Source of the DNA: Catajapyx aquilonaris | Lineage: Eukaryota | Reading direction: 5' to 3' | DNA length: 64,000 bases | Assembly: GCA_000934665.2 (NCBI GenBank) | Contig: JYFJ02000293.1 | Coordinates: 62,001 to 126,000, forward strand | Part shown: in pieces, positions 1 through 64,000 of the stretch | Layout of the letters: each line of letters opens with the position of its first letter | How positions within the stretch are numbered: the stretch's first letter is position 1 | The notes under the pieces: generated by a model | Told to the model about the DNA's origin: nothing | Database searches by the model: none | Seen by the model: only the letters and a program-made list of their open reading frames with translations | Program-made: the position numbers and the translations under genes

Positions 1-2013
1 GTGGAGCGGACGGCCTTGCGGCAGAACCTCAAGTTCGACTTCAGGTCGGCCTGTCGAGCGCTGGAGAACCAGCAGCGCGTTCACGAGCGGATGCAAGGCC
101 ACAAGAACACGGTGGACCTGAAGGTGTTCCAGGCCAGGAAGCGGGCCAAGAACGAGGACGACAAGGTCACCAAGATGTACGAGGAGTGGCTCCAGAAGCA
201 GCGGATCCTGGAGGAGGAAGAGCAGAAGCTCCAGACCGTCCTGCAGAAGCTCCGCGTCAAGGAGGCCCTCCGCGAGGAGTACCGCGAGCTCTTCAAGAAC
301 GCGTACCAGGAGCGGTACGAGCTGCGGATCCAGCTGATGCGCAACCTGGAGGACCACTCCTGCACCGGGAAGGGCACCACCAGCCTCCACCAGCGGCTGG
401 AGGCTCTCCAGAACCAGTCGGCCAACCTGAACCAGGAGCTGCATTTCGACAAGAACCGATTGGCAGGGCGGTACTTGGACCTGGAGGTTCAGGAGAACCG
501 GCTTGCGACCAAGCGGAAGGAGCTGCAGGTGCTGCATGACGGGTTCCAGCAGCAGTGCGGCACGCTGGATAAGGTCGAGGTGGAGCTGAGCAACGCGGTG
601 CTGGAGGAACGCCGCGGATTGGTGCAGCTGGACATTCTGACAGGTACGTACTGGCGGCCACTGTGGATTCCGCTCTAACGATGCGTCTCGTAGGCAAGCG
701 GCATGAAGCGGAGGCCTACTACAAATCGAAGCAGGCTCAAGCCGGCCCGTTGCAGCACAAGCTCCACCGTATGGAGGAAACGGCGTCCGTCCTGAAGCGA
801 TCCATTAAGGACATATTCGAGAGCTGGCGCGGAAAGCGGAATGGGCTTCTCCAGAAGACCCGGGCGCTTCACTCGCTGTCGACCACCCGGCACTACAGGC
901 TGCAGGAGTCGGCCGCGCTGAGGCGGTACGTCCAGAAGGAGGAGACGAGGATGGAGGACCTGGCGAAGGAGGTGAAGAAGGAGGAGGACATCATCATGCG
1001 GATGGGAGAGCAGGTGTCGAAGCTGCACAGCGAGAAGAAGCTGCAGGCTGGCGTTAAGGTGGCGGCGAAATGGGGGAACGTGATACTGCAGGACGAGCAG
1101 GCTCATAAGGTACGTCGTCGTCGCTTCATGTCACGCAGGTACTAATCGCGGTTGTTCAGATACGGGAGCTTGAGAGCGCGACGTTGCGACTGGCGAGCGA
1201 CATCGAGGGGAACAAGGCGGGGCAGCAGCGGTTGGCCCTAGCCCTTCTGGACCGCCGGGACGAGCGGCTTTTCTGGGAGAAGCGGCTCCAGACGGCGCAG
1301 GAGGCCCGAGAGACCATCAAGACGGCGGAGGAGCCGGAGATGCACCACATGAAGCAGCAGATCCACCACATGGAGGTGCGGCTGAGGGAGCTGCTGCGGG
1401 TGCAGGAGAAGGTGCTGCAGGACATGGAGAAGGGCGTGGGTCAAAGGGCGCACATGTACACGAAGGCCGAGTGCAGGCTGAGGCGGTCCGAGACGGTCGC
1501 CAAGAGCAAGGAGGCCAAGCAGGAGAGGGCCATCCAGCTGCTGCAGTTCAAAGTCGAGAAGGCCAAGAAGGTAAGGCTCGCTTAACGAGAAGCTGCGGCA
1601 ATGTGACTGAAAGCGCGACGTTGCAGGAGTCGGCGTATTGGGAGCAAGCCGTTGATTCGATGCGAGTCAAATCCGTTAACCTGAAGACCAAAGTGGAGCT
1701 GGAGCAAGAGGGCGCTTGTCGAATGCACCACAACTTGGAGCGCTTGAAGGCGGACGTGCAGCACGCTTGGGTGCAGAAGATGCGGGGAGTCGAATCCATC
1801 GTGGCCCAGCAGAACAGGGTGAAGACGTACGAGGACATCAAGAAGGGGAAGGTGAAGGTGCCGTTAAGCAGGGAGCCCCAGGAGCTGGAGGATCTGATCC
1901 AGGAGCAGATGCGGTGCAGGGAGGCCATCGTGGAGATGCTGGTGCAGTGCATGCAGGACTGCAGGCCGCAGGGGCTGCTGCTCAAGAAGGCGTTGCACAT
2001 TATCGAGAAGTAA
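1..2013 (+). CDS. CCDC40: Coiled-coil domain-containing protein 40 (axonemal ruler), 5'-partial; exons 1-643, 694-1109, 1160-1570, 1627-2013
   Basis: Three short GT-AG introns (50, 50, 56 nt) join the ORF-track fragments in frame. The product is coiled-coil throughout. The segment RLFWEKRLQTAQEARE...EMHHMKQQIHHMEVRLRELLRVQEKVLQDMEKGVGQR matches the CCDC40 C-terminal motif LWEKKIQLAKE...EIHRMKVRL.QLLKQQEKMIR.ME.AV.RR. Confidence 0.85.
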
Positions 2014-2080
2014 ACGGTTTTTGTACGAGCGACCCAGTTTTATTTCTGGGATGTAACAATGCTGTTGCCTGTAAGGAACA

Positions 2081-3471
2081 TTAGCAATAAACACGTTTGT
2101 CATAATACGGATAGGCTTTGAACTTTCCGACCTTCTTGTCATGCTTGTCGTAATTGAATTTAAAAAAGCACCACTCGCAATATAGGAACGGATCGCATGG
2201 GACTCGGTCATTTCCACGGGTGATCCACTTTGCGATGTACTTGCGGCAGAGCATGCATTTTTTGGCTCTTGCTCGTACGTTGCGGACAATCAGTGGGTAT
2301 GCTTCTTTAGGCGAAACGGGCCCGACGGTGGGGTTATGCAGCCAGGCGTCGGTGAATATCACTGCATGTTCGCAGGTCTTTTGATGTATGTACAAGTACG
2401 GTCGGCCCAGACGCAAGTTGAGGCTACGTAACGATGTGTCAACCATTGAAGATCGCTCGTATCGTTCTGAAGGATACGAAGTCCATTTGCTGTAACGAGC
2501 ACGTACATCCTGCAAGTCCATCTCTGCGCAACGGTCATCCATGTACAGCACATCCTCGATACATATGCATCCTGAGCTGTCCTTCTCCTTAGCCGTCTTT
2601 GGCTTCATGCCTTTTGGGTTTTCAGACACGTCGTCAGTCACACCTAGGTCAACCTGGCATTTAATCAAGTCTCGCACGGACCACAAGTTTTGGCTTCCTA
2701 GCACCTGCAGCTTCACGCTCAATTTCGGCTCGGTTTCATCCCGCTTCGGATGGTACACGCAGATGGCGAACACAACTTCGGAGGGATCCACCGCAGTCTG
2801 TTTGGTTCGTCCGGACGGCCAGGATTCCTCGCATCCGTCAGCAGTGTGCAGGTACAGGTGTCCGTAGTAACGCCGCAATGTGTCGTCTTCCTTCAAAAGG
2901 TCCGCTTTCCGCAGCTGCAACGTACGGAGGCCTATACCTTCCGGTATGGCCTGAATCCTTTCCAGAATATCAGGCAGCCGCTTAATCTCCTGTACGGTGT
3001 ATGACGCCACATGTTTTTCAGGATCCGGATTAAGTAAAGCCAGATCCATGGTGTCGACCAGCTCCTGCGTTCTTGCCGAAGTTAGTTCCAACGCCCGGCT
3101 CATCCACACGCTGAATCGCTGCCTCTTATGGTTTCCGGTCCCCTCCAGCCGTCCTCTAGCATTGTCGAATTCCTTGAAATATCTGTCGAATTCCAGCTTG
3201 GTTGACGACACAATTTCATTTGGATTCGACTGGTCTTCAGCCTAGAAAAAAAATTCAATAATAAATTAATTATTACAAAATTATGTCAGTGCGCAACATT
3301 CCGGGATATGTTTACCTTATGGATACCCGTCTCCTCCTGTTCAGTCCCTTGCATTGTTGCCTGTTGTGCATAGAACACTCCAGAAGGCTTTGTAGAACAC
3401 AATTGGAACAAGTTCCATACGTTCTCGATGGAAAAACCACAAAAACGTTTGATGTTCGAAACCGGGTGCAT
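2081..3471 (-). CDS. SNAPC3: snRNA-activating protein complex subunit 3 (SNAP50); exons 3471-3316 and 3241-2081, about 438 aa
   Basis: Contains VLGSQNLWSVRDLIKC, LNLRLGRPYLYIHQKTCEH and the C-terminal CMLC...CDPFLYCEWCFFKFNY zinc motifs typical of SNAP50. A phase-0 intron (AAG|gtaaac...ttctag|GCT) links the upstream ATG exon. Confidence 0.92.
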
Positions 3472-3745
3472 TGGGATGGCTGACCCTTAAAACGGCTGCT
3501 GTCAACTCATTTTTACTAACTAAATGTACCACTTAGCATAAATGAACAGATATATTTTTAAAATCTGTATGAAACTGATAAAAATTATAATAGAAGTACT
3601 TGTAATGTACATAAATTGCATGCGAAGTACAAGGGCGCATTCGTACTCCCGCTCTTCACTTTAAATTGTATGGCGGGAAATGTTTATGCTTAATGAGCTA
3701 ATTACAAACTGTACTGTATGTACCTACCAGTATTGGAGAGACAGG

Positions 3746-4082
3746 CAGGGAGCATATACTACATAAGAGGCGCAAACATTCGATTTTTGCGTCTTTCTGT
3801 TTGGGGCGTTTCCAAGGCTGGCGGCCATCTTGAAGTGTGGGGAACGCCAACGAGGTAATAGGGTACAGGCAAAAATAGGGTCCACCATCTTTGATGATTG
3901 TGGCGGCCATGGCAACTACATGGCAAGAAAGGCAAGATGGCAGACCCTATTTTTGCCTGTACCCTATTTATACCTCGTTGGCGTTCCCCACACTTCAAGA
4001 TGGCCGCCAGCCTTGGCAACGCCCCAAACAGAGAGACGCAAAAATCGAATGTTTGCGCCTCTTATGTGGTTTATGCTCCCTG
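3746..4082. mobile_element. Long inverted repeat (foldback/MITE-like, ~337 bp, arms ~145 bp)
   Basis: The left arm CAGGGAGCATA...CCATCTT is nearly the perfect reverse complement of the right arm AAGATGG...TATGCTCCCTG. No clean target-site duplication is seen. Confidence 0.75.
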
Positions 4083-4189
4083 GCACAGGCGCTCACGTTG
4101 GACAACAGAGGGAATTATGTACGTCTTTTACATTGAAAGCGCTGAGATTGAGCGATAGAATGTTCCAAACTTTTTATTACAAATTTTAG

Positions 4190-6187
4190 TTACATGGTCC
4201 ATTTGACTAGGTAATAATTCTTCTTTCCGACCCTCAATAGGGAGAGTCTGTTTGGCAGGATGTGGATTCCGGGTACGATCACCTCCTCCGGGTTCGTCAC
4301 CTTGCTGTGGTTTATAGAGAAGCCGCCTCCAGATATTATGCGTACGGCATCATCTGTTCAGATGACAATAATGTAACTTGTAAAGAGCATCACAACTAAG
4401 TCGAGTGACATTAAGTTAATTGAATATTGTTATCTTTTACACTCACTATCGAATTTGAAGCAATTGGCCTTCATTGCAAGCTGCATTGCAGTAGTTCCGG
4501 GACTCAGCAGGACCTCGGATGTCTCGGCCGACTTGAAAATATGACCCATCTCGTCTCTGCTCAATGCTGCAAGACTCTCTAACGACGATTCGTAAAGGGC
4601 ACGGGTCGTCTTCACTGCTAGTTCGAGGCCGCGTTCTAGAAAATGGGATTGTAAAAGCTAATAATGTATTCTGGGTGTTTAATTACTTCAACTGCATGAT
4701 TATTAGGGTGAGTTAATTGAAATTGGTTACAAACAGCAGTGTAAAGAGCTTTGTTTGGAAATCAGATACAATACCTCCATGAATCAGGAGAGTCAATTTT
4801 TCAGCCAAATGTCGCTGGGCAAGCCGCTTTTCTGGTGCCGCCTGCCAAAAAAAATAGTTTTAGCATAATTACATCAACCAGCAGAAATAACCACCTTTTT
4901 TTTTTTTACAAAACAATTGTACCTTATGGGCATTCATGAGAGCTTCAATTTCCTTGAGCGGCGTAAAAGTGAAAAGCTTCAGAAGCATCTCGATTTTGTC
5001 GTCCTCGGTTCGGATGAAGAACTGGTACAAGTCGAACTCCGAGGTTTTCTCCGGGTCGAGCCACACTGCGTTGCCTGCAGTCTTTCCGTACTTGTCGCCA
5101 GTTTCCGATGCGATCAGCGGAAGTGTGATACCTAAGCAGAAAAAATACTGCATTTAATGTATTGGCAGCGTGACATCATGTACTTACCATAAACAGTTTC
5201 ATCGGTCAGTTTGCTGATGAGGTCACGACCAGACTGGATATTGCCCATTTGATCGCTTCCGCCGATCTGTAACAATTTATGAGTTAAACGTACGGATGAT
5301 AATAGCGCTTACAGTTCATTTACCTGGAACCTGCATCCATGTTTCTGGTACAAGTGCAGCCAATCATGCGACTGGAAAACCTGGTAGAGAAACTCATTCA
5401 GACTCATTCCAGCCGCGGTTGCTAATCTGTTCTCGACAATCTTTCGAGAGAGAAGCGGACCCAAACGAAATTGGCTGCCTGTTCCGGCAACAAAGTCGAC
5501 TGCGCTCAGCGTTGAAAACCAGCTAGCGTTGTTCAATATCCTGAAATTTATGGCGCATTCGTGAATTAATTTAAATGGAGCCAAACATTGCCATACTTGA
5601 CGGGAACGAGAGGCGAACTGTCGTCTTGTCCCCAGAAGCAATTTTGATGGTTTTGAAATATTCTACGTATTGTCTGCTCAATCCTCTTCGAATTCCGCTC
5701 GACGTCATCGGCCGATATGGACGACCTCTCTGAATTTTTCCCGCTTGGGTCTCCGATGCGGGCCGTAGCTCCACCTATCTAACAGCCATAATTTGATAAG
5801 TGGAAACAAATTAATCAATCTTTAATTTCCCTTACCAAAGCAATTGAATTGTGTCCAGCCCGTTGGCAGTGTATCAAAGCCACAAGCACCAGAAGATTTC
5901 CGACATGAAGACTCTCCGCAGTCGGATCAAACCCAGCGTAAAAGTGCTGCGCCTTCGAGTTCAAGACATCAAAAAAGTCAGGTCTGCGAATGTTTAAAAT
6001 ATTGCATTAAATGTCATTAAAAATTATTTTAATAAGCTTACGACATTCACCCCGGTTCTGGAAATATGTCGTTTATCAGCCCACGTTCGCTCAGCTTCAG
6101 TATGTTGCGATTCGTGTACCTCCGTACGCTCAGCGCTTGCTTTAAAAAATTCCTTTCAATTGCAATCAATCGCCTGCAGCAATACAT
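4190..6187 (-). CDS. YARS2: Tyrosine--tRNA ligase, mitochondrial; exons 6187-6051, 5983-5836, 5778-5597, 5540-5324, 5266-5188, 5131-4923, 4841-4775, 4635-4447, 4353-4190; about 463 aa
   Basis: The spliced product contains [15 protein letters not shown] (HIGH motif), [25 protein letters not shown] and [12 protein letters not shown] (KMSKS-equivalent), ending [14 protein letters not shown]. The N-terminus is a basic presequence. All introns are GT-AG and in phase. Confidence 0.95.
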
Positions 6188-6197
6188 CCTGCAATTA

Positions 6198-6200
<3 letters not shown>

Positions 6201-6262
<62 letters not shown>
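6201..6262. repeat. (AAT)n microsatellite, ~20 units, inside a probable 5'-UTR intron of YARS2
   Basis: Directly visible repeat. On the minus strand it is flanked by a gtaagc donor (~6273) and a ttgcag acceptor (~6189). Confidence 0.95.
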
Positions 6263-6263
<1 letters not shown>

Positions 6264-6646
6264 ACATGCTTACTCTGCAGCATTAGGCAGTAATTATTCT
6301 AAGGCTGTGAGTGCCACCTTCTCATTCGTACTGTACAAATTATAAATTTTAAACTAATTTTTTTAAGCAAAAATTCACACTGAGAAAAACCATGCCGACA
6401 TTTCCGGACCGATTGTAGCGTCGCGGCTGCTTTTGTCGGCTATCTCGAAAAATAACCATTTAAGTGATGTGAATAGCGGTTAATAATCGCTGCTTGCTAA
6501 CATCACCTGCTACTTTGACAGCTACTTGTATTCTTTTACACTCTGAAAATTTTAATGGGTTCAAATTTAATAAATATTACGGCATACATTTAGAGCTAAT
6601 TTTTTTTAAATATGTTTGTTGACATTTTACTTAAAAGCGGAACTGT

Positions 6647-6670
6647 TGGCAATCCTGATTCAAGATGGCG
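6647..6670 (+). promoter_or_regulatory. Putative core-promoter composite TGGCAAYCCTGAnnCAAGATGGC (includes YY1/Pho-type motif)
   Basis: The same composite with identical spacing recurs at 16747-16769. It lies just upstream of the YARS2 5' end. Confidence 0.45.
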
Positions 6671-6690
6671 CTTTCCTGTCAATTTTGGTT

Positions 6691-7045
6691 GTGTTCGATT
6701 CTGTTCGATTCAAATATTTTTTTTCTATTCTAATCTATGCTATTCTGTTCTAATCTATTGTATTCTAATCTATTCGATTCTGTTCTAATCTATTCGATTC
6801 TGTTCGGATCTATTCGATTCTGTTCTAATCGATTCGATTCTGTTCTAATCTATTATAATATATTCAATAATTGTAATATAGTGTATTCTAATCTATTCAA
6901 TTGTAATCTAGTGTATTCTAATCTATACCATTCTATTGTATTATAATCTAATCTATACCATTCTATTGTATTATAATCTAATCTATACCATTCTATTGTA
7001 TTCTAATCTATTCTATTATAATCGATTCTATTCAAATCTGTTCTA
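6691..7045. repeat. Degenerate 5/10-bp-periodic tandem repeat (TTCTA/ATCTA/TTCGA/TTCTG) with 30-bp higher-order units
   Basis: Repeated ttctaatctattcgattctg and atctataccattctattgtattataatcta units. Confidence 0.9.
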
Positions 7046-7247
7046 GACCATGGTTGAGTTGTAAGTATAATTAGATCCGTTTTAATTCCAGATAATTCTA
7101 CGTCACTTTGCCAGTATCTCTCTGTACCTCTTGGTAACATGGTTGAAACTTCTTTTTTTTTTTAACCGTTGCTTAAATTGAATCATAACATGATAAACTT
7201 TATTAGACTTGTAAAAACAGAAATATATATATTTTTAAAATATTGAA

Positions 7248-7645
7248 CTAATCCTGTGCGGTCATCATGTGTTGAAGGAGCATCTGGCGCTTTGGAAAAT
7301 TCTGCCCGCACTTCGCACATAGCCAGATGTCATGGAATTTCATGAGGTGGAAGAGGTAAGCGTGGTTGGAGGAGAAGGTGTGGATGACGGTGCACAGCGG
7401 GCAAGTGTGGATGGGTACAGTCGGATGCATGATGCCCGAGTGGACCTTAAAGCCTTGCCTTGTCTCAGATTCCTCCATGCATTCCTGGCACTGGTATGTT
7501 CTCGGCTTGTTGACACGCCACAGCTGAAACATTACCCCAATAGGTTTAATGAACTTACATTATTTTAATGGGTGAAGCTTGAATTTGAGTGACACTTTGC
7601 TTTTGCCAGCTTGTTTACCTCAATTGGAGTTTTTCCAGCCATCAT
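7248..7645 (-). CDS. Small C2H2 zinc-finger protein (3 fingers); terminal exon 7523-7248, possible ATG exon 7645-7619; 5' end uncertain
   Basis: Fingers CQEC...HSGIMH, CPLC...HLMKFH and CAKCGQNF...LLQHMMT (last finger incomplete). A tttcag acceptor precedes LWRVNK. Confidence 0.55.
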
Positions 7646-9708
7646 AAGTATTTTATTTTTATTTTTTTGTGGGGTACTGCTGATATTTGTCGGTCTCTCT
7701 TTTTACTTCGCAACTGTACTCCGGAAATAACCCTGGAAATTCAACAATTGCGTTTTAATTGGTGCATAGGTTAGACACAGGATATGACACTCCACATATG
7801 TTGTTTTAAAGAATGGAAAGTGTCCCACAGCAACAATTATGTTTAACCACAGACTGTTTATTCACCATAGTGACTACATAAGTCATTGTTTACGCAATTG
7901 ACAATGTTAACTCATTCCCTATTATGAGCTGAAATGCGCTACGATCAGCATCATATTTGAGTTGTAATTGCATTAGATATAGTTTTCCAATGACCGTCTA
8001 CACCTCTGACGGTCAATTTCAATTTACTATTAGTAAACTGACTTGACTTCATCATTATGAAATGCAATCTCCTGTAGAAAAATGTGTGAAGAAAAGGATC
8101 TCATAAGGGATAATTACAGTCTTCAAACCCACATGTCTGATCAGTCTGCAAATCGGGTCTTCACTTATTTTCATCTCTCATATGATCTTTTTTTTCCCCC
8201 AGCATTGAATCGAATTAAAAGCTAAAAATGCATAACAGCATCTACTCGGCATCTACCCTAATACGATACCTGGTGTAAAAGGTCGAGGATATAAAATCTT
8301 CGTCCGGTTGTACAGTAGAAATAGGACCGACTGATTATATGTACAGTGGTTTTATCAATCTAAATAGTAATGTTATGTATCTGAGCGACAGTTGACAACA
8401 AGCATTCAGTGTCGGCAACATATTCATTATCCCATCTCCTGCTATGGTTGCAGCAAAATGTTGAAGATTGTATGAAAGCACCTTGCCGACATGACTCTTG
8501 GTTTTCTGAAAGAACTCAACCTCCAACATAAAATCATCACGAAACATTTCCATGTAAAGTCGATGCAATTTCCATGCTTCGGCCAACCAGTTGTTTATTA
8601 AATAACTTGTAGTTTTGTTCCAGTTTTTCATTTGCTGATGATTCCTTTCCTGTATCACAGAAAATCATTACCGTTCCTTTCAATTGTTTAGCACTACCAG
8701 TTTTGCAAAAATAATTAAAAATGCAGTTTTTTTCCAGCAGAATGTGTAGTATTTATTATTCCATATTTAGATCCAACACTACATTCACATGTTATATGGA
8801 AGGGGGGAAAAAAACCTTTTAGGTCCCTTGGAGCCAGAAGTATATATATTATCATGTCTTACTTCGACATGCAATATCAGGAGCGACTCATAATTTTTTA
8901 AATAAGGTACATAGACAACTTTCTGATGCTCCTCCTGTATCGAGGGAATTCCCCCCTCCCAGTCAGGATGCTTGCTGTGTCATTGAAGGCCACTCCACTC
9001 ACAGCAGGAAAGGCATGTGCTGCTCATTCGCTGGGCAGCACTGCACACTTGCGGTTTAGACTGACAGCCAGGGTTTGCATTATTGAAATTATTTCACACG
9101 TAGGCAGCTGAACTTCCTGTAAGTACAACATACAATGTCTCTTTTGTACTGTACATGCCCAGATGTGTTGTATTTAATCAATTTTTTTTAAAAAAAACAA
9201 GGATTCCTTAGGAGGTGGGGAATATTAAATTGCACAGTAGCATTGGACCTTTTCATATTAAATCATAGAATATAATTAGGATGTAAGGCAATGAGTGAAT
9301 AAGCTGTACGTTGGAAATTTCCAAACACTGGCAGAGATTATTCCAGAAGAAACATGATCTGATCGAGAAACTTTTGCATCATGTGAATGGATTTTAAATT
9401 GTCTCCTGGTTAATGAATCATTCTTCACTTGTGACATGTTTCTTTCATCACATACCGACATGAGTATCACCTAGTTAACACAGGTTATCGGATGAGATAA
9501 TGATTACTCAAATCACTGAATAGACCAGTCCTAATCAGGATCAGATTAAAGGAGACCTTGAAAGCTTTCATTTTTCAGATGTAATTACAATTTTTGCTTT
9601 TATTTGATTAGGTGTGAGTATTCATTGTGATTTACTTACAGTGTGACTCATTTTAATGTTTCATTGCAGATTTGTTTTCTTTTTTTAAAATCTGTCTCGG
9701 CAGGAGCA

Positions 9709-12203
9709 ATGGAACAAGGAGGATGGAAAAAGTCATCGCTTCCTGTCACTTTACCTGTCCAGGATTCATCCGAAATGGATCCAAGTGTGCAGAGGTAACA
9801 CTGAGAAATTAGTACGAATTGTATTAAAATATTCATTAGTTGCTAAAAGCTCTCTATCACGCTGTTATGGTTAGACCTTAGAATTTGTTTCGGTGCTCAC
9901 CTCTGCGTAGAATGTATAATATGCTTATCTCGAAATAACATGGAAATGACTTGCAATTTCAGCACCAGGGAGGCCTTTTACGAATATTACCAACGTGACG
10001 TTCCTAGTCTGACAGTATCTGTGGATGGAAATGGCCATAAAACCAGGACAGTTGTCTTCAATGTGGTTGAAGCAGCTCAGGTGCTTGGGGTTCCACCCAC
10101 ATGTGAGTGATTCAGCGGAAACATCTAAGACACTTCACGTAATTTGCTGCCCCCTTTTTTTTTCACAGACTTGACTCAGTACATTGGAAGTGAGCTTGGA
10201 TGTCAGTCGCAGTTTGATTTTAAAAGCATGGAATTTGTATTGGGAGGGATCCATGATACGGGCCACTTGAATTATCTCCTTGATACATTCATCCGCAAGT
10301 TTGTGCTCTGTCCTGAGTGCAATAGACCTGAAACTGCGATTCAAGTGGTAGGTAGGAAGCATCGGGCAAAGGTTATTCTCATCTGCCGTCCATGTGGGAA
10401 GGAGCATCAGCTGCAGCACAACCACAAGTTCATCCAGTTTGTGGTTAGAAATCCGCCAGGTAAGCTAGCTCAATATTAATATCCGAAATATTTTGGGCTG
10501 GTATGGACGAATGAGCCGTACAATGTAGGATGAAGGAAAACTTTTATGACAATGCAGCTGTTTACTTTTTGCAGCAGCTCAGGATGGAGAACTGTCGGAT
10601 CAGGCTAGGAAGACGAGAAAATCAAGTAAAGGTAAAGAGTGTGCAATTGCATTTGGCTGCATGAGACACTTGGTGAAAAATATCAAGTGCTACTCAGAAA
10701 TGTCTGCTCTTTGTGTGCAGCTGGAGAGAAACCTCGGAGCACGGCAGGTTTCCATGAGGCAATCGTGAAAGGACTGAATGAAGTCGGAAGGGACCTGGAT
10801 TCATTGCAGACATTTCTGGTGTCAACCGAGTCTAAACTTAACTACCGGCACAATGGAGAGGTTCTTTTTGAAGTTCTGCTAACTGGAGGAGTACTATGTA
10901 TGTCTTTTTAATTTTTTAATTGTACAGTAATTCATTTCAATTTTATGATGGTAGCTTCTGGAGCCAAGATGGATGGTTACGTTGGCACAACTGATGTCTG
11001 TGCGACTTGTTTGCCCCTTGACGTTGGGATGCTGCATGCTTTTGCCGAGGCAAGGTTTCATTTATTAACAGGTGCTTACATATTAATAAGTTATTGTTCC
11101 TTAGGTGTTTGCAAGCCTCATTAGAAGTTACAGATATTTGAAAAAGTTTCTTGGACGAGCGTTGCAGAAGGTGTTTGGCTCCTTGACTCAGTTTGATAAG
11201 AATGAAAGGTCTAAGCTTGCCTACATAACAGGCTTCTGCTTTGCATATCGCCTGTGTAGACCGAATGTCCTGCGAACCCTAACAAATGTGAGTTGAAGCT
11301 TTCTTTCCGTTTGCGCTGTGGAGTACTGAAGTTGTGTTTTTCCTTAGGAAAAAATAGTCGAGGATAATGTGGCCATTTACTTCGTGATGGAGGCTCTGGG
11401 TGTCTGGAAGGAGGAAAGGGGAGTGACTGACGTTCTTCAATCACTTAGAAAAGCTGGGATAGCACCAAAGTAAGTTTTTTTTTTTTTAATCCAAGTACTT
11501 TTTCATGCTGCGTTAACTGGTTATGATGTCCAATCATTCCGTCGTAGCCTACTGGAATTTTTCCCACTGGATCAACGGTCTGATGATGTGACTTGTAAAG
11601 CAGTGCTTGAGGAGCATGGCCTCGGTGAAGTGGCCAACCATGTGAAGGAACAAGTTGATGTAGAGCAAAAGTTGGCGTCCCAGTTGAAAACTCAGATTCT
11701 GAGAGGACGACCTGTGAAAGACGCTGTGAAGGATGCCAAGAAGTCTGCATCAAGGAAACTTCCTGGCCATCAAGTTGACAATATAGTAAGTGCCATATTA
11801 ATCATTGAGACTGTTATTAATTATCTCCTGAATTTGAATTTACAATAATTAATATTAGATTGACTAGTAAATAACAGCAATCTGTAAGTCTGTTCTCAAT
11901 AACATTTCACAACAATGAAGTGGTATGCTGATGATAAATTACACGTTTCATTTAATCTTTTTATGACCATTTTAGATTTGGGACACGGTGACATCGTGCA
12001 TGGAACAGATTAGAAGTGACTCCCAGGGAAAATTCCCTGAGAGGTCAAGGTCGCAACAGGAGGAGCAATCGGGCCAAAGTCATGAACTAGTAACTGTGGA
12101 ACATTTTAATAAGAGCATGGCTGAGCTGAAGGAGCAAGTGTTTAGTCTGGTTGCTCCTCTTGGCAACAAGTTAGATGAGCTGCTGAATGTTAATCAAAAG
12201 TGA
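9709..12203 (+). CDS. Chimeric eIF5-NTD / 5MP(BZW)-like protein, copy A; exons 9709-9794, 9963-10102, 10169-10459, 10575-10631, 10721-10897, 10955-11049, 11105-11287, 11348-11469, 11548-11785, 11976-12203; about 538 aa
   Basis: The spliced frame is open. The N-part matches eIF5 (PPTYLTQYIGSELGCQSQFD...FIRKFVLCPECNRPET...CRPCG...HKFIQFVVRNPP). The remainder matches BZW/5MP (RKTRK, IVKGLNEVGRDL, KLNYRHNGEVLFEVLLTGGVL, VFASLIRSYRYLKK, SLRKAGI, LLEFFP, IWDTVTSCME). Confidence 0.88.
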
Positions 12204-13206
12204 AGTAAAGGCTGAATCAGAATAGAGCTTGAATTCCTAAGGTGGCAGTTTCGTAGTTTCCTTTTAAATTTACCTTGAAGTTTGGCATGGAACTATAGGC
12301 ATGCTATTGTAAAATCAATTTAATGAACTTTAAATGTTTCATGCAATTTACTGACACACTTTAATATGAGATTACAGAAGCATCTGCTAGGTTTTTAATG
12401 ATATGGATTAAAGCTCTCTTCTGTTACACACAATTTGACAACACTGTGCATATGGAGAATAAGATTGAAACTACAGCTACTTTTGGGGGCAAATTATAAG
12501 GTTAAAGTAAGAAATTGGCTGCGGTTGGTTGGTTGTCCAACAATTCGGTTTGAATTATTTGACCGGCAGTAATCATTACAATAAAATAGATGAGAAGGGT
12601 TACTAGTCCATTACTTTTTGTCTGGTTTATTACCGTTATTTTACTCGTTATATACACTTGCCTTAAAACTGACATTGCCTGTACCATGGAAATATTTGAA
12701 ATATATGCCTACTGTAGTATCTCATTAATATTTTTTTAAAATAAAATTATTTTTATCCCATTTGCAGCTTATAAATAATAAAAATCATTCACTGCCCATT
12801 TTGTAAACTGAGGCTCTGAAATGTACAGGCATGTTCTCAACTTTGGTCCCATTATTATGGTTAGCCTTGGTAAGCAAAATTCTTATCAGTGTTTGTCTCA
12901 TACTTGAGGCAAGCTGGACTGGGGAATTTCCCCCCTCACAAGCTTGCCCTCACGCCATTGGGTGAGTGGCCATTAGGATCATGTGTGTCCCAGCCAGGAA
13001 GTGTCTGCATCTCTTTTTCCCCCAAGCTCCAGTATTGTCTAGACTATAGTACCCCAGTTCATACCATTATCAAAATCCAAGAAGCCTGCTGCTTGGAGAG
13101 TACTAGTTAACCGTAGCTGCAAGTAAGTGTGTTATCCAATAAGTTGCTCATTATTTTGTTAACATTTTAGTGTTTGACGGTAATTGCTTTTTGTGTTTTT
13201 TTAAGA

Positions 13207-15499
13207 ATGAAAGTGCTTACCACTGATGTTAGGGATGCCTACTTCCAATATTCCAAGCGTGAAGTGCCCAACTTGAGGGCAAAGGTAGAAAAAAAGGGAA
13301 AGGAAACCCTTACGATCATTATCAACATGACTGAAGTAGCAGAGGTGCTTGGGATTTCACCGACACGTGAGATACTCAGACCGAAAGCTGTCAAATGTTG
13401 CAAACTGATCCGCCTTTTTTTTTCCGCAGATGTGACCAAGTACTTTGCAAGTGAACTTAAAACTAAGACTCGTAATGACTTCAAGAAGGATCACTTCGCA
13501 GTGACGTGTAGCTGCGATGAAGACTACCTGAACTACCTCCTGGACCATTTCATCTGGAATTATATGCTTTGCGCTCATTGTTACAAGTTTGATACTGAGC
13601 TTCAGGTGCTTTCGGATCAAAAGGTCACGCAGTTCTGCAAGCCTTGCGAGAAGCACTTTCTGCTGCGATTGCCCCGGGCATTCATCCGATATGTCGGCAA
13701 AAAGCCAGGTTAGTCATATTTTTCACTGTAGTAATTTTGTAATTAAAAAATTAGTTTCTTGGCTTCTAAAAGTGAGCGTTCCAGATGAATTCCTGTGGCC
13801 GTTACCGCATGAAACTAATACTAATCCATATTGCAGGTAAACTGATGCAGGAGCCTATGAAGATTGTAGTAATGCAGAAAGCGTCACCTGGTAAGGTACT
13901 TTTTAAATAATAGCAACTGCAACTGCGGCTGCTAACCAGCACATTGGTATTTGAAGTTTTACTTAAATTATACCATTATTTTCAGAAGTTCGTGCCACTA
14001 TGGAACGTGTGGACTACTGCGGACACATGTTGAAAGGACTTGGTCAGATCGGTACCACTGGGAATAAAGTGATTGCTATTCTCAAGTATATCGAGTCTTC
14101 CGGATCAGAAAATGATCATGGGCGTCACGGACGCCTGCTCTGGGACATTCTTCTGACTGGTTCTGTCCAAGGTTTGTGACAATGCACTTGGAATACTAAA
14201 TTAATGTTTTAAAATGCATAACTTGATGAAAGAATATTTTTAAAATCACTGAATTTGTCCAGTTTTATTGCATCACCTGGTCATTGTAAGTGACACTCAT
14301 TTCGCCTAAAACAGCAAATTTGATTACTGGCTCAGTAATTATTAGTGACGCAGCAGCATGATGAAAACAAGTGATTAACTTTTTTTTTTTAAATTATATT
14401 TTCCAGATGATGAGATAAAAGCAGAGTGTGGAGGAAGCACCGACTCGTGCCTTCTCCGTCTTCCGTATGACATGGCAAACATGACGGACTTTGTCGAGGT
14501 AAGATTGAATCTAGGGTTCTATTTGTTGGAGTCTGGCAAAAAGTCTGTTTGACGACAATCGATTTTTGATTGTCGTTGTTTTATTACGACTTTGTCCTGA
14601 GCATGACATCACACTGATTCTACATGTTATTTGCAGATGATTGGCACACTGACTGATCTGTACAAGATCCCAAAATGCTTGCTTGCCCTGAGTTTTGAGA
14701 AGATCTTGGGCAATCTGAAGGCATGCAATAAAGCTGATTGGCTGAAGCTGGCATGTGTACTTGCCCTTTTACTTGCATACGGCTACTGGGTACCATCTGA
14801 CGTGCAGGTAAGTGCGACATAACTTGTGACATTCACGTTTGAAAAGTGTGTTTAACACTCGATACCTTTTTCCGCAGAATTGGATTGCAGTAATTACATG
14901 GTGTACCCCGTTTGTCGTGCAAGTTTATCAAGTGCTGCGAAAAAAGGGTGGTATTACATCCATTTGGAGAACTATTTCACAGTAAGTTTCCGAGTTTGAT
15001 TCTTGGATTGCACCGAGAACTTTTTCGTGTGCCAAGTGACTATGTGAATGGCTGCTTAGCTTATTCGAGTTTTTCCCAACTTTAAGGCCAATGGGTCCAG
15101 TCTCAGAGGGATGCGGCTTGAAATCCAGTGGTGCTCTTTACAGTTCCAAGCAAGCTGCGTTTGGACAGAAGGCAAATGGTGATGGCAAAAACTTGCAGAG
15201 TGCAGCAGATAAGGCCAAGCAAGATTTACTGTTGCGACTGGATGATCAGATGACAAGGGATCGTCCTGTGGAAGATATTGTGACTGATGTGAAGCAATAT
15301 GCATCCCAAAACAACATGCATGATGAGGAAGTTACTGTCTTGGTGAGTGATAAATAAAGGGTGGCAGATTTTGTTCACGATGTCGTTTCTAACACTTGCT
15401 GTTTAAATTTAGATTTGGGAGACTATGATGAGTTGCATGGATAGCGTCAGGAAGAAGGGACCAAAGCGTATAACCAAATGGCACAAGGTTACTGTGTAA
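13207..15499 (+). CDS. Chimeric eIF5-NTD / 5MP(BZW)-like protein, copy B; exons 13207-13366, 13430-13708, 13837-13890, 13986-14171, 14407-14498, 14637-14807, 14878-14981, 15060-15342, 15413-15499; about 471 aa
   Basis: Open spliced frame with the same intron positions and phases as copy A. eIF5-like segments: VPNLRAKVEKKG...INMTEVAEVLGISPTHVTKYFASEL...LCAHC...CKPC. BZW-like segments: LLWDILLTGS, LKLACVLALLL, LFEFFP, RPVEDIVTDVKQY, IWETMMSCMD. Confidence 0.85.
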
Positions 15500-15603
15500 T
15501 CAAAAGTAAGTCATTGATCACTGCTTTACATGCTGTGTATGCTTGATGCATCACTCGCTGAGTGCAATCAGAGTAACAATTTGAATGGGTAAATACTCTA
15601 ATA

Positions 15604-15744
15604 CGGTAAAACCTCGATATATTGCTCTTCAAGGGGGCGCCAAAAAGTAGCGTTATATGCGGGGGAAATTTACCATATGGAAGTGATCACGGGACCGGGA
15701 ACTTAAAAGCGGGAAAGCGTTATATGCATATCGAGGTTTTACTG
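15604..15744. mobile_element. Tc1/mariner-superfamily (pogo/Tigger-like) MITE, 141 bp
   Basis: TIRs CGGTAAAACCTCGATAT / ATATCGAGGTTTTACTG flanked by TA on both sides. Confidence 0.85.
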
Positions 15745-16746
15745 TACTTCCTCTTTTTTTCTCCTGCAGAAAAGGTCAAGCCGACTGGCGACTCAGCGGC
15801 TGATATATTCAGAATGGAAACATGTCATTTGAGCTTTAGCCCTGTTGAGCACTGAGTTATGTTTTTTTTATTTTCAAAATTGAAGATTTCCTGTCGGTGT
15901 GATATTAGTGAATAATAATAAGCCCCAGAATTGATCGTTTTTAATATTTTAATATCCATGGTGGTCCTTTTAAATGTTAAATGCCACATGTAGGGAAAAT
16001 CCAATAAATCCATCTACAGGGTGTGCTGTAATTAGTGTGAATCCACTGAATCGTCTGATTTGCAAATTGTATGTATATTCAGCCACCTGTTGAATAAAAA
16101 GGTTGAAAAATTATTAAGGGTGGAAATTTCTTATTATTATTTTTTCGTAAGCAACGACTATTAGCAGTACTGATAATTAGCAGCTGCTAAAGCTTACTGC
16201 TAACATGGGATTTTAGTCGTACTGCTATTAACTTTTTTAATAAGAGCTGCTAAAGGTTGGACTGGAGGCGTGTCGGCGTCTGTGCATGTGTTCGGAAGAG
16301 ATTTGACAACCTCAGGATGTGTGAGGAACCAGGAAGATTTCATAGATTGTGAGTACGAATGGCATGCAAAATAATCTGCACCAGGATGATTATATGTATG
16401 GTGGTTTAGTACGTATGGTGTACCCGGAAGTGTGTACAAGTACCTTGGATGGAGCGCCAGGAGATGTACCCGGCATACTGTACATGGAATACATGACATG
16501 ATCGAAGCCCTCAACAGGTTAATAAAGCTAATAAGTAAATTAATTAAAATTGAGCACGCATTACCTCTTGCCATTATTTGTACGTTAATTATTTTCAAAT
16601 ATCGCGGTAAACTGACCCATGTGATTTAACAGTATATGGTACGAAGGTACTTAATAATAATTATGCTGCAATGTACATAAATGTAACTCTTCAAATTAAT
16701 TATAAAAATATGTTACCCTGGTTGGTAATTATTATTTTTGTGTGTC

Positions 16747-16773
16747 TGGCAACCCTGAACCAAGATGGCCGCC
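16747..16773 (+). promoter_or_regulatory. Putative promoter/TSS of the SLC45 gene (TGGCAACCCTGAACCAAGATGGCCGCC)
   Basis: YY1-type CAAGATGGC motif followed by a candidate splice donor (cag|gtgata, ~16784). Same composite as 6647-6669. Confidence 0.45.
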
Positions 16774-19700
16774 TCCAGTACAGGTGATAATATATTTTTT
16801 GATGAAAGAAAAACATCTTATTGATGTGCTTATAATAATTATACAAACTGCAGAGTGTCCATATCACATGCGAATGCGTTGATCTAGGTGCGTGTGTTGC
16901 TGTATGTCATGTCCATGTAGTACCCTTGGAAGATGATCAACAATGCTACAAGTCAAGACAAAAAAAGTTTTGCTTGGAAATGTCACATGGTAATTATTTT
17001 TTTTAAACAATAGGACTATGAAGTTATTAAATCAAGTGCATTACTTTTTTTTAAATGTATTTCTTCATTACATTTGCCTTTTTTTAAAAAAATGAACAAA
17101 GGACTTGTGGCTCTCTGTATTACCTTGTATGTAGTTTTTACGTACAGCTGCGGTTTTGCCAACAAGTGTCATGCGAAGCTGAGATTAATGTGACTGAAAG
17201 ACATGGAGCACTTGCCATATGTGATTGACGAACAAGTGCGCCGTCACCTTTACATTATTGCCCGTACATATTTTTCAAGCTGTCGTAATAAAATCTGGCT
17301 AGATGTCAAACAGATAGAACCTGCCATAAATTACATTTTTAAAAAATGTAAGCCGAGTCAATTTGTTAATTATTGTTTTTAACGGCGGTGCGGTTCATTC
17401 ATTTTTTCCCCTGACCTTGTGCAATGTCACTTGCATTGAGAGTGGGAAATTCTAATTGCTGGTTCGCATGGACGTAAACATGTCACAACAACTGCGTGTG
17501 AAGCAGTGAGTGTTGAGATATTTAAAAAAAGATCTTTTTATAATCTCATTAACTTGGAGGATCAAACAATGTTGGTCAGAATTGTACGCACAAGTTGCGT
17601 AGTAAAATGATTTGCTCATTAAGGCGCAGTAAGCACCACGGGCTTAATAATGACGCTGAAGTCAATCTCGGCATGCAAATGAATGGCTCAGGTTTTCTGC
17701 CCTTGGTGACATAAATATATGTTGACCCTTCTAATCACAGGCCATATGTTAATTACATGCTGAGTACTGGCATCCGACATGTGTAAGAACACTTGTTTTT
17801 TTTTTTTTTTCAGAGCGGTAACATCGTGTGAAGAGCTGCCATGAGCCAGTCGTCGGGAAGAGTCAATCCTGTGTTTTCCAATGGGTGAGATGGCTTTATA
17901 GATCTTTCAGTCAAGAAGTTTTTTATTGTGGCCGGGGTGTCCGTCACTGATGAGGATAAGATTTTTGCGGACAGCTGAAAGGTGGAGTTTCAAGTAGTGA
18001 AAACGACATTAATGTGCGATTTTTCAATGAAAATTCTGCTCTGAATGACTGGCATCTGCTCTTTTTATGCAAGAACAACGGATTTCACTTACGTCCGACA
18101 TGTGCAATTTTTCTATGAATGACTGACATCTGCTGTAATTGCATAAGGTGCATTTGTGCTACTTTTTTTTTCTCCCGTACTCATTCTCCTTTTTTCGCAT
18201 TAGGATTTGTGAATTAAGAGCACATGGCTTGGGCCTATGAAGTGGTGGTCATAACTCATATTGGACCATTTTTGACAGTATGTTGTTTAATTTTTTTTTT
18301 GTAAGCTGCATATTTCATGCACCAGACTGCCGCATCTATATTTAGACAAAAGTGTATTATTAGCCTTTGTTTCTGCCTGTTGTTGCTGTCGATAGTGGTA
18401 AGGATGTGTATATTTTTATATCATCGTAATTTTACTTGCTGGATTAATTTCTTATTTTTAAATCTCAGATGCTTAATTTTAATTGCTGGGTAGCAGCAAG
18501 AGTCTTCTTCCTTCTTTCTCCATGCTTGCTTCTAAAATGGTCCGAAATATGTGTATCAAGTCGTTACAAACATTTTTTGTCGACCTTGAAGTCATGCAAA
18601 ATATTTAATTATGAGGAAAACGGTCCAATTTTTTTTTTTTACAATGGGTTATGCATCGAAAGGAATTTTCTCACTGTGTGTGGTACATACACCAGCTGTT
18701 CAAAAAAATTGACAGTAATACAATTGTAGTAGTCGAACAAAGTGTTGCGATTGTCAATTGCTCAGTTATGATAAAGATTCATGTGGCATGTGCATCTTTT
18801 CAGATGTGCATGAAAGCATAATTGTCCTGTATTTTTTAATTTTTTTTTCTATATCATGACCACTACGAGGAATGATGTCCTTGAAACAATTATAGTGATA
18901 ACTCAGGTATACATATGTGGAGAAGAAGAAGAAAAAAAAATGCGACTGTATTTTGCATGTGTATTACAAACAAAAAAAAGTAATTAATATGGCAGGGATT
19001 TTAATTCCATATTTAATGAGATGTTTATGCTTGGGAACCAAATGGGAGGGAAGCACGCCATCAAAATAATATGTGTGTGAGAAACATTTCTGGGTAGAAA
19101 GATAAGGTACACAAAGGGAGAGGTTTTTTTTTTGTATGGCCAAGCAATCTTTTTTCGCTGAGGATGCTGATCTCGGATGTCCAGTGTTGGATGGTGTCGG
19201 GTTGAGTCCAAAGGGGTGACATCATTGTCTGTTTTTTTTTCCCCCATTGGTGTGTTGGCCTGTGCCGGCCCTGCCATTCTGTTATGGTGATAGCTAAGAG
19301 GAAGTGTGATTGGAGTTGTATCTGGAAAAGGTTGGAGCACTCTGTATTATAACTGAACTGCCAGGCTTTGGATCACGACAAAAGGTATTTTTTGGTGCAA
19401 CAGTGTGTTTTTGTAATACATTTTTTGAAATGCCGTTGTCATCTCAGATTTCGCTGTCTTGTATTGTACGACACGTTGAACGAAGCAAATACACTTGCCG
19501 ATAATAACTGGAATTATCCAAGAAACGGAAAAAGTAGTTCCTGTGCTACTTGTTAGTTGAAAAAATGCAATATCTGATCTTGTTGGATCAATTATTCTTA
19601 TGCCATACATTTAGCGGAAAGGACCATGTCGCTATTTCACTAAAATAGCCGGTTTCCAGTTAATAGTTTAAAAAATGAGAAGAGCTCCACACTTACTGTT

Positions 19701-20359
19701 GCGTCTCATTACAATTTCGGCATGTTTCAAACCCTGCGAGAGAATCGGAGATGCTGCGCATACCAACATTTTGCCCTGAATACCTAAGTCATTGTTGACT
19801 ATAGAAAAAGTCACTTTTTGTCATTGTGACGTGCAGATTTGTTGTTTACTATGTGTGTGAATTCTCACTCTCCGCCCCGTAGGATGCCATTAGCCTGATT
19901 TACATGAAGGTCATGCACTCTACATGTGTAAGACCGGCAACTAAACAAAGGTGTTTACAAACTAAAAGAAGAGAATTAACACATTGACCTTGATTAATCA
20001 CCGGCTGATGTTGTGTACTTACCCAGGGAAGGGGAATTTTAAAATTCTCCGCTACTGTATGTACCGTACATGTCTGGTCACCAGACATACAGTGTTTTTT
20101 ATTAGCTTGTTACATCACTGTAATTGGAGTAATTTATGGGCAAAGGTGAAGGCTGTCCAAGTACTGAGCATTTGCGGATGTTTCAGTCCTGCTTTGCGAT
20201 TCTTGATGGTGAGTGTTGCCAGTTTTTCTCGTAGTGACATTTCACGATGTTGCTCCGATTGTTCATAGTTCGACTATTCGGGGTACGTTGTGCTGCTATT
20301 GTTTGACTTTTACGTGTCGTTCCTTCCAGTGAGTTGGAACGTGGTGTCTGGGAGCCACA

Positions 20360-33989: not shown

Positions 33990-34195
33990 CGGGGTGGTCC
34001 AAGTTCAAGTGTCGTTTTATAACGGCGATTAATAGCAGTGATTTTGCGATGACGTAGCAGCGACGCGTAAATGTCCCACTTCGGCGCATCTTCGGCGCAA
34101 TCGAAGTGGGCAATTTTACACGTCGCTGCTACGTCATCGTTAAGCGCTTCTATTAATCGCCGTTATAAAACGACACTTGAACTTGGACCACCCTG
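33990..34195. mobile_element. Mariner-type foldback MITE (206 bp, almost fully palindromic)
   Basis: TA|CGGGGTGGTCCAAGTTCAAGTGTCG...CGACACTTGAACTTGGACCACCCTG|TA. Confidence 0.9.
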
Positions 34196-34235
34196 TATAA
34201 CAGTTGGAGCAAAACTGATAAGAAAATATTCGTCG

Positions 34236-34309
<74 letters not shown>

Positions 34310-34510
34310 GGATCCTCTTGTAACTGGCAGACTTCATTCAACTGTTGCGCTGTTGGTAATTTTTTATTATGGGGAGAAACAGGAACCCCCCGAGAAAACC
34401 CTCGCAGACACGGAGAGAACTCGCCGAGACTCTTCCCAGTTGAGAAAATTCTCTGGCCAATGCAGCTGGGATCGAAATCGGGACTTCAAGGGCGCCCTCA
34501 ATCACCACTG
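34236..34510 (-). mobile_element. tRNA-derived SINE with V-domain-like core and (ATC)n tail
   Basis: On the minus strand: CAGTGG (A-box end), TTCGATCCC (B box), the core GTTCTCTCCGTGTCTGCGAGGGTTTTCTCGGGGGTTCCTGTTTCTCCCCA, then a long (ATC)n tail at 34236-34308. Confidence 0.7.
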
Positions 34511-37500
34511 TATGTTTGCTGTCAGCACATTAGGAACACCCTGTACAACATACTATAAGCTTATATATTTTTTAAAAAAATCACAAACTGGAAAATCACC
34601 GCAATTAATTATACCCAGCAGCACCAAGCATTGTCCGTGTCAGAGGCGCAAGGAAGTCAATTAAAATAAAAACCCCTTCCTTTTCACGAAAACCTCGATA
34701 GCAATCATGACTTGCGCCTCCGTTTGCGGCTTTACAACCCAGTTTTATGGTACCCTCGGTCAGGACCTTTTGGACATGCACAAAAAGATCAGAGTTAAAT
34801 TTCAGGTGTGGTTGAGTCATCCTCCTTGTTTCCATCATGGAGGATGGACTCTTGAGGTGCATTTGAGCGGAAGAGGTGTTCGTTGGGGGAATGGTAAAAG
34901 AAGGGGGTTGGATTTAGAGGAATGAAAAAAAAGAGAGGGGGGTTGGTGGTAAAAAGGGGGGTGGGTGGGTGAGGTGGAAAAGAGCAGGTTGCGAAGGAAA
35001 GGAAAAGCCTTCCTCAGACGGCTGCTGGCAGGGCCGGTCCCAACTTCGCTCACGGCTACACTCTTCCTTCATCAGAAAAATATAATCGTTTTAAAAAAAA
35101 CCAGCCGGATAATCAGTGCAAAATTTTTTGGATTTATTTAATATCCCGGACATAATAATTTGGATGAATTTTCGTGTGTGTGCCAGCATTTTTGCACGTT
35201 TGTTTGTTGGACAGCTCTGAATACAAGGGCAGCGGAACGGATTTTCCTATTAGGGGGTGAGTTCATTTACCGTATTTATTTTAATTATTATTATTTCTTT
35301 TTAATATTAATTTTTAATTTTTAAGCAAGTTGAAAGGTGCGTTTTTTTGTGAGGTGGGATGATGACCTGAGGTCATTCTGCTCTGATTAGGTGCTAATAT
35401 TGAACCATTGTTTGTGTAATAAGCAGTGGAATTATTGTAATCATGAGGCCAATTAATATGGCAGGAAATATTACCATTTGCCCAAGGAGGCAGGCGTATT
35501 ATCGATTTTTTAATTATTATTAATATGGGTTCATATAATTATTTGCAAAGTGCAATAGTGGAGTGGCATAATATCTGCTGTAACTGACCTAATGTAATTT
35601 TATTAGTGATTTACTGCCATTTATTACTTCCTGCTCTGCACAATGTCACTTGCTTGCAATGTTTATGCTTTTCTTTTGCGTAATGTTTGTTTGGAATTTG
35701 GGTCCTGATCGCAAAGTTTTGTTTTCGATCAAATTATTTTTTCCACCCTCCAACTTGGCATTCAGATGTCGAGCTTTCTCGATTGACAATCGTGACGTCA
35801 CAAAATGGTCCGTTGGGTTAGATCCTGCTCAACTATAGAGATAGACTGACTGCCATCCAAGGTCTTTTGGCAGCCAGGGAAAGGAAAACTGGTGATGGTG
35901 TGTGGCAAAGTGTATTGTGTACGTATGTGTGTATTGGAAGGTATTCGAGGGGGGGGGAGGGGGAGGTGATTGGAAGAAGGGGGGGGGAGGGGGGAAGTGG
36001 GGGAATAAAATTTATGCGATAAAGACACGCCCTTATCTCAACCCATATAGGAAGCGGCTCTGAACACAGAATTGCATAACATTTGTACACTAAAAATATA
36101 ACAATACATTTTATTTATATTATATTATAATATCGGGAGAGGTTGTTTTAATAAATTGTGAATAATTAACTCATTATAAATGTCAATCAGGAATTTTGAA
36201 ATTAAGCAATTTCTCAGCCGTGCGACATAAATATACGAGATTTAATTAAATTTTCTTATTTAATATGAGTGCATTTTCTTACAATGATAATTAAATAAAA
36301 TGCCAGCAGTGCTTTTTATTTATTAATATTTTGACACTATTTTTATTAATATTTGTTGAAACTATTTTGTACATAGTATTTTTTTTAGCATTCAAGGTAC
36401 CGGAAGCTATAATGTAGCTCATAAATATTATTGATGTCACGCTTTCTTACAAATGAGAGTCACGAATCACCAAAATGCGTGGGGGATGTTTATCGGTAAA
36501 TAGGAATAATCATCGGTCCCCCCCGAACAATGGTAACCGTGCAATCATCCTGCAAGGTCAACGCCAGCAATTTGCTTCTGGATATAAATAAATAGCAGCT
36601 GACGTCATTAGTAATAGTGTAGGAAGGGCAATTGACTCGTGCTATAAAAATATATGGCGATCGCTTTTTTTATTTTTTTAAAAAATAATTGGGAAACGCT
36701 TCCTGCGCAATTATACAGTGCTTCTGTGACTGTTACCATTTGTGTGACATATGCGTGTCCTACATGCTTACATCAGAGTCTGTCGACACACACATTGCAA
36801 ACTGCACACTGGAATTAACCTTTTATGATGATATCATACGGCAGCCCCCCATTCATATTTTGTAACTGTTTATTTACATAGTTGTGTGAGCTTTTTTTTT
36901 TTGCAATACTCTGCATTCTTTTATAATAACTGGGTCAAAGCTACCCGTTGCCATACTGCAATTAACTACTTAACCTCACGGTGTAATCTTTTCAATCGGT
37001 GCTTTATTATTCCCTAGAGAAAACTAGGGCCCTGCTGCGATGATTTACTAACAAGTAAGTCTCTCGGGAAGAAAAATCTTGATAAAAATGGCCGAATAAG
37101 AATGACCCACGTGAGTAGTCTAGTAGGTCAGTTACAATGTTCGAGATTCATTCCAACATGACCTATTGTAAACCAAGGGACACGATTTGGTAACGGTATA
37201 ACTGCGAGATGTATATCAGGATGAAACTCACTGATTAGTCTCGTTACCGTAACATTGTTTCTTTGAGATAGGTCCTGGTTTTTTTTTTCGGAAATAAGTG
37301 AGCACCCTTTCTTCCCCCCAAAAAACTGGTTCCTTGACCTTTTGCACCCGTTCCACTTTGGGCACAACTTACACTTCTATGGCTCCACCCAAAAAGACTG
37401 GCCTTGAGATCCGCAACCTATCATTAACCCCTTTTATCTATCAATCGTGTTCGAGGGGGGGTTCCGCAAAAAAAAAAAAGTGACAGACAGTTCCTCTTGG

Positions 37501-40500
37501 CGACCCGTGACTTATTTTATTTTGTAAAAAGGAACAGATTGTATCTCATACTCTGCGTGTTATAATCTACAGAGCATGTTACTTCCATAAATGGGGACTG
37601 GGCGACTTATGGAATTGTGTTGAAGTATTCACGCTTATTATATGGAAAAGTGTCAACAACGATTAGAGTTGATCTTAATTTTTAGCAAAGTTATTCAGAT
37701 TAAATGTAAAAAAAATGTAACATCGCAATTTTAAGATAATTAATAATGACATGTGTGCTCATTATTTTCCACTCACCAGTGCACACAGACTGAATAAAAT
37801 TTAAATTTACCTGAGTTATTTAAATATATCAGTTCTCTTAATTTTACTTAATCTCAGGCTCATCTGTCATACTTTTCTTGATTGTGATGCATTCTTGAGA
37901 AAAACATTAAATTAAATTAATTACCTCGATTGGATTGAATAAATATTAAATACATTAAATCCGAAAGTCCAAACTGGCATTCGAATCAAATTTTTTTTTA
38001 CTTCAGTAGAGGTGCATGCTCTAAAAAAAAGTTAAAATTAAAAATTGGCAAATAAACGAGCGCAGAAAATTCCAAATATATAGCTCCAGCCTTATTATAA
38101 AACCAGTCAGGTATCAAGCAGATTAAAAAGCCGCCATGTCATTTAGGCCAATTAAATGTTAGGCCCCATGCGTCATGCACGATTTCGACAATTCAATTGA
38201 CGCGCAATCAATTTTGAGTGGCTCAGAAAAAAACCAGCTGAGTAACTTTTGGACACCATGATTCGCATAGAGAGAGAGACACACAAGGCAATAAAACTCG
38301 CGGAGAAAGAGACAGAGAGAAAGAAGAAAGAATACAAACCACCTGGGAGTGAAGCAGAAGAAGAAGAAGAAGAAAAAAAGAAGAAGTTGTCGACCCGGTA
38401 ACCCTGATGGAAGAGACTACTTTCTCTATGGGAAGAATCCCAACCCATAAGGCACAACCAAACATACGCACTCACGCCCTCATTATTTTTTTTTCTCTCT
38501 TTATGTTTTCTTTACCCCCCTCCTCTCACCCCCCAGCATCATATTTGCAAAACGCATTTTGCCACAGTGCGCATGGGAACATATTTTGTGGAAGAAGAAA
38601 AAATCGTTTTGAGAACGTGAGATTTGGTGAGATTGAAATCGGATGAGTTTACCAACGACTCATTGCTTCATTGCCTGTAATGACAGGTGTGTTAAAAAGA
38701 GATAGAGACATCTTTTTAAAAAAATAATATACTTAAATCCGAGCGAAGAAAAAGAAAATTTTTGCAATAGCCAATTTTCTAGCTCCTTGGCTTTTGTACT
38801 CAGGCTTTTGATTAATGAGAGATTGGTAAGTTCAAATTCGACGAATCGTGCTCCACACTTAATAACTCACGAGGCTAATTTTATAACAATGTAAATGACA
38901 ACGTCGACGAATTTTCATTACATGGATGCCAGTTAAGGTTTAATAAAACTTGCTGGGACGCGAGGCATTCGTTATGGCGGCAAAACCCTTTTGGCTTCAA
39001 AAAAAAATTTACAGACTAATTTAACACCAATTTGTCTTAATACTGCTACATGTCCCCCTTGGTATCGCAAAAATATTGCTGAGGTTGTTTTTTTATGCAT
39101 TAATTTTACGGACTAGAAACCTTGAAATGTGTGTTACCGCAGCTCTCTTTTTTCTACTTACCTGTACCACAATTTTTAAACACATATTGATGAGAAAATT
39201 GTGGTATAAAACTGCTATTTAAATATAGGCATAGTGTGAGGTTTGAAAGTATTCGAGTTCGAGTAAATTATTTATTCACAAAATACATTAAACTCCTTTC
39301 AGCTAATCTGAAGGGTGCAATTCCTGAATCAATTAATTCGGGAATTAATTAAATACAGAGATCATTGAGCTATTCACTTGATAGGAGTGGTTGCTATTTC
39401 AAGGAGAGAAAATGAACACCACTTAACCTATACAGTATGTCCATGCTAATTACGCCTGCATAGTATTAATTGCTGCACTTTTTTTTAAATGCATACCTTC
39501 GAACCCGTTATACTTCAGTTGTTACCATTTTTGAAATGCAAAAATTACCCTAATCAAAAATAAGTTTCCCTGATAGGTCCCTAGAATTGTTGTATCCTAA
39601 TGCATTATTAAAATACGGGGTAATTAGACAACAGACTGTTATATAATTGCGCGGAATGTGCCTTGGGGTTGAAGGCCCGATGCATCAGGTGAACGATCTG
39701 AACTTTGGGATGCTGCGGTGAAGGAACCTTCTACTTTTCCATCATCCATTACGCCAACTTATTCTGTCCGATTCCGCCTGCATCCGTCCTTGGGTCTCTA
39801 ACTGTACTTGGTCTCCTTTTTTTATTATTATTCGCCGTCTCTCTTCTGCACCATGCGTGAGGTGGAGGAAGGCCTGAAAACAGGACTAATTATTATTATT
39901 ATTAGGATTTTTATCCCCGTCGCCTAGGTACCGAAGAACCGCCAATTTGTGCAGTGCTCCGAGTGGAAATCGCGACTCACGTGTTGCCAATCACATCATC
40001 GTCGCTTTTGCCTTGCAATTTTTTTTTTGTAGATCGGATTATGTCACCTGCTGTGGTTTGGCCCCCTCATTTAAATCCCCAGAAAAAAGGGGGTCTGGGT
40101 CTCTAGGCCATGAGGGTTAATGAACCTCAATTACCTAATAAGCGTCCTTGAATAAAGATGCATTTTGGTTGGCTGGAAATTGACGCAATATTTTATCGTT
40201 ATGTATATTGTAATTAGAGTGACTAAATCCGATGGCGTCATGGTGTACACATTTTCATAAATCCATACAGTTACGTGCACACTTTCCATAAATCAGTTCA
40301 TACGTCATTAATAAATTATCTGAGGCATTGGAATTAATTAGGAGACCATCAGGCCAATTGTTAAATCAATTACTCAGTTATTAAAGAAAATGACCGAATT
40401 TTTTTGTCGCATGCTCAACACCTTGCTCAATTACAAAGTACTGTTGCAGAGCAGTGCTCAATGCCATTAGACATATATTAAAGAACCTAATGACTTTGAT

Positions 40501-41101
40501 ATATGTCGTAATTGTTAACGATGATTCTGCGAATTCGTGCAGTAAAAGGGGGCGTTAAAAATAGTGCAGAAATATTACGCTCGAGTCTTGTAACTTCAGG
40601 AGTGTTGCTTCCGTCGTTTTTCAACACTCATGTTTCAGCAAATTGGGCGTGTAGACAAGGCTTTCTCGCGCCCCTATCATTAGACATTACGAATGCTCGC
40701 AAAAAATATATATAGAGAAGCTTTACCCACTGATAGTTTCCTTGGCTGACACCCGTTTATAAATCATCTGGTCTGACGAAGCGGTTCTCGGAATAACAAA
40801 CACGAATTACGGACAGGTTGCACACTCACCCCCAACATTTACATGTTCTAATTCTTCAACAATGCATGTCACGATGCATTCATCATCATCAAGGCTCCGG
40901 AGGCAACGCGAAGACTTTAAAGTCTCATCGATCACTGATCTTTATTTAAAAACTATAGAAAATGGTGACAGATTTTAACGAGCGAATGAGCCAGGAACAC
41001 TATGATATATCCGGCTACCATTTTTCCTCTCTAGCAAAAACATTTTTGTCTGAATTAGTCCGGAAATTTAATTGAAAACTATGAGTACTATTTACAGTGT
41101 A

Positions 41102-41229
41102 CAGGGTGACCCAAAAGTCTGGACACATAGGTAATAATATTGCATTGTTGGCTGACAACTGGATGTCCTGGCAACCAACAGTAATGATGTTTTTCATTAC
41201 TTATGCGTCCAGACTTTTGGGTAACCCTG
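41102..41229. mobile_element. Mariner-type MITE, 128 bp
   Basis: TA|CAGGGTGACCCAAAAGTCTGGAC...GTCCAGACTTTTGGGTAACCCTG|TA. Confidence 0.9.
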
Positions 41230-44200
41230 TAGTAGAGATTGAGGTTCAATAAATAAATAAATTTAAGTGTAGAAATTTATACTCGATTTACGCTGTATTG
41301 TCAACATTTATTAATTTCAAAACTTTGGGCTTTATTTATTTAATGTGTAAATTGATTGACAGAGTGATGAGAATCATGTGCACTCGATATTTTTTTTATT
41401 CGAATATGTTTTGCAATATTATATGCAATTTTTTTTGACATTGGAATAAAGAGGGCACCTCAAACTTCTCCATAAATATATGACGACGACTTTCACATTT
41501 TTTTTATTCAATATAGTTGCGACACTATCAGTGCACACCTTGCAATGTAAACATTTTGCACAATCACTGCACAATTTGGCGCATTTATTATTAATTGGTT
41601 GCCATATAAGATGAGCTTTTAAAAATATTGAACTGTGGACTCGTTCAAGGTTGACTTATTGTTGCAGCTGTTCCTGATATTTTTATTCAATTGTGTTTGT
41701 TGCATTTTTGCAGTAAGCTGCACCATGTGTTATTTATATAGCGGTAAAATTCTGCAAATGTCAAGAGTGCTGGTTTATTTTTAGTCAATGCATTCTTCCG
41801 TGTCTTTTCTCTGCTGTGCATGTGTTCGCTTAACGGTGACTTATGAATCAACAAATTGATTGCGGTATTTTCTATTTTGATTGGCTGGACAACGTGCTTA
41901 CCACTTCTATACGACAACACTTAATGGTTTTCGAGAGATTTCTGGTTAGACCGGGTGATGCACCGCTCGGTTTAAAGGCCTCTCTCGAACTCTTGGAAAA
42001 GATGAAAGGTTGAAGGAACAAATGCCAGCAGTACAAGTTGAGGGCATGATTCCAATCCAAAATGGAAGGGGGCAGGGGGGAAGGAGGGGGTGTTGGAAAA
42101 AGGGAGAGCAGAAGAAGAAAAAAAAATATTTGGAGGCCGTCGAGGTTTTTGGTCGTCTGCTCTGTTGCCATATATGCTTTTAAAACACAAGGAGTGACAT
42201 AGGCCATGTTTTATTTTTCTAGGAATGGTGTGTGTCACCCGATTTTAAAGGTGCGACTTTTGTTTATAATTGGACGTTTATGCCCCTTTTGTGCACAGCA
42301 GGCAAATTGTAATTCAAGTCGAGACGACAGCAACTAAAAGTCGAAGTTGAAGGGAGTGCGTGAAACCTGATGATATATCGAGGCTGAATAAATATTGCTT
42401 GGCTTCGAGTCTGGAATTTTTTTTATAATAATGAGTACAAAATATTTGGCAGTAAACAATATTCTGGCTTGAAGCAAAACGTTGTACTGTCAACAATTTA
42501 TTAACTTCGAATAGGGTCATAACTTTGGACTTTAACCGCCAGTAATGAGGTGCTGTTAGTAGTCACACCTCTTCTTGTCCAAGTAAATCAGGTGCTCAAG
42601 TACTTATGATGTTAGGTAACTAGCATATTTTTTTCACACTTGTTAGGTAACAGGCATGCCCTACCTCAATGTAACAATACGGGAAATGCCTGGCTATTGA
42701 GCCTTCGAATCACGTCCTGGACAATGACTGTATTTTGATAATAATTATAGAGTTTAGCACTTCGGAAATAACTGAGTAACGGTTCAAAGTGTAGAAACAC
42801 ATGTCCGCAAAACCTATGAAATCTGCCTGTGTAATCATTATTATTTTACGCAGTATTTTATTTCAGTTTCACTAATAAATAAGTCTTCACATATTGCGCC
42901 AAACTTCCGTAATGAATTAAGGCTCACTTGACTGCTATTAATTTTTTGCAACTGTTAGTAAAGAACGAATAACAATCGACATTATTTTAAATGACGCAAC
43001 CAGGCCGATTCACTAAAATATTTTTGCGACAATAAGCTACCGGGCTCAGCAATAGTCTAGTTGTCATATGGGAAACACTTTTTTTTGCAATCACAGCTTC
43101 AATTATGGCCAGTTTATGTTGCTGAAATTTGTCGAGAGTCATTGTTGCTGTAATATTGTGTGAATCTCCCTGAACTATACTGTCCTGTTCAAGAAAATAT
43201 TGGCATGTGTCCGACTATTAGCAAATCCTCTTCTCCGCAAAAAAAAATATCCAGTCTTGTGATGGGACTGCAAACTGGATATGGAAAGTCGACAGCCGCC
43301 AAAACATTTCGCAGATAAAACGTATCATGTTAATTGCCCAATTCAGTAGCAGTGTATAATGACAGCAGGAAATCATTTATTTATAGCAAATTAAGCAATG
43401 TTAGTCAACGATATATTAATATCATGAAGGTTTAGCCCCAGAGCAGCGGAAGAGACCATTGCACATTGTTTCTTTGCAATGGACGGATAACAATGTGAGT
43501 TTTTTTTCCTCCGTGGGTTCAATGCGTGTTGGATTAGGACGTTGTGTGTGTGAATAAAGAGTCAAGACGTGAAGTTAGAGAGTGGATGTAACGGGGCGTT
43601 AGGGTAATTATTGACTAGGTGGTTGTCCTTGATGCAGCTTCGGAAGGTCCTCAGGGGCCAGGTATCGCTGCAGGGGATATGCTGTGCCCCCTTCTCAATA
43701 TACTAAATAAACCATGCAACCCATACATGCAATGGTAAAAAAAAGAGAGACTAACTGGCAACATGGCTACGCCGTGGGGAAGGCCACCATCGCCTGCAAC
43801 TTAAAGCCTGAATAGTAATCAGCTGGGAAAGTTTATGGGAGATGCACTTGGCACATCGCCCCCCTATACTTTGAACCCAAATTTTCTGAAGAATTTAACA
43901 TGAAAAAAAGGATGGGGAAGGAAGGGGTCGTTGCCCACTCACGTGATGGAAAGGTGCTAAGGTTAGGGTTCAATGGCTGCTTATGTGATTGATTATTGGT
44001 GCAAACTGCAATTATCTTCATGTTTGACCTATTTTTGAACAAATTAGTGTTTCTAACCTAGAATTTTTTACGAGCGCAACAGAGTGCGCACCACAATTCG
44101 CGCACCGTGCACCGTTGGAATTATCAATGATATTTGTTAAACCCTGCACATATTTCCAACGCTACGATGTTGGCTCCGGAACGAATCGTAGAGGCTACAT

Positions 44201-46861
44201 GGGGAGTAAATTTGGCAATGTTGTCACAACAGTGCGCGAGTGTGAGTGCGCACTCGGTTGAGCTAATTCAAAAATCATCCTTTACTGATGGAATCTTCAC
44301 ATGTAGAGTACACATATCAGTAGGTATAGTGGTCCCATTGCATAACCAACCAATGTGAAATCATCAGGTTCGTGAAGATGACATCACTTGCATAATTGCT
44401 ACCCCTACCATTATGTTTGATTAGTGTTCCTCCAGCAAGGATTGCACACAACCCCCTACCCTTTCAAGTGTGTGAATTTGACTGACATAAATTCTTGGTG
44501 TCACTTATTGTGACTGCCATACAGGAAACATATATTTCAAACAAACTTTCTGCGTCTCACAGTATGATTGACCCCAACTGGTTGTTTGGAAAGTCGTAAA
44601 AATTTGGTCGAACTTGGCCCCCATATTGCACCCCCGTAAAGTATGTCTGGCAGACCCCAAAGAGTGTTGGGTGTGGTCATTGTGTTGTGTGTGTGTGAGG
44701 GATGAAAAATCAGGACTTGAGGAGGAATGAGAGATACCGAAGGCCGACCGGTAATGTTGGCTTGTTGCATTGTTCCGGAGAGAAAGAAAAAAAAAATGGT
44801 ATTGCTTCAGGCTACTCTACTTTTTTTTCTTTCTTCGTTCAAGTCTTTATTTTTCCTTTTATATACCAGAGCAGGGGTGGGGAGTCCGCCCCGGGGCAGA
44901 CTCAAGGTCTCGAGGGACGGATTGGAATTTTTTTAGCTGGGGTCAAAGTGCAAATCGCTCCAGCTTTATATCATGTGCCGGTCCAATTGGGTGTGGTCAG
45001 TTATACTGGGGGGATCACCTTTGACCTCTTTGCTCAGCAGCCGAATAGCATCGTTGGGAGGGTCTCCTGGAAGAAATTGAGGGCACCAAGGTCGACGTAC
45101 AAGCTGTGGGAAGGCCGTATCAAAAAATAATAAATAAAACATTTTATAATTGGTGTCATAAATGCTTTGGAAACATTCCGGATTGTTGAAGGCAGATACA
45201 TTCAGATTAAAATTATTGCCAGCCATAGGCTTCTTTTTCTAAAAATTGTTCAGACATCTCATACTGTTGAGTGTCACACATTTCACCAAACTGGTTTTTT
45301 TAAAAATCGGTTTCACTCGCAACTTAACCGATCTGACACATCAAAAGGCATCACCAAAAATAGCGTAAAATCGTGACGTGAAAACGAGCTGAACCAGTTT
45401 TCTTCTTCGCGAGACACCAAAGAGGAAGGAACTGAACTCTAACTGCATAACATAACGGGTTGGAGAGAGAGAGAATCTCAAAAACTTCACCAAGGACGAC
45501 ACACAAGACCAAACCGAAAGACACACAATCATTTCCTCAAAATATCATCCTAAAATAGTCGTGCCCTTGATAGCTTTTTAATAATAATAACAAAAAAATT
45601 CCGTGACCAAAATCATGAGTGACGTCACCAAGGTCGCGTCCCGACGCATTTTGAACGCCTGTGATGGATGGACACCGATTCATGGGGGGGTCATAAAGTT
45701 GCAAAAAAATGGGCAAGGCCAAGGAACCGCTTCATTGCCACCGAAAAAAAAAATTTAAACAAGAAAGAGAAGGTTAGTGACCCACGGAAATCCGCTTTGT
45801 CATGTTGCTTTGAACTCCAAGCAAATTTGTCAGTTTCGCAAAAATTTTGTGGCGAATTCAACCTGAGAAAACCGGATGGATGTTCCACACAGGTTTTTTT
45901 TTGATCCCTCGGACTACAAATTGAACGTGGTCAGTTTATTTTGCTTAATAAGTGAACGGCTTTTGGGTCCATCTTTCACTTCTTTTGTCTCCTTCATGTC
46001 CTTGTATTGTGGGAATCAGGTCTCTCTCTTTTTTTTTTCTTCCTCCCATCAAAATGCTGCCGCTCCCTTATTCATTCGAGCTCTTCATAAATTTTTTTTA
46101 TCACTTTTCTTTAGGCTATACGTCACAGGCTGCCTCTCACCAATTATTGCGCACTCCAGCAGGCGAAGCATTCTAGGTCAAAACGCTATTTTTGGGATTG
46201 CCACATCTATATACAGGGTGTTCCCAATGGGCAGCTGGAATATTTTAGGGAAGTTTTTGCCTTTAAAAGAGAGGCCGCAGACTCATTGGCGCAGGAAGGA
46301 TTTATTACTTGGTTCGGTATGAGACAATGAGAGGAATAAGGAAGGAGATCTGTGATTATTGCGCAACAGAGGATGCCAGCCTTTTATTATCGCAATCAGG
46401 CAGTAATCGCATCCTGCTGCCATGAACCCTCAGCAGTATCTGAAAATATTATATGCCAAATAATTCCTCAGTGTCGCAGAAGCGTTTTCTTGTCATATAT
46501 TTTTTTGGTGTTGTTGCCTTTATGGAGAAAAGGTGCACCTGAAGTGGGCGTGGTTGCCTGATACACCTACCGCCTTGCATTTTGTCTGCACTTTCTCTCC
46601 AAATTGCGTGCTTACACTTTTTGCGTGCGTGCTCAACCCATGACAACCTCGCACAACGTTCACTGCACCAAGCACCCCCTGTAGGTTATGCTTCCTGATC
46701 AAACAACGTCTGTTGAATAACATATACTATCAGGATGGGAAGGATTTATCGTATGTGACTAATTGGCGTGTTTTTAATTTTTCCAGAGCAATTGTGATCG
46801 TGTGGAGGCAGCAGGGCGTCCACAGCGCCCTGTCTGCAGCATCTGAACCAAGGTGACCAAA

Positions 46862-49800
46862 ATGCATCTGGCCCTGCTTCTGGCTCTTCTGGCGCTGCTT
46901 CCAGGTACTGTCAGGAGACTTAAAAGAGTGCCATACTGAATATTTGGCACGTTAGAGACGGACAGATTTGTTAATTACTGTCACTATAGCAGGGTTGGTG
47001 GCAATTGCTTAATAACATGCGCGACACTATCGGGTCAGTGTGATTTGTCACTGCAGGTGAGTGGGAAGGATGTCAAGTGTGTCGTTTGCAAACATTTCTT
47101 TTGCAATGTTTTGGCACAAGTAAACACCCCCCCCCTCTTTTCAGCACAGAGTAACAAATCCATTTGTAGTCAGCCTTTCAAGAGGAATATGTGGCGTGTG
47201 AATTGCTAAAATAACACACTTTCTCGGCATTAGTTGGTTGTCCAACCGAACTCTCAGATTATTATTTTTGCAACCTGCAAGTTGTGATGGTAAATTGGTA
47301 GGTCAGCATCGAGAACAATATATTTTTTTGTTGTAAGTATGTAAAGTCCCAACGAAATATGATTTTTTTGAATATGAAATTATTGCACCAATTATTGTAT
47401 TCCAGACTACTCCCTGCTGACTACTACTCAAAAGCAGCAAAAGTATTTTTCTGGTTACGTTAACGTATAATAATCATTCCAAACATTCCCATCACGCGAT
47501 GAGGTTAAATAACTCTGATGTTACACATTTGGTTGGTTCTAAGGCTTGAATGACAGTGAAATTGAGAGTCGCATATTTTTCCAGGAGAAGAGAAACTACT
47601 CTCTTTAGGAATGGATGGATGGCGGATCACGAAAGACAGAGAAATGGAAAGTGTTGAGTGAATGGATTGAAAGGAAGGAGAGGGGTGGGTGGTATAGGGT
47701 GGGTGGGAGAAAAAAATAATAATTAAGTGTGCGAGTCCATCAGCCCTGTTTTCTTTCAATCGGGTTTGTTGCTTCGTATGTTGGCGGGACCCAAAGCCAA
47801 AGCAGGCTGCTCGGGCAGTGACCCACATTTCCCTGCCCTTGGTCACCGAAGCCCCCTCAAGGGCGAAGGTGAGCTTCAGGAAGAACGCAGCCACTTTCTC
47901 CACACAACCGGATCTCTAACTTGGAGAAAAAAAATCGCACACATTTTTGCATATACGTGTTACACAGACAAAACGTGGTGATTAGCTCTTTTTTATATGG
48001 GCAATAATTATTACTGGGGGTAGGGCACAACTGGAATGATCTTGTTGCAATCCCGTTAACATTAATGAACTCATATAGAATCCAACGAATTGACCATCAG
48101 AGATTTGCATGTCAAGGACTGTATTGTGTAATTTTGGCCAAATTGTGTGACACTGATCGTCATGTAAATCAGGTCTCCAGACGTCATTGGAAAATTAGGA
48201 AGGTTAAGTAATTTTGTGGTCGCATCTCTCACGATCGGAGCCTTGGGGCATTTACACCTGATTGTAATTACTTGTCGAAAAAAAGTTTCGACCAGACTAT
48301 GTAACAAGCAGCCACCGATATAACTATTAAAATGTATTCGCCAATTCGGAAATATTCACTGGTCTGACCCAATTTACCTCGAAACTAGAAGTAAAAGCAA
48401 TATTTTTAGCAATTTTTTATTTTAAAGCTTACAGTACAAAAAAAAAAGATTTAAAATCAAATGTCAAATGAACGCAAGTGGCATAAATTTTGCTGATTTA
48501 TTAACACACAGAAAAACGTTTTGTTTGTTTGCAAAATTTTGTTACTGATGCAGTTATGCAATTTTGATTTATTGAGAAGAAATATAGAGTGGACCTTTTT
48601 TTTGCAAAATTTTGGTACGCTGTAGTTATGCAATTTTAATGTACTGGGAAGCAACTGACGAATAGAGTGAACTTCGTATGTGCAATTTTTTAAAAATGTA
48701 CAGTTGCGTGTTGTGCAATGTGGCCTTAACCTATGCACGTAATATGAGCAAATGTAAATTCGTGTCTTCGTCTCTCTGGCAATGAAAACTTCCTTGCTGC
48801 GGATGCAATCATTAATATTATTCATAACGGAGCTGGCTTAATTATTGGCTGGTTGAACTTTTTTTTTTTGAATGCCATCGTACTCTGTAATTACTACAGC
48901 TGATTTATGCTCCGTTCATATTTTTTTTCCAGAGGGAAAATTCTAGTCCATATGCAACCTACAAAAATTTGAGCGGGAAATGGCCACCGCCCTATGGGCC
49001 TTGCGAATATATATCTGCGCGCAAATTGCACACAAGGTTCAAGGACTTTTAGGGGGAGGGTCCCCTCCTTTATCCCATAAAAATACCTGGCTTCGTCACG
49101 ATTGCCAAAAAAAATATATTTCGCAAACAACTTAGATCTTCCTGGCTAATGAATTCGAGCCTTGGCCTGTTGACTGGCCAGAGGTCACGGAATTCCCGAC
49201 CAAAATAAGAGCCATGACCAAAATTCGCGAAAATGCACCATTTTACATACGGTACTCAGACTCTTTTTTTTTAGGTTCGCAAAGTGAGTAATGCGTAGTC
49301 GCAGCTGGTTATCCGGGTCACTTTCCCTTCGAAGCAAGCAGCATCCTTCGTATAGACAATGACCACACACACAAAAAACTGAAGATAAATCTTTCGAGTT
49401 TGCAAGGTAGCTTGGATTTTTGCGAGAAAAATGGTTACGCACTTAACCTGAATTGGTGCTCAGATTCCATAGAGTAGAGATAATTGGTGTTCCAGATTGG
49501 AACTCCAGATTGGATCCTAATTAGCCGATATAATCATTGAGGCCGTAGGATATGAGGAAGCTTCACAGGTTATGTGGGTTATTATTTAATGCAGGTCATT
49601 GACTGTGTTAAAACTGGACTTTTTAAATAGCCAAGAGCACCTCTATCCTGGTCAGGATCACGATATCGTGACGCTATGATACGTATGAGATTTAATTCTT
49701 CTTAAAAATATTAGAAGGTTGGCAACTTATATTTTCACTAATTTATTTAATTGAGACGAATTGGGTGGCCTTTAAAAAAAATAATGAGTGGTTAAGGTGT

Positions 49801-52800
49801 CTGCGGATTGCAGATAATGAGGTGACATCATGTAATATTTAACTAATCACATCGAGACTAATTTGAACTTTCTGGCTAACGAAACCAGTTATGCAGACAT
49901 GTAAGAGCTTCATTTCATGACAGCATGTTGCAAATTATTTTTAGTCGTACAATGAATCGTTAACGCTGAAATAAAAAAATAAGTTACGTATCTGGGATTA
50001 ACTTAACCTCCTGAAACCCCTGGTACAGTATACTGTACTTTTGTTTTTTTCCAGCACCTTCTGACTAACTCAAACGCGTAAAAAAACAAAGGTACTGTAC
50101 CGTACAGTACGTACAGTATACTGTACCGGGGGTCTCAGGAGGATAATCTGCACTGATTTGTTTTAAAAAAGTCGCTTGTACTGTACGTATACTCGACGAT
50201 ATTATCTGAAAGATGAACTTGAAATTTAATTTGATCTCTCAATTGTTGGGCAATGTGGGCTACCCTGCTTACTTATTAACTCGTTTTGCTTTCATGAAAT
50301 ATGGGTCTTAGAGACAGTAATTCAAAAACAATTGTCATTATCGTGCTACTTGATCGTGTCTGGTACGCCACAAACGCCCATTGAGTTTGTGTCATGACGA
50401 TAATGAATCCGAAGGGCATATTGTTACAAGCGGATTACAGGGCGTTACCAATATTTTTGTTTGCACATTGGATCGGAATGTGGATCCATCCAACCGTGTA
50501 ATTTCTGAAGACTGCGGAATTCCCCTCAAAAGGAATCCGATGCTAACCACTGATACACATAATATTCCATAGCTCCACCATCATAATCCAATTAACCACT
50601 ATACTTGTATAGTATGAGTGACGCCTGGTAAAAGGTGTGGTGAGGGTTTTTGGGCGTACCCCGGACTTTGCTTTGTGAGCAAGGTCGCTGCCACCTAACC
50701 CAATAAGAAAGATGTAGAGAAAGAAAAAAAAATGGTAACAGTAGGAAACTGGATCTACCTTACTGGTCTTTTGAAGTCGGACAGGTATTGTAGTGGTTAC
50801 CCCCCCCCCCTTCCACCCAACCACCCTCTTTTTCCTCTTGTACAGTAGTAAAGAAAAAAATAAAATAAAGGATCGTCTAGACCTCAACTACCGTTAAGGA
50901 CGTCCGCCATGTTTACACAGGAAGGAAAGCGTCCTTCCGATACAGTATGCGTCGTAAAATACAGTCATTTTTAATTTGGAAGCTTACGCAAGTTACGCTT
51001 GTTTGTTAATTAATTATATTGTGAACAGATTTCTGTGACTTTTCGTGCCCAAATAAGCATCCAGTTAGAAGTTACTATTGGACATGCATAGATTCTCATA
51101 AAAATTGGTAATCATTAATTTAACGTAATTATTGCCTTCCGAATATATTTTTCTCTCAGTCAATCAATTATTTATTTTACCTCAGGGACAGATTTCCCAT
51201 AAATCAATGATTCTGATTGAAATAAATTGCTGGAAATTTTATATGTCTTGCTTTGACTAACTTGTATAAAGTGCCTGACTTTATAGTTTTCTTTACGTTG
51301 GCGATAAAATGTACTGTGCAGCAGGAATTACTTTCACTGCAATTTGCACCGAATGCATGGCAATTCCCGTTTTTAATTGATGCAAAAACATGTGTAGATA
51401 AATTACATTTTGACTTTTCTTTCCTCAAAATGCTTCCTGCTGCAGATAATTTCGAGAAAAAAATAGCTTTCTTGCCATTAAAATAAATGATAAGTCATTG
51501 CACTCGTTAACCTATTGCATCAACGTGCATTGACACATAATTATGTAAAGTCGCCACCTTTGTAATTACTGATGAGTGAGTAATAGCCTCACACAATATT
51601 GAGGACGCAACATTTACGAGTTCGCCGTCAGTTGGCATCGCAACATCTGAAAGTGACGTCACTCTCTGTACGTGTACATGACCTCTGACACGCCACTATC
51701 GTCTTCTCACCCGATAAACGGGTTCCACACTTGGTTTGACAGAAAATTGCTCGGTTTCTATTCGGAAGTGGGATGATCATCCGGAAGGGAAAAGCGGAAA
51801 AGATTGAGCCCCATCTGATTGGTTCGAACACAACAGTCTGTGACCCAAATAGATACTATTATAATCATCGCATTAAAAAATGAGAAGTGAACACCAGATG
51901 TACAGAGAGATGAAGAGAAGCATTGTTTACCCCCAGCAATAATTTTAAAATATTATAACAACACACTCTCCTGTATAATAGAACAGAAGGATCATATAAT
52001 GCTTCTGATTGGACCGCCGCATATTGTTACCGCGACGGTTCCTATTGGCCCCATTATGCGCCTGCGCAATGGGAGGAAGAACCAGTCAGTTGCTATACAT
52101 ATTTCAAGCGTCTCTCCCGTCACCTCGACCATTCGCCATCCACCCCCAGGCCGCACGTCTAGAAAAAAGTGATCGAAGTGGCTCTCTAGCCTGTGCCATA
52201 CGTTTTTCTAGTGTACTTATAACTGGACAAATAATAAAAATAAATAAATAAAAATGTGATAGTCATGGTGATCTACACTCTACTGATAGAGAGAGAGAGC
52301 GTAGACGATGATATATCCGAGAGAAGAGAGAGGAGTTGAGCAATTAAACGTATTGGCCCCCCTTTACTTTCCGGGGCTGCTCAAGTGGGACTTGTCCTTT
52401 TGTCCCCCTAGCAGATGACGTCACGGGGACAAGTGACTTATTACGACTCTTGTCCATTCACTTGACTGTACATACTCTCGACTAGACAGGTTGGGAAGAC
52501 GAAGAAGCTGCTTTGGGGAAGAGAGAGAGAGAGAGAAGTCGCGCATCACATTTCCAACTCATTCTTTCTTCACGGGTGAAGGAACAAGTGGCCATTGTTG
52601 ACCTTGTGATTGTTATCAATGCTGCTGCTGCTGCAGGGAGAGAGGATTAGGAATATAATGAGGAGAAAGGACTGGCAGGAGCAGTGAAGTCTCTGGCCCA
52701 TGCTAATTGGGCAAAAACACAAAGTGGACTTAGAAACAGTAGCGTCTAACTGAAATTATATGTAGAAAAAATGTTTAAAAAGTTGACTTTCTCCCTTGAA

Positions 52801-55800
52801 TAATCGGGCAATTATGAGGAGTTACAACAATTCAAAGTCGTGATAATTGTTTTGGGGTGGGTTGAATTTTGGAATAATAGAAGCGTTTCATCTTTTTTAC
52901 TGAGAGATATAGTGTGGCTCTTCATGTTAGCTGCACTTGAAACTATAAGTAATTAGGACTAATTTCATGTATGTGACTCTGTTTCCAATAATTAAGACAA
53001 CTTTTGTAATTTCTGTTCCTGCTGTCTCGTTACTGAGAAAACAGGTTTCAAACAAAAAGGAGAAAAATATCCTGGAAGGTATGCGCCCCTTCTTGCGACC
53101 TTGCCATTTTTTATATTCAAAATGGCATATTATGACTGTTGACTGATACGTTATTAGCACAGTAACTGCAGTCAATTCAACAAAATATTCACACTAAATA
53201 GAATTTACTGTACGAAAATAACACTAATTACAAATACGGTGCATTTGCTGTAAAACTCAAGAAACTCACGAAATCATGCCATTATCGCGGAAATCAGCAG
53301 TGGATTTTGCGTCAAGTTTTGCAATCTTTGGGGCCAAAGAAGGCAACACGAAATACCTTGAAACATATTCGGCCAGAAATAGAGTTCGCTTGTAAAAAGA
53401 GGTCAAGCGAAGACCTTATAGGATTGTGACCATCACTTTCAATTTAATCCAAGTCCTACATCAAAGTCACGTTTGTTGTATTCATCAATTGCAAGGAAAT
53501 TCACCAGAAAAAAAACACGCCTTTACAGAGAGAAACTTTTTTCCTTGGAATTATGCGATTTGAATGTTTAACAAAAAAAATGAAAATGTGCTATATTTTT
53601 GGTAACGTGCGGTGCAATTGACCTGACCAGTTTCTTCCGGCATATTTGCGAGCAGCAGCAGGTGTATATATTTTTTTTTGTTCAACTAACCAGCAATGCG
53701 ATCCAACCTTGGCCAGCCGATTTTCCTTGGCAGATTACGAGAGTTATAAGGGGCCACAGCTGTATATCTAGGGGAGGTGTCCTGTGGAGAAGGGACCTTG
53801 AATGGCCCCAGCTATAGAAGAAGGTGGTGGTCAGTTGGGGGAAGGTGAATGTATGGATGATCTGTCTTCATTCCGACGACTCACGCCTTGAAACAATATC
53901 TGTCACGACTTGGTCCGGCCCCCTTTTCCTTCCTTCGAGACATGTGCGCTGCACTCGTATAGTACCGTGTAATAATAGCTATCTTCGCACACTCTAAGTC
54001 ATGTGAAGTCAGAGAGAGGCTCTCTTTATATTGCAGCATCCCCCAACGAATCATTTTTCTGGCGAGGACAAATGGACTGATCGGTGAAGGGACCACTCCT
54101 ATTTCTTCCATTGTGGTGATGTGACCATTTCGGGTGACCTCGTGTCCACATTCAATCGAATGTCATCTGCGCAGGGACGATGCGACCGAAATATATTATG
54201 GCGCAACTGATTGTTGAAGCCAACAACCGATTTTTTTTTAAAAAAAGGAAGGAATAAACGCATGAGAAGTCTGGAATTTTTCAGGCTTTCATGTTCCGTT
54301 TCTCAATTATGGTTACTTCATTTTTTCGCAGTTACTTAACACCGTGAGTGTGTGGATACGCCCCTGGTTTGATCACGATGTGTTAATTAGCGCGATGGCT
54401 AATTTTGAAATGGGTGTAACTTGCAATGTCCCTCTGCACAGACAGAAATATCAGTCTGATTCCAACATGCTCTCTATTTCATTTCGACATTTTGCAGGGT
54501 CACAAAATAAGGTCAACAAGTAGTAAAGTTCTGGACAAAATAATGCAAAGTAAGGAAAGAGAGAAAATGTAATGGTCTGAACTACTTGCTATTAAGTGTA
54601 TGTTGCATAATGTTTGTAATAGGATTTGCCATTTTCTCACACTATAGTTTTTAGGACAGTCTTAACTGGGGAACAATTTCCGCATCAAACTGAGCTGAAT
54701 ATTATTATAGGGATGTTACGACACAAATGATTAGCCGCTACAGTTATGCAAACGACCACTTGCATCATTATACTAATCACATCAATTTTAACGACTAGTC
54801 ACAGCATAGGATAAGCCATTAAAAAATTTCGGCTGATTTTACTAAAAACATTTCAAGACCTCAAATGCATTGAGTTAATGAGGTGCAATATTAGGTATAC
54901 AGCACACCATTATGAATAAGGAGGAGGAAAAAAAAAGTCGAGGAATGTATTTGAGAGCGATAATTGGTGAGCAATCAGGCGGATAAAGAGAAAGGAAAAA
55001 TAAAGGCAACATGTGAAAGGGAAGGATGGACCAACTTAACTGTATAGAAAATTTTCGTGAAAGTGTCCCGCGGCCCGGATCAAATGGGACTTCTTCATTC
55101 TTCCCAAGGATATTCTGCGGGCAGGAAAAAAAAATGGCGAGAAGGACCGACTTTACATTTGGCAAAGATACGCCCCTCTGATATACGTAAGATACTATTC
55201 GGGCGTTGTCTTTTTTGTGACTTTCGTGACGTGTGCGCTCACCTTTTTTTTAATGAGTTGGTGTGGGCATGGTTTTGGTTCCTCTTATTTTTTTTAGTGC
55301 TCGTTCATTCCGAAAGGAAGAGGTCAAGGCAGGTGACCTGCATGGAAATTCACCACTTTTTTTTCCTTCTTGTGACCATCATCGTTGACCTCTACCTTGC
55401 CCCCCACGCCCTCACTCCTCTCCCTTTGAACAGAAACCAAGCACGTTTTAAACTGACGTTTTGGAAGAATCAACATTGTAATATCCGGTAAATTTTTTTA
55501 AGGGTGAAAGTGTAGTGGACATCAGGAAAGATGATTTACAGTAAGGCATGGGAAATATTAATATGTGTGACAACCCGGAAATTCGTGATTTTTTAAAGGC
55601 GATTAAGATTTGGGAGAGATTATTCGTTTAAAATGCGTGGACATGATGCAGATCGTTACTACCGGAAAAGTTTTTATCCAAAAAAATAATCAAACAGTGA
55701 TTGCGTCACAGTTCATGACAAAACTGTGACAGTAGAAAATATTAGTGATACATTGGCCAGTTACTTCCGGATAAGATGTGTCCATTTGACAATCATGCTG

Positions 55801-58800
55801 CACGTAATGATGTGTTTAATAAACATTTCCTCAGTGAGGAAATTAATTTGTCGAATAGTGAATTACAAGTCAAGAAAGGTCTTGTTTGTTAGGCATTAAA
55901 ATACACAAGTTGTTGATTGAAACTTTTACTTAATTATGTTGCATGAATAGTGACATGACATCCACGTATTTGGTGTTAAAGTGATCGTGATGACTATTGA
56001 TGATGTGATTTTTGGACTCATGTGATTGATTGTTTTGAATGTCGTTTTTTTTGCTCTAAATAGCAACTCGCTGAATAAGGAAATTGCTGAATATCAGAAA
56101 ACAAGGTGTTCCCAAAATTGATGAGAGAAATCATATTCGTAAATTATGTTTTTTTATAGCATGAAGATGGATAACTACTATTACGTTTTTTTCCAGCTGG
56201 AGTAAAACGAGTAGAAAGGTGCCGTTTTTTGGGGGTGCTGAAAAAAAAGCCCTTATTATTTCCTAACTCGAAGTGAAACCTTCCCTTTTTATTGATGAGC
56301 AAACATAAAGCAAGAATCAATTATTGGTTGCCGAATAACTCTGCACTTTCTCCTCCATATTACTATTGAAGCTGGCCCCCATAAAAATTCCTATATGGCG
56401 ACCTTGCATTTTAACAATGTTTGCAAAATAGATCCACCATTATTTATTTTTTTACCTCAGATGTTGCGAAATCGATGAATGGCCGAGGAATTTTGGCTGT
56501 TCCCACCTTCACTGTGGGCGACCAATTGGAAAGCCCACCTCCGGGTGAGTCCTCCCCAAAATAATAATAAAAAAAAACCACCCTTGATGAGAAACAAGGG
56601 GTGTCTTCTTGAGCATCATCCTGTGGGTTTTCGTCTCTTCTATTTAGAGAAACCATCGTTTTATTCAGGGAGGATGACCCAACCGAGCCCTACCCACACT
56701 CACCGCAAGGTCGCAATCAAAAAAGGGCGAAATTTTGGTGTATTTTTGCACCATTGCACGTATTGTGCGATGAATAAAAATGCAAAGTGTTGAGTCAGTT
56801 GGCCTTGAGTGTTGGAAAGGTAAGGTTGGTTGCCTACGCGTTTAGGATATAGAAAAGTATGGTTTGCAAAGGGTGGAGCAAAGTGCTGCATGACTGATTA
56901 GTATGTTGCATGTGTTGGAGGAAAATGAACAATTACACTGCCCAAATTTAGCCGTACAGGGTGGTGTTACAGCAGACTTTTCATCTGGATTGTCGGCTAA
57001 ATTTTTTACAGCATTTTTTGGTGCAATATTCGGGTCTGATAATGATCCGCCTTGCATTTCCTATCCATACATTGTTTTCGAGCAGGCGAAAGCTCTCCTG
57101 GCCCGATAATACGAGAACAATGAGATCCACATTCAATACCATTTGCTTGCTGTTCGCATTCCATTGATGGCCATGATTTCAAAACACGCCGGAGGAGCTT
57201 TCACTGCTGACCTCGACAACTACTGTGACGACATATCGTGTACTGTGTTTTGCCTAATTGTTGGATTGTTGCAGCGTCATCCGAAGGAGAGACCAGACCT
57301 TCTCCGGTGTACATTGACCCCCTGGCGCCTAAAGAACCTCTGGCGGCGCCTGTACCCGATGCAGCAGCCTCGTTCCTCACCACCACCGTCTATGGGTTCC
57401 TGGACTTTGTCACCACTATTGGAAACACAGTCATGGTCTTCACGCCTCAGACCGCTCCTCCTTCAGGTTTGATAGTGTCTTAACTACCCCTTAAACCACC
57501 GTTAGATCTTACCGGTCCGTTAAATTGATGGAGAAACAGGCATTAAATCTATCGCGCCTCAGACTGCTCCTGCAAATTTGAATGTCTTAACTACCCCTTA
57601 AACCAGCACCGTTAGCTCTTAACGGTCCGTTAAATTGTTGGAGAAACAGGCATTAAATTCGTCACACCTCAGACAGCTCCTGCAGATTTTGAATGTCTTA
57701 ACTACCAGTTAAACCGCCGTTAGCTCTTAACGGTCCGTTAAATTGTTGGAGAAACAGGCATTAAATTCGTCACACCTCAGACTGCTCCTGCAGATGTGAG
57801 TGTCTTAACTACCCGTTAAACTATCGTTAGCTCTTAACGGTCCGTTAAATTGATGGAGAAACAGGCATTAAATCTATCACGCCTCAGACTGCTCCTGCAG
57901 AATTGAGTGTCTTAACTGCCCGTTAAACTATCGTTAGCTCTTAACGGTCCGTTAAATTGTTGGCGAAACAGGCATCAAATTCGTCACACCTCAGATTCCT
58001 CCTGCAGATTTAATAGTGTCTTAACTACCAGTTAAACTACCTTCTTAACGGTCCGTTAAATTGATGGAGCAACCGGGCATTAAAATCTTCGTTTATTCCG
58101 ACAGGTGAAAAAGTGAAGGTGTCGGTGGTAGGTGGACAGGAAGTCCTGACGGTGATATCGTCGTCTGCGGCGCCCAAGACGACGCTTGTGACGGCCAGCA
58201 AGAGCCAGCAGCTGTCGTCTAACATAAAGGCGTCGGCGTCTCCGTCGTCCAAAATCAACAAGGAGGACAACAAGGTGCTGCTGAAGAAGTCCGAGCCCAG
58301 AGTTGTGGTGTCCATACGGACTAGTAGTAGCTCCAGTGAGGAAGAGGACAAAGGTGGCGGTCATTCGTCGCCTAAACTAGAGGGCAGTGAGCCTTTGTTG
58401 GCCGCGGGGTCGTCGCCGTCGTCGGTCACAGTCTTGCCGTCAGTCGAGACGTCGTTTCTGATTGACGACGACGTCCAGACTTCAGTAGCGTCTGCGTCGC
58501 CCACACCTCCTCTCAACACACTTCAGTCGCAGGTACGCACACAGGTTCAAACCGCTGTTCGAGTAGCGTCGTCGGAGGCGTCGCCCACAGCAGCGCCCAA
58601 ACCCCAGCAGCAAAAGCTCCCAACTGGTTTGGTGACAACATTGGACGCAACCCTGGTCGCAGATGGCATCACTACTCTAATGAAAACGAGCGTCATTGGG
58701 ACATTCTTCGACGGAAAGTACGCTCAGATACTGCACAGCACTGCAGTCATACTCGGAGGGTAAGTACCAGTCATGTACAGGGCTATTCTGCCGTCAGATG

Positions 58801-61800
58801 TGAGAGGACCGTAACTCAATATCCACTTCCCTTTCGGCGAGAAAAGAAAGCAAGTGTTACCGAAAGCATCCAAGAGGTGGCGTTGGGGGAAGGGGGGAAA
58901 AGGAACGGCATCCCGACTCCATCTGTTGGGTGCTTTTGGTACCACTGCTTTTTTTTCCTCGCCGCCAGGGGATGTGGACATTGAGTTACGGTCTTCTCAT
59001 ATCTGACGGCAGTATTAATGGTGTACTAGTGGCGCCACAAGCTGTTGTCCGGAAAAGAGCGAATTCATCACTTTGATTCGCCCTTATCCCGACATCGGCT
59101 GGTGGCGCCACCAGCAAACTACAAAGAACGATCTGACGTCAGCCGTATTTTCTGAGCATGCGCAGTAGTATAGCGATTAATTGGAGGGAAGAGCCGGGTG
59201 GAGGCGGGGCTGAACATGACGTCAGATCATTCTTTGTACAGTTCGTGGACAATTTCTTCCGTGGAGTTCTTCACGATAATTGCGTGTATTTATAACTTAA
59301 TGGCCCGGTGCACAGAGGGTATCATTACGGTTCCTAACCACTGCACTCGCAATATACAGGGCGCAATTGTTAATATAGCCTTTCACCAGCCCGCACTGCC
59401 TGCTTTTCCTTTATTGCCAACTGTGGATGATACAACAGGATCATTACACCAATCAGCCTCACAACGACACCCGCAATAGTTGATGTAAAGTGCCAAAATA
59501 ACCCGTCATTTTACTCGCGGTTTGTGTGTTGGAAGTCACGGAATCGTCCGTTGTTATTACGGCAATTAGAGTGACGCAATCGACGCCTCTGTGCAATCAT
59601 TACTGTCCAAATAGCCGGGTAATAACGAAGCAATTGCCTTTTGTTTTTGATGCAACCTTTTCAGACTACTATCAGGGACAAAAAGTGTAGGGCACTACAA
59701 TGTTATTAAATTTGTTGTAGAGCGTCTCCGGTGCAGCCGACGCCTTTGCTGTCGGTGCTGGACAATTCCTTCGACGGCGAAGACGACAATGGATTCGACG
59801 ACGCCGAAGCCAGCGCGTCGGAAGAGCGTACATTGTACGTCCTACCTGAAGAAAGTGCGTCACCCACGGCCACAGTCACTAGACGCCATCTGAGTCCACC
59901 AGCGTCGCGACGCCCGTCGTCAGCATTCAGCCTCCGACGTGGCTCATCCCGTTCACCGCCGCCACCACCTCCGCCTCCGACGACGTCAAAGGCGCCACCA
60001 AAGTCCTACCAGAAGTCGTTCACTCCCAGGTCGTCGTTCAGGAACCGGTTCACCAACCCGACGCCCCCGACGCCTCCCCAACGCGTGAGCACCGTGTCAG
60101 TCTTTGCATCGCCGTCAGCCCCGTCACGACGCTCTTTCCAGCCATCAAGAACCAGGTCTTTCGCCCCATCACGACGTGGCTTTTCCCCAAAAGAAGCCAG
60201 ATCGCCGCCGACGACGACGCCTCAATCCTACCAGGACGTCCAACCGACGCCGGCGCTCAGGTTCAAGCCTCCTAGGAATTCAGGCAGATGGAGGTACGAA
60301 CCCTCGCCTAAACCCAGGGTGAACATACAGAAGACGGAGGGTACCAGTCCGCCTCAGCAACCGACGACGCCGACGTCCCCGACGCCTCTGACGCCCGCAC
60401 AGCAGCCACCGCCAGAAGTCCAGAAAGAAATTCCTCTTCAAGAAAGGTCTGTCCGCACACTTTCTTGTACAATATCGTATGTACTAATTCTATTTGTCAG
60501 TAGCAGTGTGAGTACGTCGGTGTCGACAGAGGACGAGGACGACCTTCAAGAGCTGATTGTTGGAGCTGAGGCTGAGACAATCCGAGTGACGACCACACGT
60601 GCGCCATTGCACGACGACGACGACGATGAGGTTCTGCTTCAGGTGGCAACCATCAAGTCTCCGTATGTGTTCCAAGCCGGAGCTGTCAAGAACACCAGGT
60701 TCATCACTCTGACCCACACGCAGTCTCTCCGTCTGCTCCAGACGGTTGACCCAAGTCTGACAGAAAACCTGCTGGCCACCACTCAACCTATAGAGAATAT
60801 TCTGCAAGGGTCGCACGACGTTGCAACTCTGCCGCCATTGACCCTCATCGACAATGGTGAGTGACAATGTCGTCGTTTTAGTACTGCTTGAGTGACAAAC
60901 TTGTCACCTTCCCAGGTGATGGCATCACGCAAGCGACTCCGGCCCTGGAGACGGTGACACAGACGCTGAGCACTGCTGAACTTCTCCTGAAGACAAGCGT
61001 CCTTCCAGTGGTGCGTCTGAAGACAGCTGGAGACGAATCTCCATCCACGTCATTCCTGACCCTGACCCAATCGTACTTTGTGACCCGGCTGGTCACCGCC
61101 ATGAAGACGCTCCCGGCGCTGGAGTACTACCAGTATGCGCCGGATCGCACCCTGACCGAGTTCAACACGTTGTTGCAGGAATCCGGATCAGAACACCGCG
61201 AGCATGTGACTGACGCTGATGACAACCCGCCGAACCTCAAGAAGGTCCTGCCTCCGCCTGACCTGGTGTCTGTCGGGTCGCCGTTTGACCCGTCGGCGAT
61301 GGACAACCTGCAGCATATCGGAAGCGTACCGAACCCGACGCCGACGTCGCCACCGACGCCTCCTCCGACACCACCGCCACCGCCACCACCGCCGGTACAC
61401 CCGTACTTCAACTACTTCAACCCGTTTGCTCCGTACATCAACCCGGTACCGCCTGTTCCGAGGCAAGAGCCTGTCGTTATGACCACATCCAGACCGGTCA
61501 TACGCACCAGTACGCTGTACGACACACATATCATTGCAATCACACCCCCGAGCGGCGGTGGTCCGACGTACTCGACCATCACGAGGCCGACAGGTACCAC
61601 GACCATCACGGACTACGTGCAGGACACCGTGACCCAGCTGGCCAACCCCGTGGCACCTGGGTACCAGCCGCAGTACACGCTGACCTCCAGCCCAGTGCTG
61701 ACCTCGGTCACTGTGACTGTGACCAACTCGAAGGTGCTGAAGCTCCAGTTCGGAGCACGTACCACTCTCACGACCATCTTTTCGACGTCGCTGGTGCCCA

Positions 61801-61904
61801 CTATGACCACCGTTTATGTCACGACCTCTGCGCCGGTACAGCCCACGGCGGGATACAATCCGTATTTCCCTGCACCACAGTTCCCTCTTCCGTTTCTGGG
61901 TTGA
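46862..61904 (+). CDS. Large secreted Ser/Thr/Pro-rich (mucin-like) DUF4758-type protein; exons 46862-46904, 57275-57466, 58105-58759, 59721-60446, 60501-60856, 60916-61904; about 986 aa
   Basis: A signal-peptide exon (MHLALLLALLALLP) splices in phase to the exon carrying TTTVYGFLDFVTTIGNTVMVFTP. The segment PTGLVTTLDATLVADGITTLMKTSVIGTFFDGKYAQIL resembles the arthropod DUF4758 domain. The C-terminus has SKVLKLQFGARTTLTTIFST. The first-exon assignment across a 10.4-kb intron is inferred. Confidence 0.8.
50007..50142. mobile_element. piggyBac-type MITE, 136 bp
   Basis: TTAA|CCTCCTGAAACCCCTGGTACAGTATACTGTAC...GTACAGTATACTGTACCGGGGGTCTCAGGAGG|ATAA, with one TSD mismatch. Confidence 0.8.
57441..58090 (+). 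repeat. Tandem array of six ~107-112 bp units spanning an exon/intron boundary
   Basis: Units start at 57441, 57553, 57663, 57771, 57878 and 57985 (CACRCCTCAGAC.GCTCCT...AACGGTCCGTTAAATTG.TGGAGAAACAGGCATTAAAT). Confidence 0.95.
58788..59012. mobile_element. Foldback MITE-like inverted repeat in an intron
   Basis: CTGCCGTCAGATGTGAGAGGACCGTAACTCAAT ... ATTGAGTTACGGTCTTCTCATATCTGACGGCAG; imperfect pairing extends inward. Confidence 0.8.
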
Positions 61905-61984
61905 CCTCACTGACCTTTCCCCCAACTCAAAGCAGAACGAGAGGTCAGATGTCATCTGGGAGTCAAAATTGCCCGCGTTATGAA

Positions 61985-62120
61985 TGACGTCACAATCCCC
62001 TAGTTCGTTTGGTGTGACGTCATCGTTCCTTGTGCATCACTGGCTTTGACGTCATAATTCCTGGTTTTTACTGGCTTCGTCGTCATCATTCCTTATATCC
62101 ATTAATAATGACGTCACGCC
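61985..62120. repeat. Degenerate ~31-bp minisatellite with a TGACGTCA core
   Basis: TGACGTCA at 61985, 62015, 62047 and 62109, plus a CGTCGTCA variant at 62078. Confidence 0.7.
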
Positions 62121-64000
62121 ACTTGCAACGTCGGTAATAACTTCTGACGCGACCAAAATCTGTCTAATTTTTTTAAAAATAATGCTGATTAGTGTACTAA
62201 AGCACTAAAGCAGTTACATGTTGAAGATGGTCGTAAAATTACATTCAAAAATTTATTTTTTTGTACATTGTGGAACAGTAATGCTGTGCTCCTCTATCTT
62301 TTACGATTATATTTTTTTAAAAATATTTGTAGGTTTGTTCTCTGTGAAGAAAAGCTATTCATGGAGAGAGTTTTCGCGACGTAGTTGTTTTTTTATTTAA
62401 AAAAACATTGCTCAGCAAATGTTGAACAAAAGTCATTCTCTAGCCTGTCATCTTTTTATTTTTTTTTCTAGAACTCTTTGAACTATGTTTTTGTAGGCTA
62501 ATGACTTTTTTTTAAAATTGCTTTCCATCTCTACCTCTTTTTCATCCCTCAAAAACATGCTTAGGCGATTTTATTAGTTTACTATTGAAAATTCTTTCAG
62601 GTAAGGGGGATTTTTCTTCAAATAAAAAAAGAAGGATTGTCTAGTTATTTAAGTATGATGGAAAGTGCTATTTATTTGGACGGAGGAAAAAGAAAAGAAA
62701 TTTATGAATGGGACTAGATGTAGTCCTTGGAGGCCATCTATTATATTTTTTTTGGTATTTCCTTCATCCAGGAGTGGACATAAAATATGACATTTCACCA
62801 CCGATAAAAATATGTGCGCAATTATTAATACAAGTGAAATGTCGATTTTATGACACTCTTTTGAAAGGTAATAATAATGCTCCTCAAGAAGAAGAAGAAA
62901 AAAAAGTATCCTGTACAAACACTTGTAAATAAAGTGGCTTCCAAATCACACAAAACGGAAGCTGTAGCCCTCATGAAATTATTGTGAGTTTATTTTCCCA
63001 CAATCTAGTTACTAATATTATGAATATTAATTTACCTATATATGAATCTTCTGATACAAACTAAACAATAACGTCGTGAAACCAATTTTTGAATTATTTT
63101 GCTATTAGAAATTTCCATTTTCTCTCGTCTAATTATTTTTTAAATTATCGCAACTGATCACTGGCACCAGCAACTTTTTTTTGCACATTTTTTATTACTG
63201 ACTGTTCATTTGCGTGGGTGTAAAGTGACTTTGTAATGTATTGAAGGCTCTGAAAAGTTCTTGATTTCCTTTATCTCGGTGACTACGGGCAGTTATCTAC
63301 TGACTAATCGCTGGCCAAACATTGCGTTCAAAAAAAGTCTATCTTATCAATAAGCTCGGCACGTTGGTGTATACCTATACCAGAGAATGCAAGACTAAAA
63401 TAAAACACTCAAGGTTTCTATGCCTTGTTCAGTAAGTAATGTTCTGATGATTTTTGAGGAGCAATGATGCACTATCATGTACTGAAATTCCATCAATTTT
63501 TGTACTACAAATTTTCAGAAAAAAAAAACAATCCCTCAATTTAATGAGCATCAACATGTGGAGTATTGTACAATATCTCTTCATGCACTGTTTCGTATAA
63601 ATTATTTTGTACACCATGTTTGTTAACAAAAATGATTCAGAGCACTATTTTTTCTGTGTATCTTTCTCTCTGTATTTTTTGTGTCGACATCAATTACCAG
63701 TTCCGGTAGTGAATCACAGCATGAGGCATCCAGGTAAGTTCGACAACGCAGCGATGAAAAATCCCTGGGCGACAATCTAATCTAATCCTCGTGTACTCTT
63801 TGTTCCAATAGGTGAGAAGAAGCGTCCTCTTTTTTTCAACCCACAGTGTGCCAGATAACAAAGCGTTCAGTTTGAGAAGCCAAACGGGATTTGAACGTAC
63901 AGAAAATTTGGAGCAAGTGTGTATCACACACACATTTTTGAAACTTAAAAAAAATAAGTGGTGAAAGATGGCTGGAGGAAGCGGAAGAGGCAAAGGAGAG

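Follow-up and report, generated by a model that had tools for sequence, protein, structure and literature searches.

The 64,000-nucleotide window analyzed here (contig JYFJ02000293.1 of Catajapyx aquilonaris, positions 62,001 to 126,000) contains two adjacent genes on the forward strand, which we call A and B (Table 1). Joining the exons of each gene by their coordinates results in one uninterrupted open reading frame (ORF). An earlier note on this DNA had described two intact multi-exon ORFs at this position, and this description proved accurate for both A (538 aa) and B (471 aa). The junctions named in that note, 10459->10575->10721 and 13708->13837->13986, are the exact exon ends of the predicted splicing. 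The motifs it had quoted also appear in the translations: CPEC..CRPC and ELSDQARKTRK in A, CAHC..CKPC in B, and IWDTVTSCM or IWETMMSCM, respectively. Usable splice sites flank all 17 introns; in A eight introns are of the GT-AG type, and the remaining one, whose donor lies at 11050, is of the GC-AG type. If retained, 14 of the 17 introns would introduce an in-frame stop, the exceptions being introns 4 and 6 of A and intron 1 of B. The GC content is 46–47% in exons versus 34–35% in introns. Judged from these sequence properties, A and B are very probably real, fused protein-coding genes.

The protein encoded by A starts with an eIF5-type N-terminal domain (NTD), followed by what remains of a 5MP-like N-tail, by the complete HEAT domain of 5MP, and by the start of the 5MP C-terminal domain (CTD). 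It ends with a unique tail of 60 aa that matches no Pfam family. Homology identifies B as a paralogue that shares this architecture but has diverged; it ends 19 residues past the IWETMMSCM helix. The extension encoded by exon 1 of A has no counterpart in B or in canonical eIF5. An ATG at 9940, in frame and contiguous with exon 2, would provide an alternative start, and a protein starting there would match the N-terminal length of B and canonical eIF5.

Table 1. Coordinates of Genes A and B and of Their Parts within the Window
Feature	Position	Strand	Description	Basis
Gene A	9709..12203	+	10 coding exons, 1617 nt, 538 aa	spliced ORF, Pfam per exon
A exons 1–5	9709-9794, 9963-10102, 10169-10459, 10575-10631, 10721-10897	+		
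A exons 6–10	10955-11049, 11105-11287, 11348-11469, 11548-11785, 11976-12203	+		
A exon 1	9709..9794	+	N-terminal extension, 28 codons plus 2 nt; least certain exon	
A exons 2–3	9963..10459	+	eIF5-type N-terminal domain with C4 zinc finger CPEC..CRPC	PF01873, 2e9h_A, alignment
A exon 4	10575..10631	+	junction exon with 5MP-like N-tail remnant (..KTRKSSK)	translation
A exons 5–9	10721..11785	+	5MP1/2 HEAT domain, then start of CTD	PF25504
A exon 10	11976..12203	+	IWDTVTSCM helix, then unique tail and stop	Pfam: 0 families at E ≤ 1
Gene B	13207..15499	+	9 coding exons, 1416 nt, 471 aa, all introns GT-AG	spliced ORF
B exons 1–5	13207-13366, 13430-13708, 13837-13890, 13986-14171, 14407-14498	+		
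B exons 6–9	14637-14807, 14878-14981, 15060-15342, 15413-15499	+		
B exons 1–2	13207..13708	+	eIF5-type NTD with C4 zinc finger CAHC..CKPC	PF01873, 2e9h_A, alignment
B exons 3–9	13837..15499	+	strongly diverged 5MP-like half	homology to C-terminal half of A, E = 1.4e-24

Alternatively, each locus could encode two products, an NTD-only eIF5-like protein and, separately, a 5MP-like protein truncated at its N-terminus, in which case the joint ORF would be an artefact. Retention of intron 3 in A would end the frame after at most 7 codons, and retention of intron 2 in B after at most 1 codon, which would give rise to an NTD-only product. In addition, there are in-frame Met codons inside exon 3 of B. 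On the other hand, the gap between the eIF5-like and the 5MP-like exons is only 115 bp in A and 128 bp in B and is bordered by good donor and acceptor sites. The phase-1/phase-1 compatibility of this junction has been retained in both paralogues despite a protein divergence of about 70%. In the frame of A exon 4, no ATG occurs from the stop at 10547–10549 through the end of the exon. Since in-frame ATG codons are absent from exons 4 and 5, and the 5MP-like part of A contains none before exon 6, a separate product would contain neither the tail nor the first helices of the HEAT domain. We consider two independent products very unlikely, and prefer a single fused protein from each gene.

N-Terminal Domain

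The N-terminal domains of both proteins match the Pfam family PF01873 (eIF-5_eIF-2B) with E values of 9.6e-17 (A, exon 3) and 6.9e-14 (B, ORF 13171–13710). The NTD of human eIF5 (2e9h_A) is matched at 1.6e-22 by exon 3 of A and at 3.2e-15 by B. The top database relatives are animal eIF5s, whose identity to exon 3 reaches 53%. The N-terminal ~145 residues of A and B are of the same type as the structurally characterized NTD of eIF5 (2G2K/2E9H), and the four zinc-ligating cysteines are kept in both proteins, aligned with the cysteines of 17 eIF5s. Both genes encode an eIF5-type domain with an intact C4 zinc finger. The PF01873 family and the zinc ribbon are also common to eIF2-beta and aIF2-beta, but the similarity to these proteins is far weaker (1.2e-5 and 3.7e-4 versus 1e-22 for eIF5). 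With 1.6e-22 for the human eIF5 NTD and 1.2e-5 for archaeal aIF2-beta, the N-domain is of the eIF5 and not of the eIF2-beta type. N-terminal lysine boxes of the eIF2-beta type were not seen in the translations of A and B.

The earlier note had addressed this region as a GAP domain. This designation is appropriate for the fold and the zinc finger, but not for the catalytic residue. According to excerpts of PMC6298780, Arg15 of eIF5 is needed for GAP activity. All 17 aligned eIF5s carry the corresponding YRY motif, as do 75 of 80 hits from the database; of the five exceptions, two retain the arginine and three resemble proteins with mis-modelled N-termini. At this position the sequence is YQR in A and FQY in B, and the GAP arginine of eIF5 is not conserved in either copy. 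An arginine follows one residue on in A and four residues on in B. Since these arginines come soon after the Arg15 column and the tail there is flexible in eIF5, some GAP activity of A and B is conceivable. A second functional element of eIF5 is β-hairpin 1, which has a Gly/Asn motif in contact with the codon–anticodon duplex and residues that pack on the anticodon stem of the tRNA (excerpts of PMC6298780). In a MAFFT alignment, A contains the motif G-N-G-x-K-T displaced by two columns, and the glycine/asparagine motif is gone in B.

5MP-like Half

In eIF5 the NTD is followed by a linker and a W2 CTD. A and B contain neither of these elements and continue with 5MP sequence instead. For A, the proposed identity of the C-terminal half as 5MP/BZW is confirmed directly by matches to PF25504 (HEAT_5MP1_2) in exon 5 (4.9e-13), exon 7 (1.3e-12), exon 8 (7.8e-5), and exon 9 (0.025). 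These matches are colinear across profile positions 14–238 of 241, and the HEAT domain scores 48–50 bits per exon. Hence, A contains the whole HEAT domain of 5MP1 and 5MP2 (BZW2 and BZW1, Krasavietz in Drosophila, proposed name eIF1S), with a remnant of the basic tail before it and the first part of the CTD behind it. For B the same identity follows only indirectly: B alone matches PF25504 at 0.059 at best (exon 4), and its C-terminal half is homologous to that of A (26% over 331 aa, E = 1.4e-24).

According to excerpts of PMC13693657, the N-terminus of 5MP1 is free and lies against uS3 inside the tunnel through which mRNA enters. This N-tail carries a conserved Arg-Lys-Arg (RKR) motif, which is needed for the action of 5MP1, as are the contacts of the W2 domain (same excerpts). 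The tail that is free in 5MP1 and 5MP2 is internal in the fusion proteins, placed behind a domain of 150–170 aa. The RKR motif has become R-K followed by S in A (..TRKS..), and the basic motif is absent from B at the aligned place. Of the N-tail motif reported in the earlier note, what stands is a degenerate version in A (ELSDQARKTRK, R-K-S), as compared with the canonical string VLTGQRFKTRK quoted in that note; for B the motif has to be dismissed.

eIF5 and 5MP share a single module, the W2 docking domain. In Pfam searches, the terminal exons of A and B gave no match to W2 (PF02020) at E ≤ 1, and none of 111 ORFs flanking the genes on the + strand gave one at E ≤ 0.1. The HEAT domain is followed by ~115 aa in A and ~86 aa in B, which is too few in comparison to the CTD of 5MP1 (residues 248–407, 160 aa; excerpts of PMC13693657). 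As anticipated, a complete W2 domain is missing in A and B. In 5MP1, where this domain is present, its binding partners are eIF2-beta and the initiator tRNA (same excerpts).

Fusion, Duplication, and Selection

A and B are colinear and share about 30–31% identity (E = 1e-59), and the N-terminal (1.3e-37) and C-terminal halves (1.4e-24) are each significant on their own. All eight introns of B coincide with introns of A in position and phase, and the two proteins are sisters in a tree of eIF5 NTDs (SH-aLRT 99). These observations indicate that a single fusion came first and that tandem duplication came second, in agreement with the order of events suggested before. The branches of A and B in this tree (0.86 and 1.56 versus a median of 0.3) are 3–5 times as long as those of canonical eIF5s. 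Evolution has been asymmetric and fast, especially in B.

The long branches may also raise the suspicion that A and B are decaying, functionless duplicates (unitary or processed-like pseudogenes) and that their open frames are leftovers. The loss of hallmark residues of both parent families and the lack of a close homologue in the protein libraries would be consistent with such a decay. However, the frames are open across 1.4–1.6 kb in both genes, every intron (17/17) has usable splice sites, and both copies retain the four zinc-ligating cysteines. None of 5000 neutral simulations kept the frame open, neither at the observed divergence nor at half of it. Differences between A and B are also less frequent at the first (0.48) and second (0.42) than at the third codon position (0.59). 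The NG86 method gives a dN of 0.66 and a dS of 1.86, hence a dN/dS of ~0.36 for one pair of paralogues with saturated dS. Together with the simulations, this ratio argues that long-term selection kept both frames open. Decaying duplicates are highly improbable, and we favor functional genes. The protein libraries searched yielded neither an orthologue in another species nor any close homologue, so that the case for conservation is drawn from the A–B pair.

We also found no described counterpart of an eIF5-NTD/5MP fusion in literature searches, which included passages of PMC4176352, and a 5MP-like part occurs in 0 of the best 150 eIF5-like database proteins. This outcome agrees with the statement of the earlier note that no such fusion was known. 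The predicted combination of an eIF5 NTD with a 5MP HEAT domain in the absence of W2 appears to be one for which we found no earlier description.

Proposed Function

In view of the nonconserved Arg15, the products of A and B would be unable to act as GAP for eIF2. Tethering to eIF2-beta or eIF3c via W2 would likewise be impossible for them, and they would have no free N-tail to insert into the mRNA channel as 5MP does. What they would retain are the two modules that touch the 40S decoding center directly. In 5MP, Arg120 and Arg121 contact eIF1A. The site of the eIF5 NTD is the eIF1/P-site platform of the 40S subunit (excerpts of PMC6298780), and the site of the 5MP NTD is the A site beside eIF1A (excerpts of PMC13693657). 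A and B may be GAP-dead proteins that bind to 40S preinitiation complexes independently of eIF2 and compete with eIF1, eIF5, or 5MP. By doing so they would either modulate or block the commitment to a start codon, A as the more canonical and B as the diverged copy. Such an action on the initiation complex, as it can be read from the sequences, is a tentative possibility.

Both genes could also be real and expressed but serve outside initiation, with the zinc-ribbon and HEAT modules re-used as a scaffold that binds RNA or protein for some other purpose. One example would be a function that is specific to the germline or driven by conflict, as for other fast-evolving duplicated factors. Several features are compatible with such a change of function: the catalytic or contact motifs of both parents have degenerated (Arg15, the RKR tail, W2, and, in B, hairpin 1), the evolution of A and B was rapid and asymmetric, and A has gained its unique C-terminal tail without family match. 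In contrast, the G-N-G-x-K-T hairpin pattern survives in A, along with some of the basic tail motif and a HEAT domain of full length (48–50 bits per exon), and nothing points to any particular alternative partner. We deem a task outside initiation unlikely, including its germline or conflict-driven form. The best overall explanation is that A and B are real tandem eIF5–5MP fusion genes that encode W2-less, GAP-dead competitors on the 40S subunit, with a probability of roughly 0.45.

As a further step, the fusion protein could function as a single-chain "decoding-center clamp". The eIF5-like domain would occupy the pocket on the eIF1/P-site platform and the HEAT domain would occupy the A site beside eIF1A, connected by a linker of ~30 residues. 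Since W2 is gone, docking would occur without eIF2 or eIF3. The eIF5 NTD has been observed on closed complexes only (excerpts of PMC6298780) and 5MP1 on open complexes only (excerpts of PMC13693657), and docking of both modules at the same time is speculative. In one particular cell type or during stress, the clamp might silence or re-program 40S subunits, and would then represent a lineage-specific initiation repressor or start-codon stringency factor, with A being more canonical and B specialized. We regard this mechanism as quite unlikely.

Conclusions

eIF5 and 5MP are regarded as rivals that compete via their common W2 domain. Recent structures (PMC6298780 and PMC13693657) place the eIF5 NTD and the 5MP NTD at adjoining sites of the 40S decoding center. 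A fusion of these two ribosome-contacting modules without W2 would amount to a natural experiment that asks what each module can do when untethered, and whether the P-site platform and the A site can be occupied together. If silent, A and B would be an oddity in the way genes arise and decay. If expressed, they would constitute a new class of initiation regulator, and would imply that exon-level fusion can remodel core initiation factors.

Gene Models

Genes A and B are neighbouring genes in which an eIF5-type N-terminal domain (NTD) is joined to a 5MP/BZW-like half. The earlier note had described them as two intact multi-exon ORFs. This description holds: both frames are uninterrupted when exons are spliced by coordinate, and the exon ends in that note are those of our spliced models. 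All introns of B and eight of A are of the GT-AG type, and the remaining intron of A is GC-AG. The introns of both genes are 55-235 bp long, with pyrimidine-rich acceptors and a G+C content of 34-35% versus 46-47% in the exons. Retention of 14 of the 17 introns would introduce an in-frame stop. The start of gene A at 9709 is insecure; an alternative in-frame ATG at 9940, contiguous with exon 2, would make the N-terminus of A equal in length to those of B and eIF5. By tblastn, neither a third copy nor a canonical eIF5 or 5MP gene was found within the window.

The stop codon of gene B lies 7 nt upstream of a GTAAGT, with a good acceptor at ~15768 (window 15497-15770), so a 3′-UTR intron is possible. 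Upstream of the ATG of B (window 13095-13206), an acceptor at 13205 and a GTAAGT at ~13123 make a 5′-UTR exon possible as well. A similar upstream arrangement occurs in gene A at ~9611-9670.

Genes A and B and other features of the window
Feature	Position	Strand	Description
Coiled-coil-like gene	573-2013	+	G+C-rich; several reading frames of both strands open over long stretches; weak Cut12/DUF4618 matches
SNAPC3 ORF	2084-3241	-	Single uninterrupted 386-aa ORF; complete SNAPC3 domain (PF12251, 2.5e-48)
Gene A	9709-12203	+	10 exons, 1617 nt, 538 aa
Gene B	13207-15499	+	9 exons, 1416 nt, 471 aa
Membrane transporter-like gene	20269-22206	+	Several adjoining ORFs; weak MFS_1 match (0.0012)
tRNA-Gly (TCC)	23668-23739	-	Sole Rfam/ARAGORN match in the window
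Run of 7 N	24178-24184		
(TGA)n/(ATG)n microsatellite	34236-34307		Trinucleotide, ~24 units; poly-Met or poly-Ile in ORFs
Pro/Thr/Ser-rich ORFs	58068-61901	+	Long ORFs; the first matches DUF4758, "putative sperm flagellar membrane protein" (PF15950, 3.4e-14)

Domain Architecture

Pfam was searched exon by exon on contiguous translations. The eIF-5_eIF-2B domain (PF01873) was detected in exon 3 of A (E 9.6e-17) and in the B ORF at 13171-13710 (E 6.9e-14). Human eIF5 NTD structures (2E9H, 2G2K) match A at ~1e-22 and B at ~1e-15, and all four zinc-binding cysteines are present in both genes, in agreement with the intact C4 zinc finger proposed previously. These matches identify the predicted N-domains of A and B as of the eIF5 kind. 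An origin from eIF2-beta was considered and rejected, since archaeal aIF2-beta matches A at just 1.2e-5 and 3.7e-4, compared to ~1e-22 for the eIF5 NTD. The 5MP HEAT domain (HEAT_5MP1_2, PF25504, 241 profile positions) is covered in A by exon 5 (positions 14-65, E 4.9e-13), exon 7 (99-159, E 1.3e-12), exon 8 (160-197, E 7.8e-5), and exon 9 (201-238, E 0.025). From these profile positions, the domain is whole and in order in A. The best PF25504 match in any exon of B reaches an E of just 0.059. The C-terminal halves of A and B share 26% identity over 331 residues (E 1.4e-24), and the N-terminal halves 38% (E 1.3e-37). Hence, the claimed 5MP similarity of the C-terminal half stands directly for A, and for B it is significant only by way of A.

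Both predicted proteins lack a W2 domain. Their terminal exons gave no Pfam match at E ≤ 1, and none of 111 flanking plus-strand ORFs of at least 30 aa (5.6-9.9, 12.4-13.1, and 15.4-20.6 kb) matched W2, PF01873, or PF25504 at E ≤ 0.1. About 115 residues follow the HEAT domain in A and about 86 in B; the C-terminal domain of human 5MP1 is reported to span residues 248-407 (PMC13693657). The layout anticipated in the earlier note, eIF-5_eIF-2B at the N-terminus and no complete W2, was thus recovered in both genes.

Each locus might instead give two products, one eIF5-like and one 5MP-like. Intron retention would yield NTD-only products, but little sequence separates the eIF5-like exons from the 5MP-like ones (115 bp in A, 128 bp in B). 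In gene A, moreover, no ATG occurs in frame between the stop at 10547-10549 and the end of exon 5, so that a separate 5MP-like product would be made without the tail or the initial HEAT helices. This argument fails for B, where exon 3 contains Met codons. We consider two products per locus very improbable.

Searches for Counterparts

The earlier note knew of no described eIF5-NTD/5MP fusion, and our searches turned up none. Literature matches were canonical 5MP papers or irrelevant, and the main text of a 2014 survey of 97 5MP homologues does not contain the words "fusion" or "fused" (PMC4176352). An exhaustive phmmer search with exon 3 of A against a library of 1.84 billion proteins returned 1368 eIF5-like matches. 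None of the best 150 carries a 5MP-like part, and no HSP starts beyond query residue 160; the closest named proteins among these 150 are eIF5s from Chilo suppressalis (an insect) and salmonids. In the ESM Atlas, all 30 matches to the eIF5-like exon outside W2 clusters have PF01873 as their only family, leads for the HEAT exon stayed below 0.9 (MA3, 5MP HEAT), and no cluster of at least 50 members combines PF01873 with the 5MP HEAT domain. PDB sequence searches with exons 5, 7, and 9 of A returned no 5MP chain, and a metagenome scan with exon 3 gave 124 pattern matches, none of which was confirmed. A word-index protein search with exons 3 and 7 of A found no relative. This blank is uninformative because the same search also missed the clear SNAPC3 gene. 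Another unusual eIF5-NTD architecture was seen in a 612-aa database protein (P0097), in which an eIF5-NTD-like domain occurs twice in tandem and W2 is not evident.

Functional Residues

The GAP activity of eIF5 is reported to require Arg15 in the flexible N-terminal tail (PMC6298780). The YRY motif around this residue is invariant in 17 of 17 eIF5s aligned with MAFFT, and the same columns read YQR in A and FQY in B. Of 80 database matches that include the hairpin motif preceded by 12 or more residues, 75 contain YRY, two others retain the arginine (FRY, RRY), and three resemble wrong N-termini. HMMER shifts B by one residue, placing a lysine in the Arg15 column followed by an arginine. Arg15 is thus not conserved in place in either protein, although the nearby arginine leaves a slight possibility of GAP activity. 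What was previously called a GAP domain is an eIF5-type NTD with its zinc finger but with Arg15 not conserved in place. In eIF5, the glycines of hairpin 1 and Asn30 are described as packing on the anticodon stem and the codon (PMC6298780). In the MAFFT alignment, the G-N-G-x-K-T pattern of this hairpin is present in A, offset by two columns from the eIF5 register, and gone from B.

The N-terminal tail of 5MP1, with its Arg-Lys-Arg motif, is reported to occupy the mRNA entry tunnel, where the terminal residues pair with uS3; deleting or mutating this tail abolishes activity (PMC13693657). Unlike in 5MP1, the tail is internal in A and B. The remnant recognized in A by the earlier note is present, but degenerate (R-K-S in place of Arg-Lys-Arg), and B has no basic motif.

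History and Selection

From end to end, A and B are colinear, with 141 of 477 positions identical by BLASTP (E 1e-59) and 142 of 450 aligned positions by MAFFT. All eight introns of B coincide with introns 2-9 of A within four alignment columns and in equal phase, and in both genes the eIF5-like/5MP-like junction is of phase 1 on either side. For the NTD, a quick maximum-likelihood tree was computed from A, B, and 68 database eIF5s. Of the best 150 matches, these 68 were chosen because they have YRY and a domain end of the NPP type; the other 82 were omitted as incomplete. A and B are sisters in this tree (SH-aLRT 99). The pair attaches near animal eIF5s, although the exact attachment is unsure because of the long branches: 0.88 for the A/B stem and 0.86 and 1.56 for the end branches, compared to a median of 0.3. 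Colinearity, common intron places and phases, and the sister relation indicate tandem duplication of a gene that was already fused and contained introns, which bears out the proposed order of fusion first and duplication second. This duplication occurred long ago, and both copies have evolved fast.

A and B differ at 0.48, 0.42, and 0.59 of first, second, and third codon positions, respectively. The dN/dS comparison suggested earlier gave a ratio of ~0.36 (NG86; dN 0.66, dS 1.86), a rough value since dS is saturated. In 5000 neutral simulations, random substitutions were put into the coding sequence of A at the observed number or half of it. No frame was left open (mean stops 22 and 14, respectively), from which it follows that selection has held the A and B frames open through the greater part of their history. 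A recent loss of function is conceivable; that both are dead genes is very improbable.

Possible Mode of Action

We infer that A and B lost, or never had, the GAP finger, the W2 tether to eIF2-beta/eIF3c, and a free 5MP tail, and that B lost or never had the tRNA-contacting hairpin. The two folded modules they retain would be those with which the parent factors directly contact the 40S decoding centre. The eIF5-NTD is reported to occupy the place of eIF1 on the 40S platform (PMC6298780), and the 5MP NTD to lie in the A site next to eIF1A (PMC13693657). The products of A and B, presumably GAP-dead, may bind 40S or 48S independently of eIF2 and compete with eIF1, eIF5, or 5MP, so that start-codon commitment would be shifted or blocked. 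Against this reading, the eIF5-NTD was reported on closed complexes (PMC6298780) and 5MP1 on open ones only (PMC13693657). It is also possible, though rather unlikely, that A and B departed from translation altogether.

The origin of A and B and the selection on them are well supported by the comparisons described here. They are a real, unusual gene pair with an apparently new domain architecture from two well-known initiation-factor families. Their most economical reading, to which we assign a probability of roughly 0.35, is that of GAP-dead, eIF2-independent competitors on 40S or 48S that would alter start-codon commitment.

Follow-up and report, generated by a model that had tools for sequence, protein, structure and literature searches.

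Two tandem genes and their predicted structure

Two neighbouring intron-bearing genes, here called copy A and copy B, lie in tandem on the + strand in splice models that we built from sequence within the window, which is the whole 64-kb stretch of DNA analysed. The preferred model of copy A (9940..12203, + strand) has nine coding exons (9940-10102, 10169-10459, 10575-10631, 10721-10897, 10955-11049, 11105-11287, 11348-11469, 11548-11785, and 11976-12203) and is predicted to encode 517 aa followed by a TGA stop, with a frame that is open over all junctions. Seven of its eight introns are GT-AG and one (11050-11104) is GC-AG. The first intron is 66 nt, with a GT donor at 10103 and resumption of the frame at 10169. 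Copy B (13207..15499, + strand) is predicted to have the same architecture, with nine exons (13207-13366, 13430-13708, 13837-13890, 13986-14171, 14407-14498, 14637-14807, 14878-14981, 15060-15342, and 15413-15499) encoding 471 aa. All eight of its introns are GT-AG and have phases that match those of copy A. In both copies alike, the exon that ends the N-terminal domain (NTD) closes with a consensus donor in phase 1. An ORF for SNAPC3 (Pfam E 2.5e-48) neighbours the gene pair, and the next gene past the two copies begins at 20333.

The start codon of copy A at 9940, with A at -3 and G at +4, is the first in-frame ATG past the stop at 9844. The + strand frame from this ATG to the donor at 10103 translates as MEMTCNFSTREAFYEYYQRDVPSLTVSVDGNGHKTRTVVFNVVEAAQVLGVPPT, and the frame from 10169 gives (Y)LTQYIGSELG. 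The distance from the start to the T/R codon is 24 nt, which is identical for ATG 9940 in copy A and ATG 13207 in copy B. An alternative upstream coding exon of copy A (9709..9794, + strand) could be spliced from 9794 to 9963 using a GTAACA donor and a TTTCAG acceptor, leaving an open frame and a 538-aa model. We did not prefer this start because copy B and canonical eIF5 both start about 12 residues ahead of the FY motif. Left unspliced, this exon is a short upstream ORF with an in-frame stop at 9796-9798. The last exon of copy A (11976..12203, + strand) encodes 75 aa with no match to the W2 domain, and AATAAA/ATTAAA signals lie downstream at 12407, 12580, 12740, and 12777.

Both copies open with a PF01873 domain. 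In profile searches this family matched exon 2 of copy A at E 9.6e-17 and copy B at E 2.1e-11. The closest solved relatives of copy A exon 2 are human eIF5 NTD chains (E 1.6e-22, versus 1.2e-5 for archaeal IF2-beta). The C4 zinc ribbon of copy A, CPEC ... CRPC (10309..10395, + strand), keeps all four cysteines, as does that of copy B; the corresponding columns are 97-100% conserved in canonical eIF5.

Further downstream, the exons at 10721..11785 (+ strand) of copy A encode a 5MP1/2-type HEAT domain that covers positions 13-238 of the 241 in Pfam profile PF25504. Stop-to-stop pieces of copy A matched this profile at positions 13-65 (E 1e-12), 99-159 (E 1.2e-12), 160-198 (E 5.6e-5), and 198-238 (E 0.0079); the piece at 10912-11121, which was expected over positions 66-98, gave no match in the profile search. 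Copy B alone matched PF25504 weakly (E 0.071), and its tie to the HEAT family runs through copy A, with which it has 32% identity and common intron phases. PDB searches with the four HEAT and C-terminal exons turned up nothing meaningful. In copy A the linker that joins the NTD to the HEAT domain is about 25 residues long. A few residues ahead of the HEAT domain, the linker exon of copy A encodes a basic stretch, RKTRK (10607..10621, + strand). Its position is consistent with that of the Arg-Lys-Arg motif in the tail at the 5MP N-terminus, an equivalence drawn from spacing rather than from alignment. The homologous exon of copy B has no such basic motif.

Profile searches with PF02020 (W2) found no match at E <= 1 in the last two exons, and none of the 84 + strand ORF pieces from 12150-13200 and 15330-20300 matched. 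The eIF5 C-terminal domain (CTD) was not found in the window by tblastn with 150 eIF5 relatives as queries. The sole match from the part of a query past residue 180 placed the second NTD repeat of P0097, a library eIF5-like protein, on the NTD exons of copy A, and was not a CTD. We also considered copies A and B as alternative 5' cassettes on shared W2 exons. This was rejected because no W2 was found between them and the next gene at 20333. A W2 that is very divergent, or that lies in unassembled sequence, could have escaped these searches.

Under the splice models, both copies are eIF5-type NTDs with an intact zinc ribbon that continue in frame into a 5MP/BZW-type tail and HEAT domain, with W2 undetected. 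Copy A is thus predicted to be a hybrid and neither an eIF5 paralogue nor the organism's canonical eIF5. A first-pass annotation had treated copy A as an eIF5, and this does not hold downstream of the NTD, where there is no eIF5 linker or W2 but instead the PF25504 HEAT domain.

Residue changes in the eIF5-type domain

Conservation was assessed against 75 canonical eIF5 representatives in a MAFFT alignment, and the human eIF5 NTD chains 2e9h, 2g2k, 9h6y, and 8pj2 were aligned by HMMER. The N-terminal tail of copy A (9976..10005, + strand) reads FYEYYQRDVP versus the canonical FYRYKMP, a three-residue insertion. Its codon-facing loop (10021..10050, + strand) reads VDGNGHKTRT versus VEGKGNGIKT, and LTQYI stands in place of PTKYF. 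These readings, which had been made in the first-pass annotation, were confirmed from the frame. That annotation had also listed N30H, G31K, K33R, and K55Q, and all four were recovered in the alignment with canonical eIF5; by canonical numbering His30 is at 10036-10038, Lys31 at 10039-10041, and Arg33 at 10045-10047 (+ strand). It had ended the altered region at 10125, which is too early: the Gln at the canonical Lys55 position (10177-10179, + strand) lies 52 nt beyond in the next exon, and 10103-10125 is intron. Further changes in copy A are K17D, M18V, E26D, K28N, I32T, and R73E.

In canonical eIF5 each of the five main positions is at least 95% conserved (R15 in 70/73, N30 in 73/74, G31 in 72/74, K33 in 71/74, and K55 in 72/75), and the K33 exceptions are Arg in all three of the 74. 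The changes in copy A exceed ordinary variation, except for the naturally occurring K33R.

The counterpart of Arg15 in copy A depends on the alignment. HMMER returned both of the placements given in the first-pass annotation, Glu with a gap (Glu15, 9982-9984, + strand) or Gln without one, the latter with an Arg opposite Tyr16. MAFFT runs against the 75 eIF5 sequences also gave both, the ungapped Gln/Arg once and the gapped Glu once. The retained Arg of copy A (Arg19, 9994-9996, + strand) is either shifted by one residue (ungapped) or placed inside the three-residue insertion (gapped). The displaced Arg is common to both copies (QRDVP in A, KREVP in B) and lies three residues ahead of Pro.

Copy A kept 7 of 17 conserved columns in residues 1-34 versus 24 of 28 elsewhere (Fisher p 0.003), and it retains the core motifs GxH, FI..FVLC..C..PET, and C..C. 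In copy B the loop reads KKGKETLT, with G31E, K33L, and Lys at 27 and 30, and K55 is kept. The arginine finger is lost or displaced in both copies, and the codon-facing loop is rewritten differently in each. Lys33 and Lys55 reportedly assist the GAP activity of eIF5; copy A is without Lys55 and copy B is without Lys33.

The clustering of residue losses in the tail and loop of copy A fits the idea that this domain is no longer a GAP. Independently of these changes, the missing W2 also speaks against GAP function, W2 being the tether to eIF2-beta. The first-pass annotation had proposed a GAP-dead decoy as one of two options. What stands of this is that the changes are real and clustered in the GAP/codon-sensing part; what does not is the treatment of copy A as an eIF5, since the predicted protein is a hybrid.

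Maintenance and possible roles of the two copies

Copies A and B are identical at 145 of 450 aligned residues. They have common phases in 8/8 introns, and all seven internal exon-length differences between them are multiples of three. The value of pN (0.435) was lower than that of pS (0.694), and none of 5000 neutral simulations remained stop-free at either divergence level, in evidence that comes from a single paralogue pair with saturated dS. The open frames, common phases, and length differences in multiples of three indicate that both copies have been selectively maintained, and, judging from their sequences, for a long time.

The architecture of copies A and B was absent among the 150 closest library relatives, with PF25504 in 0/150 at E <= 0.001, and literature searches turned up no description of an eIF5/5MP hybrid architecture. 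When metagenome contigs were scanned with the protein as guide, none of 301 pattern matches was confirmed, and a degenerate DNA pattern for LNYLLD.FI...LC, a stretch common to A and B, gave 0 matches. The ESM Atlas clusters returned carry PF01873 alone. Thus, no orthologues of either copy were found among the library relatives, the metagenome contigs, or the ESM Atlas.

Judged by sequence, neither copy looks like a second eIF5; both look more like regulators that bind the ribosome. Our leading explanation, to which we give an about even chance of being right, is that they are long-maintained tandem hybrid initiation-factor-like genes whose products are GAP-inactive and bind the pre-initiation complex. 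The hybrid protein would most likely not activate the eIF2 GTPase. Its two modules would engage the 40S decoding centre, with the HEAT domain at the A site beside eIF1A and the eIF5-type domain at or near the eIF1/eIF5-NTD pocket, if they sit where the parent modules are placed on the ribosome by Llacer 2018 and Zottig et al. At these sites the hybrid could compete with or modulate eIF1, eIF5, or 5MP in start-site selection. A more specific and rather unlikely version is a lineage-specific natural eIF5/5MP hybrid, probably in an arthropod, without GAP residues or the W2 hub, that links a P-site-side pocket module to an A-site module. Such a protein could hold the decoding centre in a state not produced by either parent factor and set start-codon stringency by tissue or stage, with the paralogues and their differently charged loops tuned to different outcomes.

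Docking through both modules has a difficulty. Binding of 5MP is confined to the open, scanning complex that still contains eIF1, and that of the eIF5 NTD to the closed complex from which eIF1 has departed, so that simultaneous binding by both modules is not obviously possible. The N-terminal tail of 5MP1 starts at a free N-terminus and enters the mRNA channel; a further point against our leading explanation is that this tail is internal in copy A and that copy B lacks the basic motif.

We considered whether copy A is still a GTPase activator, in which the Arg of QRDVP (KREVP in B), carried on a tail that is three residues longer, is a displaced arginine finger. Copy A would then be an alternative eIF5 with a 5MP-type body. 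In keeping with this, both copies retain the Arg together with the [DE]-V-P after it despite 32% identity, K33R also occurs in 3/74 canonical eIF5, and the extended tail that carries Arg15 in eIF5 has no secondary structure and is thought to be flexible enough to reach the eIF2-gamma pocket (Llacer 2018). However, with the change of Lys55 to Gln in A and of Lys33 to Leu in B the copies retain no common set of helper residues, the surrounding FY-R-Y-KM context is rewritten, and no W2 was found for tethering to eIF2-beta, all of which make this improbable. It is quite improbable that copy A has a SUI5-like effect, in which near-cognate codon-anticodon pairing is stabilised by the Lys that replaces Gly31 (G31K) and start-codon fidelity is thereby relaxed. 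In yeast, basic substitutions at E26, G29, N30, and G31 all increase UUG initiation, and R28E/A, R73A, and K55E cause the opposite, hyperaccurate phenotype (Llacer 2018). Copy A has Lys31 and copy B has Lys27 and Lys30, but positive charge is lost elsewhere on the surface (K28N, R73E, and K55Q in A; G31E in B), and the differences between the A and B loops argue against one conserved codon-reading role. A simple SUI5 phenotype is not inferable from copy A. The SUI5-like variant suggested in the first-pass annotation was based on G31K alone and is unsupported as worded, given that the loop also carries K28N, N30H, and I32T and that R73 and K55 are lost.

The gene model itself could be wrong, such that the two NTD exons encode a small eIF5-NTD protein by themselves or the NTD and the 5MP-like part are made as separate proteins. 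Retention of the intron after the NTD would stop the frame after six codons in A and one codon in B, giving an NTD-only protein of about 150 aa, and the first exon after the NTD in copy B has in-frame Met codons. We assign this a low probability, because the NTD-HEAT junction has consensus donor and acceptor sites and matching phase in both copies and because the copy A exons for the first third of the HEAT profile are without a start codon. There is no in-frame ATG in the first two coding exons of the 5MP-like part of copy A or in an open stretch directly upstream, and the first in-frame Met of this part is in exon 10955-11049. That the copies are decaying or silent duplicates with no present function seems very improbable. 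The missing W2, the high sequence divergence, the lack of orthologues in the library, metagenome, and ESM Atlas searches, and the one non-canonical intron of copy A would fit decay, but open frames, intact splice sites, and exon lengths that differ solely by multiples of three at 32% identity would not. Neither would the outcome of the neutral simulations, pN below pS, or the retention of the four zinc ligands and of residues of the structural core.

eIF5 and 5MP are regarded as competitors that have only the W2 domain in common. The first contributes the GAP/codon-sensing NTD and the second the HEAT domain that holds the scanning complex open. The predicted A and B proteins join exactly the parts that eIF5 and 5MP do not share, minus their common part. 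If expressed, the long-maintained hybrids would be a natural experiment on an eIF5 NTD plus a 5MP HEAT domain without the eIF2-beta tether. They would also show how much alteration of the arginine finger and the codon-facing loop is compatible with selection, and would give a new way to study how start-codon stringency is controlled. Should the fusion prove untranscribed, the two genes would be no more than ordinary divergent duplicates.

Comparison with known initiation factors

In eIF5 (yeast TIF5), the W2 (HEAT) domain binds eIF2-beta, eIF3c, and eIF1. Copies A and B resemble eIF5 in their PF01873 NTD and C4 zinc ribbon, and the best library relatives are canonical eIF5 proteins, including one from an insect. 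Unlike eIF5, copy A is without Arg15 in the FYRYKMP context, has the three-residue tail insertion, and carries GNGHKTRT in place of GKGNGIKT and Gln in place of Lys55. The W2 CTD is undetected in A and B and present in 70/150 library relatives, and a 5MP-type HEAT domain occupies the place of the eIF5 linker and CTD. Compared with a SUI5-type variant, copy A is alike in Lys31; the remaining loop, R73, K55, and the C-terminal half are non-canonical, and copy B has Glu31.

The zinc-ribbon domain of eIF2-beta and archaeal IF2-beta belongs to the same Pfam family. By contrast with eIF5, the archaeal chains matched far more weakly (E 1.2e-5 and 3.7e-4) and no eukaryotic eIF2-beta chain matched at E <= 0.001. 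We rejected an eIF2-beta origin of the NTD because the human eIF5 NTD chains match much better (E 1.6e-22).

Proteins with an eIF5 NTD and altered GAP residues occur naturally, as seen in three eIF5-like proteins of the library, none of which has PF25504. P0032 has R15C and K55S and still matches W2 weakly, P0079 carries K55E and a loop that is basic and lengthened, with no further Pfam domain, and P0097 has two divergent NTDs without Arg15 and no further Pfam domain.

5MP1 and 5MP2 are BZW2 and BZW1, with Kra in Drosophila and the proposed name eIF1S. Copy A is like them in its PF25504 match (13-238 of 241), and the short basic RKTRK stretch ahead of this match may correspond by its position to their tail motif. 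Published accounts describe a 5MP NTD that is unrelated to the eIF5 NTD (Hiraishi 2014), an N-terminal tail with a conserved Arg-Lys-Arg motif, and a W2 domain whose Tyr351 and Ile354 hold eIF2-beta (Zottig et al.). Unlike 5MP, both copies begin with an eIF5-type NTD and have no detected W2, and copy B has no basic motif. The tail of 5MP is a free N-terminus, whereas the RKTRK stretch of copy A lies inside the protein, preceded by a domain of some 150 aa.

Gene models of copies A and B

The window DNA is eukaryotic in character, with short GT-AG introns and an overall GC content of 41.6%. In copy A, a plus-strand frame starting at ATG 9940 encodes MEMTCNFSTREAFYEYYQRDVPSLTVSVDGNGHKTRTVVFNVVEAAQVLGVPPT and reaches a GTGAGT donor at 10103. 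After a 66-nt intron, exon 2 (10169–10459, + strand) completes a Tyr codon and encodes, in order, LTQYIGSELG..., a zinc ribbon (CPEC...CRPC) and an end reading ...VVRNPP. All copy A strings quoted in the first-pass annotation are present in the window sequence; LTQYI was read correctly but lies at 10171–10185, in the next exon and past the end of the feature as it had been delimited. The splice model has nine exons, an open frame of 517 aa ending in TGA at 12201–12203, and introns of 55–190 nt, seven of them GT-AG and one GC-AG. The latter (11050–11104, 55 nt, GCAAGG ... CCTTAG) has the sole non-GT donor in both genes, and its counterpart in copy B is GT-AG.

A rival copy A model with an added upstream exon (9709–9794) also has an open frame. 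We prefer ATG 9940 because it is the earliest ATG downstream of an in-frame stop, has a good sequence context and is exactly 24 nt upstream of the homologous codon, matching the copy B start. This start gives copy A the canonical F13-Y14 numbering. A short ORF with an ATG (9709–9798), approximately 140 nt upstream of the favoured start, may serve as either a 5' coding exon or an upstream ORF; the mRNAs of eIF5 and BZW have been described as autoregulated via start-site stringency.

Copy B (13207–15499, + strand; 471 aa by its splice model) lies 1 kb downstream of copy A and shares its architecture and all eight intron phases, with 32% identity (145 of 450 aligned residues). The 63-nt intron following its first coding exon (13367–13429) has no in-frame stop, so that 13171–13710 is a single 180-aa ORF; retention would add 21 residues between the SPT-ending helix and the TKYF motif. 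The corresponding intron in copy A, at 66 nt, contains two stops in frame.

Upstream, the minus strand carries SNAPC3 (2084–3241; PF12251, E 2.5e-48; single 386-aa ORF), class I Tyr/Trp-tRNA synthetase exons (4872–5662) and a C2H2 zinc-finger exon (7251–7559). Downstream, on the plus strand, are an MFS transporter (20333–22206) and an exon of a DUF4758 'putative sperm flagellar membrane protein' (58065–58760). Positions 1–4000 have a G+C content of 0.54, versus approximately 0.37–0.47 in the remainder, and contain long ORFs in several frames on both strands, with one coiled-coil-like reading. There is an assembly gap of 7 N at 24178–24184, and long trinucleotide microsatellites at 6050–6298 and 34156–34555 have ORF translations of poly-Tyr, poly-Ile or poly-Met.

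Residues of the eIF5-type domain

Copy A exon 2 matched the eIF5/eIF2-beta domain of Pfam (PF01873, E 9.6e-17) and, in the PDB, human eIF5 NTD chains (E 1.6e-22) and archaeal IF2-beta (1.2e-5). The short exon 1 by itself matched the same human chains (E 7.7e-5). An all-against-all search with HMMER across 1.84 billion representative proteins yielded 1368 matches at E <= 0.001, the top one being 53% identical. The 11 matches inspected were all ordinary eIF5 or eIF5 fragments, including a moth protein by public record, and those bearing an N-terminus read FYRYKMP, EGKGNGIKT and PTKYFG. From the best 150 of the 1368 matches we aligned the 75 that were N-terminally complete; the other 75 were fragments or N-terminally extended.

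In this alignment R15 is found in 70 of 73 sequences, N30 in 73 of 74, G31 in 72 of 74, K33 in 71 of 74 (the remaining three have Arg) and K55 in 72 of 75. Copy A has Glu or Gln, His, Lys, Arg and Gln at these positions, which bears out the alterations claimed in the first-pass annotation, and HMMER returned both of its gap placements around Arg15 against the human chains. Lys33 and Lys55 reportedly have roles in GAP activity, in work attributed to Das and to Paulin, both in 2001. Among the 45 columns conserved at 90% or more, copy A keeps 31, with 7 of 17 kept in residues 1–34 versus 24 of 28 after (Fisher p 0.003). This pattern indicates that the N-terminal tail and codon-facing loop were rewritten and that the fold-defining core and zinc ligands are intact.

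In copy B, 21 of the 45 columns are kept, and the losses show no bias towards any region. Its loop, KKGKETLT (G27K, N30K, G31E, K33L), is unlike that of either copy A or canonical eIF5; Lys55 is retained and the linker exon has no basic motif. In both copies the stretch from the FY motif to the Pro is lengthened by an insertion, and an Arg sits three residues ahead of that Pro (QRDVP in A, KREVP in B).

The 5MP-type part and selective maintenance

Downstream of the NTD, copy A has no coding for the eIF5 linker and W2. Instead, a short exon encoding RKTRK (10607–10621) links the NTD to a HEAT domain, and four exons match PF25504, the HEAT domain of 5MP1/5MP2 (BZW2/BZW1), over profile positions 13–238 of 241 (E 1e-12, 1.2e-12, 5.6e-5 and 0.0079). 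PF02020 had no match at E <= 1 in the final two exons of copy A, and W2 was found in none of 84 plus-strand ORF pieces between the copies and from copy B to the next gene at 20333. When 150 eIF5 relatives were compared with the whole window by tblastn, matches were essentially confined to the NTD exons of both copies, with four isolated matches elsewhere. The one match from beyond query residue 180 was between the second NTD repeat of P0097, a divergent eIF5-like protein, and the copy A NTD exons. Among the best 150 of the 1368 relatives, W2 occurs in 70 and PF25504 in none; thus, an eIF5 NTD with a 5MP HEAT domain and no W2 is absent from these closest relatives.

The NTD exon of each copy closes with a phase 1 consensus donor, and the consensus acceptor of the following exon is phase-matched. 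No in-frame ATG occurs in the first two coding exons of the copy A 5MP-like part or in the adjoining upstream open stretch. We infer that the NTD and the 5MP part are fused in one predicted product.

The copies differ at a mean of 49% of nucleotides, yet their frames are open over approximately 1.4–1.6 kb and their splice sites are intact. Length differences between internal homologous exons are multiples of three in seven of seven (chance approximately 1 in 2000). Between the copies pN is 0.435 and pS 0.694; the ratio of approximately 0.33 is rough because dS is saturated. Neutral simulations at both divergence levels gave 0 of 5000 stop-free. Together, these sequence data indicate that purifying selection has acted on A and B through most of their history since duplication.

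Possible function and known relatives

In the closed 48S complex, the eIF5 NTD sits next to the P site in the eIF1 pocket, its loop faces the codon-anticodon helix from across, and Arg15 is described as part of a flexible tail (Llacer et al. 2018, PMC6298780). In that account, fidelity is relaxed by basic substitutions at E26, G29, N30 and G31 and tightened by acidic substitutions there and by R28E/A, R73A and K55E (PMC6298780). The first-pass annotation had proposed either a GAP-dead decoy or a SUI5-like variant. The latter is unsupported as stated because G31K comes with K28N, R73E and K55Q, at sites acting oppositely in yeast, and because copy B has Glu31. The decoy is the better half of that interpretation and is strengthened by the missing W2.

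For 5MP1, the HEAT domain is placed in the A site next to eIF1A, the N-terminal tail with its essential Arg-Lys-Arg motif in the mRNA channel, and W2 on eIF2-beta and initiator tRNA (Zottig et al., bioRxiv 10.64898/2025.12.28.696766; Sci Adv version). The hybrid would retain both ribosome-facing modules and lose the eIF2-beta-facing module, and its GAP residues are lost or moved. This combination suggests a GAP-inactive protein that binds the 40S decoding centre and either competes with eIF1, eIF5 or 5MP or modulates them. Against such a GAP-inactive binder, the parent modules favour opposite conformations of the complex and the 5MP-type tail would no longer be a free terminus. A third counterpoint is the conservation of the displaced Arg, through which the hybrid might still have residual GAP activity.

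Full-text literature searches gave no description of an eIF5-NTD/5MP hybrid; the supplement of Hiraishi et al. 2014 (PMC4176352), with its list of 5MP homologues and lineage-specific duplications, could bear on its novelty. That survey of 97 5MP homologues describes the 5MP NTD as unrelated to the eIF5 NTD (PMC4176352). More interesting than the residue changes is the hybrid architecture in two tandem genes maintained by selection. Three divergent eIF5-like proteins among the library relatives also have altered GAP residues. P0032 has R15C, K55S and a weak W2 match; P0079 (225 aa) combines K55E with an enlarged basic loop; and P0097 (612 aa, apparently from an AT-rich organism) has two divergent eIF5-NTDs in tandem, without Arg15 or W2. 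By contrast with these three, none of which has a 5MP domain, copy A carries one.
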